Assembly: GCA_964187785.1 (NCBI GenBank)
Contig: OZ076414.1
Span: forward strand, 63,302,001 to 63,366,000
DNA from: Amphiscolops sp. MND2022
Taxonomy: Eukaryota
Direction of reading: 5' to 3'
Length of the DNA stretch: 64,000 nucleotides
The translations under genes and the position numbers were made by a program. The notes beneath the pieces are model-generated. The model saw nothing but the letters and a program-made list of their open reading frames with translations. It had not been told where the DNA came from and did not search any database. This document shows, piece after piece, positions 1 through 64,000 of the stretch (positions are counted from its first letter, which is position 1; the number at the start of each line of letters is the position of its first letter).

Positions 1-2413
1 GGTGTTCACGAAACGTGCAGTAACTGCTGTAGCCAGAGAGACCTGTGGTCACGCACGGTGGAGTTCGTCTTCGTCAACGGGGTGGGTCGTGTGATGAATG
101 GGGTGGGTTCCGTGTTGCCATGGGTCAATTCGGTCTTTGGCAAGGACCATATTTAAGGCTTGGTCGATGTCATTAGAATCTAGTTCTATGTTGTGACTCG
201 GTTTGTTGAAATTACGGTAGAAGTATAGATGATGTTGATTGTAGCAATTGACGTCCCAATAGGGGTCAAAACCATAGTCAGGATCAGAGTAATATGGGTT
301 ATAGTCATCAATGAGAGGTATAAGTCGTATATTGGTGGTATCATTCTGTAGTCTATTGGACATAGGGTCCAAAGTGGTATGAGATGTAGGAGGAGTCCTC
401 ATCTGCTGCTGCCAGTCAGCTGATGAAGTTTCTTTGAGAGCTGTATAGTGTTCAGTGTAATAAACGTTTGAGGGGTCAGATATTATGTATTGTCGTACAC
501 GGAGTTTTTCATTTATTTGGAGTCGTGGCATATCTAGTTTTTTGGATTCTTTAAAATGGATGTGGTTTGTTTATTTTTCGGTTCTTCCTGGCTGGTGGAC
601 TTATCGGTGACCGTGGTGTCATCCAGTTTAAGGTTTTTGGGCTTGAGGTGGGCTCCAGCGCCTTTCCAACATCTTTCCGCCGGGTGATTCGTTTTGTCGC
701 AAGTCGGACATTTGGGATATTCTTTCTTAGTATCCAGCCCTTCGTTGCGGCGTTGTTCCTCCTTTCGTTTGAGTTTGCGGCAATCGTCCGGCAATTGAGT
801 TTGCGGCAATTGATATGACCTGGTTTCTTGCAATAGTTGCAAGTAATGTTTGGATCGATGCCAGAGGAAAGAAGGCCAGTTCCCGGTCGTGTTGCTGTAG
901 GGGCAGTGGACATTGTTGGTACTGGAATGTCGTCCCCCTCCTCAAGTCCATTGAGCTCAAGCTCCCGTTCTAAATGGGTGACAATTTCCTCATTTAGAAA
1001 GAAGGGAAAATTCAGGACTCCTTGTCTCATATCCAAAATTGTGTTGTTCCTTTGAAGGAACGAAAGACCAATCAAAGGACTGGTGAGTTTTTCCATGACT
1101 ATAAATATTTCGTGAAATTCAATATCGCCGACTTCAAATTTCAGTTCGACGGTGCTCTTTGGAGTCTCCAGCTGTCCATTGGCAACCATGATTTGGAAGT
1201 TGGGGGCCGGGCCCTCTTTCACAATGGACTGAGGGGCTAGTAATCGGATTTTACGTAGATCAGCTTCTGGGATTGCACTAGATAGCGCTCCCGTGTCAAC
1301 AAGGCCATCTAATGTTAGTTCGCCACAATCCATCGGAAAATAAAGCATTCGTCGTTTATATTTGAGACCGAGATTGGTTGTCAGCGGTACATAGTCTGGT
1401 TCACCTCTTCTTGTGATTACGGTGTTCACGAAACGTGCAGTAACTGCTGTAGCCAGAGAGACCTGTGGTCACGCACGGTGGAGTTCGTCTTCGTCAACGG
1501 GGTGGGTCGTGTGATGAATGGGGTGGGTTCCGTGTTGCCATGGGTCAATTCGGTCTTTGGCAAGGACCATATTTAAGGCTTGGTCGATGTCATTAGAATC
1601 TAGTTCTATGTTGTGACTCGGTTTGTTGAAATTACGGTAGAAGTATAGATGATGTTGATTGTAGCAATTGACGTCCCAATAGGGGTCAAAACCATAGTCA
1701 GGATCAGAGTAATATGGGTTATAGTCATCAATGAGAGGTATAAGTCGTATATTGGTGGTATCATTCTGTAGTCTATTGGACATAGGGTCCAAAGTGGTAT
1801 GAGATGTAGGAGGAGTCCTCATCTGCTGCTGCCAGTCAGCTGATGAAGTTTCTTTGAGAGCTGTATAGTGTTCAGTGTAATAAACGTTTGAGGGGTCAGA
1901 TATTATGTATTGTCGTACACGGAGTTTTTCATTTATTTGGAGTCGTGGCATATCTAGTTTTTTGGATTCTTTAAAATGGATGTGGTTTGTTCATTTTTCG
2001 GTTCTTCCTGGCTGGTGGACTTATCGGTGACCGTGGTGTCATCCAGTTTAAGGTTTTTGGGCTTGAGGTGGGCTCCAGCGCCTTTCCAACATCTTTCCGC
2101 CGGGTGATTCGTTTTGTCGCAAGTCGGACATTTGGGATATTCTTTCTTAGTATCCAGCCCTTCGTTGCGGCGTTGTTCCTCCTTTCGTTTGAGTTTGCGG
2201 CAATCGTCCGGCAATTGAGTTTGCGGCAATTGATATGACCTGGTTTCTTGCAATAGTTGCAAGTAATGTTTGGATCGATGCCAGAGGAAAGAAGGCCAGT
2301 TCCCGGTCGTGTTGCTGTAGGGGCAGTGGACATTGTTGGTACTGGAATGTCGTCCCCCTCCTCAAGTCCATTGAGCTCAAGCTCCCGTTCTAAATGGGTG
2401 ACAATTTCCTCAT
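1..2413. repeat. Direct tandem duplication, period 1420 bp (1-993 = 1421-2413)
   Basis: Identical ORF translations at offset 1420. One substitution seen (K/E in 534-842 vs 1954-2262). Junction at 993/994 fuses protease end (VLNFPFFL) back onto gag (EEIVTHLERELE). Confidence 0.95.
994..1963 (-). pseudogene. pol: Element A pol N-terminal region + aspartic protease, interrupted by an in-frame TGA at 1469-1471
   Basis: Frame 1951-1469 continues in frame after the TGA (PQVSLATAVTARFVNTV) into 1429-994 containing LDGLVDTGA. Slippery AAAAAAC + TAG at 1963-1954. Confidence 0.85.
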
Positions 2414-3718
2414 AGGTGGCATTTTCTAGTCTAGCCAAATTGACGGAGCGTTTCAGTTTTGGTGGCAGTTTGGCATAGAGGAGGCTATCGATCATGGCCT
2501 GGGCGTTCTCGCCAAACGCTTTTTCAGCGCCTTGATTTAATTCTTAAAGGAAGTCTGGCAGATTCATGGTGTTTGGATCAAACACCAATCGGTGCCATTA
2601 ATGTTTGGCTGTCGCCTGGGACTCAGGTTTAACGTATTTCCTGCGAAATACTGCTAAAATGTCCTCCAGAGTGTGCCTATTTGCCGTATTAATGTTACGG
2701 AAGGTTTGTAACGCATTCTTGCGTAGCAAGGAATGAAAATGGTTTATTTTCATTGTTTCTGTCATATCAGGTTGCATTTTGATCATTGTGTGGAAGAGAT
2801 CTTCGAAGAGTTCGAACTTCTCTGATTTGCCGTCGAAGGTCAGTGTAGTCGTGCTGACTGGGCGTACCATCAATGTTTGTGTTGATGGACGATTATTCAT
2901 GCCGACTAGTACTTCTGCAAGACGGTTAATGGGATCAGAAGGGATAGTTGGTGTTGTGGTCTCAGGGACCTGGGGAACTGTGTCCTGAGACTCATCGTTG
3001 TTAGAATTTTGTTGTTGCAGGGGGGCTGGGGAATGCATGGGACGTCCAGTGAGAAACTCAGGAACCACATGTGGGGTAAATTTGGCTCCTGTCACCATGT
3101 CGTGATTTTGTTCACTATTATACGAATCTACTGAACTGTCTCTAGACCTGTGTCTATGATTTCCTTCTACAGGGGATGTTTTAGAACGATTTCCCCAGGT
3201 TTCCTGCGCTATTTCAGCTTCGGGGTTCCTTTGTCGCTCACTAGACCTTAGGTTCTTACTGACTGAGCAGGCTGCTTTCAAACCTTGATGTGGCTCATTG
3301 GACCTTGGGTCCACAATGTTAAAATTGGGCTCCCCCTGTATATTGAGGGTATTTTGAATAGAAGGAAGCACTGTATTAGTAATCGCAGTTGAAATTGCGT
3401 TTTGTATCTGAGAATTCAGGTTTGTTTTAATTTCAGGCTAGAAATTTCATCATTGATCAATCTAGTTGTTTCTATGGTAATTTCACTGTTTTCTCTACTG
3501 TTTGTGAGTAGAGATCTAAAAGCTTCTCCAGTTACATTAGAGTTTCTCTGTAGCCTACCGGACTCTGAGTCCAAATTCAATTCATTCTCACTGTGATCAT
3601 TTCCTTCAATATTACCGGAATAACTTCCTAACATGACATCTACGTTTCCAACATCAGACATGATGTCTAACTGTCTAGAGCGTCTCTCTTTAGCCTTTTG
3701 CTTTCTTGTTGAAGGCAT
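1954..3718 (-). pseudogene. gag: Element A gag, disrupted (nonsense codons near 2598 and 2545; frameshift in the first CCHC knuckle)
   Basis: FDGKSEKFELFEDLF / KINHFHSLLR / RRKYVKPES motifs shared with element B gag; CPTCDKTNHPAERC knuckle. Confidence 0.85.
3086..3097 (-). other. Primer-binding site of element A (TGGTGACAGGAG)
   Basis: Follows LTR-terminal CA at 3098; first 12 nt identical to the element B PBS, whose position is proven by the LTR pair. Confidence 0.8.
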
Positions 3719-3888
3719 TGAAAAGGTTGCGTGATTTTAAGGTCAATTGTGAATTGTTACAAGTAAAGCTATTCCAAACAACAGAACGTCAACTAAGTAA
3801 TTCTCAATATTGCGTATAACAAATGTAGTATCAACTGAATTGTACCTCGTTTATCAGAAGAATGGTCCCTGCACCTCAGTGTCCCTGC

Positions 3889-3896
3889 TATTTATA
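3889..3896 (-). promoter_or_regulatory. TATA box in element A 5' LTR
   Basis: Minus-strand TATAAATA ~170 nt upstream of the MPSTRKQK start at 3718. Confidence 0.55.
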
Positions 3897-4627
3897 GTTT
3901 GGTCAGGGTGACACGCAAAATTATGCGTGTCATGCTTCTAAAAACAGCACTTTATGGGGTTTTAGGGCAAGTCTGGAGACATTACGTCATTATTACATCA
4001 TGATTATATGGTAAAAATAGTATCAAAGGGAAGCGGCTTAGCGAGATTGTATCAGACTGACAGTTTACTAATATTGATGTTGTGAAATTCCTCTAACTAT
4101 AAATATAGTATTTACATGCTTCTAACTAAACAGCAACACTACATGAATGGATTACAATGATATTCCACTAAATTGTACTACAAGTCTATTTGGTTTCATC
4201 AACAGCGCTCAAATTGCAGTACATGATTAGGTCACGTGATTAATTCCGCTTTGGACTGAAAATCTATGCGGCGGCAGTAAAATAAGCACAAGTATAGCAC
4301 AAATGAAGCACTGTGATTGGTTAATACTATTTGGACCGAGTGTACGCTGAGCGAGACCAAATAAGTATTTGAACACGTTTCCTTGTATCGATTGCTAGCA
4401 AATTAATTGTACTTTTACAGCTGTTATCAACTTTACACTGCAAATTACAAAACAATTAGCAACAATTTCAATCAGGCACGAAAATGAAATATTAATCAAC
4501 TAAAACATAATATTAACCAAGTTTTCCGTACTAACATTAGTTTTTGGGTGTGGCTAAATAGACCATAAGTCTAATATGTTCTAAATTGGCAAAACACCTG
4601 GCGGTGGGTTGGTGTTATCTCCGTCCA

Positions 4628-4720
4628 CTAGTATTTGATAGTAGTTGCCGTCGCAGGCGGCCGCCTGCGACAACTATAGTCTGCGTTTTTCTTCGAAAAG
4701 CGCCGACTAAAAAAAGCATA
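4628..4720 (-). repeat. End of a non-autonomous hairpin-bearing repeat (possibly Helentron/HINE-like)
   Basis: Perfect palindrome GTCGCAGGCGGCCGCCTGCGAC at ~4650-4671, CTAG at 4628-4631, and the AAAAGCGCCGACTA motif shared with 22165-22178 and 45450-45462. Confidence 0.3.
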
Positions 4721-5039
4721 ACTGGCCTGTACGACAAATGAGTTCCATGTAACCATCATCCACTTTTCAATTGTTTTCGTTTATTTTTTGGTCCTCTTTG
4801 TCAGAAGTTCAAGTCCGTTTTTAATCCACGCAAAATGTTTTTTTTGTGCAGCAAACCCTCTAGCTGAAGAAATTCTATAGCTTTTTCTTTAGTATCACGC
4901 CAAAAAGCTAACTTGATGAAAGTCATTTTTTGGAAAAATGGTTTCTTACCTTCCGGTTTGCAATCAAAACTTCCCGTTAGTTGAAAACTGATGTTGATTA
5001 CAGAAAAATCTTGCTGGATGTGAATAGAATGTTTTCATA

Positions 5040-7247
5040 TGTGTTGACCCTGCGATGGGTGCAACTCGTTCAGTATGGATGGCCTTGATGTTGAGGCTTG
5101 ATTTTCGGTCTCGTCGGAATCTAAGGCGAGGTTTTCACAATTGGGTGGTTGGCCGGACAGTGAGTCTATTTTCGAGGATAAGTTCTCGATCATTTTCAAA
5201 ATCTCTCTCTGCCCAAATTCGGCATCTCTTATTCTTCTAGTCACTGACTTTTCAATTTTCTCAGATAACTCAGAGAAGTCTCGGTCGGAAATACTGGGAA
5301 CGTTTTCAGTTCTCAAACTAGTTGCTTCTGGCTCGCCTAACGAACTAGTCACTGAATCTCTCCTGGCCTTTCTTTTGGAGGATCTTTCAGGCATTTTTCG
5401 GGTTTAAGGTTTATAAGCTTGAGGCTATCCAACGGGAATCTGAGGGAAAAGATTGAGATTTTTTTAATCTTCAATTGTATTTTCAAAGTGAAGGGTAAAG
5501 TTGTTTTACAACGAATGATTATTGAATTTCAAGATTCTAACAAAATTGTCAAATTATCAACTTGTTGAAATTATCAAGATTATTTTCTCACTGGAATTAT
5601 TCAATCTTCCAAAGTATATATACTTTTCACCCACGTGAAGCGGGGAAAAATCCGCACCACTTTCACGCTTCGTTCAGCCCGGCGTCCCTCCAAGGCGGAG
5701 AAACAGGAAGTTCAGTTCCGCTTTGTCGAACTCAGACTCTCAGTTTGTTCATGCTTTCCGAGGAAAGCAAGCGTCCACTTCCTGTCTGAGTTGCGACTCC
5801 GCTTCCCTTCGCCTCCAATCCCCGCCTTTTCAAGACGCCGAAACTGAACAAAGTGTGAAAAAATTAGTCACTGCGCACGCCCAAAGAGCGAAATGATCGA
5901 ACAAAGCAACAAATTGGAAATTGGGAAAATGAGAATTTCCCGAATTAATTTGGTTCAAATATTGCACGGCGAGATGATTATTTAATAAGAAATACAAATT
6001 AGCTCATAAAGTTCACTCATGAGAGCTCAAAATCACAAATTCGAGTATAAATGGGAAAGTTCGGTCCCAGGCTAAAGTCTGGAACGGTTGAGGCAAAATG
6101 AAATGATTTCCTGAAAAATAATGATTAATTATATCAACAACAAACAATTCAGTGATTAGCATCAACTCGAAAATACGGTTCGAGTCTCTTCACAATCTAG
6201 TTGAGTGGAAATTGACTCTAAACAAGGCAACACAACTCATTTATGGAGATTAAAACAAGCTAAATCGAACATTCAATCCCAGGCCAAGGTCTGGGCCGAG
6301 GCTTGGCATTCTCAAATTAAATACTGCATTTACATGGTTAAAATCATCATACATTGCATGCAATCAATCAATACCGCTTACTGTTGTATGCGTTGCGTCA
6401 CTGCTCTCTCGTGAGAGCGGAGAAATGGTTAGGGAGGGTCGATATTTCCAATTCCAGGATGGATTTGGTCAGAATAGATTTCAGGCCGTGTCTCAGGCCG
6501 CGGTCTACTTCGTATAGCACTTGAACATGGTTTATCTGTAAAAATAGCATCATACTTCATTCTTTGTCTCCAGGCATCATTTGAGATTGCAGGCATTGAT
6601 TGGTAGGCTCATTAGGAGCAGAAAAAATCACTATTAACATTAACAATTTCCATTTCTACAATGGATTTTATAGATTTACATTTCAGGCCATGTCCTGGGC
6701 CGCAGTATATCGGTATTTCAAAGTTAGCTCCAATACTTGTTTATATGGACAATTACATGTATAACGTTATTCTAATACTCGTTTAACGCATCAACAGGTT
6801 TACATGTACTCACAAAATAGCATAATTGGTGTTAGAGATTGATTCGTAGCACTTTCATTCTCAGGCCACTCGCCGGGCCACCGCTTCACTGCGCAAATCT
6901 CAGGCCGGCTGCCAGGCCGCAGTTCCGCCATTATTCATTCAGGCCGCTTACTGAGCGGTGTGATTGTATTACTATTAATTATATAGCACCGTATTAATAC
7001 TATTAACTGCACAAGTAGCTTTATCCCGGTTAGTATACTGTATGTAAGTATATATAACTACATAAATATTAATATATAATTTCTTCTAATTATTATATTA
7101 TTTAGCGCCATTATTTCAGGTTGTATGGATTAAACTGATTGTTTTCTGGTTTTCTGTTTTCATTTCTCCTTTTCCATTTCCTAATTTATTCTTCGAAGAC
7201 TGGGTTGATTCTGCTGCAATACTCACAGCTCAAGTGGGGCTGTGACA
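5040..7247 (-). repeat. 3' LTR of element B
   Basis: Near-identical to 18963-21170 (about a dozen substitutions seen by eye, no indels). Preceded on the minus strand by purine-rich GAAGCCGAGGAC (7259-7248, putative PPT). Confidence 0.95.
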
Positions 7248-7785
7248 GTCCTCGGCTTCGTTGCCCAGTTCCCTCAGGAAGGAGAAATTGGGAGATGGAT
7301 CGTATCGGTGTATCAAACAAAGTGGTGAGGTCATCTCTCATTGAATCGTATGATCGCCATGAAGAGCTGCTTTCCCAACTGCTGCCTGACCAGTAGCCTT
7401 CTGAGCTGCTGTCGGCCTCGCTTATTGAGCTCATAGGGCTGTCGACGAAATAATCAGGGCTATTTTGGTCCTCGTGATTGAATCGTCTGATGGGGCTCAT
7501 GAATTCGTCATCTGGGATAACCGGGTTTTCTGTGGTGAACCTCCGTATTATTCCGTGTTCATTTGCGACGTTAATTGCGTTCGCAATTGGTTGTTCGTGA
7601 ACAAGGACTACGTGTATGTCTTCCGTCTTGACTATTTCATAAACAATAGCAGCTTGCGTCGGGTTGATGATACGATAATTAGGCGGTGGAGTACTGGGCC
7701 TTTGTTCAGTCGGTGTTGGCTGTTGATCTCGTTCAAGAATAAAAACGTCTTCGTCTGCTTGGTTATTTGAAATGGGATGATTCAT
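7186..7785 (-). CDS. Element B ORF3, 199 aa, acidic/Ser-rich, unknown function; last ~20 codons lie inside the 3' LTR
   Basis: ATG-initiated open frame; minus-strand TATATAAG ~125 nt upstream (7909-7916); crosses the PPT/LTR boundary at 7247. Confidence 0.55.
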   Translation of the reverse strand: MNHPISNNQADEDVFILERDQQPTPTEQRPSTPPPNYRIINPTQAAIVYEIVKTEDIHVVLVHEQPIANAINVANEHGIIRRFTTENPVIPDDEFMSPIRRFNHEDQNSPDYFVDSPMSSISEADSSSEGYWSGSSWESSSSWRSYDSMRDDLTTLFDTPIRSISQFLLPEGTGQRSRGLSQPHLSCEYCSRINPVFEE

Positions 7786-8007
7786 TATAATAGCAAGCTG
7801 AGTGTCAATCAGTTTTCAGTACAACTGATTTGCTTCGCTTGGAAAATTTGTTCACACGGTTTGTGTCAACTCTATGAATTGTTCAGCTGGCAGACTGGAC
7901 AACTCTCCTTATATAGTAGATAACTTCTAGTATTAATAATTCCATTGTTTTACGCCACATCTTCTTTGAATTTTTCATGGTTTGTTATTTTTAGACAAGT
8001 TTGAAAC

Positions 8008-11000
8008 ATGAGCTCCACCGAGGAGGATAATGCTGTGCTGTGTCGAAGTCAGGAAGTCGGTCTGAAGGAGAGTGAGGCAGAAGTAGAGTCCGTCGTGGGA
8101 TCAGTGGTGCGTGTTGGGGAGAGAGTTAGTGGAGATGGCAGTGATGATGAGAGTGGAGAGGCGAGTGGTGGAGGCAATCAGGAGGAAGCTGGTGTCTCTG
8201 TTGGTCACGGAGAACTGCATGTGCCAGGCTTTGGTGAAAAAGCAGTTTCTGATGATGACGGCGTTGAAGAATATGCGAGCATTGTTGCAACTGGGTCTTT
8301 CCATTCTGCATCCAGTGATGAGCGCCATGACATTGACTACTTGGCACGGAAGAAAGGTAATCTTTTCTAGAAATTAATGGGTGGCCAGCCCTTTCTAGGT
8401 TTCGTTGAACGCGTTCTATTCATCTACTTTCTGTAGCTAGCGATGATGGGTCTGATGAGGATTATGTCCCGACCCATAGTACAAAGTCCCGGCGGGAGAA
8501 GAAACCAAGGGCTAGTCGGGAGTTGTCGACCACTAGTGTGCAGTCGGCAAAGCGAGTTCGGTTGGCTGACGTCATCTCTGGTTCCATTTCCAAGTTGCCA
8601 TCTGCTCATGACAGTTCAGGAGATGACTACTTGCCCCCATGATTTCTGCTTCTCGGACTCTTGAAAGTAGGTATTCGCTCTCTTTCTTCGGGTGTTGTGT
8701 AGATGAAATGGGTTCATTTGTTGCTTTTAGGGACACTTGTTCTGCATTTTCTTGTTAGTCATACTTCATTTTGTATTACAGTTACTGGAGCAGAACCTGG
8801 ACCGGGGGTTGGGTCTTCTGAAGACAGTGACGTGTTTGTGTGCGAGGCGGCGATTGATACTCCTGCCCCTGTCAGTGATGCTGTCTCTGAACTCCCCGGA
8901 GAGTCGTCCAAGCGTGGCAGGACTCAACATGCACGAGCCGCTGTTGGGGTGGAGGCCTCAGTTGTTTACAATGACTGGGAAAAAGGTACGTTGAAATTTT
9001 CATGTTCATTGTACTGTTTGTGTCATCTCCGTGTTGTGCGATTTCTTTGTGTGGTAGTTTAGCCTCATTTCGCAGTGTTGTTAAATTTGCTCATTTGTTA
9101 TCAGCTGGCCTGGATACAGTTCCTCCTGGTTCTCCAATGGTGATGTCCGCGGCGCAGTGTGTGATGCTGGCCCGAAGTGCTGCCCGAGCTGAACGGACGG
9201 AAGTTTTAAAAGAGACGAAGAGCCTGTCAAAACGTAAGGGTGTTGTTATTATTCTATTGCTTGGCTTTCCTGACTGTTGCGATTGTTTCTTTTGGGATGG
9301 TTTTGTTTGCCACTATCTTTGATTGTCTGCATGAAGAGTTGTGGTATGTAGTTACTTGTTTAGCCCCTTGGTGTTGTGTTTAGAATTTGAAGAGTTGTCT
9401 CGTCTTTTGAAAGGGAAGGGCATCGATGTCAACAATCCTGGTCGTGTTCTGGATCCTTTAGAGGTGAAGAAGGCTAAACTGTTGGCTCGGGATGAAGATC
9501 GATCAAGGAAGCGGACGGAGCGTCACGTGTTGACGAAAGCCATGAGTGACCATGCGATTCCCCGATTGTTTGTCAGCCGGCGGAATGATAAGGGCCCAAA
9601 TGGGTTCAATTGCTCGATCTGCAAGAAAGATGTTTCCTTTCTATCCCGGGGTCCACGCGGAATCTGGAGGCACTTCAAGTGTAAGGGTCATTACCTCAAA
9701 GATCGTCGGTACCGTTACGACCATGAGGATGTGATTTATACCGAGAAGTTCGATCCCATCCGAGTTGCTGACCTGACCGCTGAACAACGTGCCGAGATTG
9801 AGGAAACTCCTCCTGTGGTATTGGGTCGTATGAACAAGTTCGTCGAAGATGAAGTAGATGCACTTGTTGGCGTCCCATCTAATGTGCCCCCGACCACTCT
9901 TGTGGGATGCTTATTGGAGCTGCTGAAAAGTGGTGGGTCCCAGTTATTCCTGCGTCGGCTGTGGAATCAGTTCCGGACTACCTTGCCAGTCGAGAGTCCA
10001 TACGCTTCAGTCACTTGGAATAAAACTGAGACCTTAGTGGTCTTGGTGCAGACTCTTTATCCGCGTGTGCTTCGTCGCGTAAAGTCATGGCTTGGGGACG
10101 GCCCGTTTAGCTTGGCGCTGCAGTCTTCATACTCCGGTGTGAGGTGTATCGTCCGATGCTGCCCCGATGACTGTCTGCGAGAAGTGCACCTTTGTGATGA
10201 AGAGCATAGTGAGACATCCTGTGAGGCTGAGATGCGTTGTTTAGCGCGTGTACTATCCCTTGTGTCAACCAGTCAAGGACCTGCGGCGATTATGGACTGT
10301 CCTCCTGTTCTGTTTAACGGGTATATCGATTGGTGTCGGGCAGTGGGCCGACCAGTCCCTGTTGTTGCTGTGAGTTTTAATCCAGATTTGTTGCGTCGTC
10401 TCATCAATGAGCTCTAGTATTGTGTGTGTGGGGTCTGTGGATCCGTTCTCGGCTCTGGAGTACTTGGTTCAGCGTCTCAAGCGGGTGCGCCATCAGGCGT
10501 GGTTGTTGAATCTGCCCCAGTTACGTTTGTGTCTGGAATCTGGAGTCGTGCCTTTTGAGTCCTTGTGTGAGGTTCTGCAGGAACTTCTGGATAACTGGGC
10601 TGACGTGAAGCTGTGTTTATCCAACAATGTGTTGTTAATGAAGAAGTCGACGACTATTGTGGATATGGATTCTCTTCTGTGTGCTGACCGTTTGGTCTTG
10701 CCGCGATTCGCCTTCTTACACGTTGTGTTACTTTGCTACAGGTCAAATTTCAGACGGCAGCTGGATCCAAAAATTCGGGATTACGCGTGCCGCAATTTTA
10801 CTGACTTTTGCTTTTTTTACTGGAGTCTTTTGGGCAAAGTGAAGAAGGTCAGTCAGCTTCCATCAGTCGACAATTGGTTCGAGTACATCGATCAGCCTTT
10901 GACCAATTGGGCGAATGTTACCGCTGGGGAATGTCTGCAGTCTGAGCCCAGCATCGTGACGGCATTGCGTGGTTTTGATGATGCTCCGCGCCGCACTTTC

Positions 11001-11849
11001 CTGCGTGAGTGCCAGGGTTCTTTGTTGGAGTTGTTGAAACACCTTGGGTCTTCAGCATATTCAAGTTCCCGTGTGGCCCGTTCTCTCAGCTGCTTGAGTG
11101 TGGATATGCTGCTGTGTGGAGATGCTGAGTACGTGGTAGAATTGTTCCAGGATCTGGTGAGTTGTTTACAGGATGCTAGCTTCCTGAGTGGCGTTGATCG
11201 AGAGGCATCTGTAAATGAATTCAAATCTCTGGTTGTGGATCTGCGTCGCCGGTCTTCTGATCCTGCCCAGGTTTGTGACGTGTTCGAGTTCCTGGAAGCT
11301 AGTGACATTTATCAATGTCGGGGTCATGTCAAGCAAGTGGTGCGCCTATTGCGAGTTATTGTGTGTCCTGGGCCAAGTGCTATGCCTCCTGTTGAGATTT
11401 CAAGTAGCGGAGTTGGTCTTCCTGTGTCTGTAATTCGTTCAGGGATCAGTGCGGTGCAGTCATTTGTTCTCCATCCCAAGTTTGTCTCAAATGATTTGCT
11501 GACCGTGGAGTGTTTGGCAGAGTTAAAGACTAATTTGCCTGTGGGGCATCAGTTCTTGTCGCGCACTTCCTTTGATCCTTTCATCGATATTAGTCGTCAT
11601 GCCTGGAGAGAAATTTTTGAAAGTTTGTTTCGCTGTTACACAGCTTATTACACTGGTCAAGTCGAGGGGTGGAGGTCCCGTATGGCTGATGGGCGATCAT
11701 CGCGTGGTTTGCAATCTGGGACCACGTCTGCTGCTGAAGCTGTTTCTGTAGCTGGAGTATCCGATGCATTGCAGGCCTCTACAAGTTCGTCGGCGCGGAA
11801 GAGGAAAACAGGGTCAAAAAAAGGGTCCCGTCAAGAGAAATCTTGTTGA
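8008..11849 (+). CDS. Antisense multi-exon cargo gene of element B: BED-like zinc finger + hAT-transposase-like body, ~1,125 aa predicted, with apparent frame lesion(s)
   Basis: Exons 8008-8356, 8437-8666, 8782-8985, 9105-9233 and 9384-11849 are joined by GT-AG introns of 80/115/119/150 nt, all phase 1. CSICKKDVSF...RHFKCKGH finger. Frame needs +1 nt at the C5 run 8634-8638, and either a lesion at ~10411 or a further intron 10370-10472. Confidence 0.7.
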
Positions 11850-12169
11850 AGACTGTTTGAAACTAAACAATGATGAATAGCTTTGATTTATTTTCTTTTG
11901 TTGTTTCTTTATTGTATACCCATTGTCCTGATGTTGTAGTGTTCCGCCAGTCGGTTCCGTTATTATAGAGAAAGAGAAGGAGAAAAAATTGTTATGCTCT
12001 GGTAGTATGGAGCAAAAGAGAAAAAATTGAGGTAGCTCGGTGTTCCTCTGGGTTATTCAATTTAGTATTTAGCCTCTGTATCGTTTTCATCCAAGTCGTA
12101 GAGTGAAAGAGTGATAAGCCATTGTAGGTTGAGGAGATTTGAGATTCAGTTGTAGATCGGCCATCCAGG

Positions 12170-15100
12170 TTAGAGCCTGGGGCCACATTGATTTTCTGAT
12201 CTTGGGCCCCCGTCTGGGCCGAGGTCTGCTAGGATCTGTATTTCTGGGCCGTCGCTCAGGCCTTCGTTTTGAATTGCGGGATTTTCGGAGTTTATTTCTA
12301 CTGCATTATAGTATGCGAAATCTGGTTTCCAATTTGAAGCTGGGTTTCGTCGGAGATTGTAATGGGATTTTCGGGGGGATTTAGGAACGGGTGGACAATC
12401 TTCGGGTTCATCTTCGGTGTCTAGGTCTGGGTCATCTGTCTGGGTTTCCGGGTGGTTATTACTGCTTCCAGGTGCATGCTCTGGGTCGGGGTTCGAAGGG
12501 CTGGGGTATATTGGGTCAGTATCTGGTTCCTGAGCTTGGGGTATTACTTTGGGTTCGGGTGGTTGACTATTTGTGGGGTGGGTAGGGTGTTCTTGGTGAA
12601 GTTCCTGCCAAGCCATTGCGAAAAGGTCATCGTGCTGTATAGGCACTTCGGTGTCCTGCTGGAAATCTTGAGGCGCAACTGAGATGTCAGGCAGTTTGTG
12701 GCTGCTTGCGAATGGCCGTAGTCTGATTCTGTGCAGGATTTGGGTGAGGTTCGTTTGGAGTTTTCGGATTAAATAGTTATTATTGGGTAGGGTTTTGACC
12801 ACGATATATGGTCCCGTCCAAAGGTATTCCCGAAACGGCAGTTTTGTCGCTTGGCTATGCGCCTTTGGATGCAATGCATAGCAGTAGTCGTTTACTACCA
12901 GTGGGTTTGCTGATGCCTTTCTGTCATAATAGCGTTTATGACGGACATAGGCTTGCATCAGAGCTTGCTGGCTTTGGTTGAGGATCTGTTGTGTTTGTTG
13001 TAACACTTCCTCGGCTATCTCGTGGTTGATTGGGGTAGGGGGCTGCGGCTTGAGTCCATATTTCAGGTCGAGTACATTGTAGGGCACTCTTCCGTGAAAC
13101 ACTCTGCTGGGTTCGCATCCTAGTGATGTGTGGTATGAGGTATTGTAATTCAATACCGCCATCGGTAAGAATTGATGCCACATCGTGCGCCGTTCCCCTG
13201 TCATTATTTTGAGGCTTTCCTTCAGGGAGGCGTGAGTCCTCTCCAGGATGCCGATTGTCTGAGCGTGTTTCGTGGTGGCGTGTTTCAGTTGGATTCCCAG
13301 TGCAGCGGTGGTTTGTTGCATCGCTTCTGATATGAATTGGGATCCCTTGTCCGTTATGATTGTTGTGGGTAAATAGCAATGTCTGGTGATGATGTCCATT
13401 AGGACTCTGGTGACCGTTCTGGTGTCGATTCTAGCGACACTGTAGGCGAATAGGTACCTGGAGAAGACATCCATTGCTGTGATGACTGCGGTGTAACCTC
13501 CTGATGGGTCGTCGAAGGGGACTATGTCCATCTGGAGTGCGTCTTCGGGTCCCATTGCTATTTTTGACATGTCGATTAGTGGTGGTGTGATGGTGCTATT
13601 GGGTGTCCGCTTTGTTTGGGCGCATTCCATACACTGTGAGATATGGTTGGCTATCCGGGCGGCAAGTCCTGGGTAGTAGTATTTCTCGCGGCATTGTTGA
13701 ATGGTTTTGGCTATGCCCGGATGTCTTCCATATTTGCCATGATGGTGGTGTATGAATTCATTGACCAGTTGTTGGGGGAGCAGCACTTGTAAATATTTGA
13801 CCTTCCCCGTATCCCCAAAATATTGTCTATACAAGAGGCCGTCTTTGATGATGATCCTATCTTCTTGGGCTAGGTACTTCGCTGCTCTGGGGTCGTCATT
13901 GAGGAGTTGGGTGTCGTACGGCTCCTTCAATATTTTGAGCTTGAGATTTCTGAGGACAGGGTCCTGGTCCTGGTGTGGTCTGAGGCTGCGTGGAAAACTG
14001 TTTTCGTTGTACAGCTGGCGCCTTTGTTTCTGTTCCGGGTCTTGGATGCTGTTGCAGACCAGGGGTAGATTCTCCGTTTGGGGTTTTGGTTCAGTCGTAT
14101 CAGTTTGAGTATCAGTTGGTTGTTCTTGGGGGTTATAGATTTTCTTTCGGGCACTCTGTTTGCGTTCCCAGATGTCTTCCTCAGTTTCGGAATCGTCTTC
14201 TGGCAAGAAGTAAAATTGGTCCTCCTCATGTATATCTGAGGACTGGATGTTCACTTGGATGGGTGTTGTCTGGATATCTTCTCTGATTTGGAGAAGGACT
14301 TTTTCTTTGGGACTGATGTCCAATCGGGAGAGGAAGTCTGCCGCCGTGTTCATCCTTCCGGGCACATGGGCGATTTTGAAATGGAATTGAAGCACGAAAT
14401 CACAAGCGTTCCACAGGGAGGGTGGAATCATTTTGGTTTGAAAAAACCTTGTGACTGATTTATTGTCTGTTAGGACGATGGTTGGCTTAGAGGAACCCCA
14501 CAAGATGTGACTATACTCCATGAAGGCGAAATAGATGGCTAAAAACTCCTTGGCATAAATTGACAATTTCAATTGTGACGGAGAGAAAGTTTTAGATCCA
14601 AATGCCACAGGAGCATAGGTTTTCTTGGTGGAGGTGAGTTTCTGTTCTGGGTCCTCTTCGGTCATTAAGGCGTATCCTGCGTTCTTGAAATTGGCGTCAG
14701 TCATCAGGACATTTTGCCGGTTTGGCAGCGGCTGTTTGAGGTAGAGCCCGCACGCGTTGTCTAAGGACTTGTTGATGGCCTCAAAGTTTGCTATGAGCTC
14801 TTGGTCGATTTTGGCAGGCTTGTCAGATTTGATGAGTTCGTGGAAAGGTGCAATCTTCTCGGATAATCGAGGAATGTAATTTCTGTAATAGTTCACAAAT
14901 CCGATATATCGTTGAAGTCCTTTCTTCGTTCGGGGGAACTTGAGTGTTTGCAGATATTTCTGTATCTTGTGGCTCTGGGGTGCTACGCCTGATGGGGAGA
15001 TCGTCCGCCCAAGGAATTCGACTTCCTTGGCGCCGAACTGACATTTCGCCATTGTGAGCCGGAGTCCTGCAGCGCGGATGCATTGGAAGACCTCTCTCAA

Positions 15101-17752
15101 ATTGTTTTTCAACTCTTCAGGAGTGTTTGTGGCGATTCCAATGTCGTCCACGTATTGGGCGCATTTATCCGCCTTTATGGCTTTGTCCAGATACTCCCTC
15201 ATGAAGCTTGAGAAGGATGACAATGAGCGGCTCAGTCCCTGGGCTAGCCTGAGGTACGCGAACGTCCTGCTGGCGAAGTTGAAAGCTAGGAGTTGGACTG
15301 ACTTCTGGTCTGCCATCTGCAGTACGTGGTAAGCTTGTGAGCAATCAAGCTTACAAAACAACTTCTTGCCGGCGAGGTGTTGTGCCGCGTCCGTGAGGGT
15401 GCTGACCGGATGATTGTTATTGATGTACTCATCGGAAATCAGGTTCTTGATCTTTCTGAGATCTACTAGGAGCCGTAGGCGGCCGTTCGGTTTTCGTTGA
15501 GCGAAAATTGGGCTAGCGTACTTGCTGAACGGGAGGGTTGTTATAATCCCGAAATAATGCATTAATGCCAGTTCCACTGTCAAGTCCTCTTTCAAGTTAA
15601 TGGGGCAAGGCAGGCTTTGCGAGTAGACTGGGTCGTCTGTTTTTGGCGTGAGCTTGATTTTAAAGTCGTGGTTGATTCCGATGTCTAGTCGGTGCCTCGC
15701 GAAAATGTCATTGAACTCTATCAAGATTTCCTCAATGTCTTTTTGGTCATTTTCTGTTAATTGGGAATCATCCCATTTAAAGTTTTTGAGGAATGCCTCT
15801 CGGTCTTCAGCATTGTTATTGGGGTCCAGTTTCTGGATCTCTTCCAGTTCCTTGATTTCCCTCAGTATTCTGCTTTGAATCGGCGTGTGGGTACTAGGGT
15901 CGCCAGGATTGTCTGGTGTGGGGAACCAAAAGTTTTGACTCTGGGAAGGTTGGTCCGAAGTTTTCAGGAGTTCGTTGATGTATAGTATCGCATCTTCTGA
16001 GTCATCCTCCGTGAGTACTTTTAGTGCTGCGGTGTTGAGCGGTTTGAGCTCTTTGGCTTCTTCGGGCGACATAATTTTGAATTCAGCAACCGTCGTGTTC
16101 TTTTTTATTGTGTAGGGTGTGGGGGTAGTGTTGGTCACCCTTACCTCAATTTTCCTGTTGGAGGCTGTAGATATTGAGCTGGCTACTACTAGGGGGTCAC
16201 CGCTACAATGGTTGGTAGCTGGGTTGATGACACCGGTTGTGCCGATGGTAGACGTTATGTCTGTGTAGGCGGTGATTGTCTGGGTTGTTTCAGGAGGAAG
16301 GGTGATTGGATTCTTTACTTGTACCTTGTACATCTTTCGGTTGCGGGTGTACTCGTCGGTTTCAATTGAGTACGTTAGATGGGGGAAGTGGAGTAGGCCT
16401 TGGCTTACATCCAGAATGGCGCTGTTGTTTTTCAGGAATGTGAGACCAAGTATTGGGCCTGTTAGTCGTTTTGCAACGATGAACGTCTCTTTGAAATTCC
16501 AGTCCCCTATTTCAAATTGGAGGATTATTGTTTTGGTGGGGGCTTCAATGTCGCCGTTTGCGACTTGGAGTTTGAACGGGGGTGGTTCCATTTCTTTGAC
16601 TATGTCCTTGGGGGACATCTGAAGGATTTTGTTATAGTCGGTTTCGGAGATGCAGTTGACCAGCGCTCCAGAGTCAATGAGGGCGTCCAGGGTGAGGTCC
16701 TGGAAGTCCATTGGGGCGAATAGCATCTTCTTCTTTTTCTTAAGAGTCACCGCTGAGAAGATTGGGATGCATTCCTCTTTGGTGATTGGGTCTCTTGTGA
16801 GATATTCTGCAATCTGCGCCAGGGGGTAGGACTGGGGTTCGTCCTGGGTTGGTGTGTCGTTTACAGCACCTGAGGGTGATGCAGATTGCATGTTGGTTTC
16901 GTCAGTCGTAATGGGTCGAGGGTCCTCGACTTCATTTGCGGACTGACTTCTTGGGGAGGAGAGTGAGGACGACGCCTCGTTGTAGGAGAGAGGCTCTAGG
17001 AGTAGAGACCTTTTTATTCTCCTTGTTTGCGGTGTGGAGATTGTTATCTCCGTGTTGGTTGTGGTTTGGGTCAGGTCCACGGCTTCAGTCGTGGTCCTGC
17101 CGGTGAGATTTTCATGTTGGTGGCAGTCGGGTGCCACGTCCATTGTTGGGGATCGTATTCTTCCGGCTCTGATTAGGTTAACTGGTTGGTTTTTTGGTGG
17201 CGATTGTGGAGCCGTTGTTTGTGATCCGTGATCTTTGAGTATGGACTTGGGTTTGTTAGTCGACTCGTCGACTATTATTTCTGTCACTTGTTCCGCGTCC
17301 TGGTCGTATTCTGGGACTGGTTGGACGGTCTTCGGTCTGTGACGTGGTTCTGTCGAGATATTCATCCCAGTTTTCTTGATAAATTCCTCAAATGGCGTAC
17401 ACTCTTGTTGTTTAAAGGTTAGAGTCAATTGGTCGTAGATTTTGGGATTGTAGTAGGGGTCGCAGTTGTAGTCAGGGTCATGTATGTAGGTTTCAGGGGC
17501 AGTACTTTCGGGTAGTGGTCGTTTTGGGTTACTGTAGTCGGTTGGGTTGTCAAGGTACCATTGGGGGTAGTCCTTTTTAGTCATGTTTTGTCTATTTTGT
17601 TTGTTGAGCTTGTGAATCTGCCATCTTCGCTGCCAGTCGAGAGATGGTTCTTCATGTCGCTCGTCATTTTCTTCGTGGTCGTAGGTATTTGGGGGTTCTG
17701 ATGTTGTGAAATGTCGGGTTTCGACAATCTCCCCAAACTGAAGATGTGGCAA
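12170..17752 (-). CDS. pol: Element B Pol polyprotein (N-terminal extension, protease, RT, RNase H, integrase), 1860 aa open frame, expressed by -1 frameshift
   Basis: LIDSGA protease; QYVDDIGI RT; LMTDANF...ELLA-type RNase H region; HH...CMEC zinc finger; QMDIVP / ITDKG / ILERTH integrase DDE; WTGPYIV GPY/F motif. Confidence 0.96.
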   Translation of the reverse strand: MPHLQFGEIVETRHFTTSEPPNTYDHEENDERHEEPSLDWQRRWQIHKLNKQNRQNMTKKDYPQWYLDNPTDYSNPKRPLPESTAPETYIHDPDYNCDPYYNPKIYDQLTLTFKQQECTPFEEFIKKTGMNISTEPRHRPKTVQPVPEYDQDAEQVTEIIVDESTNKPKSILKDHGSQTTAPQSPPKNQPVNLIRAGRIRSPTMDVAPDCHQHENLTGRTTTEAVDLTQTTTNTEITISTPQTRRIKRSLLLEPLSYNEASSSLSSPRSQSANEVEDPRPITTDETNMQSASPSGAVNDTPTQDEPQSYPLAQIAEYLTRDPITKEECIPIFSAVTLKKKKKMLFAPMDFQDLTLDALIDSGALVNCISETDYNKILQMSPKDIVKEMEPPPFKLQVANGDIEAPTKTIILQFEIGDWNFKETFIVAKRLTGPILGLTFLKNNSAILDVSQGLLHFPHLTYSIETDEYTRNRKMYKVQVKNPITLPPETTQTITAYTDITSTIGTTGVINPATNHCSGDPLVVASSISTASNRKIEVRVTNTTPTPYTIKKNTTVAEFKIMSPEEAKELKPLNTAALKVLTEDDSEDAILYINELLKTSDQPSQSQNFWFPTPDNPGDPSTHTPIQSRILREIKELEEIQKLDPNNNAEDREAFLKNFKWDDSQLTENDQKDIEEILIEFNDIFARHRLDIGINHDFKIKLTPKTDDPVYSQSLPCPINLKEDLTVELALMHYFGIITTLPFSKYASPIFAQRKPNGRLRLLVDLRKIKNLISDEYINNNHPVSTLTDAAQHLAGKKLFCKLDCSQAYHVLQMADQKSVQLLAFNFASRTFAYLRLAQGLSRSLSSFSSFMREYLDKAIKADKCAQYVDDIGIATNTPEELKNNLREVFQCIRAAGLRLTMAKCQFGAKEVEFLGRTISPSGVAPQSHKIQKYLQTLKFPRTKKGLQRYIGFVNYYRNYIPRLSEKIAPFHELIKSDKPAKIDQELIANFEAINKSLDNACGLYLKQPLPNRQNVLMTDANFKNAGYALMTEEDPEQKLTSTKKTYAPVAFGSKTFSPSQLKLSIYAKEFLAIYFAFMEYSHILWGSSKPTIVLTDNKSVTRFFQTKMIPPSLWNACDFVLQFHFKIAHVPGRMNTAADFLSRLDISPKEKVLLQIREDIQTTPIQVNIQSSDIHEEDQFYFLPEDDSETEEDIWERKQSARKKIYNPQEQPTDTQTDTTEPKPQTENLPLVCNSIQDPEQKQRRQLYNENSFPRSLRPHQDQDPVLRNLKLKILKEPYDTQLLNDDPRAAKYLAQEDRIIIKDGLLYRQYFGDTGKVKYLQVLLPQQLVNEFIHHHHGKYGRHPGIAKTIQQCREKYYYPGLAARIANHISQCMECAQTKRTPNSTITPPLIDMSKIAMGPEDALQMDIVPFDDPSGGYTAVITAMDVFSRYLFAYSVARIDTRTVTRVLMDIITRHCYLPTTIITDKGSQFISEAMQQTTAALGIQLKHATTKHAQTIGILERTHASLKESLKIMTGERRTMWHQFLPMAVLNYNTSYHTSLGCEPSRVFHGRVPYNVLDLKYGLKPQPPTPINHEIAEEVLQQTQQILNQSQQALMQAYVRHKRYYDRKASANPLVVNDYCYALHPKAHSQATKLPFREYLWTGPYIVVKTLPNNNYLIRKLQTNLTQILHRIRLRPFASSHKLPDISVAPQDFQQDTEVPIQHDDLFAMAWQELHQEHPTHPTNSQPPEPKVIPQAQEPDTDPIYPSPSNPDPEHAPGSSNNHPETQTDDPDLDTEDEPEDCPPVPKSPRKSHYNLRRNPASNWKPDFAYYNAVEINSENPAIQNEGLSDGPEIQILADLGPDGGPRSENQCGPRL

Positions 17753-17754
17753 AG

Positions 17755-17764
17755 TTAGTTTTTT
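17755..17764 (-). other. -1 ribosomal frameshift slippery site A AAA AAC immediately before gag stop TAA
   Basis: Minus strand CAG TCA AAA AAC TAA; the -1 frame reads KKLTLPHLQ into pol. The same heptamer-stop is in element A (543-534, 1963-1954). Confidence 0.85.
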
Positions 17765-19317
17765 GACTGGGTTTGGTTTTGAGGTTGAGTTTGAGGTTGG
17801 GTAGTCACTTGCCTTGGAGGTATGAATCCCATGTGGTCAGTTGTCTGGTTGTGGTACTGGGTTTGGGTTTGGGGTTGGGTTGTCATTGAAAGGGGAGGTA
17901 GGTAGCCCATTTGGCTGGTTGTTTGATTTTGATATGGCGGTTGGGTCACTGGTAGATTGGTTTTGGCATACTGACCTTGTGACTGTGGTGGTAGCGGTAT
18001 GCTGTTTGAGGACGTAGCCTTGGGGGTTTTCCACCATTGTGGTCGATTTGCCCAGTTGGCGCCTGAGTAGCATTCTTCAGTTGTGTGGCTTTTCTTGCCA
18101 CAAGTTTCGCATGGGTTAACTATTTTGTTGGGCACTCTGTTACCCCGATTGCGAGCTTCGCGGGCTACTTTTCTGCAATTTTTGACAACATGGCCGGATT
18201 GCCCACATCCGTAGCATGGTCCTGATGGTTTGGGGGGATTCGGAGCTTGTTGTGGGTCTTGCACGTCAATTTGGTGCACTCCTGTTATGTTGCTCTCGTT
18301 TGGTGCCAACAGTTCGTTTAGCTCCATCTCTCTTTCTAGGTGTTCGACCATCATTTCGTACGATTCAGTTTCTAACCTTGCCTGGTTTAGCACTCGTTTT
18401 AGGTGGGTCGGCATTTTGGCGTAGAAGGAGGTCTCAATGAACTTGGGGGCGTCATCTCCGTATGCTTCTTGGGCCAGTTTTTGATACTGCTCCAAGAAAT
18501 CTTGGAAAGTTTGTTGGGATGGGTCAAAATAGAGCTGATTCCATTTGCAGCGGGCTGTTGCGATAGATTGGGGGCGGACATATCGTCGTCTGAAGGTTGC
18601 TATGATGTCCTCCAGGCTGGCACGGTTTGTGTCAGTCATGTTGCGGTAGGTCTGCAGGGCGTCATCCCTGAGTAAGGAATGGAAATAGTGTATTTTCTCT
18701 TCTTCGGATATGTTGGGATACACTTTGAGGCTAGTCATAAAAAGGTCTTCGAAGTGTTCAAACTTGTCGTTTTTACCTTTGAAAGTAGGCATTGTTGTTG
18801 ACATCGCTTTTGGCAGTCTAGGGAGCCCGATATTTTGTTGGGTTACATTCTGTAGCGATTCTAGTAGCTTTTCCACTATGTGGTCCGGGTATTTCTGGTT
18901 GGGGGGCGGTAGGCTTGATGATCGGGGCGGCACTTCTGCTTGAGGGAACACTCCTGTCACCATGTGTTGACCCTGCGATGGGTGCAACTCGTTCAGTATG
19001 GATGGCCTTGATGTTGAGGCTTGATTTTCGGTCTCGTCGGAATCTAAGGCGAGGTTTTCACAATTGGGTGGTTGGCCGGACAGTGAGTCTATTTTCGAGG
19101 ATAAGTTCTCGATCATTTTCAAAATCTCTCTCTGCCCAACTTCGGCATCTCTTATTCTTCTAGTCACTGACTTTTCAATTTTCTCAGATAACTCAGAGAA
19201 GTCTCGGTCGGAAATACTGGGAACGTTTTCAGTTCTCAAACTAGTTGCTTCTGACTCGCCTATCGAACTAGTCACTGAATCTCTCCTGGCCTTTCTTTTG
19301 GAGGATCTTTCAGGCAT
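17755..19317 (-). CDS. gag: Element B Gag, 520 aa, two CCHC knuckles; first 118 codons encoded inside the 5' LTR
   Basis: CYGCGQSGHVVKNC and CETCGKKSHTTEEC knuckles; the same N-terminus is duplicated in the 3' LTR (5035-5394). Confidence 0.93.
   Translation of the reverse strand: MPERSSKRKARRDSVTSSIGESEATSLRTENVPSISDRDFSELSEKIEKSVTRRIRDAEVGQREILKMIENLSSKIDSLSGQPPNCENLALDSDETENQASTSRPSILNELHPSQGQHMVTGVFPQAEVPPRSSSLPPPNQKYPDHIVEKLLESLQNVTQQNIGLPRLPKAMSTTMPTFKGKNDKFEHFEDLFMTSLKVYPNISEEEKIHYFHSLLRDDALQTYRNMTDTNRASLEDIIATFRRRYVRPQSIATARCKWNQLYFDPSQQTFQDFLEQYQKLAQEAYGDDAPKFIETSFYAKMPTHLKRVLNQARLETESYEMMVEHLEREMELNELLAPNESNITGVHQIDVQDPQQAPNPPKPSGPCYGCGQSGHVVKNCRKVAREARNRGNRVPNKIVNPCETCGKKSHTTEECYSGANWANRPQWWKTPKATSSNSIPLPPQSQGQYAKTNLPVTQPPYQNQTTSQMGYLPPLSMTTQPQTQTQYHNQTTDHMGFIPPRQVTTQPQTQPQNQTQSKN
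18949..18962 (-). other. Primer-binding site of element B (TGGTGACAGGAGTG), resembles tRNA-Leu-type PBS
   Basis: Directly abuts the LTR-terminal CA at 18963. tRNA identity is inferred from similarity to TGGTGTCAGGAGTG and was not verified. Confidence 0.85.
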
Positions 19318-21170
19318 TTTTCGGGTTTAAGGTTTATAAGCTTGAGGCTATCCAACGGGAATCTGAGGGAAAAGATTGAGATTTTTTTAATCTTCAATTG
19401 TATTTTCAAAGTGAAGAGTAAAGTTGTTTTACAACGAATGATTATCGAATTTCAAGATTCTAACAAAATTGTCAAATTATCAACTTGTTGAAATTATCAA
19501 GATTATTTTCTCACTGGAATTATTCAATCTTCCAAAGTATATATACTTTTCACCCACGTGAAGCGGGGAAAAATCCGCACCACTTTCACGCTTCGTTCAG
19601 CCCGGCGTCCCTCCAAGGCGGGGAAACAGGAAGTTCAGTTCCGCTTTGTCGAACTCAGACTCTCAGTTTGTTCATGCTTTCCGAGGAAAGCAAGCGTCCA
19701 CTTCCTGTCTGAGTTGCGACTCCGCTTCCCTTCGCCTCCAATCCCCGCCTTTTCAAGACGCCGAAACTGAACAAAGTGTGAAAAAATTAGTCACTGCGCA
19801 CGCCCAAAGAGCGAAATGATCGAACAAAGCAACAAATTGGAAATTGGGAAAATGAGAATTTCCCGAATTAATTTGGTTCAAATATTGCACGGCGAAATGA
19901 TTATTTAATAAGAAATACAAATTAGCTCATAAAGTTCACTCATGAGAGCTTAAAATCACAAATTCGAGTATAAATGGGAAAGTTCGGTCCCAGGCTAAAG
20001 TCTGGAACGGTTGAGGCAAAATGAAATGATTTCCTGAAAAATAATGATTAATTATATCAACAACAAACAATTCAGTGATTAGCATCAACTCGAAAATACG
20101 GTTCGAGTCTCTTCCCAATCTAGTTGAGTGGAAATTGACTCTAAACAAGGCAACACAACTCATTTATGGAGATTAAAACAAGCTAAATCGAACATTCAAT
20201 CCCAGGCCAAGGTCTGGGCCGAGGCTTGGCATTCTCAAATTAAATACTGCATTTACATGGTTAAAATCATCATACATTGCATGCAATCAATCAATACCGC
20301 TTACTGTTGTATGCGTTGCGTCACTGCTCTCTCGTGAGAGCGGAGAAATGGTTAGGGAGGGTCGATATTTCCAATTCCAGGATGGATTTGGTCAGAATAG
20401 ATTTCAGGCCGTGTCTCAGGCCGCGGTCTACTTCGTATAGCACTTGAACATGGTTTATCTGTAAAAATAGCATCATACTTCATTCTTTGTCTCCAGGCAT
20501 CATTTGAGATTGCAGGCATTGATTGGTAGGCTCATTAGGAGCAGAAAAAATCACTATTAACATTAACAATTTCCATTTCTACAATGGATTTTATAGATTT
20601 ACATTTCAGGCCATGTCCTGGGCCGCAGTATATCGGTATTTCAAAGTTAGCTCCAATACTTGTTTATATGGACAATTACATGTATAACGTTATTCTAATA
20701 CTCGTTTAACGCATCAACAGGTTTACATGTACTCACAAAATAGCATAATTGGTGTTAGAGATTGATTCGTAGCACTTTCATTCTCAGGCCACTCGCCAGG
20801 CCACCGCTTCACTGCGCAAATCTCAGGCCGGCTGCCAGGCCGCAGTTCCGCCATTATTCATTCAGGCCGCTTACTGAGCGGTGTGATTGTATTACTATTA
20901 ATTATATAGCACCGTATTAATACTATTAACTGCACAAGTAGCTTTATCCCGGTTAGTATACTGTATGTAAGTATATATAACTACATAAATATTAATATAT
21001 AATTTCTTCTAATTATTATATTATTTAGCGCCATTATTTCAGGTTGTATGGATTAAACTGATTGTTTTCTGGTTTTCTGTTTTCATTTCTCCTTTTCCAT
21101 TTCCTAATTTATTCTTCGAAGACTGGGTTGATTCTGCTGCAACACTCACAGCTCAAGTGGGGCTGTGACA
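18963..21170 (-). repeat. 5' LTR of element B (TATA box TATATATA at 19538-19545)
   Basis: Pair of 5040-7247; TATA context AAAAG-TATA matches the related LTR D. Confidence 0.95.
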
Positions 21171-21699
21171 TCATACAGAAACATTTTAGGATTTTTAATA
21201 AAAATATTTTGAAGGTAGGGGTGGCAGAAAAGAGCCAAAAACAACATTGATTATAATAACAAAGTCCATCAAAATTGGCAAGGAGGCTCCCGTGGGCATT
21301 GAATTGAAAAATCCTCACTACCTGCATTTACCATTTTTTAATGAAACTGCAAGAAATGCGCTCACGTACTGCCGTGGTTCTGACTCGCTTCCTTTCGTCT
21401 TTTCCCCACGCGGCGTTCAAATGTCGTCTTTTTGCAAGAATTTCTGCATCGGCAGGTACTTGGATAACATGATTCAGCTGTAAGCAAAAGTTGCCTTGAA
21501 CGAAATTTTAACTTTGTGACTTTTGCTTTTGTGATAACCCGACCTCAGATATAGGGGGTTCATTACAAAACGTTAACTCAAGGTAACAACAAGCATGTCA
21601 GTCACAAACCCTTCTGCAGATTAACAGGAAACATCTCAAATAAGGACAGGAGGATCTGAATCGGATTTTTCTATAGGTGTTCACGCATAAGAAGAAGAA

Positions 21700-22190
21700 C
21701 AAGACGAGAACGTATAAAGTCGGCGCTATATCTAAGGCACAAAAAGCGCAAAATATTTTTTTGGAAAAAAAACTTGAAATTTTCGAACAATTTTCTCTTT
21801 CGGAAAATGTCGCACAGTGCCGAAAATAGTAAAAGGGGGACCCTTTTTGATTTATAAACATACTTTCTGTTGCAAAATAACAAAAAACTCAAAGGGGGGA
21901 CCCTTTGGGACATTAAAAAATTTTCGAAAAAAAGTCGAACAGTGCCGAAAAAAATCAAAAGGGGGGACCCTTTAGTCTCGGCCGGTTTTGTAGGTTACGA
22001 TAAAAATGGACTAACTGTAAGGGGGACCCTTTGCACTATCTTAAATGCGCTGCCAGTATTTTAGTAGTACTGTAATTAGTAGTTGAACGTTAATTTTAAC
22101 GTTCGTCGCTTCGAGTCTGTCTTTAAAAAACGAGTGACTGTAATAGTCGGGCTCTTTTATTAATAAAAGCGCCGACTAAGAAAACTACTT
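21700..22190. repeat. Non-autonomous interspersed repeat with subterminal inverted repeats AGTCGGCGCT/AGCGCCGACT and internal GGGGGACCCT units (MITE/HINE-like)
   Basis: IRs at 21718-21727 and 22168-22177; homologous copy at ~45020-45470. Confidence 0.55.
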
Positions 22191-22224
22191 TCTGGAACTG
22201 AAGATGTTTCGATCCGTACCCAAG

Positions 22225-24599
22225 TGTGGTAAGTTCGCAAAGCAAACGTAAAATGAAACTTTAATTTCACGTATAAATCATTATCAGCTCAGACTGAAAA
22301 GACAAATTTTACAACCATTAGTTTTAATGTTAGTTGATTAGGTCAATAATACATGTAGTCACCACACTCTCCCTGCCTTTGTTTTCTGAGTCGGCCACTT
22401 CTTCGTAGCGGCGGATATGACGTTTCTTCTAGAGACTGTTTGGCTGGGGATACGTTCAAACCAACTTCCGAAAGACTTTCTACGGTCTTGACCGGGCTCG
22501 GGGCTCTTTTACATTCGCTTTTTTACATTCGGGGAATTCGCTTGCTCTGGCGGAAGTTCCTTCGACGTATCGAGTGCGACTGTGCCCGGTTCTGTCGGTA
22601 TTTCCGTCGTATTCTGCTCCGAAGTATTGGTAGGGTCAGGTTCTGGTCCCTTCGATATGAATTTTGTGGCGACCGTGTCGATTCAATTTTTCTCTGGGTA
22701 CGAAACCACTGCGTGTTGTGGCGATAATAGGCGCACGATTCGTGCAAGCTGTACTATTGAATCATCTTTAGACTTCTTTGTAAAATTTTTTATGAATGCT
22801 GTCGAACCCTGAGACATCCATCCGGGTGTAGAACTGGAACAGGTTGGCGTTACGTCACTTTTGTCAAAATCTATATAGTTCTGGTCCAGCGATGAGCGTC
22901 TTGTGAATCCGAACAGGCGGTCGTGAGGACTCTCGAAACCGATTGCTCTCGACGACATACATCGAATATTGCACAAATCTTGCGGAATTTCTTCATCCCA
23001 GAGCTCAGCTGGTTTGTGAAGTTGCTTCAATCGAAGTTTCACTGTCTTCCAGATTATTCCGTTCAGCCTCTCGCATTGGCCGTTACCAGCTGGATTGTAC
23101 GGAGTGGTTCGCGTTTTGTATACGTTCCAACGATCCAGGAAGGATTTGAACTCCGAACTTTCGAACACACTTCCTCGATCGCTATGAATCGCCAATGGAG
23201 GACCGAAGTTCGAAAATAGTTGTGGTAAAGCCAAATACACACTTGTTGTATTGGCTTCTTTGACGGCAAATGCGAAGGGAAATCTGCTAAATTCGTCTAC
23301 ATCGTTAAAAACTACGTAAGTGTAAGTTGGTTTGAAAAACCTGGGTTTCAGCTCTAGACAGACAAAGCATTTCGAGATGTAGTCTTGGACCTTTTGCTTC
23401 AGATTAGGTACATCGAAACTTCGTTGGATAAACTCAACGGTTCTGGCTATTCCGGGTTAAGTTTATGCCACCTGCAATATACTTCTTGTTCTTTTCTTCG
23501 TGTATGGCGTCGTAGCCGGTTTCGTCCCATTGTGAGCAAAAAGCACTGACTCGACTCATCGCATCAGCCACTGCCTTCAGTTTACCTTTGCGGTACTGTA
23601 CGCCGTCCAATTGGTCGGCAACGTTAGGCTAGGTAACTCGAAGGTATCGTTTCAAATTGACTTAGCCAAAGGTTGTAGGCATCGATGTATTCTCCAGTAA
23701 ATAAGGGACAAGGCAAGGAAAATTTCGTTGCCATTGCAATAATTTAGCACAATATCCTGTTTAACTAAGAAACTCTGGGTAGTTCAGACCCTCTAGAATT
23801 ACTAGTTAAATCCAGCAGTGAGGTGATAAACCTGATCTTTGGGATTTTCAGCGAGCTTTCTTTGACTTGGATCGGCCCCGTTTGCCTCTCCTGCTACCTA
23901 GTTTACACTAGTCAGCTGAGTTGGTTCTTATGGTTAGAAAAAGAGCCCACTCCAACGCTACAAAACGATGTAGCTGTCGTATTTCTTGAGAGAATGCCTA
24001 CCTACGTCTCTGGGGAAGAACGTGTCTTTTAAGGTTGATTACTAATATGCCTGTTTGGCGAAGCTCGAACTCAATACTGGTCGTCCCAATTCTCTGGCAA
24101 TAGATCAGTGCAGCAATACGTTCTCGGTGTTGTACCAAAAGTTCGATCTATTGAAAAGTTGTCAATGGGCTGTTCCCGTTGGAGGGATGCGGGGTCACGC
24201 TGTTATTGAGGACATCGTGCCAGATTACAATCTTTGACAGCTTCTTGAGTTTTCAGGAAGAGTTCAAGTTTTTCAATTTCTTTCGTGAATTAGGGTTGAA
24301 CGATAATCCTCTGATAGCTGTGACGTAAGAGGCAACTTGCCGTTGGTAGCAAGGTTGACGCTTCTGGGCTTTTACCAGATTGTCAGATTGTGGAGTGACG
24401 AAGCTCCCATAACGCAAACCATGGAATCGGGATAGTAAAATAATTGAGCTGATAAATTTTGGTAACCTCGCAAAGCAAACGTAAAATGAAACTTCAATTC
24501 CACGTTTAAATCATTATCAGCTTAATCTAAAAAGACACATTTCACAACCTTAAATTTTAATGTTAGTTGAATCAGTCAATAATACACGTAATCACCACA
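22225..24599 (-). mobile_element. Element C: internally deleted, degenerate short-LTR Gypsy element
   Basis: 142-bp LTRs 22225-22366 and 24458-24599 (TGTGGT...ACCACA), TSD CCAAG at 22220-22224 and 24600-24604, PPT GGCAGGGAGAG. Integrase remnant IHSDRG...NGQCERLNG (22683-23240) and RNase H end YRKGKLKAVADAMSR (~23560-23600); no RT seen. Confidence 0.9.
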
Positions 24600-26067
24600 C
24601 CAAGAAAGGAAAGAACAAAGTCCGCTAGACCGCTATTGAAGCGAGATCCAAGTTCGGAAGACAAACAACTTGGCTATATATGATGGACCGAGAAAGAATA
24701 ACGAATGTCAACAGCAGTCAATAGAAATCGTAATACCTGTCATGCCGGATGGCATGATGGAGTTTAACGACGACGCATCCCAGTCGTCAAGGACTTTAGT
24801 TTCAGTTCAATACAAACTAACATTTCCTAATTTATAATAACGAAAAGAACGACCGGCCTATCCAATCATCAGCCTACCAAACACTTTACATGCAGTTCAA
24901 TTTATGTTAAATGATAAACAGAGCGTCGATTAGTACTTGTGATAATCATCAAAAATAACAACCATGAGTAGCATTAGTCATAAGTATATAGTGCGTCGAT
25001 TTGTACGTTTGGAGAAATCCTGATTAATAACCAAAAGATTCAGTCATCATCAACAATTGGTGCATCGATTTATATCAACAAGATTATGTAAAAGTTTTGT
25101 AGCCATAATCACCACCATAACCTTTGGTCGTAAATTAGTTAGTGCTAAAAAGTGGAAAGATCAATGATTTGAAGTATTGTGATAACACGTGCGAAAGTGT
25201 TGTGATGAAGATTAGCGGCGACCGAAGTAACCAGTCGTCTAACGCACCATAACGCACCACCAGAAATTAGACGCCCTCAATTATTCGTTACTAACGCACG
25301 ATTGAAATAACGAAGGTGCTATTGCAAAACAGAAATCAACCAGTAGACCAATTGTTTCCCTGATATTCGAATCCCTGCCTACTCTTATCACAAAATTCGT
25401 TCTTTGCCTCCACCTCTGTAAAACGAACAACCCTACCTTTGAAACTAAAACTCAATTCAACTTAAAAAACAAATCGCTTCTTTCAACAATAGTGAATATT
25501 AGATCTCAGATTAACAGAGAGAACCGAAATGAGAATTCGAAAGTAAATAGATTTGCTGATGACGATGATATTAGTGTTGCTGATCATTACTCAGGAAGGT
25601 ATTTCAATGAAAACGATGAAGAAGCAAAGAGATTTCTGAAGAGAGATACCATGAAAGATCCAGAGTAGAACAGAGGTTCTTAGCAATGAACAAACAAAAC
25701 AGAGAACAAACAAGTATAGTGAGAGCCCTTACTGAATTGGTAACGAACAGTAGGGAAGAGAACGACCAAAACGTCCACAGTTTCGGGACGTCACTGCGTT
25801 CTGACAATACACAATTGGCACAGATCATTTCGTAAATGGAACAACAGAACAACAACTTGATCCAGGCACCCATATTGTCTTGGCAATCAAAAATGTCATT
25901 CCACAAGCAACTTTTCACCATTCGCGAAACAGCCGTGTAAAAATTTTGTAGAACAACTGTGGCAGCGGCGAGGAAACGAAAATAAATCAGAGGAGAACGC
26001 CTATGGAGGAAAGCAGAGAAAGCGACCAAGGAAAGACCAAAGAGGCAGCATCAAATCTAAAAGAGAC

Positions 26068-28158
26068 TGTCAACAAGCAATAATCAAAACACAAACAATT
26101 GGGTTAATATTCAGATAATAATAACAGTTTAGTGCAGTACCCGAAACACATATATATGTAGAAACTTATATATTACTAAGGGCAGTGATTATATATTTTG
26201 CTTAGTCAAGCATCCGGAGCGTTGACTAGAATCAATTCAATCAGCGCGTTGACTGGTATGCTGGCTGAGCGGCAGAGGAGAAAATAGTCAAATTTCATTT
26301 TTCCCCTTATTGCCCAATCAGCGATTAGCGCTAATTTACAGCGCTAGCTGAGTAGTTGTCCCAGGCAGCTCTCAGGTCGACCAAAAGCTGGGACGCACGC
26401 TCAGTCGCTCGACTGAATTACCAACAATGATGCTATAGATGATTAGTATTTTGCGCTATTTTCACACAAATCTCTGCTCTGAAGAAGCTGAAAGAAGGAA
26501 GAATATGTATGGCAAGTGTGAAACAATCACCTATAACATGACACTGATGCTAATAAATAGATTCAATATTGTTAATTCTGAGTCAATCACCCAGGCAACT
26601 AGCTAGTCGAACGAACAAGTCTCAGTCTAACTCCCGGGTGCTATATTTTGAAACTTGAAAATTAATCACAATTAATAACAATTCAGTGCAGTATTTTACC
26701 GCTTTACATCGTTTAAAGGAAGCAGAAATGTGAAGAATAAGGCGAAAATAGGTTAAACACTTAATGCAATTGAGAATTAGATGTTATATGTGGATTACTC
26801 ATTTTTAGATTTGAGTCGTTACTCCAGTCATCAAACTAATATTTTTAGCCGAGCTATCAACTGGGACAAAGTACATAATAGTCCCAGAGATATACATAAC
26901 ATTTTTTGTATTAGCACAAAATTATCCTTTTTCTCCAAGCAGTAGCCAGTGTTTGTATGCAGTTGCATTAACCTTTGTTGAATGCTCTGTTCAATGTGAA
27001 GTTTGTTCATGTAATTTGAGTCAACGCGCTGGTCAAAAATTCAGTCAACTTAGATTGAAACGTCCTACCAAAAGAATGACTGGAAACTTAGTAGTTCGAT
27101 TTGTTTAAAATTGTTAGTTGATGGCAGCAATTAATTAGTATTTGCTGCGTCAGGAAATGTATTACCTTCATTTCTAACAATATTTTCAGTTGAACTGCCA
27201 TTTCTTCCGATGTAAAATTTGCTTATTTTCCTGCTTCAGTAGCTAGGTTTATGGACTTTTATTGCCAACATTTGTCTCGGCGTCATGAATTGGCAGGGAA
27301 TTAAGGAGAAGGAACGCGGAACTGAAGTTCAGCAGGAAGTTGATCCCACTTTTCCCAAAGTGGGAAGAGACCGAGAGCCGAATCCCAAGAAAGTTTTCCT
27401 AATTGGGGATTTCCCTGCTTCGGAGTGACGCCGGGCTGAGCAAGGTGTGAGTTCACGCGCGGGATTTATCCCGCGTGTCTAGCAAAAAGTATAAATACCT
27501 GACGCGGGTTAAGGAAAGTGCAGTTGAGTTTTAAACTTGATACTAACCGTTTGGGCTGATACTAATTGCGGCTACTTGTTTTCCTGAACTAATTTAAATT
27601 TGCCGTTGAGAGTTAACATAGGGCGTTGGATCACCTTGTAAACCTCGGATTGTTTCGGAATTATTTGTCATTCATTTCCGCTACACCGTGTTTATCTATT
27701 TTGCGGAACGATTTCCTGGGAAACTACTGGTGTGTCCTGGTTTGACTTTAGACTTAATGAATACATCAAATCTTGATAGTCTCAGAATTTTCTTCCCCTA
27801 ACGCGTGGAAGATCTCAAAAGAGGAAGTTGAGGACAGACCCACCAGTGGATCAAGACTTGTTAGAGAATTCAAGTTTGCCAACAGATGAAAATAACTGCA
27901 TTTCGGAGCAGACGTTGGAAGAAATTTTGAGCAAAGTAGAGAAAAAAGTTTCTAAACGTCTGAAAGACACTAAGCATTGCCTAAGAGAGATTCTTAAATT
28001 GATTTAGAATTTGTCTGCAAAGGTGGATAGTTTAACTAATTCGTCATCACTAGAACCGGGCTGTTCTAGCTCGAGGGCTGAACCTCATGAGAACTTGCAA
28101 AATGTTTTAGCTTCAGATTATACTGATAATTCCGAACCAAGAAACGTTAGTTCTAACA
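26068..28158 (+). mobile_element. Element D: orphan LTR of a B-related family, with decayed gag N-terminus inside the LTR
   Basis: 27830-28158 translates to EILSKVEKKVSKRLKDTKHCLREILKLI*NLSAKVDSL, homologous to B gag N-terminus. TATA AAAAGTATAAATA at ~27486-27498 in B-like context. Ends in ...CTAACA with no PBS after it. Start TGTCAAC after AAAAGAGAC is inferred. Confidence 0.7.
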
Positions 28159-29295
28159 AAAACAGTAGGTTTGAAAATTTCGGAGAAGTTTAAAGTTTTC
28201 CGCACATGAAACTAGTTATCACTTGAGGGTTAGAAATTGATAATTATCTCTTGAGGATTAGTTGTTCCCATGTCATAAGACGAGAGAACAAAGCATACCA
28301 GAGTGTGACAGGGTTATCAAACTATATTTAACAAACAAAACACCACTGGAAAGTTAGTCGATAACATTAACACTAGATTAGTAACCTGATTAGTAGACCC
28401 ATCTCAAGTAAGTACTGAGGTGAATATGTGGGATCGAGGTATTGAAGAAAACACTCAGCGTAGAAACTAGAGTCGGACTTAGAGAACAACTTTGAAGCCG
28501 AAACGGGAAAAAAGTGAATTAAAGCATGTCGACAAGCAGGAGACATCTCAAAAAAGGACTTTCGTGTCTGGTTTAAATCCGTCAGTAGGAGATCACACAA
28601 CAGAAATTTGAACCGATAACCTAATATCCGAGACTCTTGACTCTCTCCATACCTCGGTAAAGAGAGAACCGAGCCAAACTGCTAATAGATGAACCAAAAA
28701 AAACGGAACGAACAAAAGTTTCACTGTTCAAAGTTTTAATATTCTCGAATAAGCATTCATTTTTTTGGTCGAGCATTCAAAATGAGGCTTTTGTTACGTA
28801 ATCACATCTTCAACTAAGCACGTTTTAAACCTTCCAAGAAAGTCTAGCCATCTTTACCAGTCACTTTGTTCGCACTTCTGATGTGCGAAAGTTCTTCGAC
28901 ACTTGAATGTGTGAAAGCAATGTTGTCAAATTGAATGATTGACAAGCTAAATTTCATCGTTGGAAGTTGTTTTAAAATGTTTGTTGACAATTATTTGACA
29001 TTTTGAGAGCGTTCCGTTTTTTTTGGTTCGCCTAGTAGACAGCTCACTCAACAAGAGCCAAGTTCAGACAAACATCGTCAATGTGAATGATGAACCGAGA
29101 AAAAAACCTCATGGCAACAAGAACCGAACTCTACCTCCGCAAGCAAAAGTCCTAGACTTCGCAATTTTGAAGCGACACAAAAGAATCATACTCAATTTGA
29201 AACCGTAACAACAGAGCAATAACTTGATCCAGTAAACTAGATTATAATAGCAGTCGGAAAAAAAACAAACAACTTTACAAGCGTCATTTTACTGT

Positions 29296-31622
29296 TGTAA
29301 TGGAAATCTTTGAATAATTTGCCACGTGCCATTATTAATCATTGTCAATATTGAATAAAGTGATTCATCAACGTCAAGAGTTTCGACCCCCATTTAAAGT
29401 AAGATCATTCCAATTTTCTTCTACATTTTTGGTGACCCCTCCGACAATTTTGAATGAACATGCCCCCAAAAAAGTCAATCGCCACAATAAAGGCAAAACT
29501 TCACATTGCAAAAACTAAAATGGAGTCAGCGTTGAACAGTTTTTCAAAATAATTAGAGTCAGAAAAGCCAAACATTATTGCAATTAACCATTACAAAAAC
29601 ACAGTACAACTAAGACTTGAAGACTTAGAAGAGAAAACTTATGAAGCAATTGACGAAACCCCAGCAGAAGAACAAATCGAACTGATCGACCAGCTCTCGC
29701 AATTTCATCTACAAGTCGATGAGCTTGCGCAGAAAAGTATGCACCTCAGCGAAACACAGGCGAACATAACGCCAGCGCCCACTTTTCAAACCATGACAGC
29801 TAATCAACAACTCGACGTCGCTAACAATCAAACAGAACGTGCAGCCAATATCAGTTTCGACGCAACCAACGATGAAGAAGATCACAGACGACAACAGACC
29901 CAACCGGACAACAGCAACTCAACCCCACAGACTGTCAACAATCGTCAAGCAAATGCAGCAGACAACCAAGAGGATCGATAAGGGTCACTGCCAACAGCAT
30001 CCGCAGTCCATGCAGCTACGAATGCCACCGCAGACCACTATGGAATACCATATGACCTGACATTTGGACCCTACTTGAACACACTGCCAAAGATGAACAT
30101 TAAACCCTACACTGGGGACCCTCTACAGTGGTCTGATTGGCGAAGTCGCTTCGACTTCATGATCGGCAACACGCCACTCAGCAACAGCCAGAAGATCGCG
30201 TATCTACAAGGATTAGTTACAGGAAAAGCAAAAGACGCCATTCTTCATTTCCACTGCAACGGACAATTCTACAATGAGGCCCTGCAGGAACTCGAAAGAA
30301 AATTTGGAAAAGCAACGACAATTGTCAATGCGTACATACAACAACTCCTGGACCACCAACCACCAATCAAAGGTAACCCTGAATCATACATCAACTACAC
30401 AACATTCATCAAAGGAATGATCCGCAATCTGCAGCACTTAGAACACACAGCTGACCTGGAATCAACAACAAACTTGCGACATGCCATCAAGAAATTACCC
30501 ACCTCAGATCTTATACGATGACAACAATACATCGTCAACCGCCGCATCGACCGACCAAATCTGATTACCTTCTGCGATTGGTTGAAACCGATAGCAGAAG
30601 CGTACGAGCTACCAGAAGACAATGATAACCAACAACTACATACACTACAGACATTCACAACACAGACCATCAACAGCAAAGGATCAACAAGTCAATCAAC
30701 AAGCTGCCCTCTAGGAGATGGACGACACCAAATTTTCAAATGCCCAATTTTCTTCTACATTTTTGACCTGACAACTGACTCATGCTTACTAGCGATCAGA
30801 CGATTCACAAGCCGACGAGGAAAACCAACAAGTATAACATCTGACAACGCGAGTACATTCCACGCAGCAGCCAAATCCTTGGACCTGGGAAAGATAGAAG
30901 AAAAACTAGGATCCCAACAAATTGATTGGAAATTCATACCCCCTGGAACGCCACATGAAGGAGGAGCTTCGGAACGTCTAATCAGGATGGCAAAAAGAAT
31001 CCTCTACTCAATGTCTGGAACCCAAAGTTGGACCCAACAGACATTCAATACCTTCTTTTGCCAAGTGGAAGGAATTATGAATAGCAGACCTCTGACAAAA
31101 GCTTCAGCAGATAGCAATGCCCCACACCCAACCATTTCATCATCCCACGACGCAGCAACTTCCCAACGACAACATTAGAGGCGAACAAACACACCGATAG
31201 ACTAATTCAACTAAATAGACAGTGCGAGTCAAATGCCAATCAATTCTGGACAAGGCTCATGAAAGAGTACTTGCCGACACTCAGGCCCCAACCAAAGTGG
31301 CATACGACCAAAGATCCCATAATGAAAGGTCAAGTGGTGTGGATTCTTGAAAACAACTCGCCCAGAAGACTAGGGCCTTTGGGTCTTGTGACAGAAGTTT
31401 ATCCAGGGTCGGACAACATTGTTCGAAAATGTAAACTCAAAACGAAAACTGGCGAAACTGTCAAGAGTGCCCACCAGTTATGTCCCCTGGAGTGTAATGG
31501 AAATCTTTGAATAATTTGCCACGTGCCATTATTAATCATTGTCAATATTGAATAAAGTGATTCATCAACGTCAAGAGTTTTGACCCCCATTTAAAGTAAG
31601 ATCATTCCAATTTTCTTCTACA
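29296..31622 (+). mobile_element. Element E: non-autonomous Bel/Pao element (gag + integrase only; PR-RT-RH deleted)
   Basis: 130-bp LTRs 29296-29425 and 31493-31622 (1 mismatch), TSD ACTGT, PBS TGGTGACCCC after the 5' LTR. Pao gag motif YTGDPLQWSDWRSRF; IN motifs RRFTSRRG/ITSDNA/WKFIPPGTPHEGG; C-terminal WTRLMKEYLP...PLGLVTEVYPGSD. Confidence 0.92.
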
Positions 31623-34484
31623 ACTGTTCACAAAAACAGTTTAACCAATTGTAGTGAGAGTTTCAACAAACCCATTGAGGATTCCAACAATGCTAAAAAA
31701 CTTCTCAATACAAAAACAAACCCAACTAACAACCTTTTTCAAAAATCCGAATGGAAAATGTCACGCCCGCCCTCACAATCGAAACTTACAAAAAATCACT
31801 TGGAAACCAACAAATAACAGGCAGCATCATACAGAATTATTACATGACAAAGTCAAACAGTCAACTTCAAATTCCGGCACATCAATTACAACCACTTTTA
31901 CACCTCACGAAGTAACCACTACAGATACAATACGGAGTTTATAGAAAGAACGTTTATTTTCTTGATTCTACAGGGTAGGCGCCGAGTAGGCTGTTCTGCG
32001 TTTCTAAGTCGGCGTCCTTTCGAATACTATCGCCCCATAGCAATCTATGGTACCATATTTGCAACCAAGTGGTCAAGCAATGGTGGACTTGAAGCTGTGG
32101 TTTCAAAGTGACTTGCTCAAGGTCACAAAGGCCTGACTGCTCACCGTTGCTCTTTTTGTTTTTGCTTTTCTCCGCCAAATGCGTTATTTTTATACGATGT
32201 TTGTCAAGAAGCTCCTGAGTATGTTACAACTGTGGAAGACCAAACCAACCGTTATTGAAGAACCATGTTGATGACACTTGAGCAGAGCACATATTTCGTA
32301 TCTACGAACCTTCAACAGATCTTGCTCTTAAATGATTTTTAAAATGTTCCTGTGAACTTCAAACAATTTACACACACAATGAATCACTTAGGTGCACTCA
32401 CGAGCGCAATTTTAGAACAAGACTTCAGTGAAATGAAATTCCCCGCTCGTGAAGAACTCGGCTAACGATCACTTTCAGAATTTTGAAACATGCTCATTTC
32501 CAATTATTTTTGCAACAGAACTTGCAACATAACATCTAGGATTTGAATTAACCGACTTTATTGCCAAAAACCATTCCCAGATACAAATTGGGCATGTGCT
32601 CGCGAGTTTTGTAAATTGTTGAAAGATGTCGTGGGTTAGAACTTTAAAACCGTTCAACAACAATTAAATTTGTTGTCTAAGAGACGTTTTGAAAGATAAA
32701 TGCAAATGTTCATTAGAAATGTCCTTCAATTTGACCGCTAAAAATCCAAATTTTTCTAGTTTATGTCGAGTTTTCATGCAATTTCTGCACAATTGTTGAA
32801 AACTTGTCGGTTACAATGGTCCAAAGCATACAAAGATGAACCAACTAGCAAAGCAGTGAAATTTAACGAAACGAAAGTTGATTTTTCTCCAGCAAAAACA
32901 CTTCAGAATGACCCCAAACGCCATAAGACTACTAACCAATCTATGATAGGTCTTTTAGAGGAAAACTCCGTGGTATTCCAGGTACGACTCAAAAAAAACC
33001 CTGGGAATAACTCCAAAATAATCAAACATTCCAAAAGACCGATACTATTGAAAGTTTTACAGCAATTTGTTGGTAATTTTGAAAAGATTGTGTGGATTAG
33101 AACTTTAAAACAGTTAAATTACTCTTGATTTTGTTGTCCAGTTAGCTGTTCCTAAAAAGCAAGCTATCAACAGACAAAGAAATCATATGGACCCCTAAAA
33201 AGTCGAAAAATTTAAAAGTTCCCCATATTGTGGTTTTTCATGCAGTTTCTTAATTTTTCTTTTTTCATATAAGTATTTAGGAGTAACAAAATTCAAAACA
33301 ATCAAACATGATCCATCTAGATATGCATTATGCTTTTTGAACGTGAAGTTTGCTTCAAATGATCCTAATGAGTCAGAAAAGGATTCTTTAAGGCATATTT
33401 GCTAAAATTTGGAAAAGATTCTTTGTTAAAGGAAAACATCCAACAGCAAACAATCGCGTAGTCGAGTAGGCTTTTTGAAAGTCAATTGCAGTTTGAGTTT
33501 GAAAATGCCTCGAAAAGACCCCAAAGCAGTCGCAGAAAACAATGTTTTTGTTAATTCAGTAATTTTTTGGAAAAAAAATGAGAATTTTATTTCCGATGAA
33601 TTTCAAGAAACTGTAAAAGGTAGAATCAGGTTTGCTGTACGTTTTCAGAGAAGACAATTGCTTTTTTGGATGTAGAAAATGTACTTTTTTAATTTTTTTT
33701 ATTCTTTCGAAGAATTTCGGGAACTTGATTGGTATAGGAATTCAACAACGACTGCACCTGGTATGTAGTAGGCCAACAGTTTCGTGAAAAAGTACCTCAA
33801 GATGATGACGTTCTCGAAAAACTAACTTTTGCCAATTTTTGACTTTCAATGAAAATTTTTCTTTGCGAAGTTGTAATAATTTCTTAGCTTAGAAGGGTTA
33901 AATAACTGTTTTTATACATTACTGTTTTCCACCAAAAAACCTCGAAATGACGCAAATATTTTGCAATTATTTTGTTCTCGATCTTAAAAATCTGGAGAAA
34001 GTTTGAAAACAAACGAAGAATGCCATGATAAAACTGTTCAACGGCGCTAATGTATAGACCCTGTACGCTCATTAGGCTGTACGCTGTCTCTGTTTGGAAA
34101 TAGTCTAAGATGTCAAGAACTACAAAATATTTAAATTTTATATTGCATTTTTTGAAGACTTTAAATACATTTCCTCAATTGAAAGAATCAAATTGTTCGA
34201 AGACAATTGAACTAAATATACAATAGGCTTTGTTGAAGAGATAACTGCAACTGCAGTTTTTTGAAATAGGATACAAACTTAGCCTTGAAACACCAATAGA
34301 TTAGTCAAATAAGTTGAAACAGTAGACATCTCCAAACACTGTCCCGGAGAAAATGTTGGATACAGTATCAGGGAATCAAAGAACCAGAAATAATGAAAAT
34401 CAGTGCAAAATAATGGAAACCACGCAATCAAAAAAGGACTATGAATCGAGTTTTGTTGTGAAAAACTGTTTTCCCATGAACCTT

Positions 34485-34575
34485 GACAGAAAGAGAGGGA
34501 CAAAGAGGAGATAGAGAGGGGGAGAAAGAAAGAATGAGAGAGAGAGAGACAGAGAGAGATAGAGAGAGAGAGGAA
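34485..34575. repeat. GA-rich microsatellite-like tract
   Basis: Imperfect (GA)n run. Confidence 0.8.
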
Positions 34576-37500
34576 TAATGAAAACTTAAAAGCAGCGAAA
34601 ATCAGTTGAGCTGCAAGGTAGCAAAAACGTATCAATTAAGAAAAAAAACTCCATAAAGTTTAAGTGAGATACAAAGATATGACCGAATTCGACAAGAATC
34701 CTAAAAAGAATTTTAAAAATGTAACGGTATCCTGTTATCAACGAAGTTTTGACGCTTTTTGAAAAGTTCTTTCAAATCTGACGTGGCACCCAAACATGAC
34801 TTTGGGAAGTACCTGTCAGCAGAAAGTATAGAAAGACGGTAAAAGAATCCGCCCCGCGAAAGAGAGCGAAACTTTCGCGAGTATTGACAGTGAAACAAAC
34901 AAAAACAAGCCAAAACCACAGTGTTTGCCCGCAGAAATCCAGGTTTTTGCAGTGCTCAACCCAGAAACATCATGACAGCCTGAGGACTGTACCCGTGCCC
35001 GGGGGTTGTGCCCAGTTCGCGCCGTGCCGCCCCATTATCCACATCCAATATCGCCGAACTGGACTCTGTTATCGTAATTTGTGTGCTTTTTGTGTATTTA
35101 GATAATAATATGCTCGAGGGCTATTTCAAGTTCGTATTTCATTTACTCAGATTCCCACTGGAGAAATTCAGTTATTTACGACCTTGCCGTTTTTACAAGC
35201 TATCTACGCGGTGGTTGCGAATTTCAGAGCAATACCTGTGATTCCTAGCAATTACAGACTGGTATCAGGCCAGAGAGCGTCCTTAAAGACGGGTCCCCCT
35301 CCTCGGGACCGGCTATCCTTAGCAGGACAAAATGAGCTTAGCGCTTGCCGTTACAAAACAAAACTGATTCAGAAACTTGAACAAAACCACGAACAATTAT
35401 GCAATTATAAGAGTTACGAAAACTAATGAACGCAAGCTTAAACATATAATATGTTCACTAAATCACCGAACAAAAGGTACAAGCTCTAGTTTCGACTGCT
35501 GGACTTTGTTATCTGCTGCAGGCCTGCATTCAAGTTAATTTTTTAAACCTAAAAAATTCAGTCAGCTTCCGCTTGTAAAATGATTCGAATTACACCGCAT
35601 TTTCCACTATTGCGATTAAATTTGGCGGTAAAACTGGTGTCAATTTAGCTGCATCTAAAACACTGTTTGTCAATGAAACCTGCAATATTTCAAGGCTTAA
35701 AATTGCCGCCACATTTCGGATGCTTCTTTCAAGCAGCTTGATAAAAGCCGAGTATGACAGGGAAACATTTTCGCATGAACGTCTCCCTCAGAGTTTCAGA
35801 AATTCATAAAATAACTTGCTAGTAACATTAAAGTGCAGGCAAAACGATCAAGCAATTTCAACTAGAGAGGCTGGATACTTTACAAGAATTATTGAGAAGA
35901 ACTTCGAGGATGAGAGAAAGAGAGTCGTTGTAAAGCGTTTGGAAAATACTTGAGGCTAAACACAATATTACAATTCGTAATGTCTGTGTTAGAAAGAAAT
36001 ATAGGCCTCGATGAAACCGTGTTTTTCCAAAGAAATCAGGACTAACAAGCAGAAGAAAAACGGGTAAGAGAATTATCACAAGTTTTATCAAGTTTTCATA
36101 AAGGTACAAGTAACTTAGCGGCAATAAGAAACTATGAAATTATGCAGGTTTGAAAATGCAGTGATTTTGTATTAATTCACAGCTGATGCTCTGCCGATTC
36201 ATTAATACGACGCAGGAATATTTTTTATTTTGATTGAAATAATGAAAGCTGCATTATAAACTTGCTTTTGTCCAGGCAGGTTTCTCGGATCCTCAATTTT
36301 CGTAAAATATCAGTCTCAATGCAAAAAAAATCTCATGCAAAAGGTGAATCAACGCATCATGCAAAACTTCAGAAAGTTCGACTGACTCAAACTGAGCAAA
36401 AACTTTACTTTTAAAAACAACTGTCTGAATCTAAGCTCGAACTTTTGAAGTAAGAATATACAATAGTTAAAAAACCGATTCTGAGTTCAACTTTGTGTTT
36501 TATGTTTTGTCCTTTGGAATTTTGTCCGATTGGTTTTCTTGGGAAACAAGATTTGCAGGATCTTCGGGTGGCTTAGACGTTTTTCCATCATTTGGTTGAT
36601 CGTTCGTACTGTCCTCTGTTATTTCTTTCATCTCTTTGTCAGGTTGGAAAAAGGATAAGATAAAAGTTTCGAAAATACTCGCCATACTCTTTAAATTCTT
36701 TAATTAGCTTGTAATTGAAAAGGATTCTCTTGCGGTTACGTTAGATTGGTACTAAAAATCGAGGCGTCTTTGACCCTAAATTTAGAAAATAATTGAACTA
36801 ACTCACCTACTTGATTTTTTTGCCATTGAAGAAGTCCTTATTTCTAAATTTAAACCGTGTTCTAAATTTTTCAAACTTATTTCTACTATCATCACCGGGA
36901 CATCTTTTATATCAACAAGACGCCCGGGATTTTCTCCGCTATAAATGTAACGCATCAGCAAGGGTTCGAATCCATGACCTCGTGTCTGCCAGGCAGACGA
37001 ATTAACAACTGCGCCATGGGACTAGAATTTACTAAATGGAGAAATAAAGTGGAGATTTGGCAGTTCAAGTTACTGAAATAGTCAAGTGAAGATGGAGATT
37101 GTGGAGATATGGCAGAATTTGGAAAAAAAACGCAACACAGATTATGATTTTCCTCCTCCATTATATGTGGGCGGAAAATAACAAAGTTATCTGAGAACTT
37201 CGAAGACGTTATGCGAAACAAATTCTTCGAGCACTTTTCTGAAAGTACCTTCCCTATCATTTGAAGGATTCCGAAAATATTTTGGGAAAAACAGATTACA
37301 GCTATATCTGTTTCCAACCCTCGCCAATACCATCTCGAGAAACTTTTGAGCTGTAGCTTCTTTCGCTCGCTTTCAACTTCTGAGTCTGTTTGGATTCCGA
37401 ACTCATTCCGCGATTCCGTTTTTCTGTTTCTTGGAGAAGGTTCGCTTGCGTTTCGTGATCTGCCGTTTTGGTTCTCACAGAAGCCTTTCGCTTTGATGCT

Positions 37501-38712
37501 TCACTTTCTAAATTAGTTTTCACTGAATATTTTGGTTTGGATGTTTCGTCATCATGACTACTTTCTGTCGACTTCAAAGTGTGTCTTATTTTTGATTGCT
37601 GATCTTCGTTTTTGGAACGAAATGATTGCTTGTTGTTCATTTTTTGGTCAACTGATTCAATCCAGTTTGATGATTTCAATTTAGTTTCATCCTCAACTAC
37701 CACTGATCGTTTTCAATCTTCATCCAATTCCTTCACAGGTTGAAAAAAAAATGAAGGAGAATTCTCTCTTTCTCTCAAAACTCGGAGCATTTCTTAACTA
37801 TATCAGAGCATTTCTTAACTATTCATATCGCATTTTAGTATAATCACTAAATCATTAGTGTATAATCATGAAAGCTAAGCAAGAGCTCATGAATATCGTT
37901 CCTTGTTTGACGCCAAATTATTTTTCAAAGTACCATTTTCAATTGGAGAGTTTGAATCGAATGCTAAAAACTTTGAACAATGGCGAACAGTTCGGAGTTG
38001 AAAATTTAAAGTTGCATTGTATTTAGAAAAAAACTCAATCGTTGGTCGCAAAAAGTTTGAAAAACATTGAAAAAACTACTTTTTCCAACCTTCATATGTC
38101 TTTGACTTTTCCGAGGAAGTTTTTTTCCGACACTGGTTCCAGAGTTGCTGGCTGAACTGCAGGTGAAACATTTTTCTTCACTGATGGCTTTTTCGAAGAC
38201 TGCTTCCGAGCAGTAACCTTTTTAGAAGAAGGTCTTTTAGAGGACGGTTTCTTCGAAGAGGGTTTTTGTGAAGATCGTTTTCCTTCTAGTAGAGGGAGGC
38301 AGAATTTATGACTTCATAAATTGGTTTATTGGGTTTCAAACAAAAGATTTTGGTTCTTTTCTGTTTTTCCCCCCACCACCAAGAAAGAAAGTTATGAAAG
38401 AAGGTTTTATTTTTAATTAGGCTAATCTGAAGTTTTCAAGGAAAGTTATTTTCAAAAATTTTGGTGGTGGTGGGGAAAACAGAAAAGAGCCAAGATTCTT
38501 AATGACATCCTTGAATATGAAGTTTTGATCTCTGGTGAGTACACACGAGTGATTAATTTTTCGTCTGTCTCAAAATTTCGGATCTAATTATGATAGAACC
38601 ACAAAATCTAGCAGAAATATAAACAACATATATGCAACAAAGTTTTTGACAGTTACTAATCTCTAGGAAGTCAAGTGTCGATTTGAAAAACTATGGTGTG
38701 AACCCACGGTAA

Positions 38713-39742
38713 GGTTGGGCGACAATTCGTCCCAAGCGACGATTCGTCCCAAATTCAAAAAAGCGACAATTCGTCCCAAACGACAGTTCGTCCCATTTTA
38801 ATAAGGCGACAATTCGTCCCATTTGTAAAACGCGACAATTCGTCCCAAAGTGTTTAATTGATCAGCTAATTAACCATCTTTTGAAGATTGAAATCAAAGA
38901 ATTAAACAAACAAACTACAAATGAATTCATTTAAGCACGTGACAACAATTAGAAATTGAAATTGCATGAAATGCCAATCAAAGTTTTTTTGATTCAATTG
39001 TTCTGGTAATTAGCTAAAGTTTCCAAAAGGCGCTCGCTGCTGGCTTCATACTTCGCATCTTTTTTGAACTTTTCACCAGCAATTTTATTCTCCGTCAAGC
39101 TTTGTTCTCTCTTGAGGTAATGCAAAAACTTCAGGACTGTGGAGTGAGAAAACCCCATTCCCGATTGGAAAGTGTGATGCCATCCTTCGACTACATTGTT
39201 GGTCTTTTGACCACCATTGGCGGCGGCATCGTATTGGTTTCATAGTCCATGATGGAACAAAGGTGTAGATCGCTGTCCAAGCCTCCCCGACGAACCCAAC
39301 CAGGTTGTTTCGAAATATTCAAAGAAGGGCATTTAAAATTTAGAGTAAACTAATTTATCGTTACCTCTTTCAGTAGAAATGAATGAGTGTTTCATGTTAA
39401 CGTACTGGTCGTAAAACTGGAGAACTTAATATTGAAGAATGTGAACAAAAAAACATCCAGTTTACAAAAATGAGGCACTAATAATTGGTGTTAATGGTTA
39501 GTACCTGCCTCTAAATGTAATATTTCCGGATTCATTATTACAACAGTCTTTATGGGTAATTAATTTGTGGAAGAATTGCAGCTTTCAGTAATTGGGACTT
39601 ATTATTGCCTTTTCAATGAGACGAATTGACGCTTGGGACGCTTTGTCGCCTTTTGGAATTTGGGACGAATTGTCGCTTTTTGGAATTTGGGACGAATTTT
39701 TGCTGGGACGAATTGTCGCTTGGGACGAATTGTCGCTTTACG
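38713..39742 (-). mobile_element. Non-autonomous Mutator-like (MULE) DNA transposon derivative, ~1.03 kb
   Basis: 9-bp TSD CCACGGTAA (38704-38712, 39743-39751); arrays of GCGACAATTCGTCCCA subterminal repeats in inverted orientation at both ends; minus-strand transposase C-terminal remnant YFETTWLG...KTNNVVEGWH. Confidence 0.88.
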
Positions 39743-40481
39743 CCACGGTAACTAGGAAGAGCGAATCGTTAATTAAGTCCTTTTGACAACTCAGATATTC
39801 CAGCTAAAACTAACAAAATTTTGTAGTTAACAAACAAACTTCTGCTGGAAAAAAGGGAACTTTTTCCTCCCCCCCCCACACTTTTCAAGATGATGTTTTT
39901 GCAATTAATTATATCTCAATTGAGTTTCCAATGAAACAGTTGTTTTAAATTTATTCTCAGGGTGATAGTTTAGGATTCAGATACAAACTTTGTTCACACT
40001 TTTTCCCTATGTAGTTACGCATTTTTGATGAAGAAATCAACAGCTTCCTGTTTTGAGTCATCAATAAACACTCAATACGAACATAATTAGTCAAATTGTG
40101 TGAACAATGTTTTGTTCAAGCGGAAAACTACTCAAATAGTGTGGAGACAACAAAACAAAGGAAAAGATTTATTCGAAGAAATATTGAATGATATAGTCAA
40201 ATATAATCTTTTATGTTGAGTTTGTTTTCTTTAAAAAGTGTGGGGGGGAAAGGAAAAAGAGCCGAGAAAAGGGCCCAGAAATTGGGGAAAATAAAAAATG
40301 CTGGGGAAAACGTACAGCGAGAACAAAAAAACACACACAAAACAGAAGCCATGGTTTTGTATCACTTCACAGAATGATATCTGTAAAAAGGTTGAAATAT
40401 GTGTTAAACGAAAAAAGTAGATTCGAGTAATAAGAATCGTCATTTTGGATTTTGTTGGTAGCTTTGCCAGAAATTCCATCT

Positions 40482-43400
40482 CTATGTACCCGGTACTGGT
40501 ACAGCCCCTGCGGCAACATTCACATCTCCTGCTTTTTGGCTGTTGCTTCCAGCATCTTGCAAGTCGCCGGCCCTGTTTTTTCCCACATCATTATTTTCCT
40601 CAGTCTCAAAAGTTTCTTCATTTCGTACGTTTTCAGAACCTTCGCCGCCACTTTGTAGGGTTTTAGCCGATGCAGCATTACTCAGACTTGCGGTCCCTTT
40701 AGGACTTTTGATGCTTTTCGTACTTTTTGAACTCTGAGCGCTGTTGGTACTTCTTTCGAAGTCTAAAATTGTCCTGTCATTCTGGGGAACATCCAAATAC
40801 TTGTCTTTCGTTTCATCTTCGTTCAAATTTTCCGACTCCGGTTTTGATTCGTTTATCTCGGGTTCTTTCGGGTAATTAGCACCTTGGTTTTTGTAGCACG
40901 GACATCCAGCCAAAACGATGAGAACGATAGCAACTAATGCAAAAGCGGGAGCTCCGCTGACAACCATAGGCACCCGAAATTTGACACCACAGAAGTTTTA
41001 TTTTACCACTTTTTTTGCTGAAACGGTCAATACAATCGCCAGTTAAAGTTCAAAAAGCCTGAAAGTTTTTTCAATGTGCCCAGTAGCTGCTTCTGATACT
41101 CTAAAAAAATGTTTGTGAATTAAAACTTTGGGTTGTGAAAAGTTTTATGATTGAGAGAGAATTGTGCGAGCTTTAATCAGTGTTTGTAAACGCTAAGAAT
41201 ATCCTTGAACAATTTGTCGGATCATGTGTTGAATTCCATAATAATTTTTGACAAATAATTGATGTCGACATGATCCTTTACATTACATTGATTGTCAGTT
41301 AAAGTTGCTCATTGAATTTTGCCACGGAGAAAACTTGCGTTGAAATAGAGGCCTTTTTATATGGTTTTAGCTTGTTCCAAGCTTGACGTTCCGGGGGGAA
41401 TTAGCAACAAGATGTGCTGGGGGAAATAAAACACATGGTCCAATTTGTCTCTTTAGCTGTTATATTTGTTTCAAATTGCCCTTTTATCGACTTTCGCATT
41501 CAATTCACTCACTTAATTCTTCTCTTCAAAACACGAGTTTTGATATTACTTTGATTCACTTCATAACAGAGCACAAATCGTTGAGCTAAAGGTATTTTGA
41601 CACTCGTGTTTAGTAGGGGAAAATAAACAAGTGAACTGAAAGCAGTTGTTGGCAAGAAGTAATTTGGAACGAAATGAACGGCGAAATAGACAAACGATTT
41701 AGAATAATTCCAGTGTTTACAAAGATTTACCGTTCGCACAAAATCTGTCAATCATAAGTTTTTTCAAAGAAACTCGTCAATGAATCACAGAAGATTGTAT
41801 AATTGTTTTTTGCACTCATACTACGTTTCTTGAATTGATAGTATAGTTTTTTCATTTGCCGCTTGCAATTCAGTGTTTTTTCATCAAACGTTTTGGAACT
41901 ATCTCAGTTTAACTGAAGTTTGACTGAAGTTAATTTGCATTGAAATGGCGCCAAAATTATTAAGGTCTCAGCTGCATTTGAAGATTGAACTGGTACATAA
42001 TGAAAATTGCATAACTTTACAGCTTGAATTTGATACCAAAACTTTGGTGAATCTTTGAAGTACCTTCAAAAAGTCGAATACAACAGGAAAAATTTTCGCA
42101 TGAAAGTTTCCGTTAGAGTTTCAGAAAATCATACAAAAGTTGGGGGCAATTTCTCAGAACATGTAAGAAGTTCAAGCAATTTCAACAAGTGTCGCTCCGA
42201 AGTTCTTATTGAAAGCCTCTCATCTTCAGATATAAAGTCCTTCCCGAGACCGCTGTTCTGACTAGGATTCATAGGGTTTAATAAAACACTGGCCTCGTGT
42301 CACTAGAATTCGAGGAGGTGGCTGAGAGGATTACCAGTCCATATAACTACTAAGGCATTAGGCCTCCAATTAGGTTCATTTAGAGGCGAAGCAATTCAAC
42401 TCGAACATTAGCGAGGCGCTTCGCATTGTGGCGTGGGGCGCTTTTGAATGTATAAATTTGGTGCTTTTGACTAGGCGCTTTTGTCTGAACACGGGCTGAG
42501 AGTCACTGAAAGCCTGAGAGTTTTGCAACCCTTAAACAAAGTAGAATTGTGTATGCTGTCATTCAAGAATTAGTTTGAAGCTATGAAAAACATAGTTTCT
42601 GTGGTGTATGTTACCCATCCAATGTACATTTGAAGAGTAGGAGTTTGGAGATTCTGTCGAATCATGACATCCTCAAAAGCAGAGAACACTTTTTTAGTCG
42701 ACAGTCGAAACCACGCTTTTCCCCAAAACGATTTCATTCGGGTACTTGGGTTGTTGAACTTCTCGCTCTCATCCAGGAACTCCATCACAGGCACCAGAAA
42801 CGTCCCAGTGGATGTGAGAACTGAAGGACAAAACGAATACTTCTTCTGATAGAAGTTTGTAAAATCATGAAAAAATCAGATATGTAACAGCAAAGAACAA
42901 CAAGAAGCAGCAATTGTACCGTTTTTTGGTGATCATTTACAATTGCTCAAAAAATGTTTTTGTCTTTTGATTGATACCCTTCAAACTGCTTGAGCTTTTT
43001 GCATGTTTGTGAAAGTTGCCAACTACTTTAACTAGCTTCTTCTTAACATAAATCTGCGGTATTTTGTTTTTTTCTTTACTTTATTCAGCAAAAAGACTAC
43101 TTTATGATGTCAAATGGTAATATAAGAAACTCATTTTGGACATATATTTTTAATGTAACGTCCATCACAATGGACCATCAGCGTGGTTATAGAACACCTG
43201 CAAAAGTTTTAAAAATCGCACATAAAAATGCCCGATTCGGAGGGCCAATTAACAGCCGAATACGCAAAATCAGTCAAGATGACATAAAAGATCAATAACC
43301 ACCCACCCACAAGATAAGTGAACCCCAACTCGCACTCGTGAAAATCAAAACAACGGGAAAACCTATTCAGAGGTATGCGGTCGACCCGAAATTAGAGAAT

Positions 43401-46400
43401 TCACCCTAAAAATGCAGACGCAACCGGATTTTGGCAACAGAATCACGGACTTTGGTATACTTCATACCTCGCATTGACTGTTCCGCAGATCAAGGACTCG
43501 CTGGAACCTTGATTAAGTCTTTTGCCGACAGAACTCTGTATGTTTTTAACTGTTTTTCAAGTATTTAGAATTGTGTGAACTACCATAGCCTGTATTTTTA
43601 GCATACTTAGCCAATGAAATGTATTCTAGCTTTGAGAAGTCCAATTTTGAGACCTCGGAAGTACGTAGGAAATCTCAGGTACCCTAGAAACACGTTTTTA
43701 CGTGCTTTTGCGACGTGTCTTGTAGCGATTACCTATCGAGTACACGATTTCGAAAATTTCGATGAAAATTTCGTTCAAGGGACTATATCCCCTCTACTGA
43801 AAAGTCATATTCCGCTGGACGGCAGCGTGTCTTTATTCAAGTACCTGCCCACAGAATTGAAGAGAATTTGAGCAAAAGACTCCGGGCAGACCCCAACCGA
43901 ACGAGAAGACTGCAGAAAAACACGGCCGCTGTCAGAAAAAGACTCAAATTTCTGTCAAAACGGACTGAACTTTGTTCTAGCCAGTGCTTTCTTCAGCGAA
44001 GCGTTACAAGACGCTGTGATTACCGAAAATGAGTCAATTGGCTTGACCAAGCATCCGTGCTTGTGTCCCCGGCTAATTGCTGCCTCAAAAGTGCTAATTA
44101 TGTAGTAATTTTCGTATTTTCTTGTTGTAACAGCTCGTGAGCTACTTACTTCGATTTCCTGTGTAACTTCGAAAAAACTTGATTTTTCCTTTCCACCACT
44201 TGCATTTTTTAAAGGCTATCTAAGCGTTGGTTCCGAAGAAAAAGCGTAATGCGCGCTACTGTTAGCAATTACAGACTGGATCAGGCCGGCGAGCACTTCT
44301 TAAGAAGCGGAATCCTCCTCTGACGGGACATTTCTTACCCGAAGGAGGCAAAATGGACTCATGGCCATGGGCGCCTGTCCCGGGCAAATACCCATGCCAT
44401 GTGTTCCTCCTGCTCTTATGGTTACGGCGACAATGGTGAGAGCTTGTCGTTACATCTGGTCTTTGAGTGTGCCAGCATGCCCCCACGGAGCTTTAAAATG
44501 AGGAGTCTCCTCAATGTTGAAAAAAGTCCCAACGAGATAGTTGTTTTAGGGAAAAACTAGTGTTCAGGTATGTGTATAGACTAAAGTCCCATTTCCAGGC
44601 AATCTAAGTGTTGTCCCAGTTCTAGCATGTGCTCCTTTCGCCGGACGTTACAATAAAAAGTATACAATATCAGTCATTGAACTGTAGGGTTCCACTAACA
44701 AATCAGAATGGTTAGAACGAGAAGGCCAATCCAGGGTCCTCTGTCGGCCAAGTCAATTTTGTTGCAGCATTCCAGAATAGCTAGAACGATGATGGTCATC
44801 ACCATGGCTGCAGTGGCAGCAAACAAGGCCAGAGTTAGGTACACATTGGTGAGTATCTTGTCCTCTCCTGTGCCTTTAAGGGCCTTGTCTAAAATCAAGA
44901 AAAGGTTTTGTGGTATCGTTCATTAATAAAATGAACCCAGACATCCAAGACAAATTCAGTAGTTTCCAAATTCTTACACCTTATAAACAAATGAATTGGA
45001 TTGAAATCTGAACAAGACGAGGACGTCTAAAGTCGGCGCTATATCTAAGGCTCAAAAAGCGCAAAACATTCTTTTTTAGAAAAAAACTTGAAGCTTTTGA
45101 AGTTTTTTCTCTCGAACAATGTCGCATAGTGCCGGAAAATGTAAAAGGAGGATCCTTTTTGATTTATTAACATACATTCTGTTGCAAAATAACAAAAAAT
45201 TCGAATTAAAAAACTTTCGAAAAAAGTGCCGAAACAAATTGAATAGGGGGACCCTTTAGTCTCGTCCGGTTTTGTGGAGTACGTTAACAAGTGAATAATG
45301 AAAGGGGGATCCTTTGCACTAAGTTTGCTTTGGCCGGTCTTGGCCTTAGGTGGTTTCAGGAATGTTTCTAAAAGGTGGGCCGATCAGTGTGAGGTATGTG
45401 GGCTGAAAAAAGGTCACTGCAAAAGTCAGGCTTCTTTCCTTAAAAGGCAAACGCGCCGACTAAAAATAGTTCAAAAGCAGATCAAAAAAACTGTTTTTCA
45501 AACCCCATAATCAGAGTTGAAACCGGTCCGGTAAATTGTTCTGAAACATCTACTAATCTTTGGTAGATGAATTTTATTCAGACACTTTTTGTTCTACACT
45601 TATCGAAACACAAGCCCGGCCCGGTTCCAACACTGACTATAATAGATTAGGTTAAAAGTCTATTGCAATTTCATGATGGAAATCTTTTTCAGGAGATGAA
45701 AAAATTGGATTCCAAGAAGTACTAAACTTTGGAAAAAAAATTTGCTTCTTGAGGATAATTTCCAAACAAGCAGATTTGTAAACTAGATAAAAATCTGAGA
45801 AACTTCCAGTTTCGTCATTTTTCAAAACTCATTGCTGGTTTGAGATGATTGATTTTGTGATTTGCCTTATGCTGCTTTTCATAATATCACTACTATAAAT
45901 ATTGAGACCGAAAGGGTAACAAGACGGGCATGTCTAATGTCGGCGCTATACTTAAAGATCAAAAAGTGAAAAAAAAATTAAAATATGCCACAAACGTTTG
46001 GTCCAAAAAATGTCAAAACACCCAGGGGTGCCTTTAATGCTCAGAAAACGCTTCAAAAATTCGAATTCAGGGTCAAATGCGAGCGCGTTTTCCGAACCTC
46101 GGCCTCCTCCTTAGTAGAACGCAGTTTACTTGGAATATAACGTCATTTTGGGATGTAGCGCAAAATTTTTGAGCTTCATCTTCCTCTTCGAAACCTAAAT
46201 TACTTCGCATATAGCGTCAAAAAAAACGCATAGTTTTGATAAAAATTTTTGGTAGCCCTATTCTGAGAGCTTAAGTCCTTTTCTCTAAACTTTGTATTCG
46301 GATCTTTCCAAACATCACCGAAACCTCGCTTATTTGAAGAAGTACTCGTCCCAAGGCCGTTTTGGTCCAAAGGCAAATTACCTATTATGTTTTGAATTTC

Positions 46401-47503
46401 AGGCAACACTCTGTCATTAATGGCTGAATTATTTGCCCTCTTAATCTGCGTTTGCATTAAGTTCATTTGTGAATCCAATTCGTGAGACAATCTAGAATTC
46501 ATTCCACTTGATAATATCTCAATAGACTCTGCAAGCCCATCTTGCCTAACTGGGCTATTTCTATTATCGATGTTCTTGATCTAATTTTCCTGAGATGAGG
46601 TTCCTCTATTAGGTGAGAACTCAAAGTCCTGGTGCCTACTGGGCGTGTTTGACCTATTCGACCAACGGTCCCGGTGGGCTTTTTCAGGCTTTAGCAACAG
46701 AGGGATAGTACAAAGTGGTAATACCAGTCATGATTTATTATTTTAACGGTCGCAACATCCACTCATGTAAACTTTTATTAACATACATATAGCATCAGAA
46801 CATTTTGTTTTTTTTTCCAACAAATAAAACAATGGCATCAACTAATTATATATTTAGACCTGTTATCCCGAGTACCTTTACTTGTCCATTCCGGCTAATT
46901 ACGAGTGTACTATAAAGACCGCAAACAGAGCGGTGAATAAATGTAAGGTTTGATGCCGTGAACGGCTATGCTGGCTATACTGAGCAGACAGACATTTGAA
47001 CGCGTTTCTTTTCTGCCTGTCAGTATAGCTTGCTGCCAAATATTATTAAAATATTTTCCAAAAATTTTCAATGAAAATTTTGCCAATTATTTTCAATGAA
47101 AAATATAAACGTTTCAAACATAACAGTTTACTCATACCAAAAGTTTAGTTCCGGGTAGGGCAACGAAAAAAATCTTGCCACTGTAAAAATCATGCTCCTT
47201 CTGTTAAAATGCATTGACTAGAAGAAAACAAATTGCGGGTATAGGCAAAAATGGATTAAATCAAAAATTGCAGTACCACTGTGCTTCATTATTACAAATC
47301 CACTCACCAGAGAGTTTCATGCAAACAGTGCCTAGGGCGGTAAAACAGCTGTGAATTACCCCATGCATGAGAGATATCTGGGTCTCCCCTTCTGGTCCTC
47401 TGATCTTGTAGAGGGGCTTCATGATTATGAACATCGCACAGAGAAGCACTAAATCAACCATGGCAATTCCTACACAGATCAGAGTTCTTGAGTGGCACAG
47501 CAT
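40482..47503 (-). CDS. Probable host tetraspan membrane protein gene, claudin/PMP22-like, multi-exon
   Basis: Phase-compatible exons 47503-47308, 44888-44700 and 42820-42615 with canonical sites (e.g. G|GTGAGT, TTTTAG|, CCTTCAG|) give TM1-loop with C-x7-C-TM2-TM3-loop-YIGW. A terminal exon within 40973-40482 supplies ALVAIVLIVLAGCPC + tail, but its splice junction was not resolved. Confidence 0.55.
45020..45470. repeat. Second copy of the AGTCGGCGCT subterminal-IR repeat family
   Basis: IRs at 45031-45040 and 45453-45461; GGGGGACCCTTTAGTCTCG core as at 21960. Confidence 0.55.
46270..47050 (-). mobile_element. Decayed LTR/gag-N-terminus remnant of an A-related family, in an intron of the claudin-like gene
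   Basis: LDSQMNLMQTQIKRANNSAINDRVLPEIQN (46502-46200 frame) parallels element A VLPSIQN region; CTGAGC..ATTTGAAC(A/G)CGTTTC motif shared with A LTR ~4347-4381. Confidence 0.5.
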
Positions 47504-48079
47504 CTACAAGTGAAACCAGAACTTCGTCCAAAACCTGCTGCTCTCCCAAAAGGCTCTTTTCTGTCCCCCCCCCCCACACCATCAAAATTTTTTAATTTTT
47601 TGATGGAAAATTACAAAAAAAAAAACTTCAAACTGGTTGAATTCGATTGGAAGTTTTTTCCCCATAACAGGAAGTTAACCTCTATTGGAATAGTTTTTCA
47701 TTTGAACAAAACATTTTTCACACAGTTTGAATGTACATATGTTGAAAATTAACTGTTTTTAGTGACTCAAAACAGGAAGCGGTTGAGTTTTCAACGAAAA
47801 AGCGTGACTTCATACGGAAAAATGTGTGAACAAAGTTTGTATCTGAATTCTAAACTATCATTTTGAGTATAAATATAAAAGTAAAGGTTTCTAATTCATG
47901 AATTAAAAACCTTTACTTTTATATTTATACTCAAAATGACAGTTCTAAGTCGTTTGTATTTTAATATTTCCACGAAATTTTTTTCAAAAAATAGGTAGTG
48001 GGGGCTAAACAGAAAAGAACCTCCGAAAATTCAGCCGTATTCAGTCATAATCTTGATTATCATGATAATCAAAATGTTG

Positions 48080-48648
48080 GGTACTTTTCCAGTTTACCTC
48101 CAACCCTCGATTCTTACAAACTGATTTGTAAACTGAACAGAATTTATAGCAGAGGTTTATATCCAGGGTTCGGGAAAAACAATATTTTGAAAAAATCATG
48201 TTTGAAACATTTAAAACATTAAACATTCTTGTTTAAAGCATGTTCAAAACTCTAGACCTATCAAAAAAATTTCTATCACAAAACGACCTAAGGACTAAGT
48301 TTACTGCAGTAAGCGAATACAGAAAGCAAGTTCGCCTTTTTGATATCTTGCGCCAAATTGATCAAGATTACTTGCGATTTTAGGAGCTTGAAAATATCTA
48401 TAACTGAAATAAAAACAATCGAACAAATTAAGGTTTTTGTCATGTTTAAAACTTTGTTTAAAACATAATTGAAACGCATTTAAAACATGGCGAACCCTGT
48501 TTATATCTAACAATATCAAATAAAATTGATTCAAACGGATCTAACCCTTCACTTCCGGTCAGTTCCACTCTGACATTTAATACAGATTCTCAAATTGAAA
48601 AATAAAAAAAATAAACAACTCGAGGGTTGGGGAAACTGGAAAAGTACC
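48080..48648. mobile_element. MITE, ~570 bp, ~30-bp TIRs
   Basis: GGTACTTTTCCAGTTT(A)CC(T)CCAACCCTCGA and its inverse at the ends; flanks AAATGTTG / ACATGTTG (8-bp TSD, 1 mismatch). Confidence 0.75.
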
Positions 48649-49227
48649 ACATGTTGCTTGACAGGCAATAAATGAGGTAATGAAGCATCCAATAATGGCA
48701 AACATTCTGAAACTTTTTGTCTTTATCTTCAATTTATGCACGTGCTGGATTTGTGTTGAAATGGGCCCTGATACGCATTGGAAACGTGCATCTTTTTATA
48801 AACTTATTACAACAAAACTATGTTTTCTGCAGAAATTGACAGGTGTGACTAGAGGATGGAGAAAAATCTGAGCGAAGATGCGTAAAAGTTCAGTGTTTAA
48901 AAAACTTTTCTAAAATTTTTCTACTTAAATTCTCTGAAAATTTTGATCAAACATAGCTCCAAAAATATCAGCCATCTCGTAGACTGGCTGAAAATTGCCA
49001 TGAATTAAAAGCTGATTTTATGTATTTTTAGGGAGTCGTTAAAAAAGTAACTGAGGTGAAAATTTTAGTTTGTTTAGTTCGTGTGGATAAAGGAAAAGAA
49101 CCTGCTAAGTTTTCTGTCAGAAAACAGACATCTCTTTTAATGATCTATTTGTGAGAAACATCTATCTTTTAACGCATTAGTGATAAAGTATCCCAGGCCC
49201 AGTTTATCCTCTTTGATTCTCCGTATA

Positions 49228-50536
49228 CAGTCATCGGAATTGAAATCGGGACAAACATTGAACAACGACGCACGAACAAAATTAATTGACAATGAAATTA
49301 ATTAAGCAACCAGTCAAAATTGAAACAGTTCAAAGGTTCAGATAACATTTTTGTCACTCATTGATCTCAAAAAAGATAATTTATTACTTCGTTTCGAGTA
49401 AATTTTCATGGCTCCTCATACTACGTATTCTGTTCGAAAACATACTCTTTGTTTTCTTTTCCAACGAGGCAAAACGCAGCGTGAAATTGCAGACTTGACA
49501 GATACCAGCAAGAGTTCTGTTGATCGAACTATTGTCAAATTCAAAAAAACTGGCAGCATAGGGCCTAAATCACGTACAGGGAGGCGACCCAAAACTAATG
49601 AAAGATCGATTCGAAGTTTGTTAAGGATGGCAACTATTTGGCCCCATCTTTCAGCCCGACAATTGAAAAATGATTAGACAGATGGTCATCTGTATACAGT
49701 TGATAGCGTTGAAAAAGTTCTAAATAAATATGGCTTGAACAGACGCGTAGCTCCAAAGAATTTCAAGGTTAACGCAAGACATCGCCTTTTAAGAAAAAAG
49801 TGGTGTAGTCAAATGTTAAAAAACCTACCCACAGATTTTTCAAAATAAATCGCAACCGACGATTCAGTTTTCGAGCAAGATCCTAAACGGCAGGAGTTTG
49901 CTTGGCGACCGAAAGGACCCGCTGATTTTAGTCGCCGCTCACAGTACTCAGCCAGAAGTACAAACACTAGGAGTCAGTCCAACGTTGATGATCTGGGAGA
50001 AAATTTGGTCTTCGGGTTTCCGATTTCTTGTTATAACCCGCAATTCTTTAGATGGGCCAGCGTACCAAGCACTCATCAACCAGAATTTGTTTCCAATTTG
50101 TGACGAAGACTTCTTCCTGCTCCAAGACAACGCGCCTCCTCATAAATCAGCTTCAAAAATGTCATTTTTGGAAGAAAATGACATAATGTTAGTGTTAGTT
50201 AACGACTGGCCACCTCACTCACCCGACCTGAATGTCATTGAAAACGTATCGAACATGCTCGGTGACAAGCGGGAGGGCAAGGAATTTACACATTTGAACG
50301 CTTTGTGGAGTTTTTCGGAGAAACAATTTTATTTCATTTTATTCCGGACAGCTACATTCAAAAGTTATTTGAATCCATCCCGAGACGGATTCGGGCTGTT
50401 CTCAAACATCGGGGCTATCCCACTAAATACTGACTTTCATTTTGTTTATGTCATCAGCATCTAAAAAGTCTTTAGTGCTAACCTTTTTGTTATATCTACA
50501 AAAAACTCTTTGTCCCGATTTCTTTTCCTGCGACTG
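49228..50536 (+). mobile_element. Degenerate Tc1/mariner DNA transposon
   Basis: TA-flanked imperfect TIRs CAGTC...GAAATCGGGACAAA; HTH ORF 49408-49677; LQDNAPPHKS and WPPHSPDLNVIENV DDE motifs; multiple stops and frameshifts. Confidence 0.92.
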
Positions 50537-51626
50537 TATAACGAACACTAGAAACGACAGATGGTGCCCTTCAGAATTTTTACATTGCGAGATCCTTTTC
50601 CGAAAATAATTCATTGTTACGGAAAGATCTCCTTGGACAATTTTGAATTTTTGATAATTAGGGTCCAAAATAGCCCGCATGGTCCCATATTACTTTTGAA
50701 AATTTTTCAGAATCAGTCGTCTATCAAAACAGGTTTTTAAAACTTTCATTTAGGCGGGCAATCAAGAATCAAAGATGACAATCTTTATGACTCACGGACA
50801 GAAGGTGTCGGAGCCCCAGTGACTCCTGGAGTACACACTACTTAAACTTGACTTGAGTTTCAGTCAACTGTATACTCTGCGGTTTCATGTTATCCTCATT
50901 TGGACATGTAAAATTATTAGTGTTAATGCTCATGTAATTGCATAAACTAAAGCTGTACCAAATACCTACTGCTTGTCAAATTATTGGATCGAATTATCGA
51001 TAGCAGATATGAGAGCGAAATCAAGAGGTAAAAAGAAACGCGTTCAACTAGTGCGGGTCTTGAGTCTGGTTTTGTTAGGTTGCTGAAAATATTAATTTTA
51101 GTTATTATTCTTTGGTTAATCATGTAAATATTTCACGTAAACTATGTATTAGATTGTATTATTGACCCACTTTATCTCAAAATCTAGAAAAAAATGTAAC
51201 GGATTTGCCTGGCATGCATGAAAGCAGCATGGGAAATTTACCAGCAAATTCAACTAAGGTCTGTTTCGGCTGCTTTCATTTTCAACTTCTAAGACAATTC
51301 AATAAAAAAACAACAAATGTTTTTTACCTTTCTTGGAACGTAGCATAACAAATTTACAGATGTGATGTACAGGTGTAATCAAGTACGCATCTCGATGAAA
51401 AGTTTTACAATAAAAAGACGACACTTTGCGAAATGGCGGCGAAGAATATCGACAGAGATGCTGGAAGTAAAGGAGCTCAAATTTTCAAAGAACTAGATTC
51501 TTAGAGATTTAAAACTTACGGTAAGGTTTCTCAAATCCATAATCAACAATAAAAAGTTGAGGATATGTACTCACAACATTCATTTGTAAAATTCAACCGA
51601 AAAATTTTTTGAAAAAATAAAATCTT

Positions 51627-53210
51627 GGAAAGGGACCCATCAAGGAGATCCTGAGTCTCCAGCTTTATTTTCAGATTCCATTCAGAATCTGATTGACAGT
51701 TTGGAGTCGAAAATAAACTAATGGTTCCTCGACGATGGAAATTTAAGTGATGATTACAGAACCGTTGTGAAAAATTTTTAAAAAATTGTTGAAGCGGAAA
51801 AAACGCTGGGACTCAAAATTACAAATTACCCACGAATTGTGAAATTTTCTTCCTTGATAACATCACTGAAAAACGGTGATTGACAAATTTAGCATCTTCC
51901 CGAAAAATCTTAACAAGAATCAAAATAGCAACGAAAGATGAACTTATTCTTCTTGGTTCACAGCTCGGCCCGAAATCGCAGGCAGACTAATTAGAAAAGA
52001 AAATTGATGGCCTAGAACAAATTACTGGATTTGTTGAAAAACTGGTTGCTCATTATGGATTTTTTTGTTGAAAAATTGCTTCAGTCTCCGGTAAATGTTG
52101 TTTCTTAGGAACCAGTACATGTTTTAATCATCCAGCGCTCATGGAAACGAATGACAAAACCGTACGCGACGGGCTTTCCAAAGTGTGTAACGTGAACTTC
52201 GACAATATTTCGAGTACCGAGCTGGCTCTGCCTGCTGAAATGGGTGGTCTTGGGGTTTCAATTGCATCGCTATTAGCGCTTCCCACCTTTTTGGCCCCAG
52301 CTTTTGGTGCGAGTGAATTTCTCACGACCATTTTCTCAGAAGCCTTCGAAGATGTTTCGTTCAATAAAGCGCGCTGTTTTTGACGAAACAACAGGAAAGT
52401 CCTTTCGATGGAACCCAAAAAATTGGACCCAACCTTGCTACGCCAAAACCGCTCAAGAATTATTTCTAGAGTGGATGACAATCGTTCGTAACTTCGGGTC
52501 TCAGTGGCTGAACGTTGTTCTTGTAAGGACCTATGCCTGAAACCTGATGATCAGCAGCTCCGGATTTCGAAAGCTTTACGTCTCGGAGCCAACATCTGTG
52601 TTGCGCATACGTGCCACTGCGGTTACAGAGTTGAACGGGACTGTTTACACGGTCTTTCTTGCACCAAGAGTGCTGGCCGCTCACGTCATGCTACTCTCAA
52701 TTCTCTCATAAAGCAGGCTTGGGGATCTCGTGACTTGCCTTCAATGCTCGAGCCGCGTGGACTGTGCCGAACTGATGGCAAACGCCCAGACTGTGTTACC
52801 ATGATTCCTAGGAAATGGGTAAACAGCTGGTGTGGGATGTCATGTTTGTGGATGCTCCTGCACCCAATCGCCTGAATCAAGGCTCCTTATGCAACTAGGG
52901 AACCACCGACATCGAGGCTGAAGCGCGTAGGATTGAGTAGGTATAAGAGCGCGTAAGTATCGCGAATTAATAGACAATGGATATATTTTTCGACCGGTGG
53001 CGATGGAAGTACAAGGTTTTGTAGGCGAGAGCAGTGACATTTTCATCATGCGTCTCTGTAAAATGCCCTGTCGTTCGCACGACGATCAACGAGTTGGCAG
53101 TTTTTTGAAGCAACGAATCTCAATGACTCTTCCTATCGGCAATGCGGCCTGTGTTCTAGGATCTGTGAGCGACATAAATGTCTTTGAAGAAATTTATTAC
53201 ATATAGTCAT
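51627..53210 (+). mobile_element. 5'-truncated, degenerate non-LTR retrotransposon with restriction-like endonuclease (CRE-like)
   Basis: Fragments QGDP..PALF, WFLDDGN, GGLG, CHCG...HGLSC...RHATLN knuckle, KRPD, PVAMEVQG, QRISMTLPIGNAACVLGS. Confidence 0.8.
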
Positions 53211-54499
53211 TTTTTAAACCTGTATATAATTGCAGCTTTTTTGAAACTTGTTTTTACTGGCCGACTGGGATAGTGGCTGGTATGAGTAGTTGGTTGGTTG
53301 TTTCTAGTTGTTACTGGTCTATTGGGATAGTGGCTGGTATGGTTTCCTCCTTTCGATGCAGACCACTGGTGTGTGTCTTCTCCTCCAACATGATGACACA
53401 CATGGAACTTGATTAATGACGACCATCCATGATTTCTGATAGTGGAAAAAAAGCAAACAAATTCTGTCAAAAAAAAACGATTGTTAAAAAGCACTGCCAG
53501 CTGTGATTTTGGAGAAATTGTCACAATTTGTAACAATGTATCACAATTACGCGATGTGAAGTGCGTTGGTTAAAAATGTTTTTCTTATTCAGATTTTTGA
53601 TGCATGCGCTTTGCGCTGGTGATTTTTATGTACGAGTTTAATCAAGAAAAGAAATATAATTCTCAATTCACTTTCGATTTACTTTCTGAAGTAATTATGT
53701 GAGTTCGATCAGAATAATTATAAGTCTCAATTATAGTCTAATTTGTGAACTCTTAGTTCACTTCTCGTCTAATTTCTAATTCCAAATCTAAAAGTAGTCT
53801 CGTACTTAAAATTTTCGCGACTGTGCCTTCCTACACTTCAACAAAGGTAGTCTCAGGTGTGAGTTCGGATGGAAGGACTTTATTTCTACGACCCGTGAGA
53901 AAAGTGTATTTTGGACTATGAATATGTAAATTGAATCTTTCTTTATTTATATTAAAGTTGTAATAAATGTCACTCATACAAAAGCAAAGTGCACAAATAA
54001 GCATGAACAAAAAGAATATAATTAAATCAAACTTGAAATCTATCTTTAAATAATAAGAGATAAGTTGTTAGAAAAAGAATTAGTTATTAAGTCGTTTTAT
54101 GTTTTACCAGATCAAGAGGTGAAGCCTCTTTATAAGATGCAGCGATAGCTTGCAAGGTGTTTATAGTCCACTGATTGTCACGGACTGAAAAGAGAGCTAC
54201 TTGCTTCTCTTGATTAAAGGACAACAGATTGTTGTACTGGTTTTATAGAGTGCTATACGGCTACTCTTTGTCTCAAATTGAGAACAGTTCGACTTGAAGA
54301 GTCAAACAAAAACTAAGTTATTTAAGTCTCTTATAACCCAGCTGAAGCTATGGTTCTTGGTTTAGAGTCAGTATATCTACCAGACTTTAGTTTAGAGTCT
54401 ACTATAAAGCAGAGACTTTTCAATCTTTGTTAAACAAAGACGGTATGATAGCTTCTGTTCGAAGTCAAAAGTCAATTAGAACTCCAACGTAAGAGAAGA

Positions 54500-54985
54500 T
54501 TTGCTTTAACGATGAAAGCAGATTTTTGTTTTGTTTTAGATTGAAAATATTATAAGACTAAGACTTAGCTTGCCTTTACTTGAAGGCGGATTAGCAAATA
54601 GTTAAAGATTTAAATTGCTTCAATATTAAAGCAGAGTTAAAAAGCTTAAGACTTAACTTGTTTTGGCTCGGAAATATGCTAAGATAAAAATGCTTTACTT
54701 GAAAGCACGTTGGAAATAGTCTAAGACAAATTTGCTTTAACTAGAAAGCAGGCTTGACAAAAGTTTAAGTTAAAATTGCTTCACTCGAAGCAGAGTTGAA
54801 AATCGTCTAAGACAAATTTGCTTTAACTAGAAAGCAGGCTTGACAAAAGTTTAAGTTAAAATTGCTTCACTCGAAGCAGAGTTGAAAATCGTCTAAGACA
54901 AATTTGCTTTAACTAGAAAGCAGGCTTGACAAAAGTTTAAGATAGATTTGCTTTACTTGAAGCAGTGTTGAAAATAGTCTAAGAC
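54500..54985. repeat. Tandem repeat: ~43-bp subunits, two exact 86-bp dimers (54719-54890)
   Basis: GTCTAAGACAAATTTGCTTTAACTAG recurs at 54719, 54805, 54891. Confidence 0.9.
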
Positions 54986-55258
54986 AAGACTGAGCCAAAA
55001 CTTATAAAACTTTAAGAAGGTTGAAAACTTAGGCAAAAAGCACATAGACTAAAATGAGTTAAAGTTAAAGTTGAGAAAATATCTTAGAAAAATGAAAGCT
55101 CCAAAAAGAAAATTGAAATGGTTTAACTAACAAATGTTGCGCCGCGCTGAAGATGGGGATTGAACCCGTGAATGAAGATTGTAGAGTTGAAGATGAGTGA
55201 TTTATCAATTTAGTATTTTGCCAAAGGAAGAGCTCTAAGAGTTGAAAATTTGGTCTGC

Positions 55259-55431
55259 TTTTATACTAAATTTGACCGCTTCGTCAACCAGTAAAATTGA
55301 ATCACTGTTGTGATTGGTTGACGAGCATGACGTCATATGACGTCAAGTCATATGATCTGACATACGAGATCATTTTGTATGTGTATTTCGTGGGCGAAGC
55401 GTCCACGAGAAAATGATGTCATTTGACGTCA
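55259..55431 (-). promoter_or_regulatory. LTR core promoter: three CRE palindromes, CCAAT box, TATA box
   Basis: TGACGTCA at 55328, 55338 and 55424; CCAAT (minus) 55313-55317; TATAAAA (minus) 55259-55265. Confidence 0.7.
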
Positions 55432-55702
55432 TGACCAAATATGGAATGTAACCAGCGTCGCTGGACAAAGGGAGTGAACACGTTCGAGCGTGTTCAGAAT
55501 TCAGAGCTGAGTGAGAAAATAACAAAGATAAAACTGCGCAAGTCACAAAAGATAAAACTACATGTTACAAGTTTTGAGTTTATTTCTTTTTGAGTTATCG
55601 TAGTAAGTTTCTTTCTTTTTATTTGCCATAAGTCGCACACGACATCTCACCCGGGTTTCAAGATTGAAGAAATTGTAACAGGGGTACACAGGTTGTTGGC
55701 GT

Positions 55703-57148
55703 TCATGTTGATTCTTCTAGGTTAACTTCGATGAACATAGTGTCATTCAGGATGAATGGGGAGTTGCTTTTGAAGAGTTGGCTGTGTGGGATCAGGAAGG
55801 GGAAGCATATGCTCGGGTTCCCATAGCTTGTACAAGGTCGTATAAAACAAGCTGAATTTTGGTTGTCTTTTGGATCTACTATTTTAGTCCAGGTATCATT
55901 AGGCTCACTCAAATTGATTACATTAATTCGGAAGATTAATTTGAAAGGCCAGGAGAGAATTGGGTCGAACTCGCCAGGAAGGATGTTAATAACTAGTGAA
56001 GCACTCTCTCCAGTAGCAGGAGAGCATCCATAAGGGTAGAGTTTCATATCAAAGCGATACCCATGAGTTGATGTGTAGAATGGAGGGCTGTGAAAATTAC
56101 AAGGTATTTTTGGGTGCGGGTCGACGCCTTTTTGCCTTTCTAGTTCTGCAGCCTTTGCGTTATCAAACATAAGGCTGAAGGAGCTAATTCTCCAGATTAG
56201 CTTTTTGTCTCGTCCACAATCAATGCTGTGAATACGATCATAAAGATCCATTGTTAGACGTTTGAGGGGTTTCAGTTCAGCAAGTCGTCGGTGTATATCT
56301 GTTGATTCGGGCTCGGTTGAAGAAGGGATAGGAAGAGGAGTATTTACAGGTTGTTCAACAGTAGGTGTTATTATCTTCTTTTGAAGGTTTTCGACGACAA
56401 TTTGGAGTTGCTGAATGGTTCTGTCCTGTTGTCTTCGTAGGTTCTTTTCAAGCTCAAGTTGCTCGAAGAGGTTTGCAACTTGCAATTGTGTTGCGTGTAT
56501 GTATTGAGCATGTTTAAGATTGCTGAGTGGGAACTTGCTAATGAGCATCTTCATCTGGGCAAGGTCGCTGTCGGTGCATGTAGGTTGGCTGAGATTTGTT
56601 ATTTGATTTTGTAGTGTTGTAATTTCATTTTCCATGGCGGCTAATCTAAGGTTGAGCTCATCTAATAATTGTTCTTCATTTTGTTTTCAAATGAAAGCAG
56701 AGATAGCCCGAAGGGGTACTGATAGCCTCTGGTTTTTAAGAACGGTGTTTTCAATAGTAAATTCTTGTCTTTTTGAGTCCCAGAAAATAATTCTCCACTG
56801 ATTGACTTCTTTTTTGAGAGTATAGTTGAGGTTATAATGAAATCTGGGGTTTCTGGTTATCGAGTATTTTTGAGCAGCTTTTTCGCTTCTTTTTTGCTTT
56901 TCTAAAGCTTGTTTCAATGAGTATTGTGTTTTCTTCTTTTTAATACTACCGTTAAAGACAAATGTATTAGAGCTATTCGGAGGGGTAACAGTGGCGTCTA
57001 AAATTGTTTGATTGAGTGGTAGTTGAGGAATAGGAGATTCACATGAAGTGAGGTCAAACATTGGAAAATCGAGTATGTCCTTCTCTGTTAGAGTGTCTTT
57101 TGAAAGATGAAGTTCCAGATCTGACGAAAGAGAGGTGTGGTCGGTCAT
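55703..57148 (-). CDS. TRAF-like protein (N-terminal region + coiled coil + MATH/TRAF-C domain), ~481 aa, one in-frame TGA at 56687-56689
   Basis: KLIWRISSFS, HSPPFYTSTHGYRFDMKLYPYG, GEFDPILSWPF, SACFIRP, NDTMFIEV match the TRAF MATH consensus. ORFs 57148-56687 and 56635-55703 share a frame with 17 open codons between; intronless. Confidence 0.85.
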
Positions 57149-57174
57149 TTCTTGCTAAAAATAGAATACAAAAG

Positions 57175-59310
57175 TTAAATTGGTGATATTGTATCTAATC
57201 GATTAGATGCTGGCAGACAATTTATGACGGGGTAGATGTGTTCAGAAGCATCTTGATTGTCGGTACTGAATGTTGTCATGGGAATATCTTTTGTAGTAGG
57301 ATTGAACATTGAATGGGAGATTGAAACCATAAAAAGATTATAACTTGCTGATAGTAGAATTTTACCAAATCCAACAGATGCTCCAGTAAGTCGGTGTATT
57401 TCAAAGGCTCTGACAATAGTTACTGTCACATCAATAATTAGTTTTATAAAAAGGAAAACTGCAAACCAAATACCACATTTTTCTAGCCAATATCCAATTG
57501 TGCCAAATGTTTGTCTAAATTTGCTTTCGAAGTAACCAGGAGATATCATGTTATCAACAAAGAAATCCATTTTGGGTGCGTAGTATGTATATCCTTCAGG
57601 TCCTTTCTTTGATTGTGAAGGAACAATGAGCTTTCTTGTGAATTTCTGCAAAGCATTCTTTGATGCAGAACTCATGAGTATGTTGTCCCAAAATTCAGTT
57701 AGCTGGCCTTTCGTGTACATTCCAGCGTTGATTGATTGAGGGAACTGGTCCCTTGTGAATGGTGCTACATCTTTTGGCGAAAAGATAGCAGGTCTATCTC
57801 TATGTGTGATCTGTGGTGTTAGTGAGAACCAAGAGTTCTTATCGTCCATGTCCATTTGAAAAAGGTTCTTTATGTGATCCGAACAGTTCTGAGGCATTGC
57901 ATCAGGTAAAGTTTGCCTTGTGATGGGATCTACAAATTTGATTTGTCCTTTGTAGAAGATAGGTATTTTATCGTAGCACTCGTTCATCGTATGAAGAGGT
58001 GATTTGACTAGGGGACAAGAGTAAAGCCATGCAAGGCTTCCATCAGTTTCTAAGAACATTGATCTGTTTCCAGTCAACATATATCCAGCTAGTCTTGAGT
58101 TCTCAAGTGAAAGCATCAGAATAGTGAGTATGTGCGATCGTTCTTGTTCACACTGATTTTTCAAAAGATGAAGTTCTGAGGCTTTGAGTGCTCTGGAGCT
58201 CTCAAAGAAAAGGTAGTCCAGTTTAGTTCCCTGTTGTAATTCGTAGTCCATGTTCAACCATGTTCCATAGTATGGGTCTGATTGATAGTTACTAGCAACC
58301 CAGAGTTTACTATGGCCTGGGTCATCTCTTTCTTGATCATAAGGGGAATAGTGCATCTTGTGAACTCTGTCCTCTTGTTGAATCATATTTCGTCCAGTTT
58401 TCATGTCAAATCCACCATAAAGGATAGCAACAAACAAAGATTCATAGGTTGTAGGATATACATCTGATGGTTTATTACAAAGTTTTTGTGGTCTGTTTTT
58501 GATTTCAAAGAGATATTTGTTTTCTGAATCGTTCTTACTAACAATATAGTATTGATCGTCATTTTTGATCATATTTACGTACTCCTCTTTCAGTACGGTG
58601 AGAATACAATTGTCTGGATTATCCCATACATAAGCATATGGGTCAAGAGAAGTGCTGTCACATCCCAGTTCGTCTAGCTTGCAGGGTAGAGGTTGTCCAT
58701 TTTTATTCATTATAGTCCCGTCTCTGAGTTTGACGTTCAGAGTAATATCTTGGATGTGAGTTTCAAAAGTGTCTTTTTCAATCCATTCAAAACCATCGCA
58801 TTCATTTTTGAATGTGTCGTCTGCATCGCCATTCCATCTAAGATGTTGTTCAATTATCCCTTTCTTCATTGTAATTTGATGATTTAGTAGAGTTATTGGT
58901 GATCCTTCAGCTACAAGTCTGCATTGTGCAGGCGATAAATCGAGATAGGAGGTAATCGTCTTTTGTTTGATATCGATGCTGGAATGGTCATGCATTCCAC
59001 AATAGAATCTGTTTCTTTAATGTTTGACGCTGCATATGGTAGCGTTAATTTCTGTTCGAAAATGTTTTGTGTACATCTTGACTTTGGCATGGCTCATGTC
59101 TATGTTCTCAGGAGCCACGTTACAAGGTTTGACTTGGTTGAGAGAGTAGAGATTGTTTTCTGACATTTCACTGCAATCGTAATGTGAGACTGTGACTGTA
59201 GGTGCGATATCATCCAGTATGGGCTGCTTCTTGTTGGGGTAGATGAGATTTATTGAAAGCATCAAAATGAAAATAACAAAATATTTACAGTATATCTTTT
59301 CACTATCCAT
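57175..59310 (-). CDS. env: Envelope glycoprotein, chuvirus-G-like (class III fusogen type), ~711 aa, one in-frame TAA at 59017-59019
   Basis: N-terminal hydrophobic signal, HYDC...YSLNQVKPC, FYCGMHDHSS, many Cys, C-terminal TM (CGIWFAVFLFIKLIIDVTVTIV). The two track ORFs are in frame with 7 codons between. Confidence 0.8.
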
Positions 59311-59583
59311 TATCTACTAATGAAAACGGTACTCCGAAAATACTATAAAGGGTTTAGGAATAGAAAGGTAGACTTGCTAACCTTGAGATGAAGAGAGTAT
59401 TTTGCTTTCGATGAAGCAGTGAGAAGGGCGGTTTTGCTTTCAATAGAGCAGCGAGAAATCTGTAGCACTTGGCAATACAGGTGATTTGTTCAAATTGAAC
59501 TGAAAAGAGAGCAAGAATGAATTCTGCTGAAAATTGACAATTTAGTCAAAGACAAGTGGATGATAGTCCTTTTCGTTGTAAAT

Positions 59584-60312
59584 ACACGTCTAAATACCGT
59601 GTCTTCCCGCTTAAGAAAAGTGTTCTGTTTGAAACAGACAAAAGTGAGTAGTAGCGAGGAGTTATTTATAGACGGCAGAGTTTGACACTTAGGTCTTTAC
59701 CGTCTCTTCTTGCAAGGTAATGTAGCACACGTCTAAAAACCGTGTCTTCCTGCTAAAGAAAAAGGATCTCTTTGAGACCAAGAAGAAAGGAAAATAAGAG
59801 CAGGGAGTTATTTATAGACGGCAGAGTTTGATACTGAGATCTTTACCGTCTCTTCTTGCCTGAGAAAGAGAGAGTTTAAAAAAAAGTTAAATAAAGGCAA
59901 GGTTACACGTCCAAAACCCGTGTCTTCCTACCAAAAGAAAAAAGTGATCTGATTTGCCAGTTCAGAACAATGAAAATAATAAAGGTAGGGAGTTATTTAT
60001 ACACGGCAGAGTTTAATGCAAACCGTCGTTTGATCTTTACCGTGTCTTTGTCAAAGTTTGTGACAAAAATTATAATATACGTCTATACACCGTATCTTCG
60101 TTGAGCTATGCAACGGAGTTATTTATACACGGCAGAGATTGATGCTGAGATCGTTACCGTGTCTTCTTGCAAGGATAAAATTGAATACGCACGTCCAAAA
60201 CCCGTGCCTTCCTGCTGATAAGAACTGATCTGATTTAGATCAAAAAAGAAAAAGAGCAGGGAGTTATTTATACACGGCAGAGTTTGATACTGAGATCTTT
60301 ACCGTGTCTTGC
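59584..60312. ncRNA. Array of five structured repeat units (three hairpins + fixed TTATTTAT linker) of unknown function
   Basis: Units start at 59584, 59727, 59905, 60077 and 60189; compensatory substitutions in all three stems (see findings). Confidence 0.7.
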
Positions 60313-60405
60313 ACCTAAAAAGAAGAAGTTGAATGAAAGGTTTAATTAATCACAGTACACAGTATTAAAATGAAAAGATAAAATGAAAAGATGAACGGAT
60401 GTAGA

Positions 60406-60804
60406 TTAGTTCGGCAGGCTGAGGATTTCTTCTACCTTTGACTTGTAAAACTCTTCAAAGGAGCCAAGTCCAGATTCCATAAAACAAGATAGTTCGTCCA
60501 AAAGGGGTAGGTCGAAGGTTTGTATTTCTGATGCTGAATTGTCTAAGTGGAGTGAGATGGCAATGGCTAGTTCGGCAAAGAATTTAGTTTCTTCTTCTAC
60601 TTTAATAAAGACTTTCGTCAGAGGATCTAATAGTTTATGTCCTTTTACTGTTAGCCAGAATTGGTGTTGGTACGACCACTGTAGTTGTTTTACTATTAAT
60701 ACTTCAGGACTTTCGATGGGGTCGACTAGATTATAAATTGATACAGGTAGATAAAGTGAAATTGTTTCAATTTCGTCTTCTTCTCAGAGATTGTGGATGA
60801 ACAT
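60406..60804 (-). pseudogene. Small ORF paralog 3 (132 codons, in-frame TGA at codon 7)
   Basis: MFIHNL*EEDEIETISLYLPVSI...LIVKQLQWS...LLDELS aligns with the 117- and 106-aa ORFs. Confidence 0.65.
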
Positions 60805-60933
60805 TTGGTGGTTTATTGTCGTTTTCGGGTTGAATTTTGAGGAGGTTGATTTCTAGGTGGTTGTGGGAGAATGCGTCTGATCCAAGTTTGTCTAATGATT
60901 TCCTCGCGTAGACTGAAACTCATTCGATTTTCT

Positions 60934-61254
60934 TTATGCTGCTGTTGTGTCGGCTAGCTCTCCAAGGATATGGAGTTGAAATTGGGTGATGTGTGATTCT
61001 GGTTCTTCAGCGTAATTATCCAAAGCCTCAGATAGTTGTTCTCGGAGAAATCTATTACTAGCGATTTCTAAAGTGGAGACTTTGCTTTTATTATTTACAG
61101 GGTGTATTGTTATCAAAATGAAACTGGGTTTAGTAAAGGACCACTTGAGTCTGATGATATTGAAGTTTTCAGTGACGCCTGCTGGAGTAGTTATTTTAAA
61201 CGGACAGTTGAAATTGACTTCTTCAATACATTCGTTATTAAGGTGAAAGTTCAT
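60934..61254 (-). CDS. Small ORF paralog 2, 106 aa, unknown function
   Basis: Clear similarity to 61257-61610 (FNCP.KITTP.G..ENF.I..L.WS; LHVLGEL/LHILGEL). Confidence 0.75.
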   Translation of the reverse strand: MNFHLNNECIEEVNFNCPFKITTPAGVTENFNIIRLKWSFTKPSFILITIHPVNNKSKVSTLEIASNRFLREQLSEALDNYAEEPESHITQFQLHILGELADTTAA

Positions 61255-61256
61255 AT

Positions 61257-61610
61257 CTAGTTGCTTTTGTCAATGTTTTCTGGATACATCAATGGGGTTA
61301 TTGTATCAGTTAGTTCCCCAAGAACGTGGAGGTGATACTGTTCAACGTGTTGTTCAGGATTCCGAAGGTAATCGTTTAGTGCTTTAGAAAGTTGGATTTC
61401 AAGAAAACTATTTTCTGCTACTTCAAAGGTAGTTACTTTATTTTTGTTGCTAATGGGGTGTAGTTTCACGGAGATGAAACAAGGTGATATTTGTGACCAC
61501 CTAAGTTTGGTAATTATAAAGTTTTCGGAGTTGCCTGAAGGGGTTGTTATCTTCCAAGGGCAGTTGAATTCTACTTCATCAATTTCGCCTTCATCAAAAA
61601 TTATGTCCAT
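61257..61610 (-). CDS. Small ORF paralog 1, 117 aa, unknown function
   Basis: ATG directly after the upstream TAA; paralogous to the two downstream ORFs. Confidence 0.75.
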   Translation of the reverse strand: MDIIFDEGEIDEVEFNCPWKITTPSGNSENFIITKLRWSQISPCFISVKLHPISNKNKVTTFEVAENSFLEIQLSKALNDYLRNPEQHVEQYHLHVLGELTDTITPLMYPENIDKSN

Positions 61611-61826
61611 TTAAATACTATTGTCAGCATTCAGGAATGCATCCGTTGGTGCGTTTCCAAAGAATAGAAAGATGTGATGAAAATAGTCCCAGTATATAGA
61701 CGTTGGAGGGACAGTAATAATTTTCTTCTGTTTTGTTTGGTGGTGTTGAAGGGAAACGTGGAAAGTCAAATTTCGGAAATCTTGTCTAACTATTCTGTAG
61801 AAATCGTTGTTTATCTTGATGTACAT
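61611..61826 (-). CDS. Small ORF, 71 aa, first of the cluster
   Basis: ATG 41 nt after a strong 3' splice site (61867-61868); stop abuts the next ATG. Confidence 0.55.
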   Translation of the reverse strand: MYIKINNDFYRIVRQDFRNLTFHVSLQHHQTKQKKIITVPPTSIYWDYFHHIFLFFGNAPTDAFLNADNSI

Positions 61827-62826
61827 TTGCTAGATTCGTCAGCTGATTGTGTAGTTGTAGGCTGTGCTAAAATACAAACAAAACCACGCGCTTCGACTTA
61901 CTCTGTAAAATTCATTTTAGAATCTTACAAAAGCGATCGCTAAAGAACTAGTTCAAAATTTACTTTTTGCTCAAAACAAAGGAGCTAGAGGTCAGAAAAA
62001 GATTTGTGATATTAATTGGAGAATACGGCGCTTCATGACTAAAGATGAGATTATTACAAAATGAAAGCGAAGTAATAAATTACTGTTGATTACAACAAAG
62101 GAGTTTTGCGGCAAGTCATTTTCATTGTTCTATTAAGGAGGAGCTGAAATGTTTGGCGGCTGAAATGAAAGCTAGTTATGGAGCTGAAAAGACAATAAAC
62201 AAAGACGTGAACAAAGACATTAAATTGCTTTTTAAGTGAGAGTAAAGATAAGTTGAACAAAGCAATTATTTGATGAAGTTGAGTTATTTGGTGGCTGAAA
62301 ACAAAAGATTGTTATCAACAAAAGTGAAGCGTGAACAAAAGTTAAATTGAAGAAAGAAGTTGACAATATAACAAAAGTTTGAACAAAGCATAACTTTACC
62401 ACTTCAAGATAAAGTAAGTTGGTTTTTTTTTCAAATAAAGATTACAGTAGTTATTCATTTACTAATATAGTTTTATAAAGCATTAAGATGTAACAGATGG
62501 ATAAAGAATTTTGTTGGGGGTCTTCCTTTGTTTTTGTAGTTTCTTCTTTGTTTTCTTCATTTTGTCTGCTGATTTTCTGGGCTGTTCAGTTGGGTGTTTT
62601 TCGGGTGTTATTTTCTTGCGTTACGTTTTACTTTTTCTAGTTTTGATTTCTTCTAACTACGAAGTAGTCCCACCGCCGTGGAACGAAAAGTAGAAATTCT
62701 GTGGTTTTTCGGTGGTTTCGCGCCGAGCAGTTTTGGTTGGGGTAGCCGGGAAATTTTTTGAGGTAGGGGGGTGCTGAAAGTGAATTTTCAATCTGTGTAT
62801 TTTCAGAACGCTTTGATTAAAATAAA

Positions 62827-63336
62827 ATGGGCAGTTTGAATGATTTGTTGTTACCCGTTGTCGATGCAACTGAGGACGTGTGGGCTTCTATGTTTTGCCC
62901 ACAGGAGTTAGCGTCACTGAAATCTCTTGTCAGTGATTTGCATCAGCCGATGCTAAACATGGGCGCTGTATTTCCTCTGGACGTGGAGGAACGGTTGTCC
63001 GTTACCTTGCAGTTCCTGGTTGGTGCGGTTGACGTAAGTTCTTTCTTATTTTATCAGTTGTAGTTGTATTAGTTTCTTGTCGTAGTTTTGATGTCTTGTT
63101 TGAGTAGATAGAGAATGTTGATTTGGTCGTGCAATTTTTTGTTGTTTCAGTGGTTTCCTGTGCTGGCCGGCAGTGCAACAACTAGTAAGATTGTGTTTCG
63201 AGAGTTGGAGCATATTCAACAAACGTATTCAAAGCTAACTCGGTTGGCTAAACGTGAGGTGGTGGTAAGGTGGGAAATGCTCGATCATAAGCCAGTGATT
63301 GAGTTCTTGCGCCGGCCATTGTTTATAAACGAATAG
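62827..63336 (+). CDS. Antisense two-exon gene inside element F, 130 aa, unknown function
   Basis: Exon 62827-63033, intron 63034-63150 (GTAAGT...TTGTTTCAG, 117 nt, phase 0), exon 63151-63336 in frame. Confidence 0.7.
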
Positions 63337-63424
63337 AACTTGGTTATTGTAAATATTTTGTATATTCTTTTTTATAATCGGGTCTTTTGTATTTTGGTTT
63401 TTGGTAAGCTGAGCAATACAGTAT

Positions 63425-64000
63425 TTAATCTTTATATCCCTTTCTTTCCAAGTTTCGTAGTGAGCTATCGGGATGAGAGCGCTTGTATTTTGCTTTTACT
63501 TTCGATGTAAGATCAGCAACTTTATTTTTCTTTTTTGGCGATGAAGACGTAGATTGTTCAGCTTCATGAAATTGCGGCGTTGTCCTCAAAATAGTAGGAG
63601 CACGAATAGGCATAGGAGTCATAGGCAGTATAGGAGTTTGTAGCGGCGGCAATGGTGAAATCGTTAAATTTTGATAGTTGTGATCATCATTGGTAGGCGT
63701 AGAAGGAGATTGAATTCCTGAATCAGCATTAGGCGAACGTGCAGCGTGATTTTTGCTCATTTCTTGAATATTGGTGTTTTCTTGTAGCGGCGATATGATA
63801 AAAGGCATTACATCTAGGGAACATCTTTGTTGATTTGAATTGTAGTCATTTATCTGTGACTGCACTAAGTGTTTGTAGAAATCACTATCTTTTGTTATAG
63901 GCGGCGCGTAGTTAGTGATTAAAGGAGGGAGTCTTTCCTCTTTAGGAAAGTATTCAATCAGGTGATTCCGATGAGTAACTTTGATATTATCCGGGTTAGC
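63425..64000 (-). CDS. pol: C-terminus of element F Pol (integrase tail), partial
   Basis: Frame open from the window edge: VTHRNHLIEYFP (typical end of the GPY/F region), then a Pro/Ser-rich tail ending SLRNLERKGYKD. Confidence 0.7.
   Translation of the reverse strand, partial: ANPDNIKVTHRNHLIEYFPKEERLPPLITNYAPPITKDSDFYKHLVQSQINDYNSNQQRCSLDVMPFIISPLQENTNIQEMSKNHAARSPNADSGIQSPSTPTNDDHNYQNLTISPLPPLQTPILPMTPMPIRAPTILRTTPQFHEAEQSTSSSPKKKNKVADLTSKVKAKYKRSHPDSSLRNLERKGYKD

Follow-up and report, generated by a model that had tools for sequence, protein, structure and literature searches.

Regulatory complexity is usually regarded as a distinguishing feature of the lentiviruses, deltaretroviruses and foamy viruses of vertebrates, the complex retroviruses exemplified by HTLV-1 with HBZ, lentiviruses with Rev/RRE and the foamy viruses. 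Among the closest described systems, the gB-type ancient errantiviruses (Chary and Hayashi, PMC13524379) share with the element reported here a Ty3/Gypsy gag-pol-env organisation, a tRNA primer site and a multicopy state, but they are three-ORF elements, whereas the present element adds eight accessory ORFs. Their prefilter required a pol-env distance of at most 1,000 nt and, outside insects, a total length of at most 10 kb, with later manual extension by 3-5 kb, and the pol-env gap here is 4.1 kb; the main text of PMC13524379 makes no mention of accessory genes, TRAF, macrodomains or acoels, and six acoel terms are absent from seven of its supplements. Burro/GYPSM1 of planarians (PMC6431247) is likewise an invertebrate Gypsy element with env, MATH/TRAF-C and accessory ORFs, but it encodes one polyprotein of 4,900-5,100 aa with an F-type env between gag and pol, whereas the ORFs of the present element are separate, its env follows pol and is of another class, and it has in addition an antisense gene and small paralogs. 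Cer1 of C. elegans makes a spliced accessory mRNA, and its protein CERV is needed for genomic RNA export (PMC10309623), which provides a precedent for the regulation that we infer below; compared by description, Cer1 has one large accessory protein and the present element several small ones.

Three further systems offer partial likenesses. According to the available part of its description (PMC4402516), Oikopleura Tor is also Gypsy-type with an env, which is expressed via splicing or an internal promoter, and that part shows no accessory block of the kind seen here. In plant Retand, too, a long region with antisense ORFs and tandem arrays separates pol from the 3' LTR, but Retand belongs to a plant lineage, has a TRP28 domain in antisense and, in the portion of the account available, is given no env or sense accessory cluster (PMC11963269). 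Anakin, a mosquito element, is reported (PMC7642597) to carry a chuvirus glycoprotein of the same broad family on a Bel/Pao backbone, whereas the present Pol has Gypsy-type Pfam domains. The individual ingredients have precedents (gB-type errantiviruses, Burro MATH, Cer1 CERV, Retand antisense ORFs), and an earlier note on this DNA, which held that env is typically the only extra gene of such elements, has to be softened in the light of Burro (PMC6431247) and Cer1 (PMC10309623). For the combination, and for the small-protein families, no description was found in the literature.

The locus lies in a stretch of 64,000 nucleotides from Amphiscolops sp. MND2022, presumably an invertebrate and perhaps an acoel (contig OZ076414.1, forward-strand positions 63,302,001 to 63,366,000), referred to here as the window, which holds the 3' half of an 18.6-kb Ty3/Gypsy-type LTR element with its sense on the minus strand. 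The integrase C-terminal tail (63425..64000, minus strand) is the last part within the window, as read from the ORFs of the locus and from Pfam domains on a sister Pol; the rest of pol, gag, the primer site and the 5' LTR extend 8.1 kb past the window end. The 3' LTR (53555..55644, minus strand) is 2,090 bp long, is bounded by TG...CA in element sense and contains an 86-bp tandem array at 54680-54987; the boundary of 53698 given earlier was wrong. It is 99.7% identical, with six mismatches, to a 5' LTR at contig positions 63372039-63374128, and the element is flanked by a 4-bp target duplication, so the matching LTR and duplication that the earlier note had proposed to look for do enclose the accessory genes. 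LTRs, target duplications and primer site were present in all four copies checked, and the 4-bp duplication also in three of three sister-family copies. The primer site after the 5' LTR is an 18-nt complement of the 3' end of a host tRNA-Met(CAT), an assignment for which one of four scanned loci was called as a tRNA. Adjoining the 3' LTR, the plus-strand primer position (55645..55661, minus strand) is conserved without being a clean polypurine tract: its 17 nt are the same in seven of nine copies, the other two being unmatched by the motif, and are purine-rich only in part. The window copy itself is defective: env is cut short by a stop at 59017-59019 and ORF132 by one at 60784-60786, the TRAF-like gene is shifted out of frame at its beginning when set against its sisters, and pol is interrupted.

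The coding order fits the Ty3/Gypsy type. On the sister Pol L027, Pfam identified Asp_protease_2, RVT_1, RT_RNaseH, Integrase_H2C2 and rve in that order, with an RT_RNaseH of Gypsy type directly after RT and a 300-aa stretch up to the integrase without a Pfam match, and Gag matched Retrotrans_gag (E 7.5e-6) and has one CCHC motif. The Retroviridae feature with which the RT-to-integrase region was compared is a degenerate tether and then a second RNase H. A macrodomain matching TARG1/OARD1 (E 5e-24) gives the layout PR-Macro-RT-RH-IN; whether it would strip ADP-ribose marks we regard as an evenly balanced question. In a tree of genome-derived RT sequences, which includes no named reference elements, 34 rows form a clade of their own (100/97) on a branch of 0.98; the 17 ordinary Gypsy-like rows, at 25-31% identity, fall outside it. 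The element is of Ty3/Gypsy type and not a member of the Retroviridae. Troyka membership was also considered and rejected, since that group has CG...CG termini and a 3-bp target duplication (PMC12440569), against TG...CA and 4 bp here. The earlier label "complex-retrovirus-like" is apt in that this is an envelope-bearing LTR element with a large, selected accessory set, but it holds for architecture alone. Complex vertebrate retroviruses also place accessory genes between pol/env and the 3' LTR and also have a spliced antisense gene and a structured cis element, but they differ in RT lineage and env class, and no homology was found; the likeness is one of analogy only.

All the parts listed in the earlier note (pol end, antisense gene, small ORFs, array, env, TRAF and LTR) are present, and its count of at least seven accessory genes rises to eight ORFs besides env, a 36/40-aa ORF having been missed. 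Genome searches listed more than 100 matches per gene, and all 23 sister stretches keep both the accessory block, which answers the earlier question of sister copies lacking it, and the gene order. Pairwise dN/dS lay in the range 0.06-0.37 for env and for every accessory ORF, these values being non-independent and calculated on open frames only. The accessory ORFs are not chance frames, because each is under purifying selection. It might still be argued that they came along passively as pieces of host DNA, or arose as chance frames, and contribute nothing to the element cycle, given that the small proteins lack a Pfam match, that the MATH domain is of host-gene type and that some copies have lost env or gag-pol. 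This reading is very improbable and is largely refuted: selection acts within the element at synonymous saturation, the ORFs are retained across three families, splice signals (including those of the antisense gene) are conserved and length changes come in multiples of three. The ORFs move with the element, and copies exchange divergent alleles of them. Two sister families, with RTs 87% and 76% identical (hereafter the RT-87% and RT-76% families), have the same layout; their clade (98/93) is sister to simpler, more distant gag-pol-env-ORF4 families, in which env is accompanied by one ORF and no further accessory genes.

Upstream of env, five small ORFs are tightly packed on the minus strand. 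ORF71 (61611..61826; dN/dS 0.09-0.34) ends with a stop that abuts the start of ORF117 (61257..61610), a 117-aa member of a small-protein family with a predicted four strands and two helices (model pLDDT 81). ORF106 (60934..61254; 106 aa) is 50-56% identical to ORF117, and ORF132 (60406..60804; 132 aa; dN/dS 0.13-0.19) is a paralog of both, with a profile match probability of 93% (E 3.6e-7). A similar relationship for ORF71 was unsupported (profile probability 2%). Between ORF106 and ORF132 lies ORF36 (60813..60923), the arginine-rich peptide missing from the earlier list, which is 36 or 40 aa long in 39 of 44 copies (pN/pS 0.28). The family of 106-132-aa proteins forms 58 clusters at 50% identity, and its pooled dN/dS, ORF106 included, is 0.19-0.29. 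Pfam searches over 35 members found no family common to more than one of them, and a PHROGs search returned nothing for seven of eight element proteins. The ORF117 model found no clear match in a fold search (best Z 4.1, rmsd 4.7, 73 aligned) and nothing among viral structures at E<=0.001, neither of which implies a new fold; the best score in an atlas search was 0.75.

The antisense gene (62827..63336, plus strand) has coding exons at 62827-63033 and 63151-63336 and encodes about 130 aa. Alleles whose synonymous sites are saturated still preserve its donor and acceptor, and we propose that the intron would be retained because splicing never removes it from the sense genome. The window exons match the antisense protein of the RT-76% family weakly (1.2% and 4.6%), so equivalence of the two genes, which rests on position and few aligned residues, is weakly indicated. 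An Omp85 identity for the RT-76% antisense domain was considered and set aside: the atlas score against Omp85 clusters was 0.96, based on 152 of 256 features and at low recognition, and Pfam reported no Omp85 in the protein.

The env gene (57175..59310, minus strand) matches PF24664 Monjiviricetes_fusion (E 7.6e-30). The earlier description of a chuvirus-type env stands as a Pfam family assignment, on which the label rests; the same glycoprotein class beside a gypsy pol has already been called HSV/gB-type env (PMC13524379). Like gB-type errantivirus envs, it is a separate ORF with a signal peptide, a Cys-rich ectodomain (16 Cys in sister ORFs) and a single C-terminal TM. The furin motif RxK/RR was absent from all four envs examined, unlike a furin-cleaved SU/TM class I Env of Retroviridae type. 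A comparison with PDB sequences gave no match at E<=1, and a search of viral contigs found no relative. At least 50 of the 119 env matches listed sit in open frames of 700 or more codons, as counted by hand over the first 60. Env would fairly likely serve as a fusogen of class III type, allowing spread from cell to cell or from soma to germline.

Downstream of env, ORF153 (56687..57148, minus strand; dN/dS 0.08-0.31) has an acidic N-terminus, a basic helix and a small three-strand beta domain (model pLDDT 76), and we infer that it is a candidate transactivator or RNA-binding regulator. Its domain gave no clear fold match (best Z 4.0, rmsd 2.5, 38 aligned; many Tudor/KOW/SH3-like ties near the best score), which does not imply a new fold, and none among viral structures at E<=0.001. 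It matched ORF4 of the basal families weakly (E 0.008; profile probability 1.5%), the distant profile matches being partly circular as ORF4 was in the query. The TRAF-like gene (55703..56686, minus strand; dN/dS 0.12-0.31) encodes 325 aa in sisters, with a coiled-coil-like N-terminal half and a MATH domain (PF21355, E 1.2e-22), and matches PDB TRAF1-6, best TRAF5 (E 1e-14). It has the C-terminal MATH (TRAF-C) of TRAF adaptors but not their N-terminal RING and zinc fingers, which Pfam and comparison with the RING-bearing P0148 did not reveal. MATH domains are strongly diverged between element families (20-30% identity), which counts against the overall explanation given below, and a quick tree of ten rows separates them from two host-like TRAFs with support of only 88 and with long branches meeting. 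A RING-less TRAF might, with roughly equal odds for and against, act as a decoy adaptor dampening host signalling; the acoel immunity paper examined contained no TRAF or TNF text.

Between ORF132 and env lies a five-unit array (59584..60312, assigned to neither strand), in each unit of which an invariant A/T-rich hinge connects two hairpins. Of 15 pairs, four have compensatory changes and 98.9% of cells are paired; folding z was -3.9 and -2.6 for the two strands. On the element-sense strand the pattern resembles both an H/ACA snoRNA, with its order hairpin-H box-hairpin-ACA, and an ENE, with its paired U-rich internal loop, but one unit type lacks ACA, the RT-87% family retains hairpin 1 alone, and an Rfam search returned nothing at E<=1. 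The array could, tentatively, be a repeated protein-binding cis element that governs how intron-containing RNA is exported or processed; its candidate ligand would be ORF36 or ORF153. Its unassigned strand, its other location in the RT-87% family and the differing array of the RT-76% family weigh against this. One may instead see in it a DNA-level internal promoter or enhancer, comparable to that of Tor3b/4b, for env and the genes beyond it, with ORF153 perhaps as activator. The 30 aligned units all share an invariant TATA-like core, both the window family and the RT-76% family have an array upstream of env (in the latter a different one, unmatched by our model), and ORF153 combines an acidic N-terminus with a basic segment; the foamy-virus transactivator is an analogy for such activation. 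Tor env mRNA, in the available part of PMC4402516, begins at an internal promoter. The compensatory changes, which fall in two separate stems, are more readily explained by pairing within a single strand than by protein binding to duplex DNA, and in the RT-87% family the array lies before ORF71 and consists of hairpin 1 only, 6-12 times, in units without the TATA-like core. We consider a promoter role somewhat unlikely, the more so as acceptors ahead of env and ORF153 are nonetheless conserved.

These acceptors occur no more than 60 nt upstream of ORF71 in 46 of 47 copies, before env in 18 of 19 and before the ORF153 start in 44 of 46; the background rate is 1.7 per kb. Together with the stop-start junctions, they suggest three subgenomic messages. 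Unspliced RNA, primed by tRNA-Met, would yield Gag and Gag-Pol; the three 3' acceptors would open messages for ORF71-117-106-36-132, for env and for ORF153-TRAF, and the downstream ORFs of each would be read by stop-restart. A search of the sense LTR and leader for a canonical GTRAG donor gave none, which counts against the three-message scheme and speaks for the promoter. It also speaks for spliced-leader trans-splicing, in which an operon-like transcript would be resolved by host SL machinery, and which is in keeping with unpaired, strongly conserved acceptors near start codons; if the host is indeed an acoel, it also fits the 30.2% of genes that receive a spliced leader by trans-splicing in one such species (bioRxiv 2022.08.27.505549). 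Tor3a, according to the available part of PMC4402516, uses cis donors that are non-canonical, and trans-splicing too seems to us rather doubtful.

Taken together, we consider it quite probable that this is a recently amplified, env-bearing Ty3/Gypsy-type endogenous virus that gained its accessory genes stepwise and is expressed from three messages; for the accessory proteins, roles in RNA export or transactivation and as a TRAF decoy are inferred. A bolder proposal, which we think improbable, is that of an infectious Gypsy-lineage complex retrovirus of an invertebrate that independently evolved Rev/RRE-like export by way of the hairpin array and a small basic protein, a transactivator, an HBZ-like spliced antisense regulator, a TRAF decoy, a de-ADP-ribosylase and operon-like cassettes, with alleles shuffled under host pressure.

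Surveys requiring env near pol have a blind spot for such elements. The element family supplies a new repeated hairpin and at least four unannotated protein families (the small 106-132-aa family, ORF71, ORF153 and the antisense protein). Within a single genome the families range by degrees from gag-pol-env-ORF4 up to those with eight accessory genes, and the order of gene gain is therefore readable on one tree. Finally, the captured host-type domains, TRAF-C and TARG1-like, point to defences that the host may use.

The element is real, its boundaries are well established, and it is more complex than the first reading had it. It lies on the minus strand, and the part seen in the window is its 3' half. 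The earlier note had looked to a matching 5' LTR and a target duplication beyond the window, and both were recovered: the 3' LTR at 53555-55644 of the window (G000:C6:63302001-63366000, from a genome of 1.07 Gb) has a partner at C6:63372039-63374128 that differs by 6 mismatches over 2,090 bp, and the LTRs, with TG...CA termini, delimit an 18,574-bp unit bounded by a 4-bp target duplication. Sister copies on three other contigs (C7, C9 and C10) each have their own 4-bp duplication, with LTR pair identities of 98.2% on C9 and 99.9% on C10. Directly inside the 5' LTR lies the primer site, an 18-nt sequence complementary to the 3' terminus of a host tRNA-Met(CAT). This 3'-end pattern has 11 genome matches versus 0 for a control, a tRNA was called at one of four fetched loci, and by our own reading of its stems the tRNA is probably of the elongator type.

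Extension beyond the window also yielded the gag-pol region anticipated by that note. In Gag there are a retrotransposon domain and a single CCHC motif, and the domain order of a sister Pol is PR, macrodomain, RT, RNase H and integrase. The macrodomain matches TARG1/OARD1 (E 5e-24); macrodomains have also been described from fish ERVs (PMC4977317). The window copy itself is defective, with a gap of ~220 residues, stops and a short insertion in pol, premature stops in env and ORF132, and a frameshifted TRAF start. The U3 end of its LTR (55000-55644) folds more stably than shuffles (z -5.0 and -3.5, 25 shuffles). From position 60263 on, the sequence recurs at ~100% identity 45,859 bp downstream, for more than 25 kb (G000:C6:63408122 onward), reflecting either segmental duplication of very recent date or a duplicated piece of the assembly.

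The window holds further elements. A second, unrelated LTR element at 5039-21123 has LTRs of 2,162 bp (99.5% identical) and an RT on a long branch; after its pol come antisense ORFs of 360 and 491 aa (9335-11849, with a Cys/His cluster) and a 209-aa sense ORF, and a Pfam search of these extra ORFs gave no match. From their motifs, we take positions 1-3437, with an internal duplication of 1,420 bp, to be remains of a further Gypsy-like element, and 49224-50540, with 32-bp inverted ends, to be a Tc1-like transposon relic.

Within the same genome, matches number at least 150 for ORF117, 127 for the TRAF gene and 119 for env, as lower bounds rather than element copy numbers. We compared 23 sister stretches, 3 from an earlier search and 20 picked from the match lists for divergence. 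The earlier note had suggested looking for sister copies with the same gene order, and all 23 have it: ORF71, the small gene(s) and ORF132 keep their order throughout, and the array, env, ORF153 and TRAF then follow as far as each stretch extends, with env absent in one. ORF106/117 is present as two genes in 10 stretches and as one in 13, and antisense exon 1 was found in at least 19. The copies are mosaics: the integrase tails are 90-98% identical to that of the window in 12/12 copies, while antisense exon 1 is alignable at the DNA level in only one of the 12 and ORF132 splits into identity classes of 76-78% and 89-98%. One 12.5-kb copy (L021, G000:C7:11255376-11267826) lacks gag-pol and keeps the LTRs, accessory block, env and TRAF; another (L105) lacks env.

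The accessory ORFs are genes, as their dN/dS values are low across open-frame copies (Nei-Gojobori, broken frames and identical copies removed, pairs not independent): 0.09-0.34 for ORF71 (39 distinct sequences), 0.19-0.29 for ORF106/117 (67), 0.13-0.19 for ORF132 (38), 0.08-0.31 for ORF153 (35), 0.12-0.31 for the TRAF gene (35), 0.06-0.07 for the C part of env (9), and 0.17-0.35 (n=28) and 0.08-0.34 (n=13) for the two antisense exons. Sequence comparison identifies ORF132 as a paralog of ORF106/117, and an arginine-rich ORF of 36 or 40 aa precedes it in 39 of 44 copies (pN/pS 0.28). Although synonymous sites have reached saturation in most pairs of antisense alleles, the splice signals are retained: exon 1 ends at a GT donor or within 6 nt of it in 21/34 rows, the other 13 reading through D-V-S, which spells the donor, and TTTYAG directly precedes exon 2 in 11/12 rows.

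On the sense strand, TTTYAG-type acceptors lie ahead of ORF71 (46/47 copies), env (18/19) and ORF153 (44/46), and ORF117, ORF106 and TRAF start 0-7 nt past the preceding stop. No GTRAG donor was found in the sense LTR and leader, the first lying in the gag region. Since the acceptors are conserved and the stop-start spacing is short, three subgenomic cassettes are likely. Three routes to them can be proposed: splicing in cis from a donor that is weak or lies within gag, spliced-leader trans-splicing, or, in part, an internal promoter.

The array consists of five units, whose count and spacing are retained in many copies. Among 30 distinct units from ~70 (short unit type excluded), two helices totalling 15 pairs are 98.9% paired, falling to 28-51% in slid controls, with compensatory changes at 4 pairs; as the units are related, the cells of this tally overcount events. 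Hairpin 1 is repeated 6-12 times in the sister family with 87% RT identity. The region folds more stably than shuffles on both strands, a non-coding control region does not, and wobble pairs examined for strand preference favour neither strand. A DNA promoter array is possible; we favour a candidate protein-binding RNA element. Upstream of env, the family with 76% RT identity has a three-unit hairpin array of a different kind (L113:2960-3400, L109), which the window-array model does not match.

In Env, a signal peptide, 16 cysteines and one TM are present, a furin motif was sought and not found, and identity to its counterparts in three sister families is 60%, 57% and 37%. Two short metagenome contigs (L144, L145) carry env relatives at 69% and 55% identity. 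The TRAF protein combines a coiled-coil-like part with MATH and lacks RING, presumably the architecture of a dominant-negative adaptor. Its counterpart in the 76% family opens with a PAM2-like motif (E 0.0022, under the Pfam cut-off; L113:6230-7165, L109, L115), PAM2 being a poly(A)-binding-protein interacting motif. ORF153 is acidic at its N-terminus (net -7) and contains a basic segment (net +11) as well as a small beta domain. The small family falls into 58 clusters at 50% identity; almost all are 77-196 aa long, those looked up had no name, and the fold is confidently modelled as four strands and two helices. Five members from another assembly (P0250, P0252, P0254, P0261, P0280; best match in this genome 47%) continue into Gag-like sequence, which suggests that the gene there lies immediately ahead of gag.

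The architecture is directly observed, and its regulation is what we infer. Every single ingredient has precedent, and no published description of the layout was found in a search of mostly open-access literature. As far as the portions compared of PMC13524379 (including 7 supplements), PMC6431247, PMC4402516, PMC10309623, PMC11963269, PMC5408684, PMC12440569, bioRxiv 2022.08.27.505549 and PMC7642597 extend, the combination of parts and the small-protein families appear undescribed.

The element belongs among env-bearing Ty3/Gypsy elements. The families with 87% and 76% RT identity share its primer site, its 4-bp duplications and the antisense ORF that follows pol; both also have an ORF71-like gene and two or three of the small paralogs, together with env, ORF153 and a MATH gene. 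Families at ~57-64% RT identity have only gag-pol-env-ORF4 in 5/5 stretches (L136-L140); their LTRs are short (~500 bp), and in ORF4 a long coiled-coil-like part is accompanied by a C-terminal domain without annotation. In a midpoint-rooted RT-RH tree of 52 rows (one of 53 dropped), built without named reference elements, both groups fall inside a group of 34 rows that is separate from the ordinary Gypsy rows, and the complex-family clade (98/93) is sister to the simple families (97/91). With three complex families inspected, the tree fits a stepwise gain of accessory genes.

Follow-up and report, generated by a model that had tools for sequence, protein, structure and literature searches.

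What is an intronless gene of the TRAF type doing between the envelope gene and the long terminal repeat (LTR) of a retroelement, where did it come from, and what protein does it specify? These questions are raised by a 64,000-nucleotide stretch of DNA from Amphiscolops sp. MND2022 (contig OZ076414.1, positions 63,302,001 to 63,366,000; hereafter the window), in which a first-pass annotation had marked such a gene at 55703-57148. The features of the locus as we now read them are collected in Table 1.

Table 1. Features of the TRAF-bearing element in window coordinates.
Feature	Position	Strand	Basis or remark
3' LTR, 2090 bp, TG...CA	53555..55644	-	self-BLAST against 5' LTR and flanks
Three TGACGTCA palindromes, CRE/ATF-type	55328..55431	.	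in LTR, upstream of CCAAT box and TATA box (55265)
TRAF-like gene, coiled coil and MATH, without RING or finger	55703..56679	-	own ATG at 56679
ORF153, separate accessory gene, 153 aa	56687..57148	-	sister-copy comparison
env, Monjiviricetes (chuvirus/gB-type) fusion glycoprotein	57175..59310	-	PF24664
Five dispersed repeats, each with TATAAATA box	59584..60310	-	element sense strand, just upstream of env
Three small accessory ORFs	60406..61610	-	117, 106 and 132 aa in sister copies
pol 3' end	63425..64000	-	gag and remaining pol past window end
5' LTR partner	70039-72128 (window-equivalent, beyond window)		self-BLAST

The TRAF-like gene and its product

The minus strand of 55703-57148 contains two stop-to-stop frames of 155 and 327 aa with a single TGA between them. 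The downstream frame encodes a TRAF-type MATH domain (Pfam PF21355, E=1e-22; 80.6 bits against a cut-off of 27.4), and the PDB and Foldseek matches listed for the protein are to TRAF1-6 only. All 38 intact copies carry just 1-2 Cys residues in the first 150 aa and hence neither a RING nor a zinc finger. Canonical RING-TRAFs (TRAF2-6) possess an N-terminal array of RING and fingers, and none was recognized in the element protein, while the control P0125 does give RING matches. The first-pass description of an intronless minus-strand ORF that ends at 55703, combines a coiled coil with a TRAF-type MATH domain, lacks RING and zinc fingers, and sits between env and the 3' LTR is therefore borne out.

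Its account of the reading frame required revision. The TGA (56687-56689) had been taken as an interruption within one gene, leaving either a 310-aa C-terminal ORF or a restored 481-aa protein as the product, whereas comparison of copies identifies it as the normal stop of ORF153. The TRAF ATG follows this stop by 7 nt (2 nt in one subfamily) and, wherever the relation is measurable, never in the same frame. A DNA search returned at least 40 matches at 96-100% identity among 200 candidates, and a MATH profile search scored at least 150 loci among 440 candidates; from 80 fetched loci, once repeats, identical copies and other families had been set aside, 47 sequence-distinct loci made up what we call family A. 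The TRAF ORF begins at an M-K/E-K-Q ATG in 41 of these, and the usual product, deduced from the 38 copies with an intact frame, is a protein of 323-330 aa. The frame is broken in the other nine, the window copy among them. Specifically, the window copy is 1 base shorter near 56670-56680 than each of 29 sister copies (29/29), its TRAF frame is shifted within the first codons, and the longest ATG-initiated ORF left in frame, which starts at 56635, could at best yield a 310-aa form. This private indel alone joins the ORF153 and TRAF frames, so the 481-aa frame is an artefact of the window copy. A read-through or single protein of that length was ruled out, as in the sister copies the ORFs lie in different frames, at either gap of 7 or 2 nt. 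Copy L011 shows a 482-aa fusion frame through a 2-nt insertion of its own.

The TRAF stop lies 58 nt from the LTR, not 23 nt as first proposed. The edge at 55644 is fixed by self-alignment with the 5' LTR, by which an edge at 55680 was likewise rejected. Within the fetched flanks, an LTR lies downstream of the gene in 47/47 family-A loci and env upstream in 46/47.

The surrounding element

The gene is carried by a Ty3/gypsy-type LTR element of 18.6 kb that spans the window and the neighbouring genome stretch (window-equivalent 53555-72128). Its genes run in the order gag, pol, ORF117, ORF106, ORF132, env, ORF153 and, last, the TRAF-like ORF. Classification as an env-bearing Ty3/gypsy element follows from the paired TG...CA LTRs, the 4-bp target duplication in the flanks, the primer site (TGG) after the 5' LTR, the presence of gag and env, and the order of protease, reverse transcriptase (RT), RNase H and integrase in pol. 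Each of the six extended copies has a pair of LTRs (in one case partly truncated), and two of the six are without gag-pol. These two (G000:C7:11,255,376-11,267,826 and C2:89,555,024-89,565,008) retain env, ORF153 and the TRAF gene, and the one on C7 has a 4-bp target duplication.

The two LTRs of the window copy are 99.7% identical by self-BLAST (6 mismatches in 2090 bp). Internally, gag and pol are broken into several frames, with segments corresponding to protease, a macro-like domain, RT, RNase H and integrase. The macro-like segment, between protease and RT in the pol of another copy (L033:6936-8852), is a weak match to PF01661 that falls below the cut-off (E=0.07). Env, 711 aa in several copies, is split here by a stop at 59017-59019, and the third small ORF has lost its start; over 53555-64000 the breaks thus touch pol, env, the third small ORF and the TRAF start. 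Several internal breaks between near-identical LTRs suggest that a defective template was mobilized in trans. The window also holds other, unrelated gypsy-type gag-pol elements at 12170-19326 and 1-3736, and two long plus-strand ORFs at 9335-11849.

ORF153 is under purifying selection and is 39-42% identical between family A and its sister family; it had no match in Pfam or Atlas. Just before its ATG, at 57149-57173, is a pyrimidine-rich tract that ends in TAG and resembles a splice acceptor. The env tail retains E-H-I-Y-P-x-I in both family A and the sister family, B.

With respect to control sequences, the three TGACGTCA sites of the LTR were reached by 0 of 300 shuffles. Family-A LTRs carry three such sites in 29/41 copies, two in 11/41 and one in 1/41, and the site was seen in 0/2 family-B LTRs examined. 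CRE sites are a common feature of LTRs. The TATAAATA repeats upstream of env are possibly an internal promoter; they had no match in family B.

A likely host donor gene and probable capture through RNA

A single-copy gene of the host (G000:C3:90,866,458-90,869,747) is the likely donor; it encodes 493 aa in four exons, separated by three GT-AG introns of 805, 595 and 407 bp. It is 45% identical to the element protein over element residues 120-323 and 38% over 2-156, as compared with only 26-32% for three canonical TRAFs. The shared region is interrupted in the donor by two introns, after codons 268 and 426, and the absence of both from the element points to capture from a spliced mRNA. The start of the element ORF corresponds to donor residue 57, directly after the sole zinc finger of the donor.

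The donor itself begins 19 residues before this finger and has no RING; no RING motif belonging to it turned up in the ~68 kb upstream. An orthologue of 474 aa, found on a transcript-derived 2.4-kb Logan contig (P0187), has the same MPVK start and the same junctions. A RefSeq model from the acoel Symsagittifera roscoffensis (XP_063710988.1) is also RING-less, and no RING was detected in the orthologues P0187 and P0192 with a search that gives RING matches for the control P0125. The acoel relative makes it probable that the host, too, is an acoel. Loss of a RING at capture was therefore ruled out: the capture removed only one zinc finger, and the lack of a RING, inherited from the donor, is no adaptation of the element. 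Accordingly, the proposal that a host TRAF was stripped of its RING on capture and so became a dominant negative finds no support, since the donor and its full-length relatives already lacked one. The host genome does have a RING-bearing TRAF (C10:42,094,36x). Another host MATH gene, L055 (G000:C2:79,076,141-79,078,100), is of the canonical LNG type; no RING was found near it.

The phylogeny against host TRAFs that the first-pass annotation had suggested was run on 48 MATH sequences, among them 17 TRAFs of canonical type and no named TRAF1, L055 having been dropped by the trimming rule. The element, the donor and their relatives fall together on one side of a branch with 100/99 support, opposite the 17 canonical-type TRAFs. 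Order within the element/donor side is a polytomy, so the donor is assigned from sequence identity, coil motifs held in common and the loss of introns, not from a sister relationship. Intronless relatives are P0060, P0061, P0064, P0079, P0083 and P0093, of which P0061, P0064 and P0093 gave no match in G000 at strict thresholds. P0067 was dropped as evidence for a host transcript or start site because its contig carries a virus-like gene cluster; scans of viral contigs with P0001 and P0067 gave no match.

Overall, the comparisons confirm capture: the element gene is an intronless copy of an intron-bearing host gene, enclosed by LTRs. The earlier suggestion that a host TRAF-type adaptor had been retro-captured thus gains support from enclosure, from the absence of two donor introns and from dN/dS values far below 1.

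Purifying selection

Selection was estimated by the Nei-Gojobori method between family-A subfamilies (five pairs). The whole TRAF ORF gives dN/dS of 0.11-0.14 (Fisher p<1e-20), with 0.03-0.08 for the MATH domain, 0.14-0.27 for the first coil and 0.24-1.05 for the linker. Variants common to several copies have a dN/dS of 0.18 and singletons 0.67, which fits selection during replication and decay after insertion. Judged from these substitution patterns, the TRAF-like gene is a real accessory gene under strong purifying selection.

Predicted structure and peptide groove

An AF2 model of the protein (mean pLDDT 84) has three coil helices, a disordered linker and a MATH sandwich, with coil helices at 51-104 and 122-155. 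The 29 PDB fold matches listed are all to TRAF1-6, and the best viral fold matches are iridovirus TRAFs. Three chains of residues 120-325 are predicted to form a homotrimer, with a score of 0.74 against 0.17 for the best control, contact agreement between runs of at least 84% and partner pLDDT of at least 82. The mark for this score is reached by 21/30 solved homo-pairs and 0/23 single chains, with the alignment left unused; as TRAF trimers have already been solved, the score may reflect likeness to those structures and does not show binding. Among the attributes of a TRAF domain, the C-terminal TRAF-type MATH is present, while the coil leading into MATH and the trimer are seen by prediction only.

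In terms of ligand recognition, the K-x-Y and S-A-C residues and a strand Gly, which we take to be positions of the peptide groove, have fared differently. K-x-Y is kept in 37/38 and S-A-C in 36/38 family-A copies. The otherwise conserved Gly of the binding strand is Cys in 38/38 family-A copies and Thr in family B, so that binding to the usual host partners may be altered or lost. The strand reads PSICF in 38/38 family-A copies and has diverged from the donor.

A sister family and other carriers

Family B, a sister LTR family, has the same gene order in 4/4 extended copies (for example G000:C7:40,078,818-40,098,056; L089-L091), and its LTRs are 99.95% identical in 3/4. Identity to family A is 62-72% for pol, 60% for env, 51% for gag, 39% for ORF153 and 28% for TRAF. 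Its TRAF ORF occupies the same slot but is 250 aa long, the first coil segment having been lost. The gene is thus present in sister elements, as the first-pass annotation had wished to see checked, and there too it is constrained, with dN/dS of 0.04-0.05 at dS ~1.5 (three pairs) and the frame still open. A single clade for the TRAFs of A and B is compatible with the data (p-AU 0.32) without being demonstrated, the tree being a polytomy at this point. The missing first coil of B and the 28% identity indicate that the two proteins may act differently.

The same TRAF lineage also occurs in a foldback DNA element of 14-18 kb, which carries at its centre a finger-less gene that has retained introns (for example G000:C1:78,423,860-78,441,002; L147-L149). 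The gene is central between long inverted arms in 5/5 copies, with 6-bp target duplications in 3/3; the arms reach 7.8 kb and have AGTAGT ends, and dN/dS for the gene is 0.36-0.82. Genes of this type were found at 19 further loci (L103-L121), some on small contigs and possibly duplicates. AGTAGT ends are a mark of Polintons. The Polinton/Maverick group is described as having terminal inverted repeats, a 5-8-bp target duplication, pPolB and integrase (10.1101/2023.08.22.554363); the portion of that source consulted did not give AGTAGT ends as a mark. The inverted arms and 6-bp duplications of the foldback element fit this group; no pPolB or integrase ORF was recognized inside the element (family E), and the searches made gave no identity for ORFs in its arms.

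A third carrier is a 39-kb metagenome contig with a dense cluster of intronless genes (L193:10001-16557) that includes a one-finger TRAF of the donor's clade (P0067). Its neighbours are a BIR+RING IAP, two more MATH genes, an HSP70, a VRK-like kinase and an EEP nuclease. On this gene content the contig is likely a large DNA virus; no viral hallmark gene was recognized within the 17.8 kb examined.

Relation to known systems

The closest precedents are the planarian Burro/GYPSM1 elements, giant gypsy-like LTR retrotransposons with a MATH_TRAF_C domain (PMC6431247). From their description, these resemble the present element in being gypsy-type, in having an env akin to the fusion proteins of mononegaviruses and in carrying MATH_TRAF_C, which in one species is a separate accessory ORF (PMC6431247). 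A role against apoptosis or ubiquitination was proposed there without a test (PMC6431247). In Burro, however, MATH lies in or upstream of a gag-env-pol polyprotein of ~5,000 aa with BIR, BCL2 and ankyrin motifs (PMC6431247), whereas the present gene stands alone 3' of env, has a full TRAF coil and an identified intron-bearing donor, and has had its selection measured.

Vertebrate TRAF1 resembles the donor in having no RING, one zinc finger, a coiled coil with TRAF-C, and a trimeric state (PMC6305416). The donor differs in having YPYG/YPFG in place of LNG and an insertion after the first MATH strand, within a lineage met here among acoels; in the element copy the zinc finger is gone as well. 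As the donor belongs to a separate lineage, the likeness to TRAF1 is best regarded as architectural convergence and is not shown to be orthology. The megalocytivirus TRAF, ISKNV ORF111L, is likewise a virus-borne, host-derived TRAF domain that acts on death signalling, but it keeps its RING, comes from a large DNA virus that infects fish, and favours apoptosis (PMC3352826).

Env-carrying Ty3/gypsy elements with an HSV-gB-type env, termed 'ancient errantiviruses', are widespread (PMC13524379). They share with the present element the gag-pol-env order, the RT-RNase H-integrase arrangement, multicopy recent insertions and a primer binding site after the 5' LTR (PMC13524379); the present element differs in its five extra ORFs, the TRAF-like gene included. 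Acoels, TRAF and MATH are unmentioned in the main text of that survey (PMC13524379), and within the main texts searched we found no account of the element or of repeated TRAF capture. MATH_TRAF_C in an env-bearing gypsy element (Burro) and a viral TRAF (ISKNV) are thus already known; the donor and the convergent captures are new.

Possible functions

With respect to function, we favour, as about an even call, the idea that the element's TRAF product is a decoy without ligase activity, which would weaken death and immune signalling in the cells that produce the element. The viral-style immunomodulator proposed by the first-pass annotation is, in this sense, plausible. Spliced donor mRNA would have recombined into the element during reverse transcription, and the protein would now be translated either from a subgenomic RNA or through re-initiation past ORF153. 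It would occupy receptor or adaptor tails or mix into host TRAF trimers and, bringing no ubiquitin-ligase activity, would let the cell survive while element particles keep being made. This reading is preferred because of the IAP and BCL2 company that TRAFs keep in other mobile elements: the same lineage adjoins a BIR+RING IAP on the virus-like contig, and Burro pairs MATH with BIR and BCL2-like motifs. Enclosure, the donor, selection, the predicted trimer and the availability of a host RING-TRAF to interfere with also speak for it. Nonetheless, the nearest model in architecture, TRAF1, enhances pro-survival and NF-kB signalling as well (PMC6305416). A search with PF00020 for TNF-receptor genes gave no match, but the control search was equally blank. 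It is less probable, if still worth weighing, that the protein is a positive adaptor, one that would recruit host RING-TRAF or IAP ligases and raise stress-kinase or survival signalling, and that could drive its own LTR via the CRE/ATF sites. The first coil, shared with the donor and under selection, is consistent with such a role, as are the three TGACGTCA sites upstream of TATA in the family-A LTR, which shuffling did not reproduce. Those sites are, however, missing from both family-B LTRs examined and are of a kind common in LTRs, and no Pfam match was reported for a cIAP-binding coil. Among known proteins, the TRAF1:TRAF2 heterotrimer recruits cIAP better than TRAF2 alone (PMC6305416), and an iridovirus TRAF activates caspase 8 instead of blocking it (PMC3352826), both of which favour an adaptor.

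A role in the particle cycle appears improbable. Here the protein would be a trimeric scaffold in trafficking or assembly that binds Gag, ORF153 or the tail of env, and any effect on host signalling would be incidental. The TRAF gene always follows env and ORF153, the two extended copies without gag-pol retain these three genes, and the binding strand is invariant in family A although diverged from the donor. The env tail could furnish a ligand, as its E-H-I-Y-P-x-I resembles ExxAr, which we take to be part of the TRAF6 motif; the tail is more simply read as what is presumably a YxxI sorting signal, and the Pro that we assume for the TRAF6 consensus is missing. Moreover, genes of the same lineage sit in the foldback element and on the virus-like contig, where no env was seen, and the main text of a broad survey of env-bearing gypsy elements describes no such gene (PMC13524379). 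Most improbable of all is a neutral passenger, whether a fragment of host mRNA captured once or an independent retrocopy beside the element, a notion that the dN/dS and enclosure results already refute. The nine broken copies would suit it, but the gene lies inside paired LTRs with target duplications, dN/dS between subfamilies is 0.03-0.14, and at dS as high as ~1.5 the frame has stayed open. Lack of enclosure in other copies and neutral evolution, either of which the first-pass annotation regarded as fatal to capture, are contradicted by the flanking LTR and env genes of family A and by its whole-ORF dN/dS.

Implications

Complex retroviruses and large DNA viruses typically carry accessory genes directed at host signalling; to our knowledge, such genes have rarely been documented, together with donor and selection data, in LTR retroelements of invertebrates. 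In the present case a single genome displays the donor, the boundary of the capture, the loss of introns and purifying selection over a long term. The findings support the idea, put forward as a proposal for Burro, that retrotransposons with an env gene manipulate pathways of death and immunity. Tentatively, and with somewhat less than even confidence, we propose that one acoel TRAF1-like lineage is an anti-parasite signalling hub and that mobile DNA of at least three unrelated kinds has captured it independently: env-bearing LTR retroelements via RNA, a foldback DNA element via genomic DNA with an intron kept, and a large DNA virus, where it lies beside an IAP. The LTR elements would then be complex, infectious, retrovirus-like agents of invertebrates, and the captured TRAF an accessory protein directed against host death and immune signalling. 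Repeated capture by unrelated mobile elements marks this lineage as one through which immunity is likely controlled in a bilaterian group that branched off early.

Follow-up and report, generated by a model that had tools for sequence, protein, structure and literature searches.

Metazoan env-carrying Ty3/gypsy elements, the 'errantiviruses', combine gag-pol with a viral fusion glycoprotein and have been reported from cnidarians among others (eLife 2026, PMC13524379). Elements of this type have only recently been shown to be widespread in early-branching animals. The element described here lies in a 64,000-nucleotide stretch of DNA (the window) and fits the errantivirus group in possessing a Ty3/gypsy gag-pol and a viral fusion glycoprotein. 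It is larger and more complex than the described members of the group, with two small open reading frames (ORFs), an ORF following env and a captured TRAF-like gene, and some of its relatives also possess an antisense ORF. In the gap between pol and env it carries an array of tandemly repeated hairpins. A term search of the errantivirus description found no mention of tandem repeats, MATH/TRAF genes, splicing or promoters, and both the array and the extra genes are absent from that description (PMC13524379).

Several classes of regulatory sequence from retroviruses and related elements offer points of comparison. The CTE/RTE elements of simple retroviruses and the intracisternal A-particle resemble the proposed array RNA in being cis-acting structured RNAs of elements that must export intron-containing RNA. 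They present conserved unpaired nucleotides on helices, contain internal motif repeats, and their activity scales with copy number. These elements lie 3′ of env and are single long hairpins that act through a host export receptor, whereas the array lies 5′ of env, outside the CTE position between env and the 3′ LTR, comprises five multi-hairpin units, and has no sequence or Rfam similarity to them. The Rev, Rex and Rem response elements are multi-stem RNA platforms found only in incompletely spliced RNA, and small accessory proteins are encoded alongside them, an arrangement that we propose for the array as well. However, they lie within or after env and have no homology to the array, and the 117-aa ORF of our element, a possible adaptor, lacks a recognisable fold. 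The signals for packaging and dimerisation in retroviruses consist of short stem-loops in clusters, their loops conserved and their stems covarying, and are absent from spliced messages, as the array is proposed to be; they usually reside in the 5′ leader rather than between pol and env, and five to ten tandem copies would be atypical of them.

Two further classes act as DNA. The spumavirus internal promoter and LTR enhancer repeats share with the array an internal region upstream of the 3′ genes, a TATA motif and tandem copies, but stem covariation is not one of their features and the TATA of the array is not kept in a sister lineage (locus L006). The array of Su(Hw) sites that forms the insulator of Drosophila gypsy is likewise built from tandem copies of one short conserved motif, placed in non-coding sequence of an env-bearing Ty3/gypsy element; it occupies the 5′ untranslated region and consists of 12 short protein sites without hairpins, whereas the array in the window consists of hairpin modules placed before env. 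The window array is a real and undescribed cis-acting element. As a conserved, structured and copy-number-variable non-coding module in the pol-env gap, it provides a testable handle on the regulation of these elements.

We compared the window element (locus L001, contig ctg181773 of ENA assembly ERZ25074608) with eleven related element loci; all relatives come from three metagenome-type assemblies (ERZ25074608, ERZ26859043 and ERZ25067548), whose env clusters number hundreds of members. It is an env-carrying Ty3/gypsy LTR retroelement (Metaviridae-like), as its gene order, LTR and fusion glycoprotein demonstrate. The genes near the array are all encoded on the minus strand, and the order of the element is LTR, gag-pol, two small ORFs, array, env, 153-aa ORF, TRAF-like ORF, LTR. 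Its features in the window, apart from the array, are as follows.

53555–55642 (approximate), minus strand: 3′ LTR, containing promoter-like motifs and then an 86-nt tandem repeat of small hairpins
55703–56635, minus strand: TRAF-like ORF with a coiled coil and MATH/TRAF-C, the last gene before the 3′ LTR
56687–57148, minus strand: 153-aa ORF directly 3′ of env, found at the same position in relatives
57175–59310, minus strand: env, a class III-type viral fusion glycoprotein (Pfam PF24664)
59311–59583, minus strand: pre-env non-coding stretch separating the array from the env ATG
60934–61610, minus strand: two tandem paralogous small ORFs of 117 and 106 aa, clade-conserved and always 5′ of the array
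63425–64000, minus strand: 3′ end of pol (integrase C-terminal part), with the remaining gag-pol beyond the window end

The 3′ LTR was defined by the end of homology between L001 and its close relative L002 at about 53555, and by the last 2.1 kb occurring twice in L004, from which gag-pol is deleted. Palindromic tandem repeats are common in the element, the 86-nt LTR repeat being one example, and further ones occur in relatives. The gene tables of L001 and L002 contain a PEG10-type capsid, RVT_1, RT_RNaseH, Integrase_H2C2 and rve, followed by the PF24664 env. Gag-pol of L001 is split over five called ORFs, whereas in L007 pol is a single 1795-aa ORF with gag separate, which suggests at least three interruptions in L001 pol; env of the window copy has one in-frame stop and no frameshift. 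The TRAF-like ORF has no RING or zinc-finger part, and the gene is also present in L002, L003, L005, L006, L008, L009 and L010. For the 117-aa ORF we found no Pfam match, no PDB fold match (best E 0.06; protein model pLDDT 73) and no hint of RNA binding. Among the large ORFs scanned in the rest of the window, every one with a Pfam match is transposon-derived, and a tRNA scan of the window returned none.

On the coding strand, 273 nt separate the array from the env ATG downstream of it, in agreement with the original prediction that it lies just upstream of env. The intervening stretch (59311–59583) contains two pyrimidine-tract/CAG sequences that resemble 3′ splice sites and may serve as acceptors for env, two small TGCTT..AAGCA hairpins at 59400–59457, and a motif at 59320–59335 that is conserved across lineages. 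Every lineage examined has pyrimidine-tract/CAG sequences in the corresponding interval, some of them preceded by a branch-point-like motif.

The array consists of five tandem head-to-tail units at 59584–60330, which range from 112 to 178 nt in length. Each contains the hairpins H1 and H2, an 8-nt linker and a third hairpin, H3.

59584–59726, minus strand: unit 1 (143 nt), 3′-most on the coding strand; H1 59584–59602, H2 59603–59661, linker 59662–59669, H3 59670–59705, spacer/H4 to 59726; covariance-model match 59656–59708 on the minus strand, 75 bits
59727–59904, minus strand: unit 2 (178 nt); H1 59727–59745, H2 59746–59807, linker 59808–59815, H3 59816–59851, long-loop H4 to 59904; covariance-model match 59802–59854, 76 bits
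59905–60076, minus strand: unit 3 (172 nt); H1 59905–59923, H2 59924–59992, linker 59993–60000, H3 60001–60045 (loop longer by 9 nt), H4 variant to 60076; covariance-model match 59987–60048, 64 bits
60077–60188, minus strand: unit 4 (112 nt), the shortest; H1 60077–60095, H2 60096–60118 (7-nt loop), linker 60119–60126, H3 60127–60162, the variant nearest to the 51-nt repeats of L006; covariance-model match 60113–60165, 77 bits
60189–60330, minus strand: unit 5 (142 nt), 5′-most on the coding strand; H1 60189–60207, H2 60208–60263, linker 60264–60271, H3 60272–60307; covariance-model match 60258–60310, 78 bits

On the coding strand, a pyrimidine tract and then AG followed directly by GTGCA precede unit 5 on its 5′ side. 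The stem variants quoted in the original prediction for all three hairpins are correct. Written on the plus strand, the H1 stem is ACACG/CGTGT in units 1–3, ATACG/CGTAT in unit 4 and GCACG/CGTGC in unit 5; the H3 stem is AGACGG/CCGTCT in units 1–2 and ACACGG/CCGTGT in units 3–5. The H2 loop varies from 7 to about 51 nt, and the linker, TTATTTAT, is unchanged in all five units. A 23-nt core that runs from the end of H2 through the linker into H3 is invariant and occurs five times in the window, against 0.00 occurrences expected from shuffles. The proposed three-hairpin motif was present but incomplete: a small apical hairpin lies inside most H2 loops, and a variable hairpin, the fourth of the unit, is formed by the spacers (H4, of the CTTGC..GCAAG type). 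The unit is itself an internal duplication, in that [H1-H2] resembles [H3-H4]. Peptide coding by the array was ruled out: it contains no ORF, and no unit length is divisible by three.

The five units were aligned, and the structure put forward in the original prediction was scored on the alignment (24 pairs, 117 cells). Standard pairing is found in 98.3% of the cells. Seven of the 24 pairs change on both sides between units and none changes on one side only, and not one of 500 shuffles matched the observed pairing, double-change count or covariation score. Shifting the 3′ partners by 1–3 columns reduced pairing to 38–54%. The claim of five tandem units with paired stem changes is therefore borne out. 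The spacing between complementary arms varies (6, 9 and 24–33 nt), which fits the stems of hairpins and does not fit the half-sites of a dimeric DNA-binding protein.

The covariation of H3 itself is slight (two of nine pairs), the conservation of this hairpin residing mostly at the sequence level. An extension of H3 by AGAG/CTTT, part of the predicted structure, pairs in four of the five units, unit 4 being the exception, and is not maintained in the related 51-nt repeats; a 3-bp apical stem (GAY/RTC) that competes with it does covary. Between the covarying outer stem and this apical stem H3 has a conserved asymmetric internal loop, an architecture with no similarity to known export elements. 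The array as a whole folds moderately better than shuffles, with z of about −3.3 to −3.9 for the plus strand and about −2.4 for the minus strand.

In two relatives, L002 (env 96% identical) and L004 (83%), all five units recur with their order unchanged, so the five-unit array is older than these insertions. The proportions of positions that differ from L001 are as follows.

L002: stems 1.5%, linker 2.5%, loops and spacers 4.7%
L004: stems 6.7%, linker 2.5%, loops and spacers 14.1%

Between copies, stems and linker thus change 2–3 times more slowly than loops. The stem substitutions that do separate the copies mostly break pairs, and no new compensatory events were found among them. Decay after insertion would be expected to break pairs in this way, and it is the earlier divergence of the five units from one another that supplies the compensatory signal.

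More distant relatives retain parts of the module. L006, from the same assembly as L001 (env 61% identical), possesses about ten tandem 51-nt units, each consisting of H3 and linker only, together with an intact 702-aa env that belongs to an env cluster of 133 members. An antisense ORF called over the L006 array proved to be an artefact of the 51-nt period. L009, from the third assembly (env 64% identical), has one non-tandem module with H1, H2 and H3 and the same C.A position in H2, followed by a strong splice-acceptor-like sequence. The copy number of the array by lineage is thus 1, 3, 5 or about 10. Window unit 4 and L006 share about 91% identity over the 45-nt H3/linker core, as compared with 67–76% for the coding DNA of the two lineages, and BLAST of the window against L006 aligned no non-coding DNA except this core. 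A covariance model of H3 and linker gave 21 matches at 58–78 bits in the 259 kb searched, all of them in pre-env arrays; outside pre-env arrays nothing in this sequence scored above about 18 bits. The double substitutions that keep the stems, the slower change of stems than loops and the retention of the core across lineages support selection on the pairing of the array, in keeping with the original prediction.

Other lineages possess hairpin arrays of different types at the same position. In L003, L005 and L019, hairpins with at least five different stems each close a constant TGGTG loop; by comparison, 0.4% of other TGGTG sites are flanked by at least five complementary bases. These three loci also carry a second covarying hairpin type, and the L003 array starts 7 nt after the stop codon of the small ORF. 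L007, L008 and L010 share a module whose helix changes on both sides between lineages, and L010 also carries a tandem series of four hairpins whose stems show compensatory changes and whose U-rich loop is constant. The G-rich constant loops of relatives may resemble nucleocapsid-binding loops in general type. Alignment of the window array with those of L003, L005, L019, L007, L008 and L010 in both orientations revealed no significant similarity. A short similarity seen by eye between array types (GTGTCTTCCCG..) was rejected as chance, since the local alignment scores fall inside the shuffle range. The distant env relatives L014 and L015 (32–41% identity) show no conspicuous pre-env arrays.

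It is conceivable that the array is a neutral internal satellite whose palindromes are maintained by template switching in quasi-palindromes or by gene conversion between units. The abundance of tandem repeats of small palindromes in this element and its relatives would fit such an origin, as would the stem changes, all of which are complete doubles without one-sided intermediates. Correction of this kind would not be expected to leave the same two non-Watson-Crick positions uncorrected in every unit, however, and a neutral repeat accounts poorly for the slower change of stems and linker between copies, for an H3/linker core that is better conserved across lineages than coding DNA, and for the unrelated hairpin arrays that fill the same position elsewhere. 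We consider a neutral origin very improbable.

The linker is the point at which readings of the array as RNA and as DNA diverge. Its sequence is TATAAATAAC in the window but GGTAAATAAC in L006 and TATAAACAAC in L009. Variation affects only bases 1 and 2 and a single pyrimidine position, which leaves TAAAYAAC, and not TATA, as the conserved core. This bears on the possibility that the array acts as DNA, a promoter role having been named as an alternative in the original prediction. In such a role it would serve env and the two genes after it as an internal promoter or an enhancer, with the linker as a TATA-like or A/T-rich protein site flanked by sites for other factors. The motif TATAAATAA is indeed present on the env-coding strand in all five units, a TATAAA-type motif also occurs right after the hairpin in L009, L007, L008 and L010, and the linker is the slowest-changing part between copies. 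Several downstream genes and the antisense ORF of relatives suggest internal transcription units, and tandem amplification to variable copy number is typical of retroviral enhancers. TAAAYAAC, which we take to resemble a forkhead-type site, offers a further lead. The alternative is weakened by L006, in which, despite its intact env and 133-member env cluster, TATA is absent from all of the approximately ten units, nearly all reading GGGTAAATAAC, while H3 and the last eight linker bases are kept. TATA is also absent from the arrays of L003, L005 and L019. Furthermore, the region about 30 nt downstream of each TATA is the most variable (H2) loop and contains no conserved initiator-like motif, and double substitutions that keep complementarity across arm spacings of 6 to 33 nt are unexpected for double-stranded protein sites. 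Action as a promoter or enhancer therefore appears somewhat unlikely.

The double substitutions, together with arm spacing of 6 to 33 nt and variable loop lengths, point instead to a fold in a single strand. We tentatively favour the reading that the array is a multimerised protein-binding RNA module on the unspliced coding-strand transcript, with a role in export, packaging or splicing control. The array would fold as RNA on the full-length coding-strand transcript (window minus strand), its hairpins displaying conserved unpaired nucleotides in the H3 internal loop and the UAAAYAAC linker. The repeated units would then form a multivalent platform on which a host factor, or one of the small proteins of the element itself, would bind. 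Splicing to env would remove the array and unspliced RNA would retain it, and the array would, in turn, mark the intron-containing genomic RNA for export, packaging or splicing control. The module would in this respect act like the retroviral transport and response elements, while standing outside any of those families.

Three features of the array suggest this arrangement. Its location between the small ORFs and the splice-acceptor-like sequences would confine it to RNA that is not spliced for env, which is where a signal marking intron-containing RNA would be expected. Strong conservation at the sequence level in the H3 internal loop and linker suggests that their unpaired bases, displayed by the helices, are read in a sequence-specific way. 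Finally, copy numbers that vary among lineages fit a multivalent binding platform of the dosage type. Counting against an RNA reading are the limited covariation of H3, the perfect TATA on the coding strand of all five units, the several downstream genes that could need an internal promoter, and the lack of any RNA-binding hint in the 117-aa ORF; the better folding of the plus strand in most lineages and the C.A mismatch that the H2 wobble becomes on the coding strand count against the coding strand in particular.

Which strand would fold is a separate matter. Since all element genes are on the minus strand, the original prediction, although it placed the motifs at the correct coordinates, described the strand antisense to every one of them. 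The constant T.G pair that it noted in H2 is present throughout the five units as G.U on the plus strand, but on the coding strand it is a C.A mismatch. The functional strand could be the window plus strand, either as an antisense transcript or as single-stranded minus-strand cDNA during reverse transcription. Only on this strand does the H2 position form a G.U wobble, one kept in the five units and in L009, and the window array has both a lower free energy (−192.7 against −182.1 kcal/mol for the minus strand) and a stronger z on it. The same slight trend is seen in most related arrays, the plus strand folding better in five of eight lineages by free energy and in six of eight by z-score. An antisense ORF is, moreover, conserved in some relatives. 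That ORF is not detectable in the window element, however, and elsewhere lies 1.3–1.7 kb from the array, beyond the small ORFs; no antisense promoter was identified. Sporadic wobbles in other helices (the unit 2 apical stem, an L010 hairpin and an L005 hairpin) favour the coding strand, and the second G.U of the plus strand sits in AGAG/CTTT, a helix that is not conserved. We regard function on the plus strand as quite unlikely, and prefer the coding strand because it is the sole strand certain to be transcribed.

A coding-strand RNA could also carry the array as a processing signal for the small-ORF transcripts, in the form of repeated polyadenylation or 3′-end sites (hairpin, A/U-rich hexamer and U-rich tract) or of splice decoys that restrain env splicing. 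The small ORFs always have the array as their immediate 3′ neighbour, U-rich sequence follows the linker on the coding strand, the units of L006 and L003 end in a pyrimidine-tract/CAG, and GT motifs resembling 5′ splice sites recur. Repeated active polyadenylation sites would nevertheless shorten the genomic RNA, and the hexamer varies between lineages, which makes a signal of this kind decidedly improbable.

If the array is an RNA response element, as the protein-binding RNA reading would allow, post-transcriptional control of the complex-retrovirus type would extend far beyond vertebrate retroviruses. A stronger version holds that the element has independently evolved a 'complex retrovirus' circuit, in which a response element in the env-intron RNA works with the element's own orphan small protein or with a host export or packaging factor, and in which one hairpin array has been replaced by another, unrelated one in different lineages without a change of task. 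We consider this version unlikely.

The array corresponds to no described RNA family, as had been suspected from the sequence. Rfam 15 (4227 models), searched at gathering thresholds, gave no matches in the window, L002, L003 or L006, and a permissive search (E≤10, both strands) of a 3-kb stretch around the array yielded only four chance-level matches (E 4.7–9). Tandem units of about 145 nt with several helices would suit a retrozyme-like series of small self-cleaving ribozymes, one of the roles first suggested for the motif. Neither a ribozyme nor any other Rfam family was matched on either strand, with hammerhead, HDV-like, twister, pistol and hatchet all absent at E≤10 from both strands of the 3 kb around the array, and the smallest conserved unit, that of L006, comprises one hairpin and its linker. 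Self-cleavage by the units is thus extremely improbable.

Exact-pattern scans for the H3/linker core found none in the JGI metagenomes or IMG/VR. A hint that the host is probably a stony coral comes from env relatives, which are present in JGI coral metagenomes, including Ga0126343, which has been described as Cyphastrea sp. (bioRxiv 10.1101/391565).

The env-carrying Ty3/gypsy-type element carries accessory genes and conserved non-coding sequences in addition to gag-pol, env and the hairpin array, and a second retroelement is present in the window.

Features of the window and of related loci
Window 55703-56635, minus strand: TRAF-like ORF of the element, with a coiled coil and a MATH/TRAF-C domain
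Window 60934-61610, minus strand: pair of paralogous small ORFs in tandem (117 and 106 aa), conserved in the clade
L007 6135-6731, L008 3565-4260 and L010 3633-4265, opposite to gag-pol-env: antisense ORF of about 200-230 aa
Window 59320-59335, given as plus strand: 16-nt motif ATGAAAACGGTACTCC, roughly 10-25 nt upstream of the env ATG
Window about 53555-55642 (L001 13354-15441), minus strand: LTR of 2.1 kb
Window 12170-19317, minus strand: BEL/Pao-type gag-pol, unrelated to the env-carrying element (1860-aa pol ORF and adjacent gag ORF)

The TRAF-like protein lacks a RING or zinc-finger part, and its top sequence matches in the PDB are the C-terminal domains of TRAF5, TRAF4, TRAF1, TRAF3 and TRAF2 (E 1e-14 to 1e-10), followed by TRAF6. 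Seven related loci (L002, L003, L005, L006, L008, L009 and L010) carry this gene in an unchanged position, so it appears to be a signalling domain that the whole clade has captured from a host. The two small ORFs gave no match in a Pfam search. The structure predicted for the 117-aa protein (pLDDT 73) combines four strands with two helices and had no match in a comparison with the PDB. In three related lineages, the antisense ORF is flanked by pol on one side and the small ORFs on the other, and is conserved at 31-39% identity (E down to 3e-28); no such ORF was detectable in the window element.

The 16-nt motif preceding env is nearly invariant across six loci (the element's own locus L001, and L003, L004, L005, L009 and L019), even though the surrounding non-coding DNA diverges. 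Within the LTR, palindromes of the TGACGTCA type occur several times, along with a CCAAT motif and TATAAAAG; next comes an 86-nt tandem repeat built from small TGCTT..AAGCA hairpins. Two more hairpins of this type are found a short way upstream of env, at window 59400-59457, and the LTRs of related elements likewise possess tandem hairpin repeats.

One copy of the element (L004 4397-16208) lacks gag-pol and consists of LTR, small ORF, array, env region and LTR; thus, the array and the env part persist in a non-autonomous derivative. For the related element L007, the assembly gave a circular contig of 17.5 kb with 14x coverage, which makes up the whole locus (17516 nt). The LTRs could have caused this during assembly, or the contig could represent an extrachromosomal circle.

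Relatives of env at 53-68% identity were found on JGI contigs from coral-associated metagenomes (L012, L016 and L018; Ga0126342 and Ga0126343), a hint that the host of the clade is a scleractinian coral. One source metagenome, Ga0126343, is described as Cyphastrea sp. (bioRxiv 10.1101/391565). Within the window, no clear host gene was seen among the large ORFs scanned; all of those with a Pfam match are transposon-derived, and fragments of integrase, aspartyl protease and a DDE transposase are present as well.

Follow-up and report, generated by a model that had tools for sequence, protein, structure and literature searches.

Animal LTR retrotransposons are usually described as gag-pol or gag-pol-env elements. 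Env-bearing Gypsy elements are known across animals (PMC13524379, PMC12440569, PMC7642597), and include the Ty3/Gypsy elements called 'ancient errantiviruses', which carry an HSV/gB-type env (PMC13524379). Extra ORFs in LTR elements are also on record in the cited parts of several reports (PMC7264820, PMC5408684, PMC10309623, PMC11952523). Among reverse-transcribing viruses, RTBV and the badnaviruses are described as using leaky scanning through AUG-free ORFs (PMC5902531). Termination-reinitiation is associated with UAAUG and AUGA overlaps and a stop-to-start distance of no more than about 20 nt in one account (PMC10275272), and with the UGGGA/UGAGA motif of TURBS in another (PMC4334499).

The element described here shares with the ancient errantiviruses, as presented in the main text of PMC13524379, the LTR-gag-pol-env order, a multi-copy presence as young insertions in an animal, and an env that matches a fusion-protein profile. 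It differs from them by five extra ORFs ahead of env and two behind it. That main text contains neither 'accessory' nor 'mini-ORF' and has two generic mentions of an 'additional ORF'. Our literature search found no description of the cassette family and none of an animal LTR element whose multi-ORF cassette is read by leaky scanning; Repbase or the supplements of PMC13524379 may hold the element or list its family.

A five-ORF cassette in an env-bearing Gypsy element

The window analysed here is a 64,000-nt stretch of the 1.07-Gb assembly of Amphiscolops sp. MND2022. The cassette, ORFs A to E, is encoded on its minus strand and separates pol from env in a Ty3/Gypsy-type LTR element of 18.6 kb, which runs on past the window (positions 53555-72128 of the extended window). 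From 5' to 3', this carrier consists of an LTR, gag, pol, a 1.6-kb variable spacer, A-B-C-D-E, a 1.1-kb repeat spacer, env, a 153-aa ORF, a MATH-domain ORF and an LTR. The paired 2090-nt LTRs have TG...CA ends and differ by 6 mismatches (3' LTR, 53555..55644; 5' LTR, beyond the window at 70039-72128 in extended numbering), and a 4-nt target duplication flanks the carrier, as is characteristic of LTR elements. The 3' end of pol occupies 63425..64000. In a 98%-identical copy, Pfam matches to PF03732 (Retrotrans_gag), PF00078, PF17919, PF17921 and PF00665 follow each other in that order and confirm the Gypsy domain order of RT, RNase H and integrase; the protease has no Pfam match in this copy. 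In pol of the carrier family, a weak macrodomain match lies between protease and RT (L039:1-360; PF01661, E 0.0022, below cut-off).

The env-like glycoprotein gene (57175..59310) is broken into frames of 97 and 606 aa in the window copy. It matches the Monjiviricetes fusion profile PF24664 (E 3e-39 on a 711-aa copy; 135 bits against a cut-off of 27), a sequence-profile match that does not imply a gB-like fold. The 153-aa ORF (56687..57148) has no Pfam match, and the last ORF (55703..56635) carries a TRAF/meprin MATH domain (PF21355, E 3.8e-22 on a 348-aa copy). A MATH ORF before the 3' LTR is kept in three env-bearing families (window 55703-56635; L106:1656-2408; L115:1618-2622) and is a possible decoy of innate-immune signalling. 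A 176-aa ORF of a more distant family (L114:6628-7158) looked MATH-like by eye and was set aside, being unsupported by both Pfam and hhalign.

The carrier belongs to an abundant group of copies. A DNA search of the genome gave 205 candidates, of which the 40 scored are all 89-100% identical, and the closest copies reach 97-100%; protein searches gave 394 candidates with E and 651 with B, 150 of which were scored for each. A near-identical duplicate of the carrier's 5' part and flank, truncated in the repeats, lies 45.9 kb downstream (contig positions 63408122-63426000; L025, L026) and is either a recent segmental duplication or an assembly artefact. The spacer after pol (61990-63424) varies between copies far more than pol or env; of its two plus-strand ORFs, 78 and 73 aa long, neither is conserved and neither gives a Pfam match above cut-off. 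In the leader (L021:5662-6038), two short related hydrophobic ORFs of 40 and 52 codons, each with T at -3, stand between the primer site and gag and may encode membrane peptides. The window also holds a second Gypsy element (gag 19317-17755, pol 17584-12170), in whose region two long antisense ORFs (291 and 480 aa; 9542-11849, plus strand) have no Pfam match over cut-off.

Within the cassette, ORF A (61611..61826) encodes a basic protein of 71 aa (pI 9.2) that forms a family of its own. ORF B (61257..61610) encodes an acidic protein of 117 aa (pI 4.7) and belongs to an unnamed family together with its 106-aa paralog C (60934..61254) and the distant paralog E (60406..60804), which has 132 aa in most close copies. 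ORF D (60813..60923) encodes a basic peptide of 36 codons (36-40 in other copies) with a pI of 12. B, C and E are acidic, and A and D are basic. The lengths of A to D, and the A-to-B and B-to-C junctions, TAA-ATG (0 nt) and TAG-AT-ATG (2 nt), are exactly those given by an earlier sequence-only reading of this stretch; the C-to-D and D-to-E gaps are 10 and 8 nt. That reading also listed a third paralog of 132 codons. The paralogy of E stands, but its frame is not open in the window copy, where an in-frame stop at codon 7 leaves a stop-to-stop stretch of 125 codons. Preservation in other copies, on which the reading depended, was found for each ORF: among the 20 closest genomic copies, B and C are full-length in 20, A and D in 18 and E in 16. 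In loci picked for diversity (up to 60, with old decayed copies included), the corresponding fractions are 42/60 for A, 24/40 for B, 31/41 for C, 46/60 for D and 34/60 for E.

Paralogy, selection and predicted structure

Local alignment against 2000 shuffles gave z values of 52.9 for B/C, 10.5 for B/E and 5.3 for C/E, so that the similarity of the three paralogs, first noticed from the sequence alone, is significant; identity is 51% for B/C and 22% for B/E. A CPW motif and an invariant Trp recur across the family, whose C-terminal helix reads PEPH...L..LGEL. Two of the motifs originally named as shared, W(S) and L..L.EL, are invariant in B, C and E; the third, P.KI, is absent from E. A and D are unlike all other cassette ORFs by sequence (z <=1.6, 2000 shuffles). 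A was also considered as a sequence paralog of B/C/E and rejected, with hhalign probabilities of 0.5 and 0.13 that lie below shuffled controls; the feature that it has in common with them is the predicted order of strands and helices.

All five ORFs are under purifying selection between subfamilies. Where dS could be measured, pairwise Nei-Gojobori comparisons between subfamilies gave a dN/dS of 0.06-0.28 for all but one of 16 within-gene pairs, the exception being a near pair at 0.40 (E 0.06-0.19; A 0.07; D 0.17-0.28; B 0.18-0.23; C 0.16-0.40). Three further A pairs are saturated at synonymous sites with a dN of about 0.2. Between B and C, dN/dS is 0.14-0.16 with dS above 2. Positive selection was not seen in these pairwise values, all well below 1 between subfamilies. 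The ORFs might nevertheless be functionless passengers that stay open merely because the copies are young, a view that could draw on the high identity of close copies, on a pooled dN/dS of 0.6-2.1 in near-identical pairs, and on the broken E and env of the window copy. Such near-pair values are as expected from post-insertion decay, whereas the low ratios between subfamilies, at a dS of 0.5-1.2, are counted as already refuting passengers, and the family has sister-family homologs at E 1e-10 to 1e-21 as well as homologs in another host; we give the passenger view almost no credence.

AlphaFold2 models were obtained for B, with four strands and two helices (pLDDT 79.9), and for A, with four strands and a helix (pLDDT 77.1). 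Foldseek returned nothing at E<=0.001 in the PDB or viral libraries, with weak rows for SsgB, PURA and SAS-6. In VIA-align, the best Z for B was 4.3, with EF-P and Tudor rows at 3.3-3.8; for A it was 5.0, to small SH3/KOW-like barrels such as EF-P domain I (rmsd 1.4-1.6, 45 aligned). Both match lists include EF-P domain I and Tudor-type barrels, and according to the tool's own note a Z of 5 may reflect a common arrangement. The structure prediction that the earlier reading had suggested thus yielded models and no clear fold match, which does not show that the predicted fold is new. A derivation of A from eIF5A was considered and discarded, as no profile match to the N-terminal exon of host eIF5A was found.

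A wider protein family with two genomic positions

Homologs occur in other env-bearing families of the genome, which were sampled as 20 stretches. In two related families these homologs are F (134-136 aa, E ~1e-10) and G (154 aa, E ~1e-20), the latter overlapped through a TAATG by a homolog of A. A more distant third family has a similar run of three ORFs with overlaps of -1 and -8, of weak or unproven homology. There, a 168-aa ORF after pol is clearly above controls (probability 61, score 32 against a shuffled maximum of 16); as further remote members, a 132-aa ORF was marginal and ORFs of 113 and 73 aa were not above controls, and these were not retained. No such cluster was found in the stretches sampled from the remaining env-bearing families.

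Of the 47 representatives that a profile search returned at E<=0.001, one is probably a spurious repeat protein; ten were looked up, and all ten are unnamed ENA records. With a wider search, the analysis defines a protein family of at least 465 clusters at 90% identity, unnamed in all 120 clusters listed. No Pfam match over cut-off was found for A-E, the sister-family homologs or seven distant homologs, which agrees with the earlier description of the family as unknown. A sequence search of the PDB for a known identity gave best E values of 0.052 (Kalirin) and 0.12, and none for A. The ESM Atlas gave one match of 0.75 to an unnamed viral cluster and no other usable match.

No match of more than 52% was found in this genome for representatives P0061 and P0058, which thus likely come from other hosts; no relatives of P0061 were found in a viral contigs database. 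Metagenome contig L144 carries a tandem run of three family members immediately ahead of a homologous gag, with gaps of 44, 7 and 16 nt, and on contig L143 a single member lies 18 nt ahead of gag. These members match the window-family profile with E values of 7e-20, 2e-11 and 1e-4. A hydrophobic ORF similar to those in the carrier's leader was seen by eye ahead of the member on L143. A 31-row tree unites B with C (100/99), joins F and G in a group with P0060 (95/94), and keeps the pre-gag members separate (95/91); E and one pre-gag member are on long branches and their placement is unsure. The separation of the pre-gag members makes independent expansions at two positions, before gag and before env, likely.

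Copy number and haplotype exchange

The number of B/C/E paralogs varies across sister copies. Among 80 loci, chosen rather than sampled at random, 39 have the layout ABCDE, 19 ACDE and 17 ABDE, and 5 are tandem or rearranged. Seven of the 19 single-gene copies profiled are B-type over the first 45 nt (93-100%) and C-type thereafter; three others switch further in, three are pure B, four are pure C and two are partial deletions. These B/C chimeras indicate that crossing over between B and C contracts the array. Cassettes are also mosaic with respect to their surroundings. In four elements compared with one reference copy, dS is 0.09-0.19 in the 5' part of env but 0.38-1.04 in D and E, which shows that old cassette haplotypes move between otherwise close elements.

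The sequence-only reading proposed a gene-accordion-type expansion. Tandem paralogs that change in number by recombination bear this out; of the adaptive expansion under host pressure that the term implies, the pairwise dN/dS, well below 1, gave no sign. In poxviruses, gene accordions consist of short-lived runs of identical copies that form under demonstrated host pressure. The cassette resembles them in its tandem expansion and contraction by recombination, whereas its paralogs are neither identical nor transient: they are old, with B/C synonymous sites near saturation.

Expression of the cassette

Internal ATGs are depleted in the cassette, at 5.1 and 2.9 per kb in two cassettes compared with 17-28 per kb in gag, pol, env and the MATH and 153-aa ORFs. 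Out-of-frame ATGs number 5 against 10.9 expected from synonymous shuffles in one of the two (P 0.006) and 3 against 9.7 in the other (P<0.001). Low counts recur in the third family (3.2-4.2 per kb) and, at 5.9 with P 0.016, in the array before gag; the cassette of the second family shows no depletion (14.7 per kb, P 0.21), and gag is likewise poor in internal Met. The depletion is incomplete, ORFs A-C being depleted of internal AUG and not free of it. About 10 ATGs stand between the starts of A and E (counted in L003, the closest copy of the window element); unless the majority are weak, they would make it inefficient for ribosomes to scan as far as E and env.

A purine at -3 marks a strong start codon. 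In a tally that leaves out four other accessory starts, position -3 is a pyrimidine in 16 of the 21 cassette starts and a purine in 10 of the 12 gag and env starts; the purine preference of the host was checked on one gene (eIF5A) only, and since the copies are related, counts over copies are not independent. The starts of A, B, D and E have a pyrimidine at -3, the T of B being forced by the abutting stop; C is the exception, with G. The env start has A at -3 and G at +4.

The spacer between E and env (59311..60405) has no sense-strand ATG in 1095 nt, against 16.6 expected from a base shuffle and 9.4 from a first-order Markov model. The spacers of 73 related copies contain 88 ATG and 1036 CAT, and those of the sister families 0-2 ATG. 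The spacer holds five imperfect tandem repeats (59584..60329) at a spacing of 126-185 nt, and TATAAATA recurs in every one of them on the sense strand. Two families have a 34-nt repeat core in common, which lies before env here and before the A homolog in the sister family (L105:6911-7703; L107:6989-7521), with five copies in the window family and 10-14 in the sister family.

A candidate 3' splice acceptor (61867..61883), a pyrimidine tract plus TTTTAG, ends 40 nt before the start of A and is aligned in 24 copies. For 72 of 76 starts of A, the motif TT[TC][TC]AG lies within the preceding 70 nt, and in 70 of these 72 no ATG intervenes; the motif is present in both divergent leader haplotypes and resembles the acceptors of one host eIF5A gene. 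One of the leader haplotypes also has a donor-like GTAAGT about 35 nt before the acceptor (61867-61901), usually with an ATG enclosed; the other haplotype lacks it. Together, GTAAGT and acceptor form a possible micro-intron. Two loci (L078, L090) were examined as spliced genomic copies and rejected, their deletion junctions being without GT-AG ends.

These features suggest a model in which a spliced subgenomic RNA would start at the acceptor 40 nt before A. At each weak AUG, part of the scanning ribosomes would initiate; the others would continue downstream and may cross the AUG-free spacer to reach env with its strong start. Reinitiation may contribute at the tightest junctions. The depleted internal AUGs, the AUG-free spacer, the weak starts and the restriction of UGGGA to the A junction favour leaky scanning over TURBS-type reinitiation on the sequence evidence. 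The need for leaky scanning would be most obvious in the pre-gag layout, where three ORFs have to be passed.

The earlier reading instead proposed termination-reinitiation, which as the chief route would resemble that of caliciviruses, rhabdovirus accessory genes or SART1. The spacing suits it: 201 of 205 junctions have a stop-start distance of -4 to +14 nt, within the 20-nt range of reinitiation, TAATG and ATGA overlaps included, and the A-homolog junction is TAATG in two other families. Compaction of the genome does not explain such tight junctions, since the non-coding spacers are long. At the A junction, 38 of 51 copies have UGGGA, 81 nt upstream of where A ends. However, UG[G/A]GA is found at 0 of 154 other junctions (B-C, C-D, D-E, B-D), and at A it is spelled by Trp-Asp codons and missing where Asn replaces Asp. 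Four rounds at the 3-20% each given in PMC10275272 would leave almost nothing, and reinitiation does not require AUG depletion inside the ORFs. Together with the weak starts, this makes reinitiation improbable as the chief mechanism; the two processes can coexist. A different explanation assigns each ORF, or at least env, its own mRNA and treats the tight packing as a leftover of duplication; such mRNAs could arise by alternative splicing or trans-splicing at separate acceptors, or be transcribed from a promoter inside the TATA-bearing repeats. It would account for the five TATAAATA repeats upstream of env, for acceptor-like sites seen by eye in the spacer, and for an AUG-free spacer, which suits a 5' UTR; the env RNA of Tor elements arises by splicing or from an internal promoter (PMC4402516, in the part cited). 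Against it, acceptor-like motifs before B, C, D and E are sporadic and not conserved, the sister-family repeat lacks the TATA and is placed before the A homolog, and AUG depletion inside A-E is left unexplained. As an account of the whole cassette we regard it as decidedly improbable. A separate mRNA for env alone is likely, judging from the sequence features, and the AUG-free spacer fits a separate env promoter just as well as scanning.

Function and comparison with known systems

On balance, and with somewhat better than even confidence, we read the cassette as five selected accessory ORFs, with B/C/E varying in number by recombination, that would be translated from one RNA mainly by leaky scanning into host-protein-binding counter-defence products. 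Taken by itself, the functional part is tentative and falls somewhat short of an even call: the acidity of B, C and E, which argues against direct nucleic-acid binding, the turnover in copy number, the exchange of haplotypes and the neighbouring TRAF-type MATH ORF point to small factors that may bind host proteins. The proteins might instead regulate the element itself, through transcription at the repeats, RNA export or particle assembly, in the manner of Rev, Tat or CERV-type factors. The basic A and D would fit such a role, as would the SH3/KOW-like barrels, EF-P domain I among them, that head the structural matches of A, and the repeat unit that travels with the cassette in two families; in another host, the family's place directly before gag would tie its dose to Gag. 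We nevertheless consider self-regulation rather unlikely, since B, C and E are acidic, a Z of 5 is in the range of common arrangements, and copy-number variation and haplotype swaps between near-identical elements would be unexpected for a core regulator. This alternative concerns function alone and is compatible with leaky scanning.

A broader reading of the counter-defence cassette, which we put forward as a doubtful possibility, is that an animal Gypsy clade carries a movable, expandable operon-like module: one small-barrel family, perhaps including A, would have been amplified independently before gag and before env, swapped as old haplotypes, and translated along with Env or Gag by ribosomes that scan one RNA over 2.5 kb and five ORFs. 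If so, a retrotransposon would possess a dose-tunable anti-host arsenal of complex-retrovirus grade. The hundreds of candidate copies (394 and 651) offer a natural system for how eukaryotic ribosomes read many ORFs per RNA, and let one ask whether accessory-gene copy number tracks host conflict.

Among described systems, the Tor elements of Oikopleura, in the part of PMC4402516 cited here, are comparable in being LTR elements of marine-invertebrate type that obtain their env RNA by splicing or from a promoter between pol and env; that part mentions no accessory ORF cluster. The hapavirus PMIP genes (U1-U3) are, in the cited part of PMC4334499, tandem, low-identity small accessory paralogs between structural genes, and stop-start junctions occur in the rhabdovirus family as they do in the cassette. 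This likeness is one of layout; hapaviruses are RNA viruses with separate transcription units and clear UGGGA TURBS at their stop-start sites. The nearest parallel in translation is with RTBV and the badnaviruses, which, in the cited part of PMC5902531, are likewise reverse-transcribing and have small AUG-cleared ORFs with weak starts and tight or fused junctions, followed by a structural ORF. In these plant viruses, two ORFs over about 900 nt are involved, whereas in this animal element five ORFs and a spacer take up 2.5 kb upstream of env, and in another host the family stands upstream of gag. With seven extra ORFs, the carrier bears sequence marks of a polycistronic translation that is best known from plant pararetroviruses.
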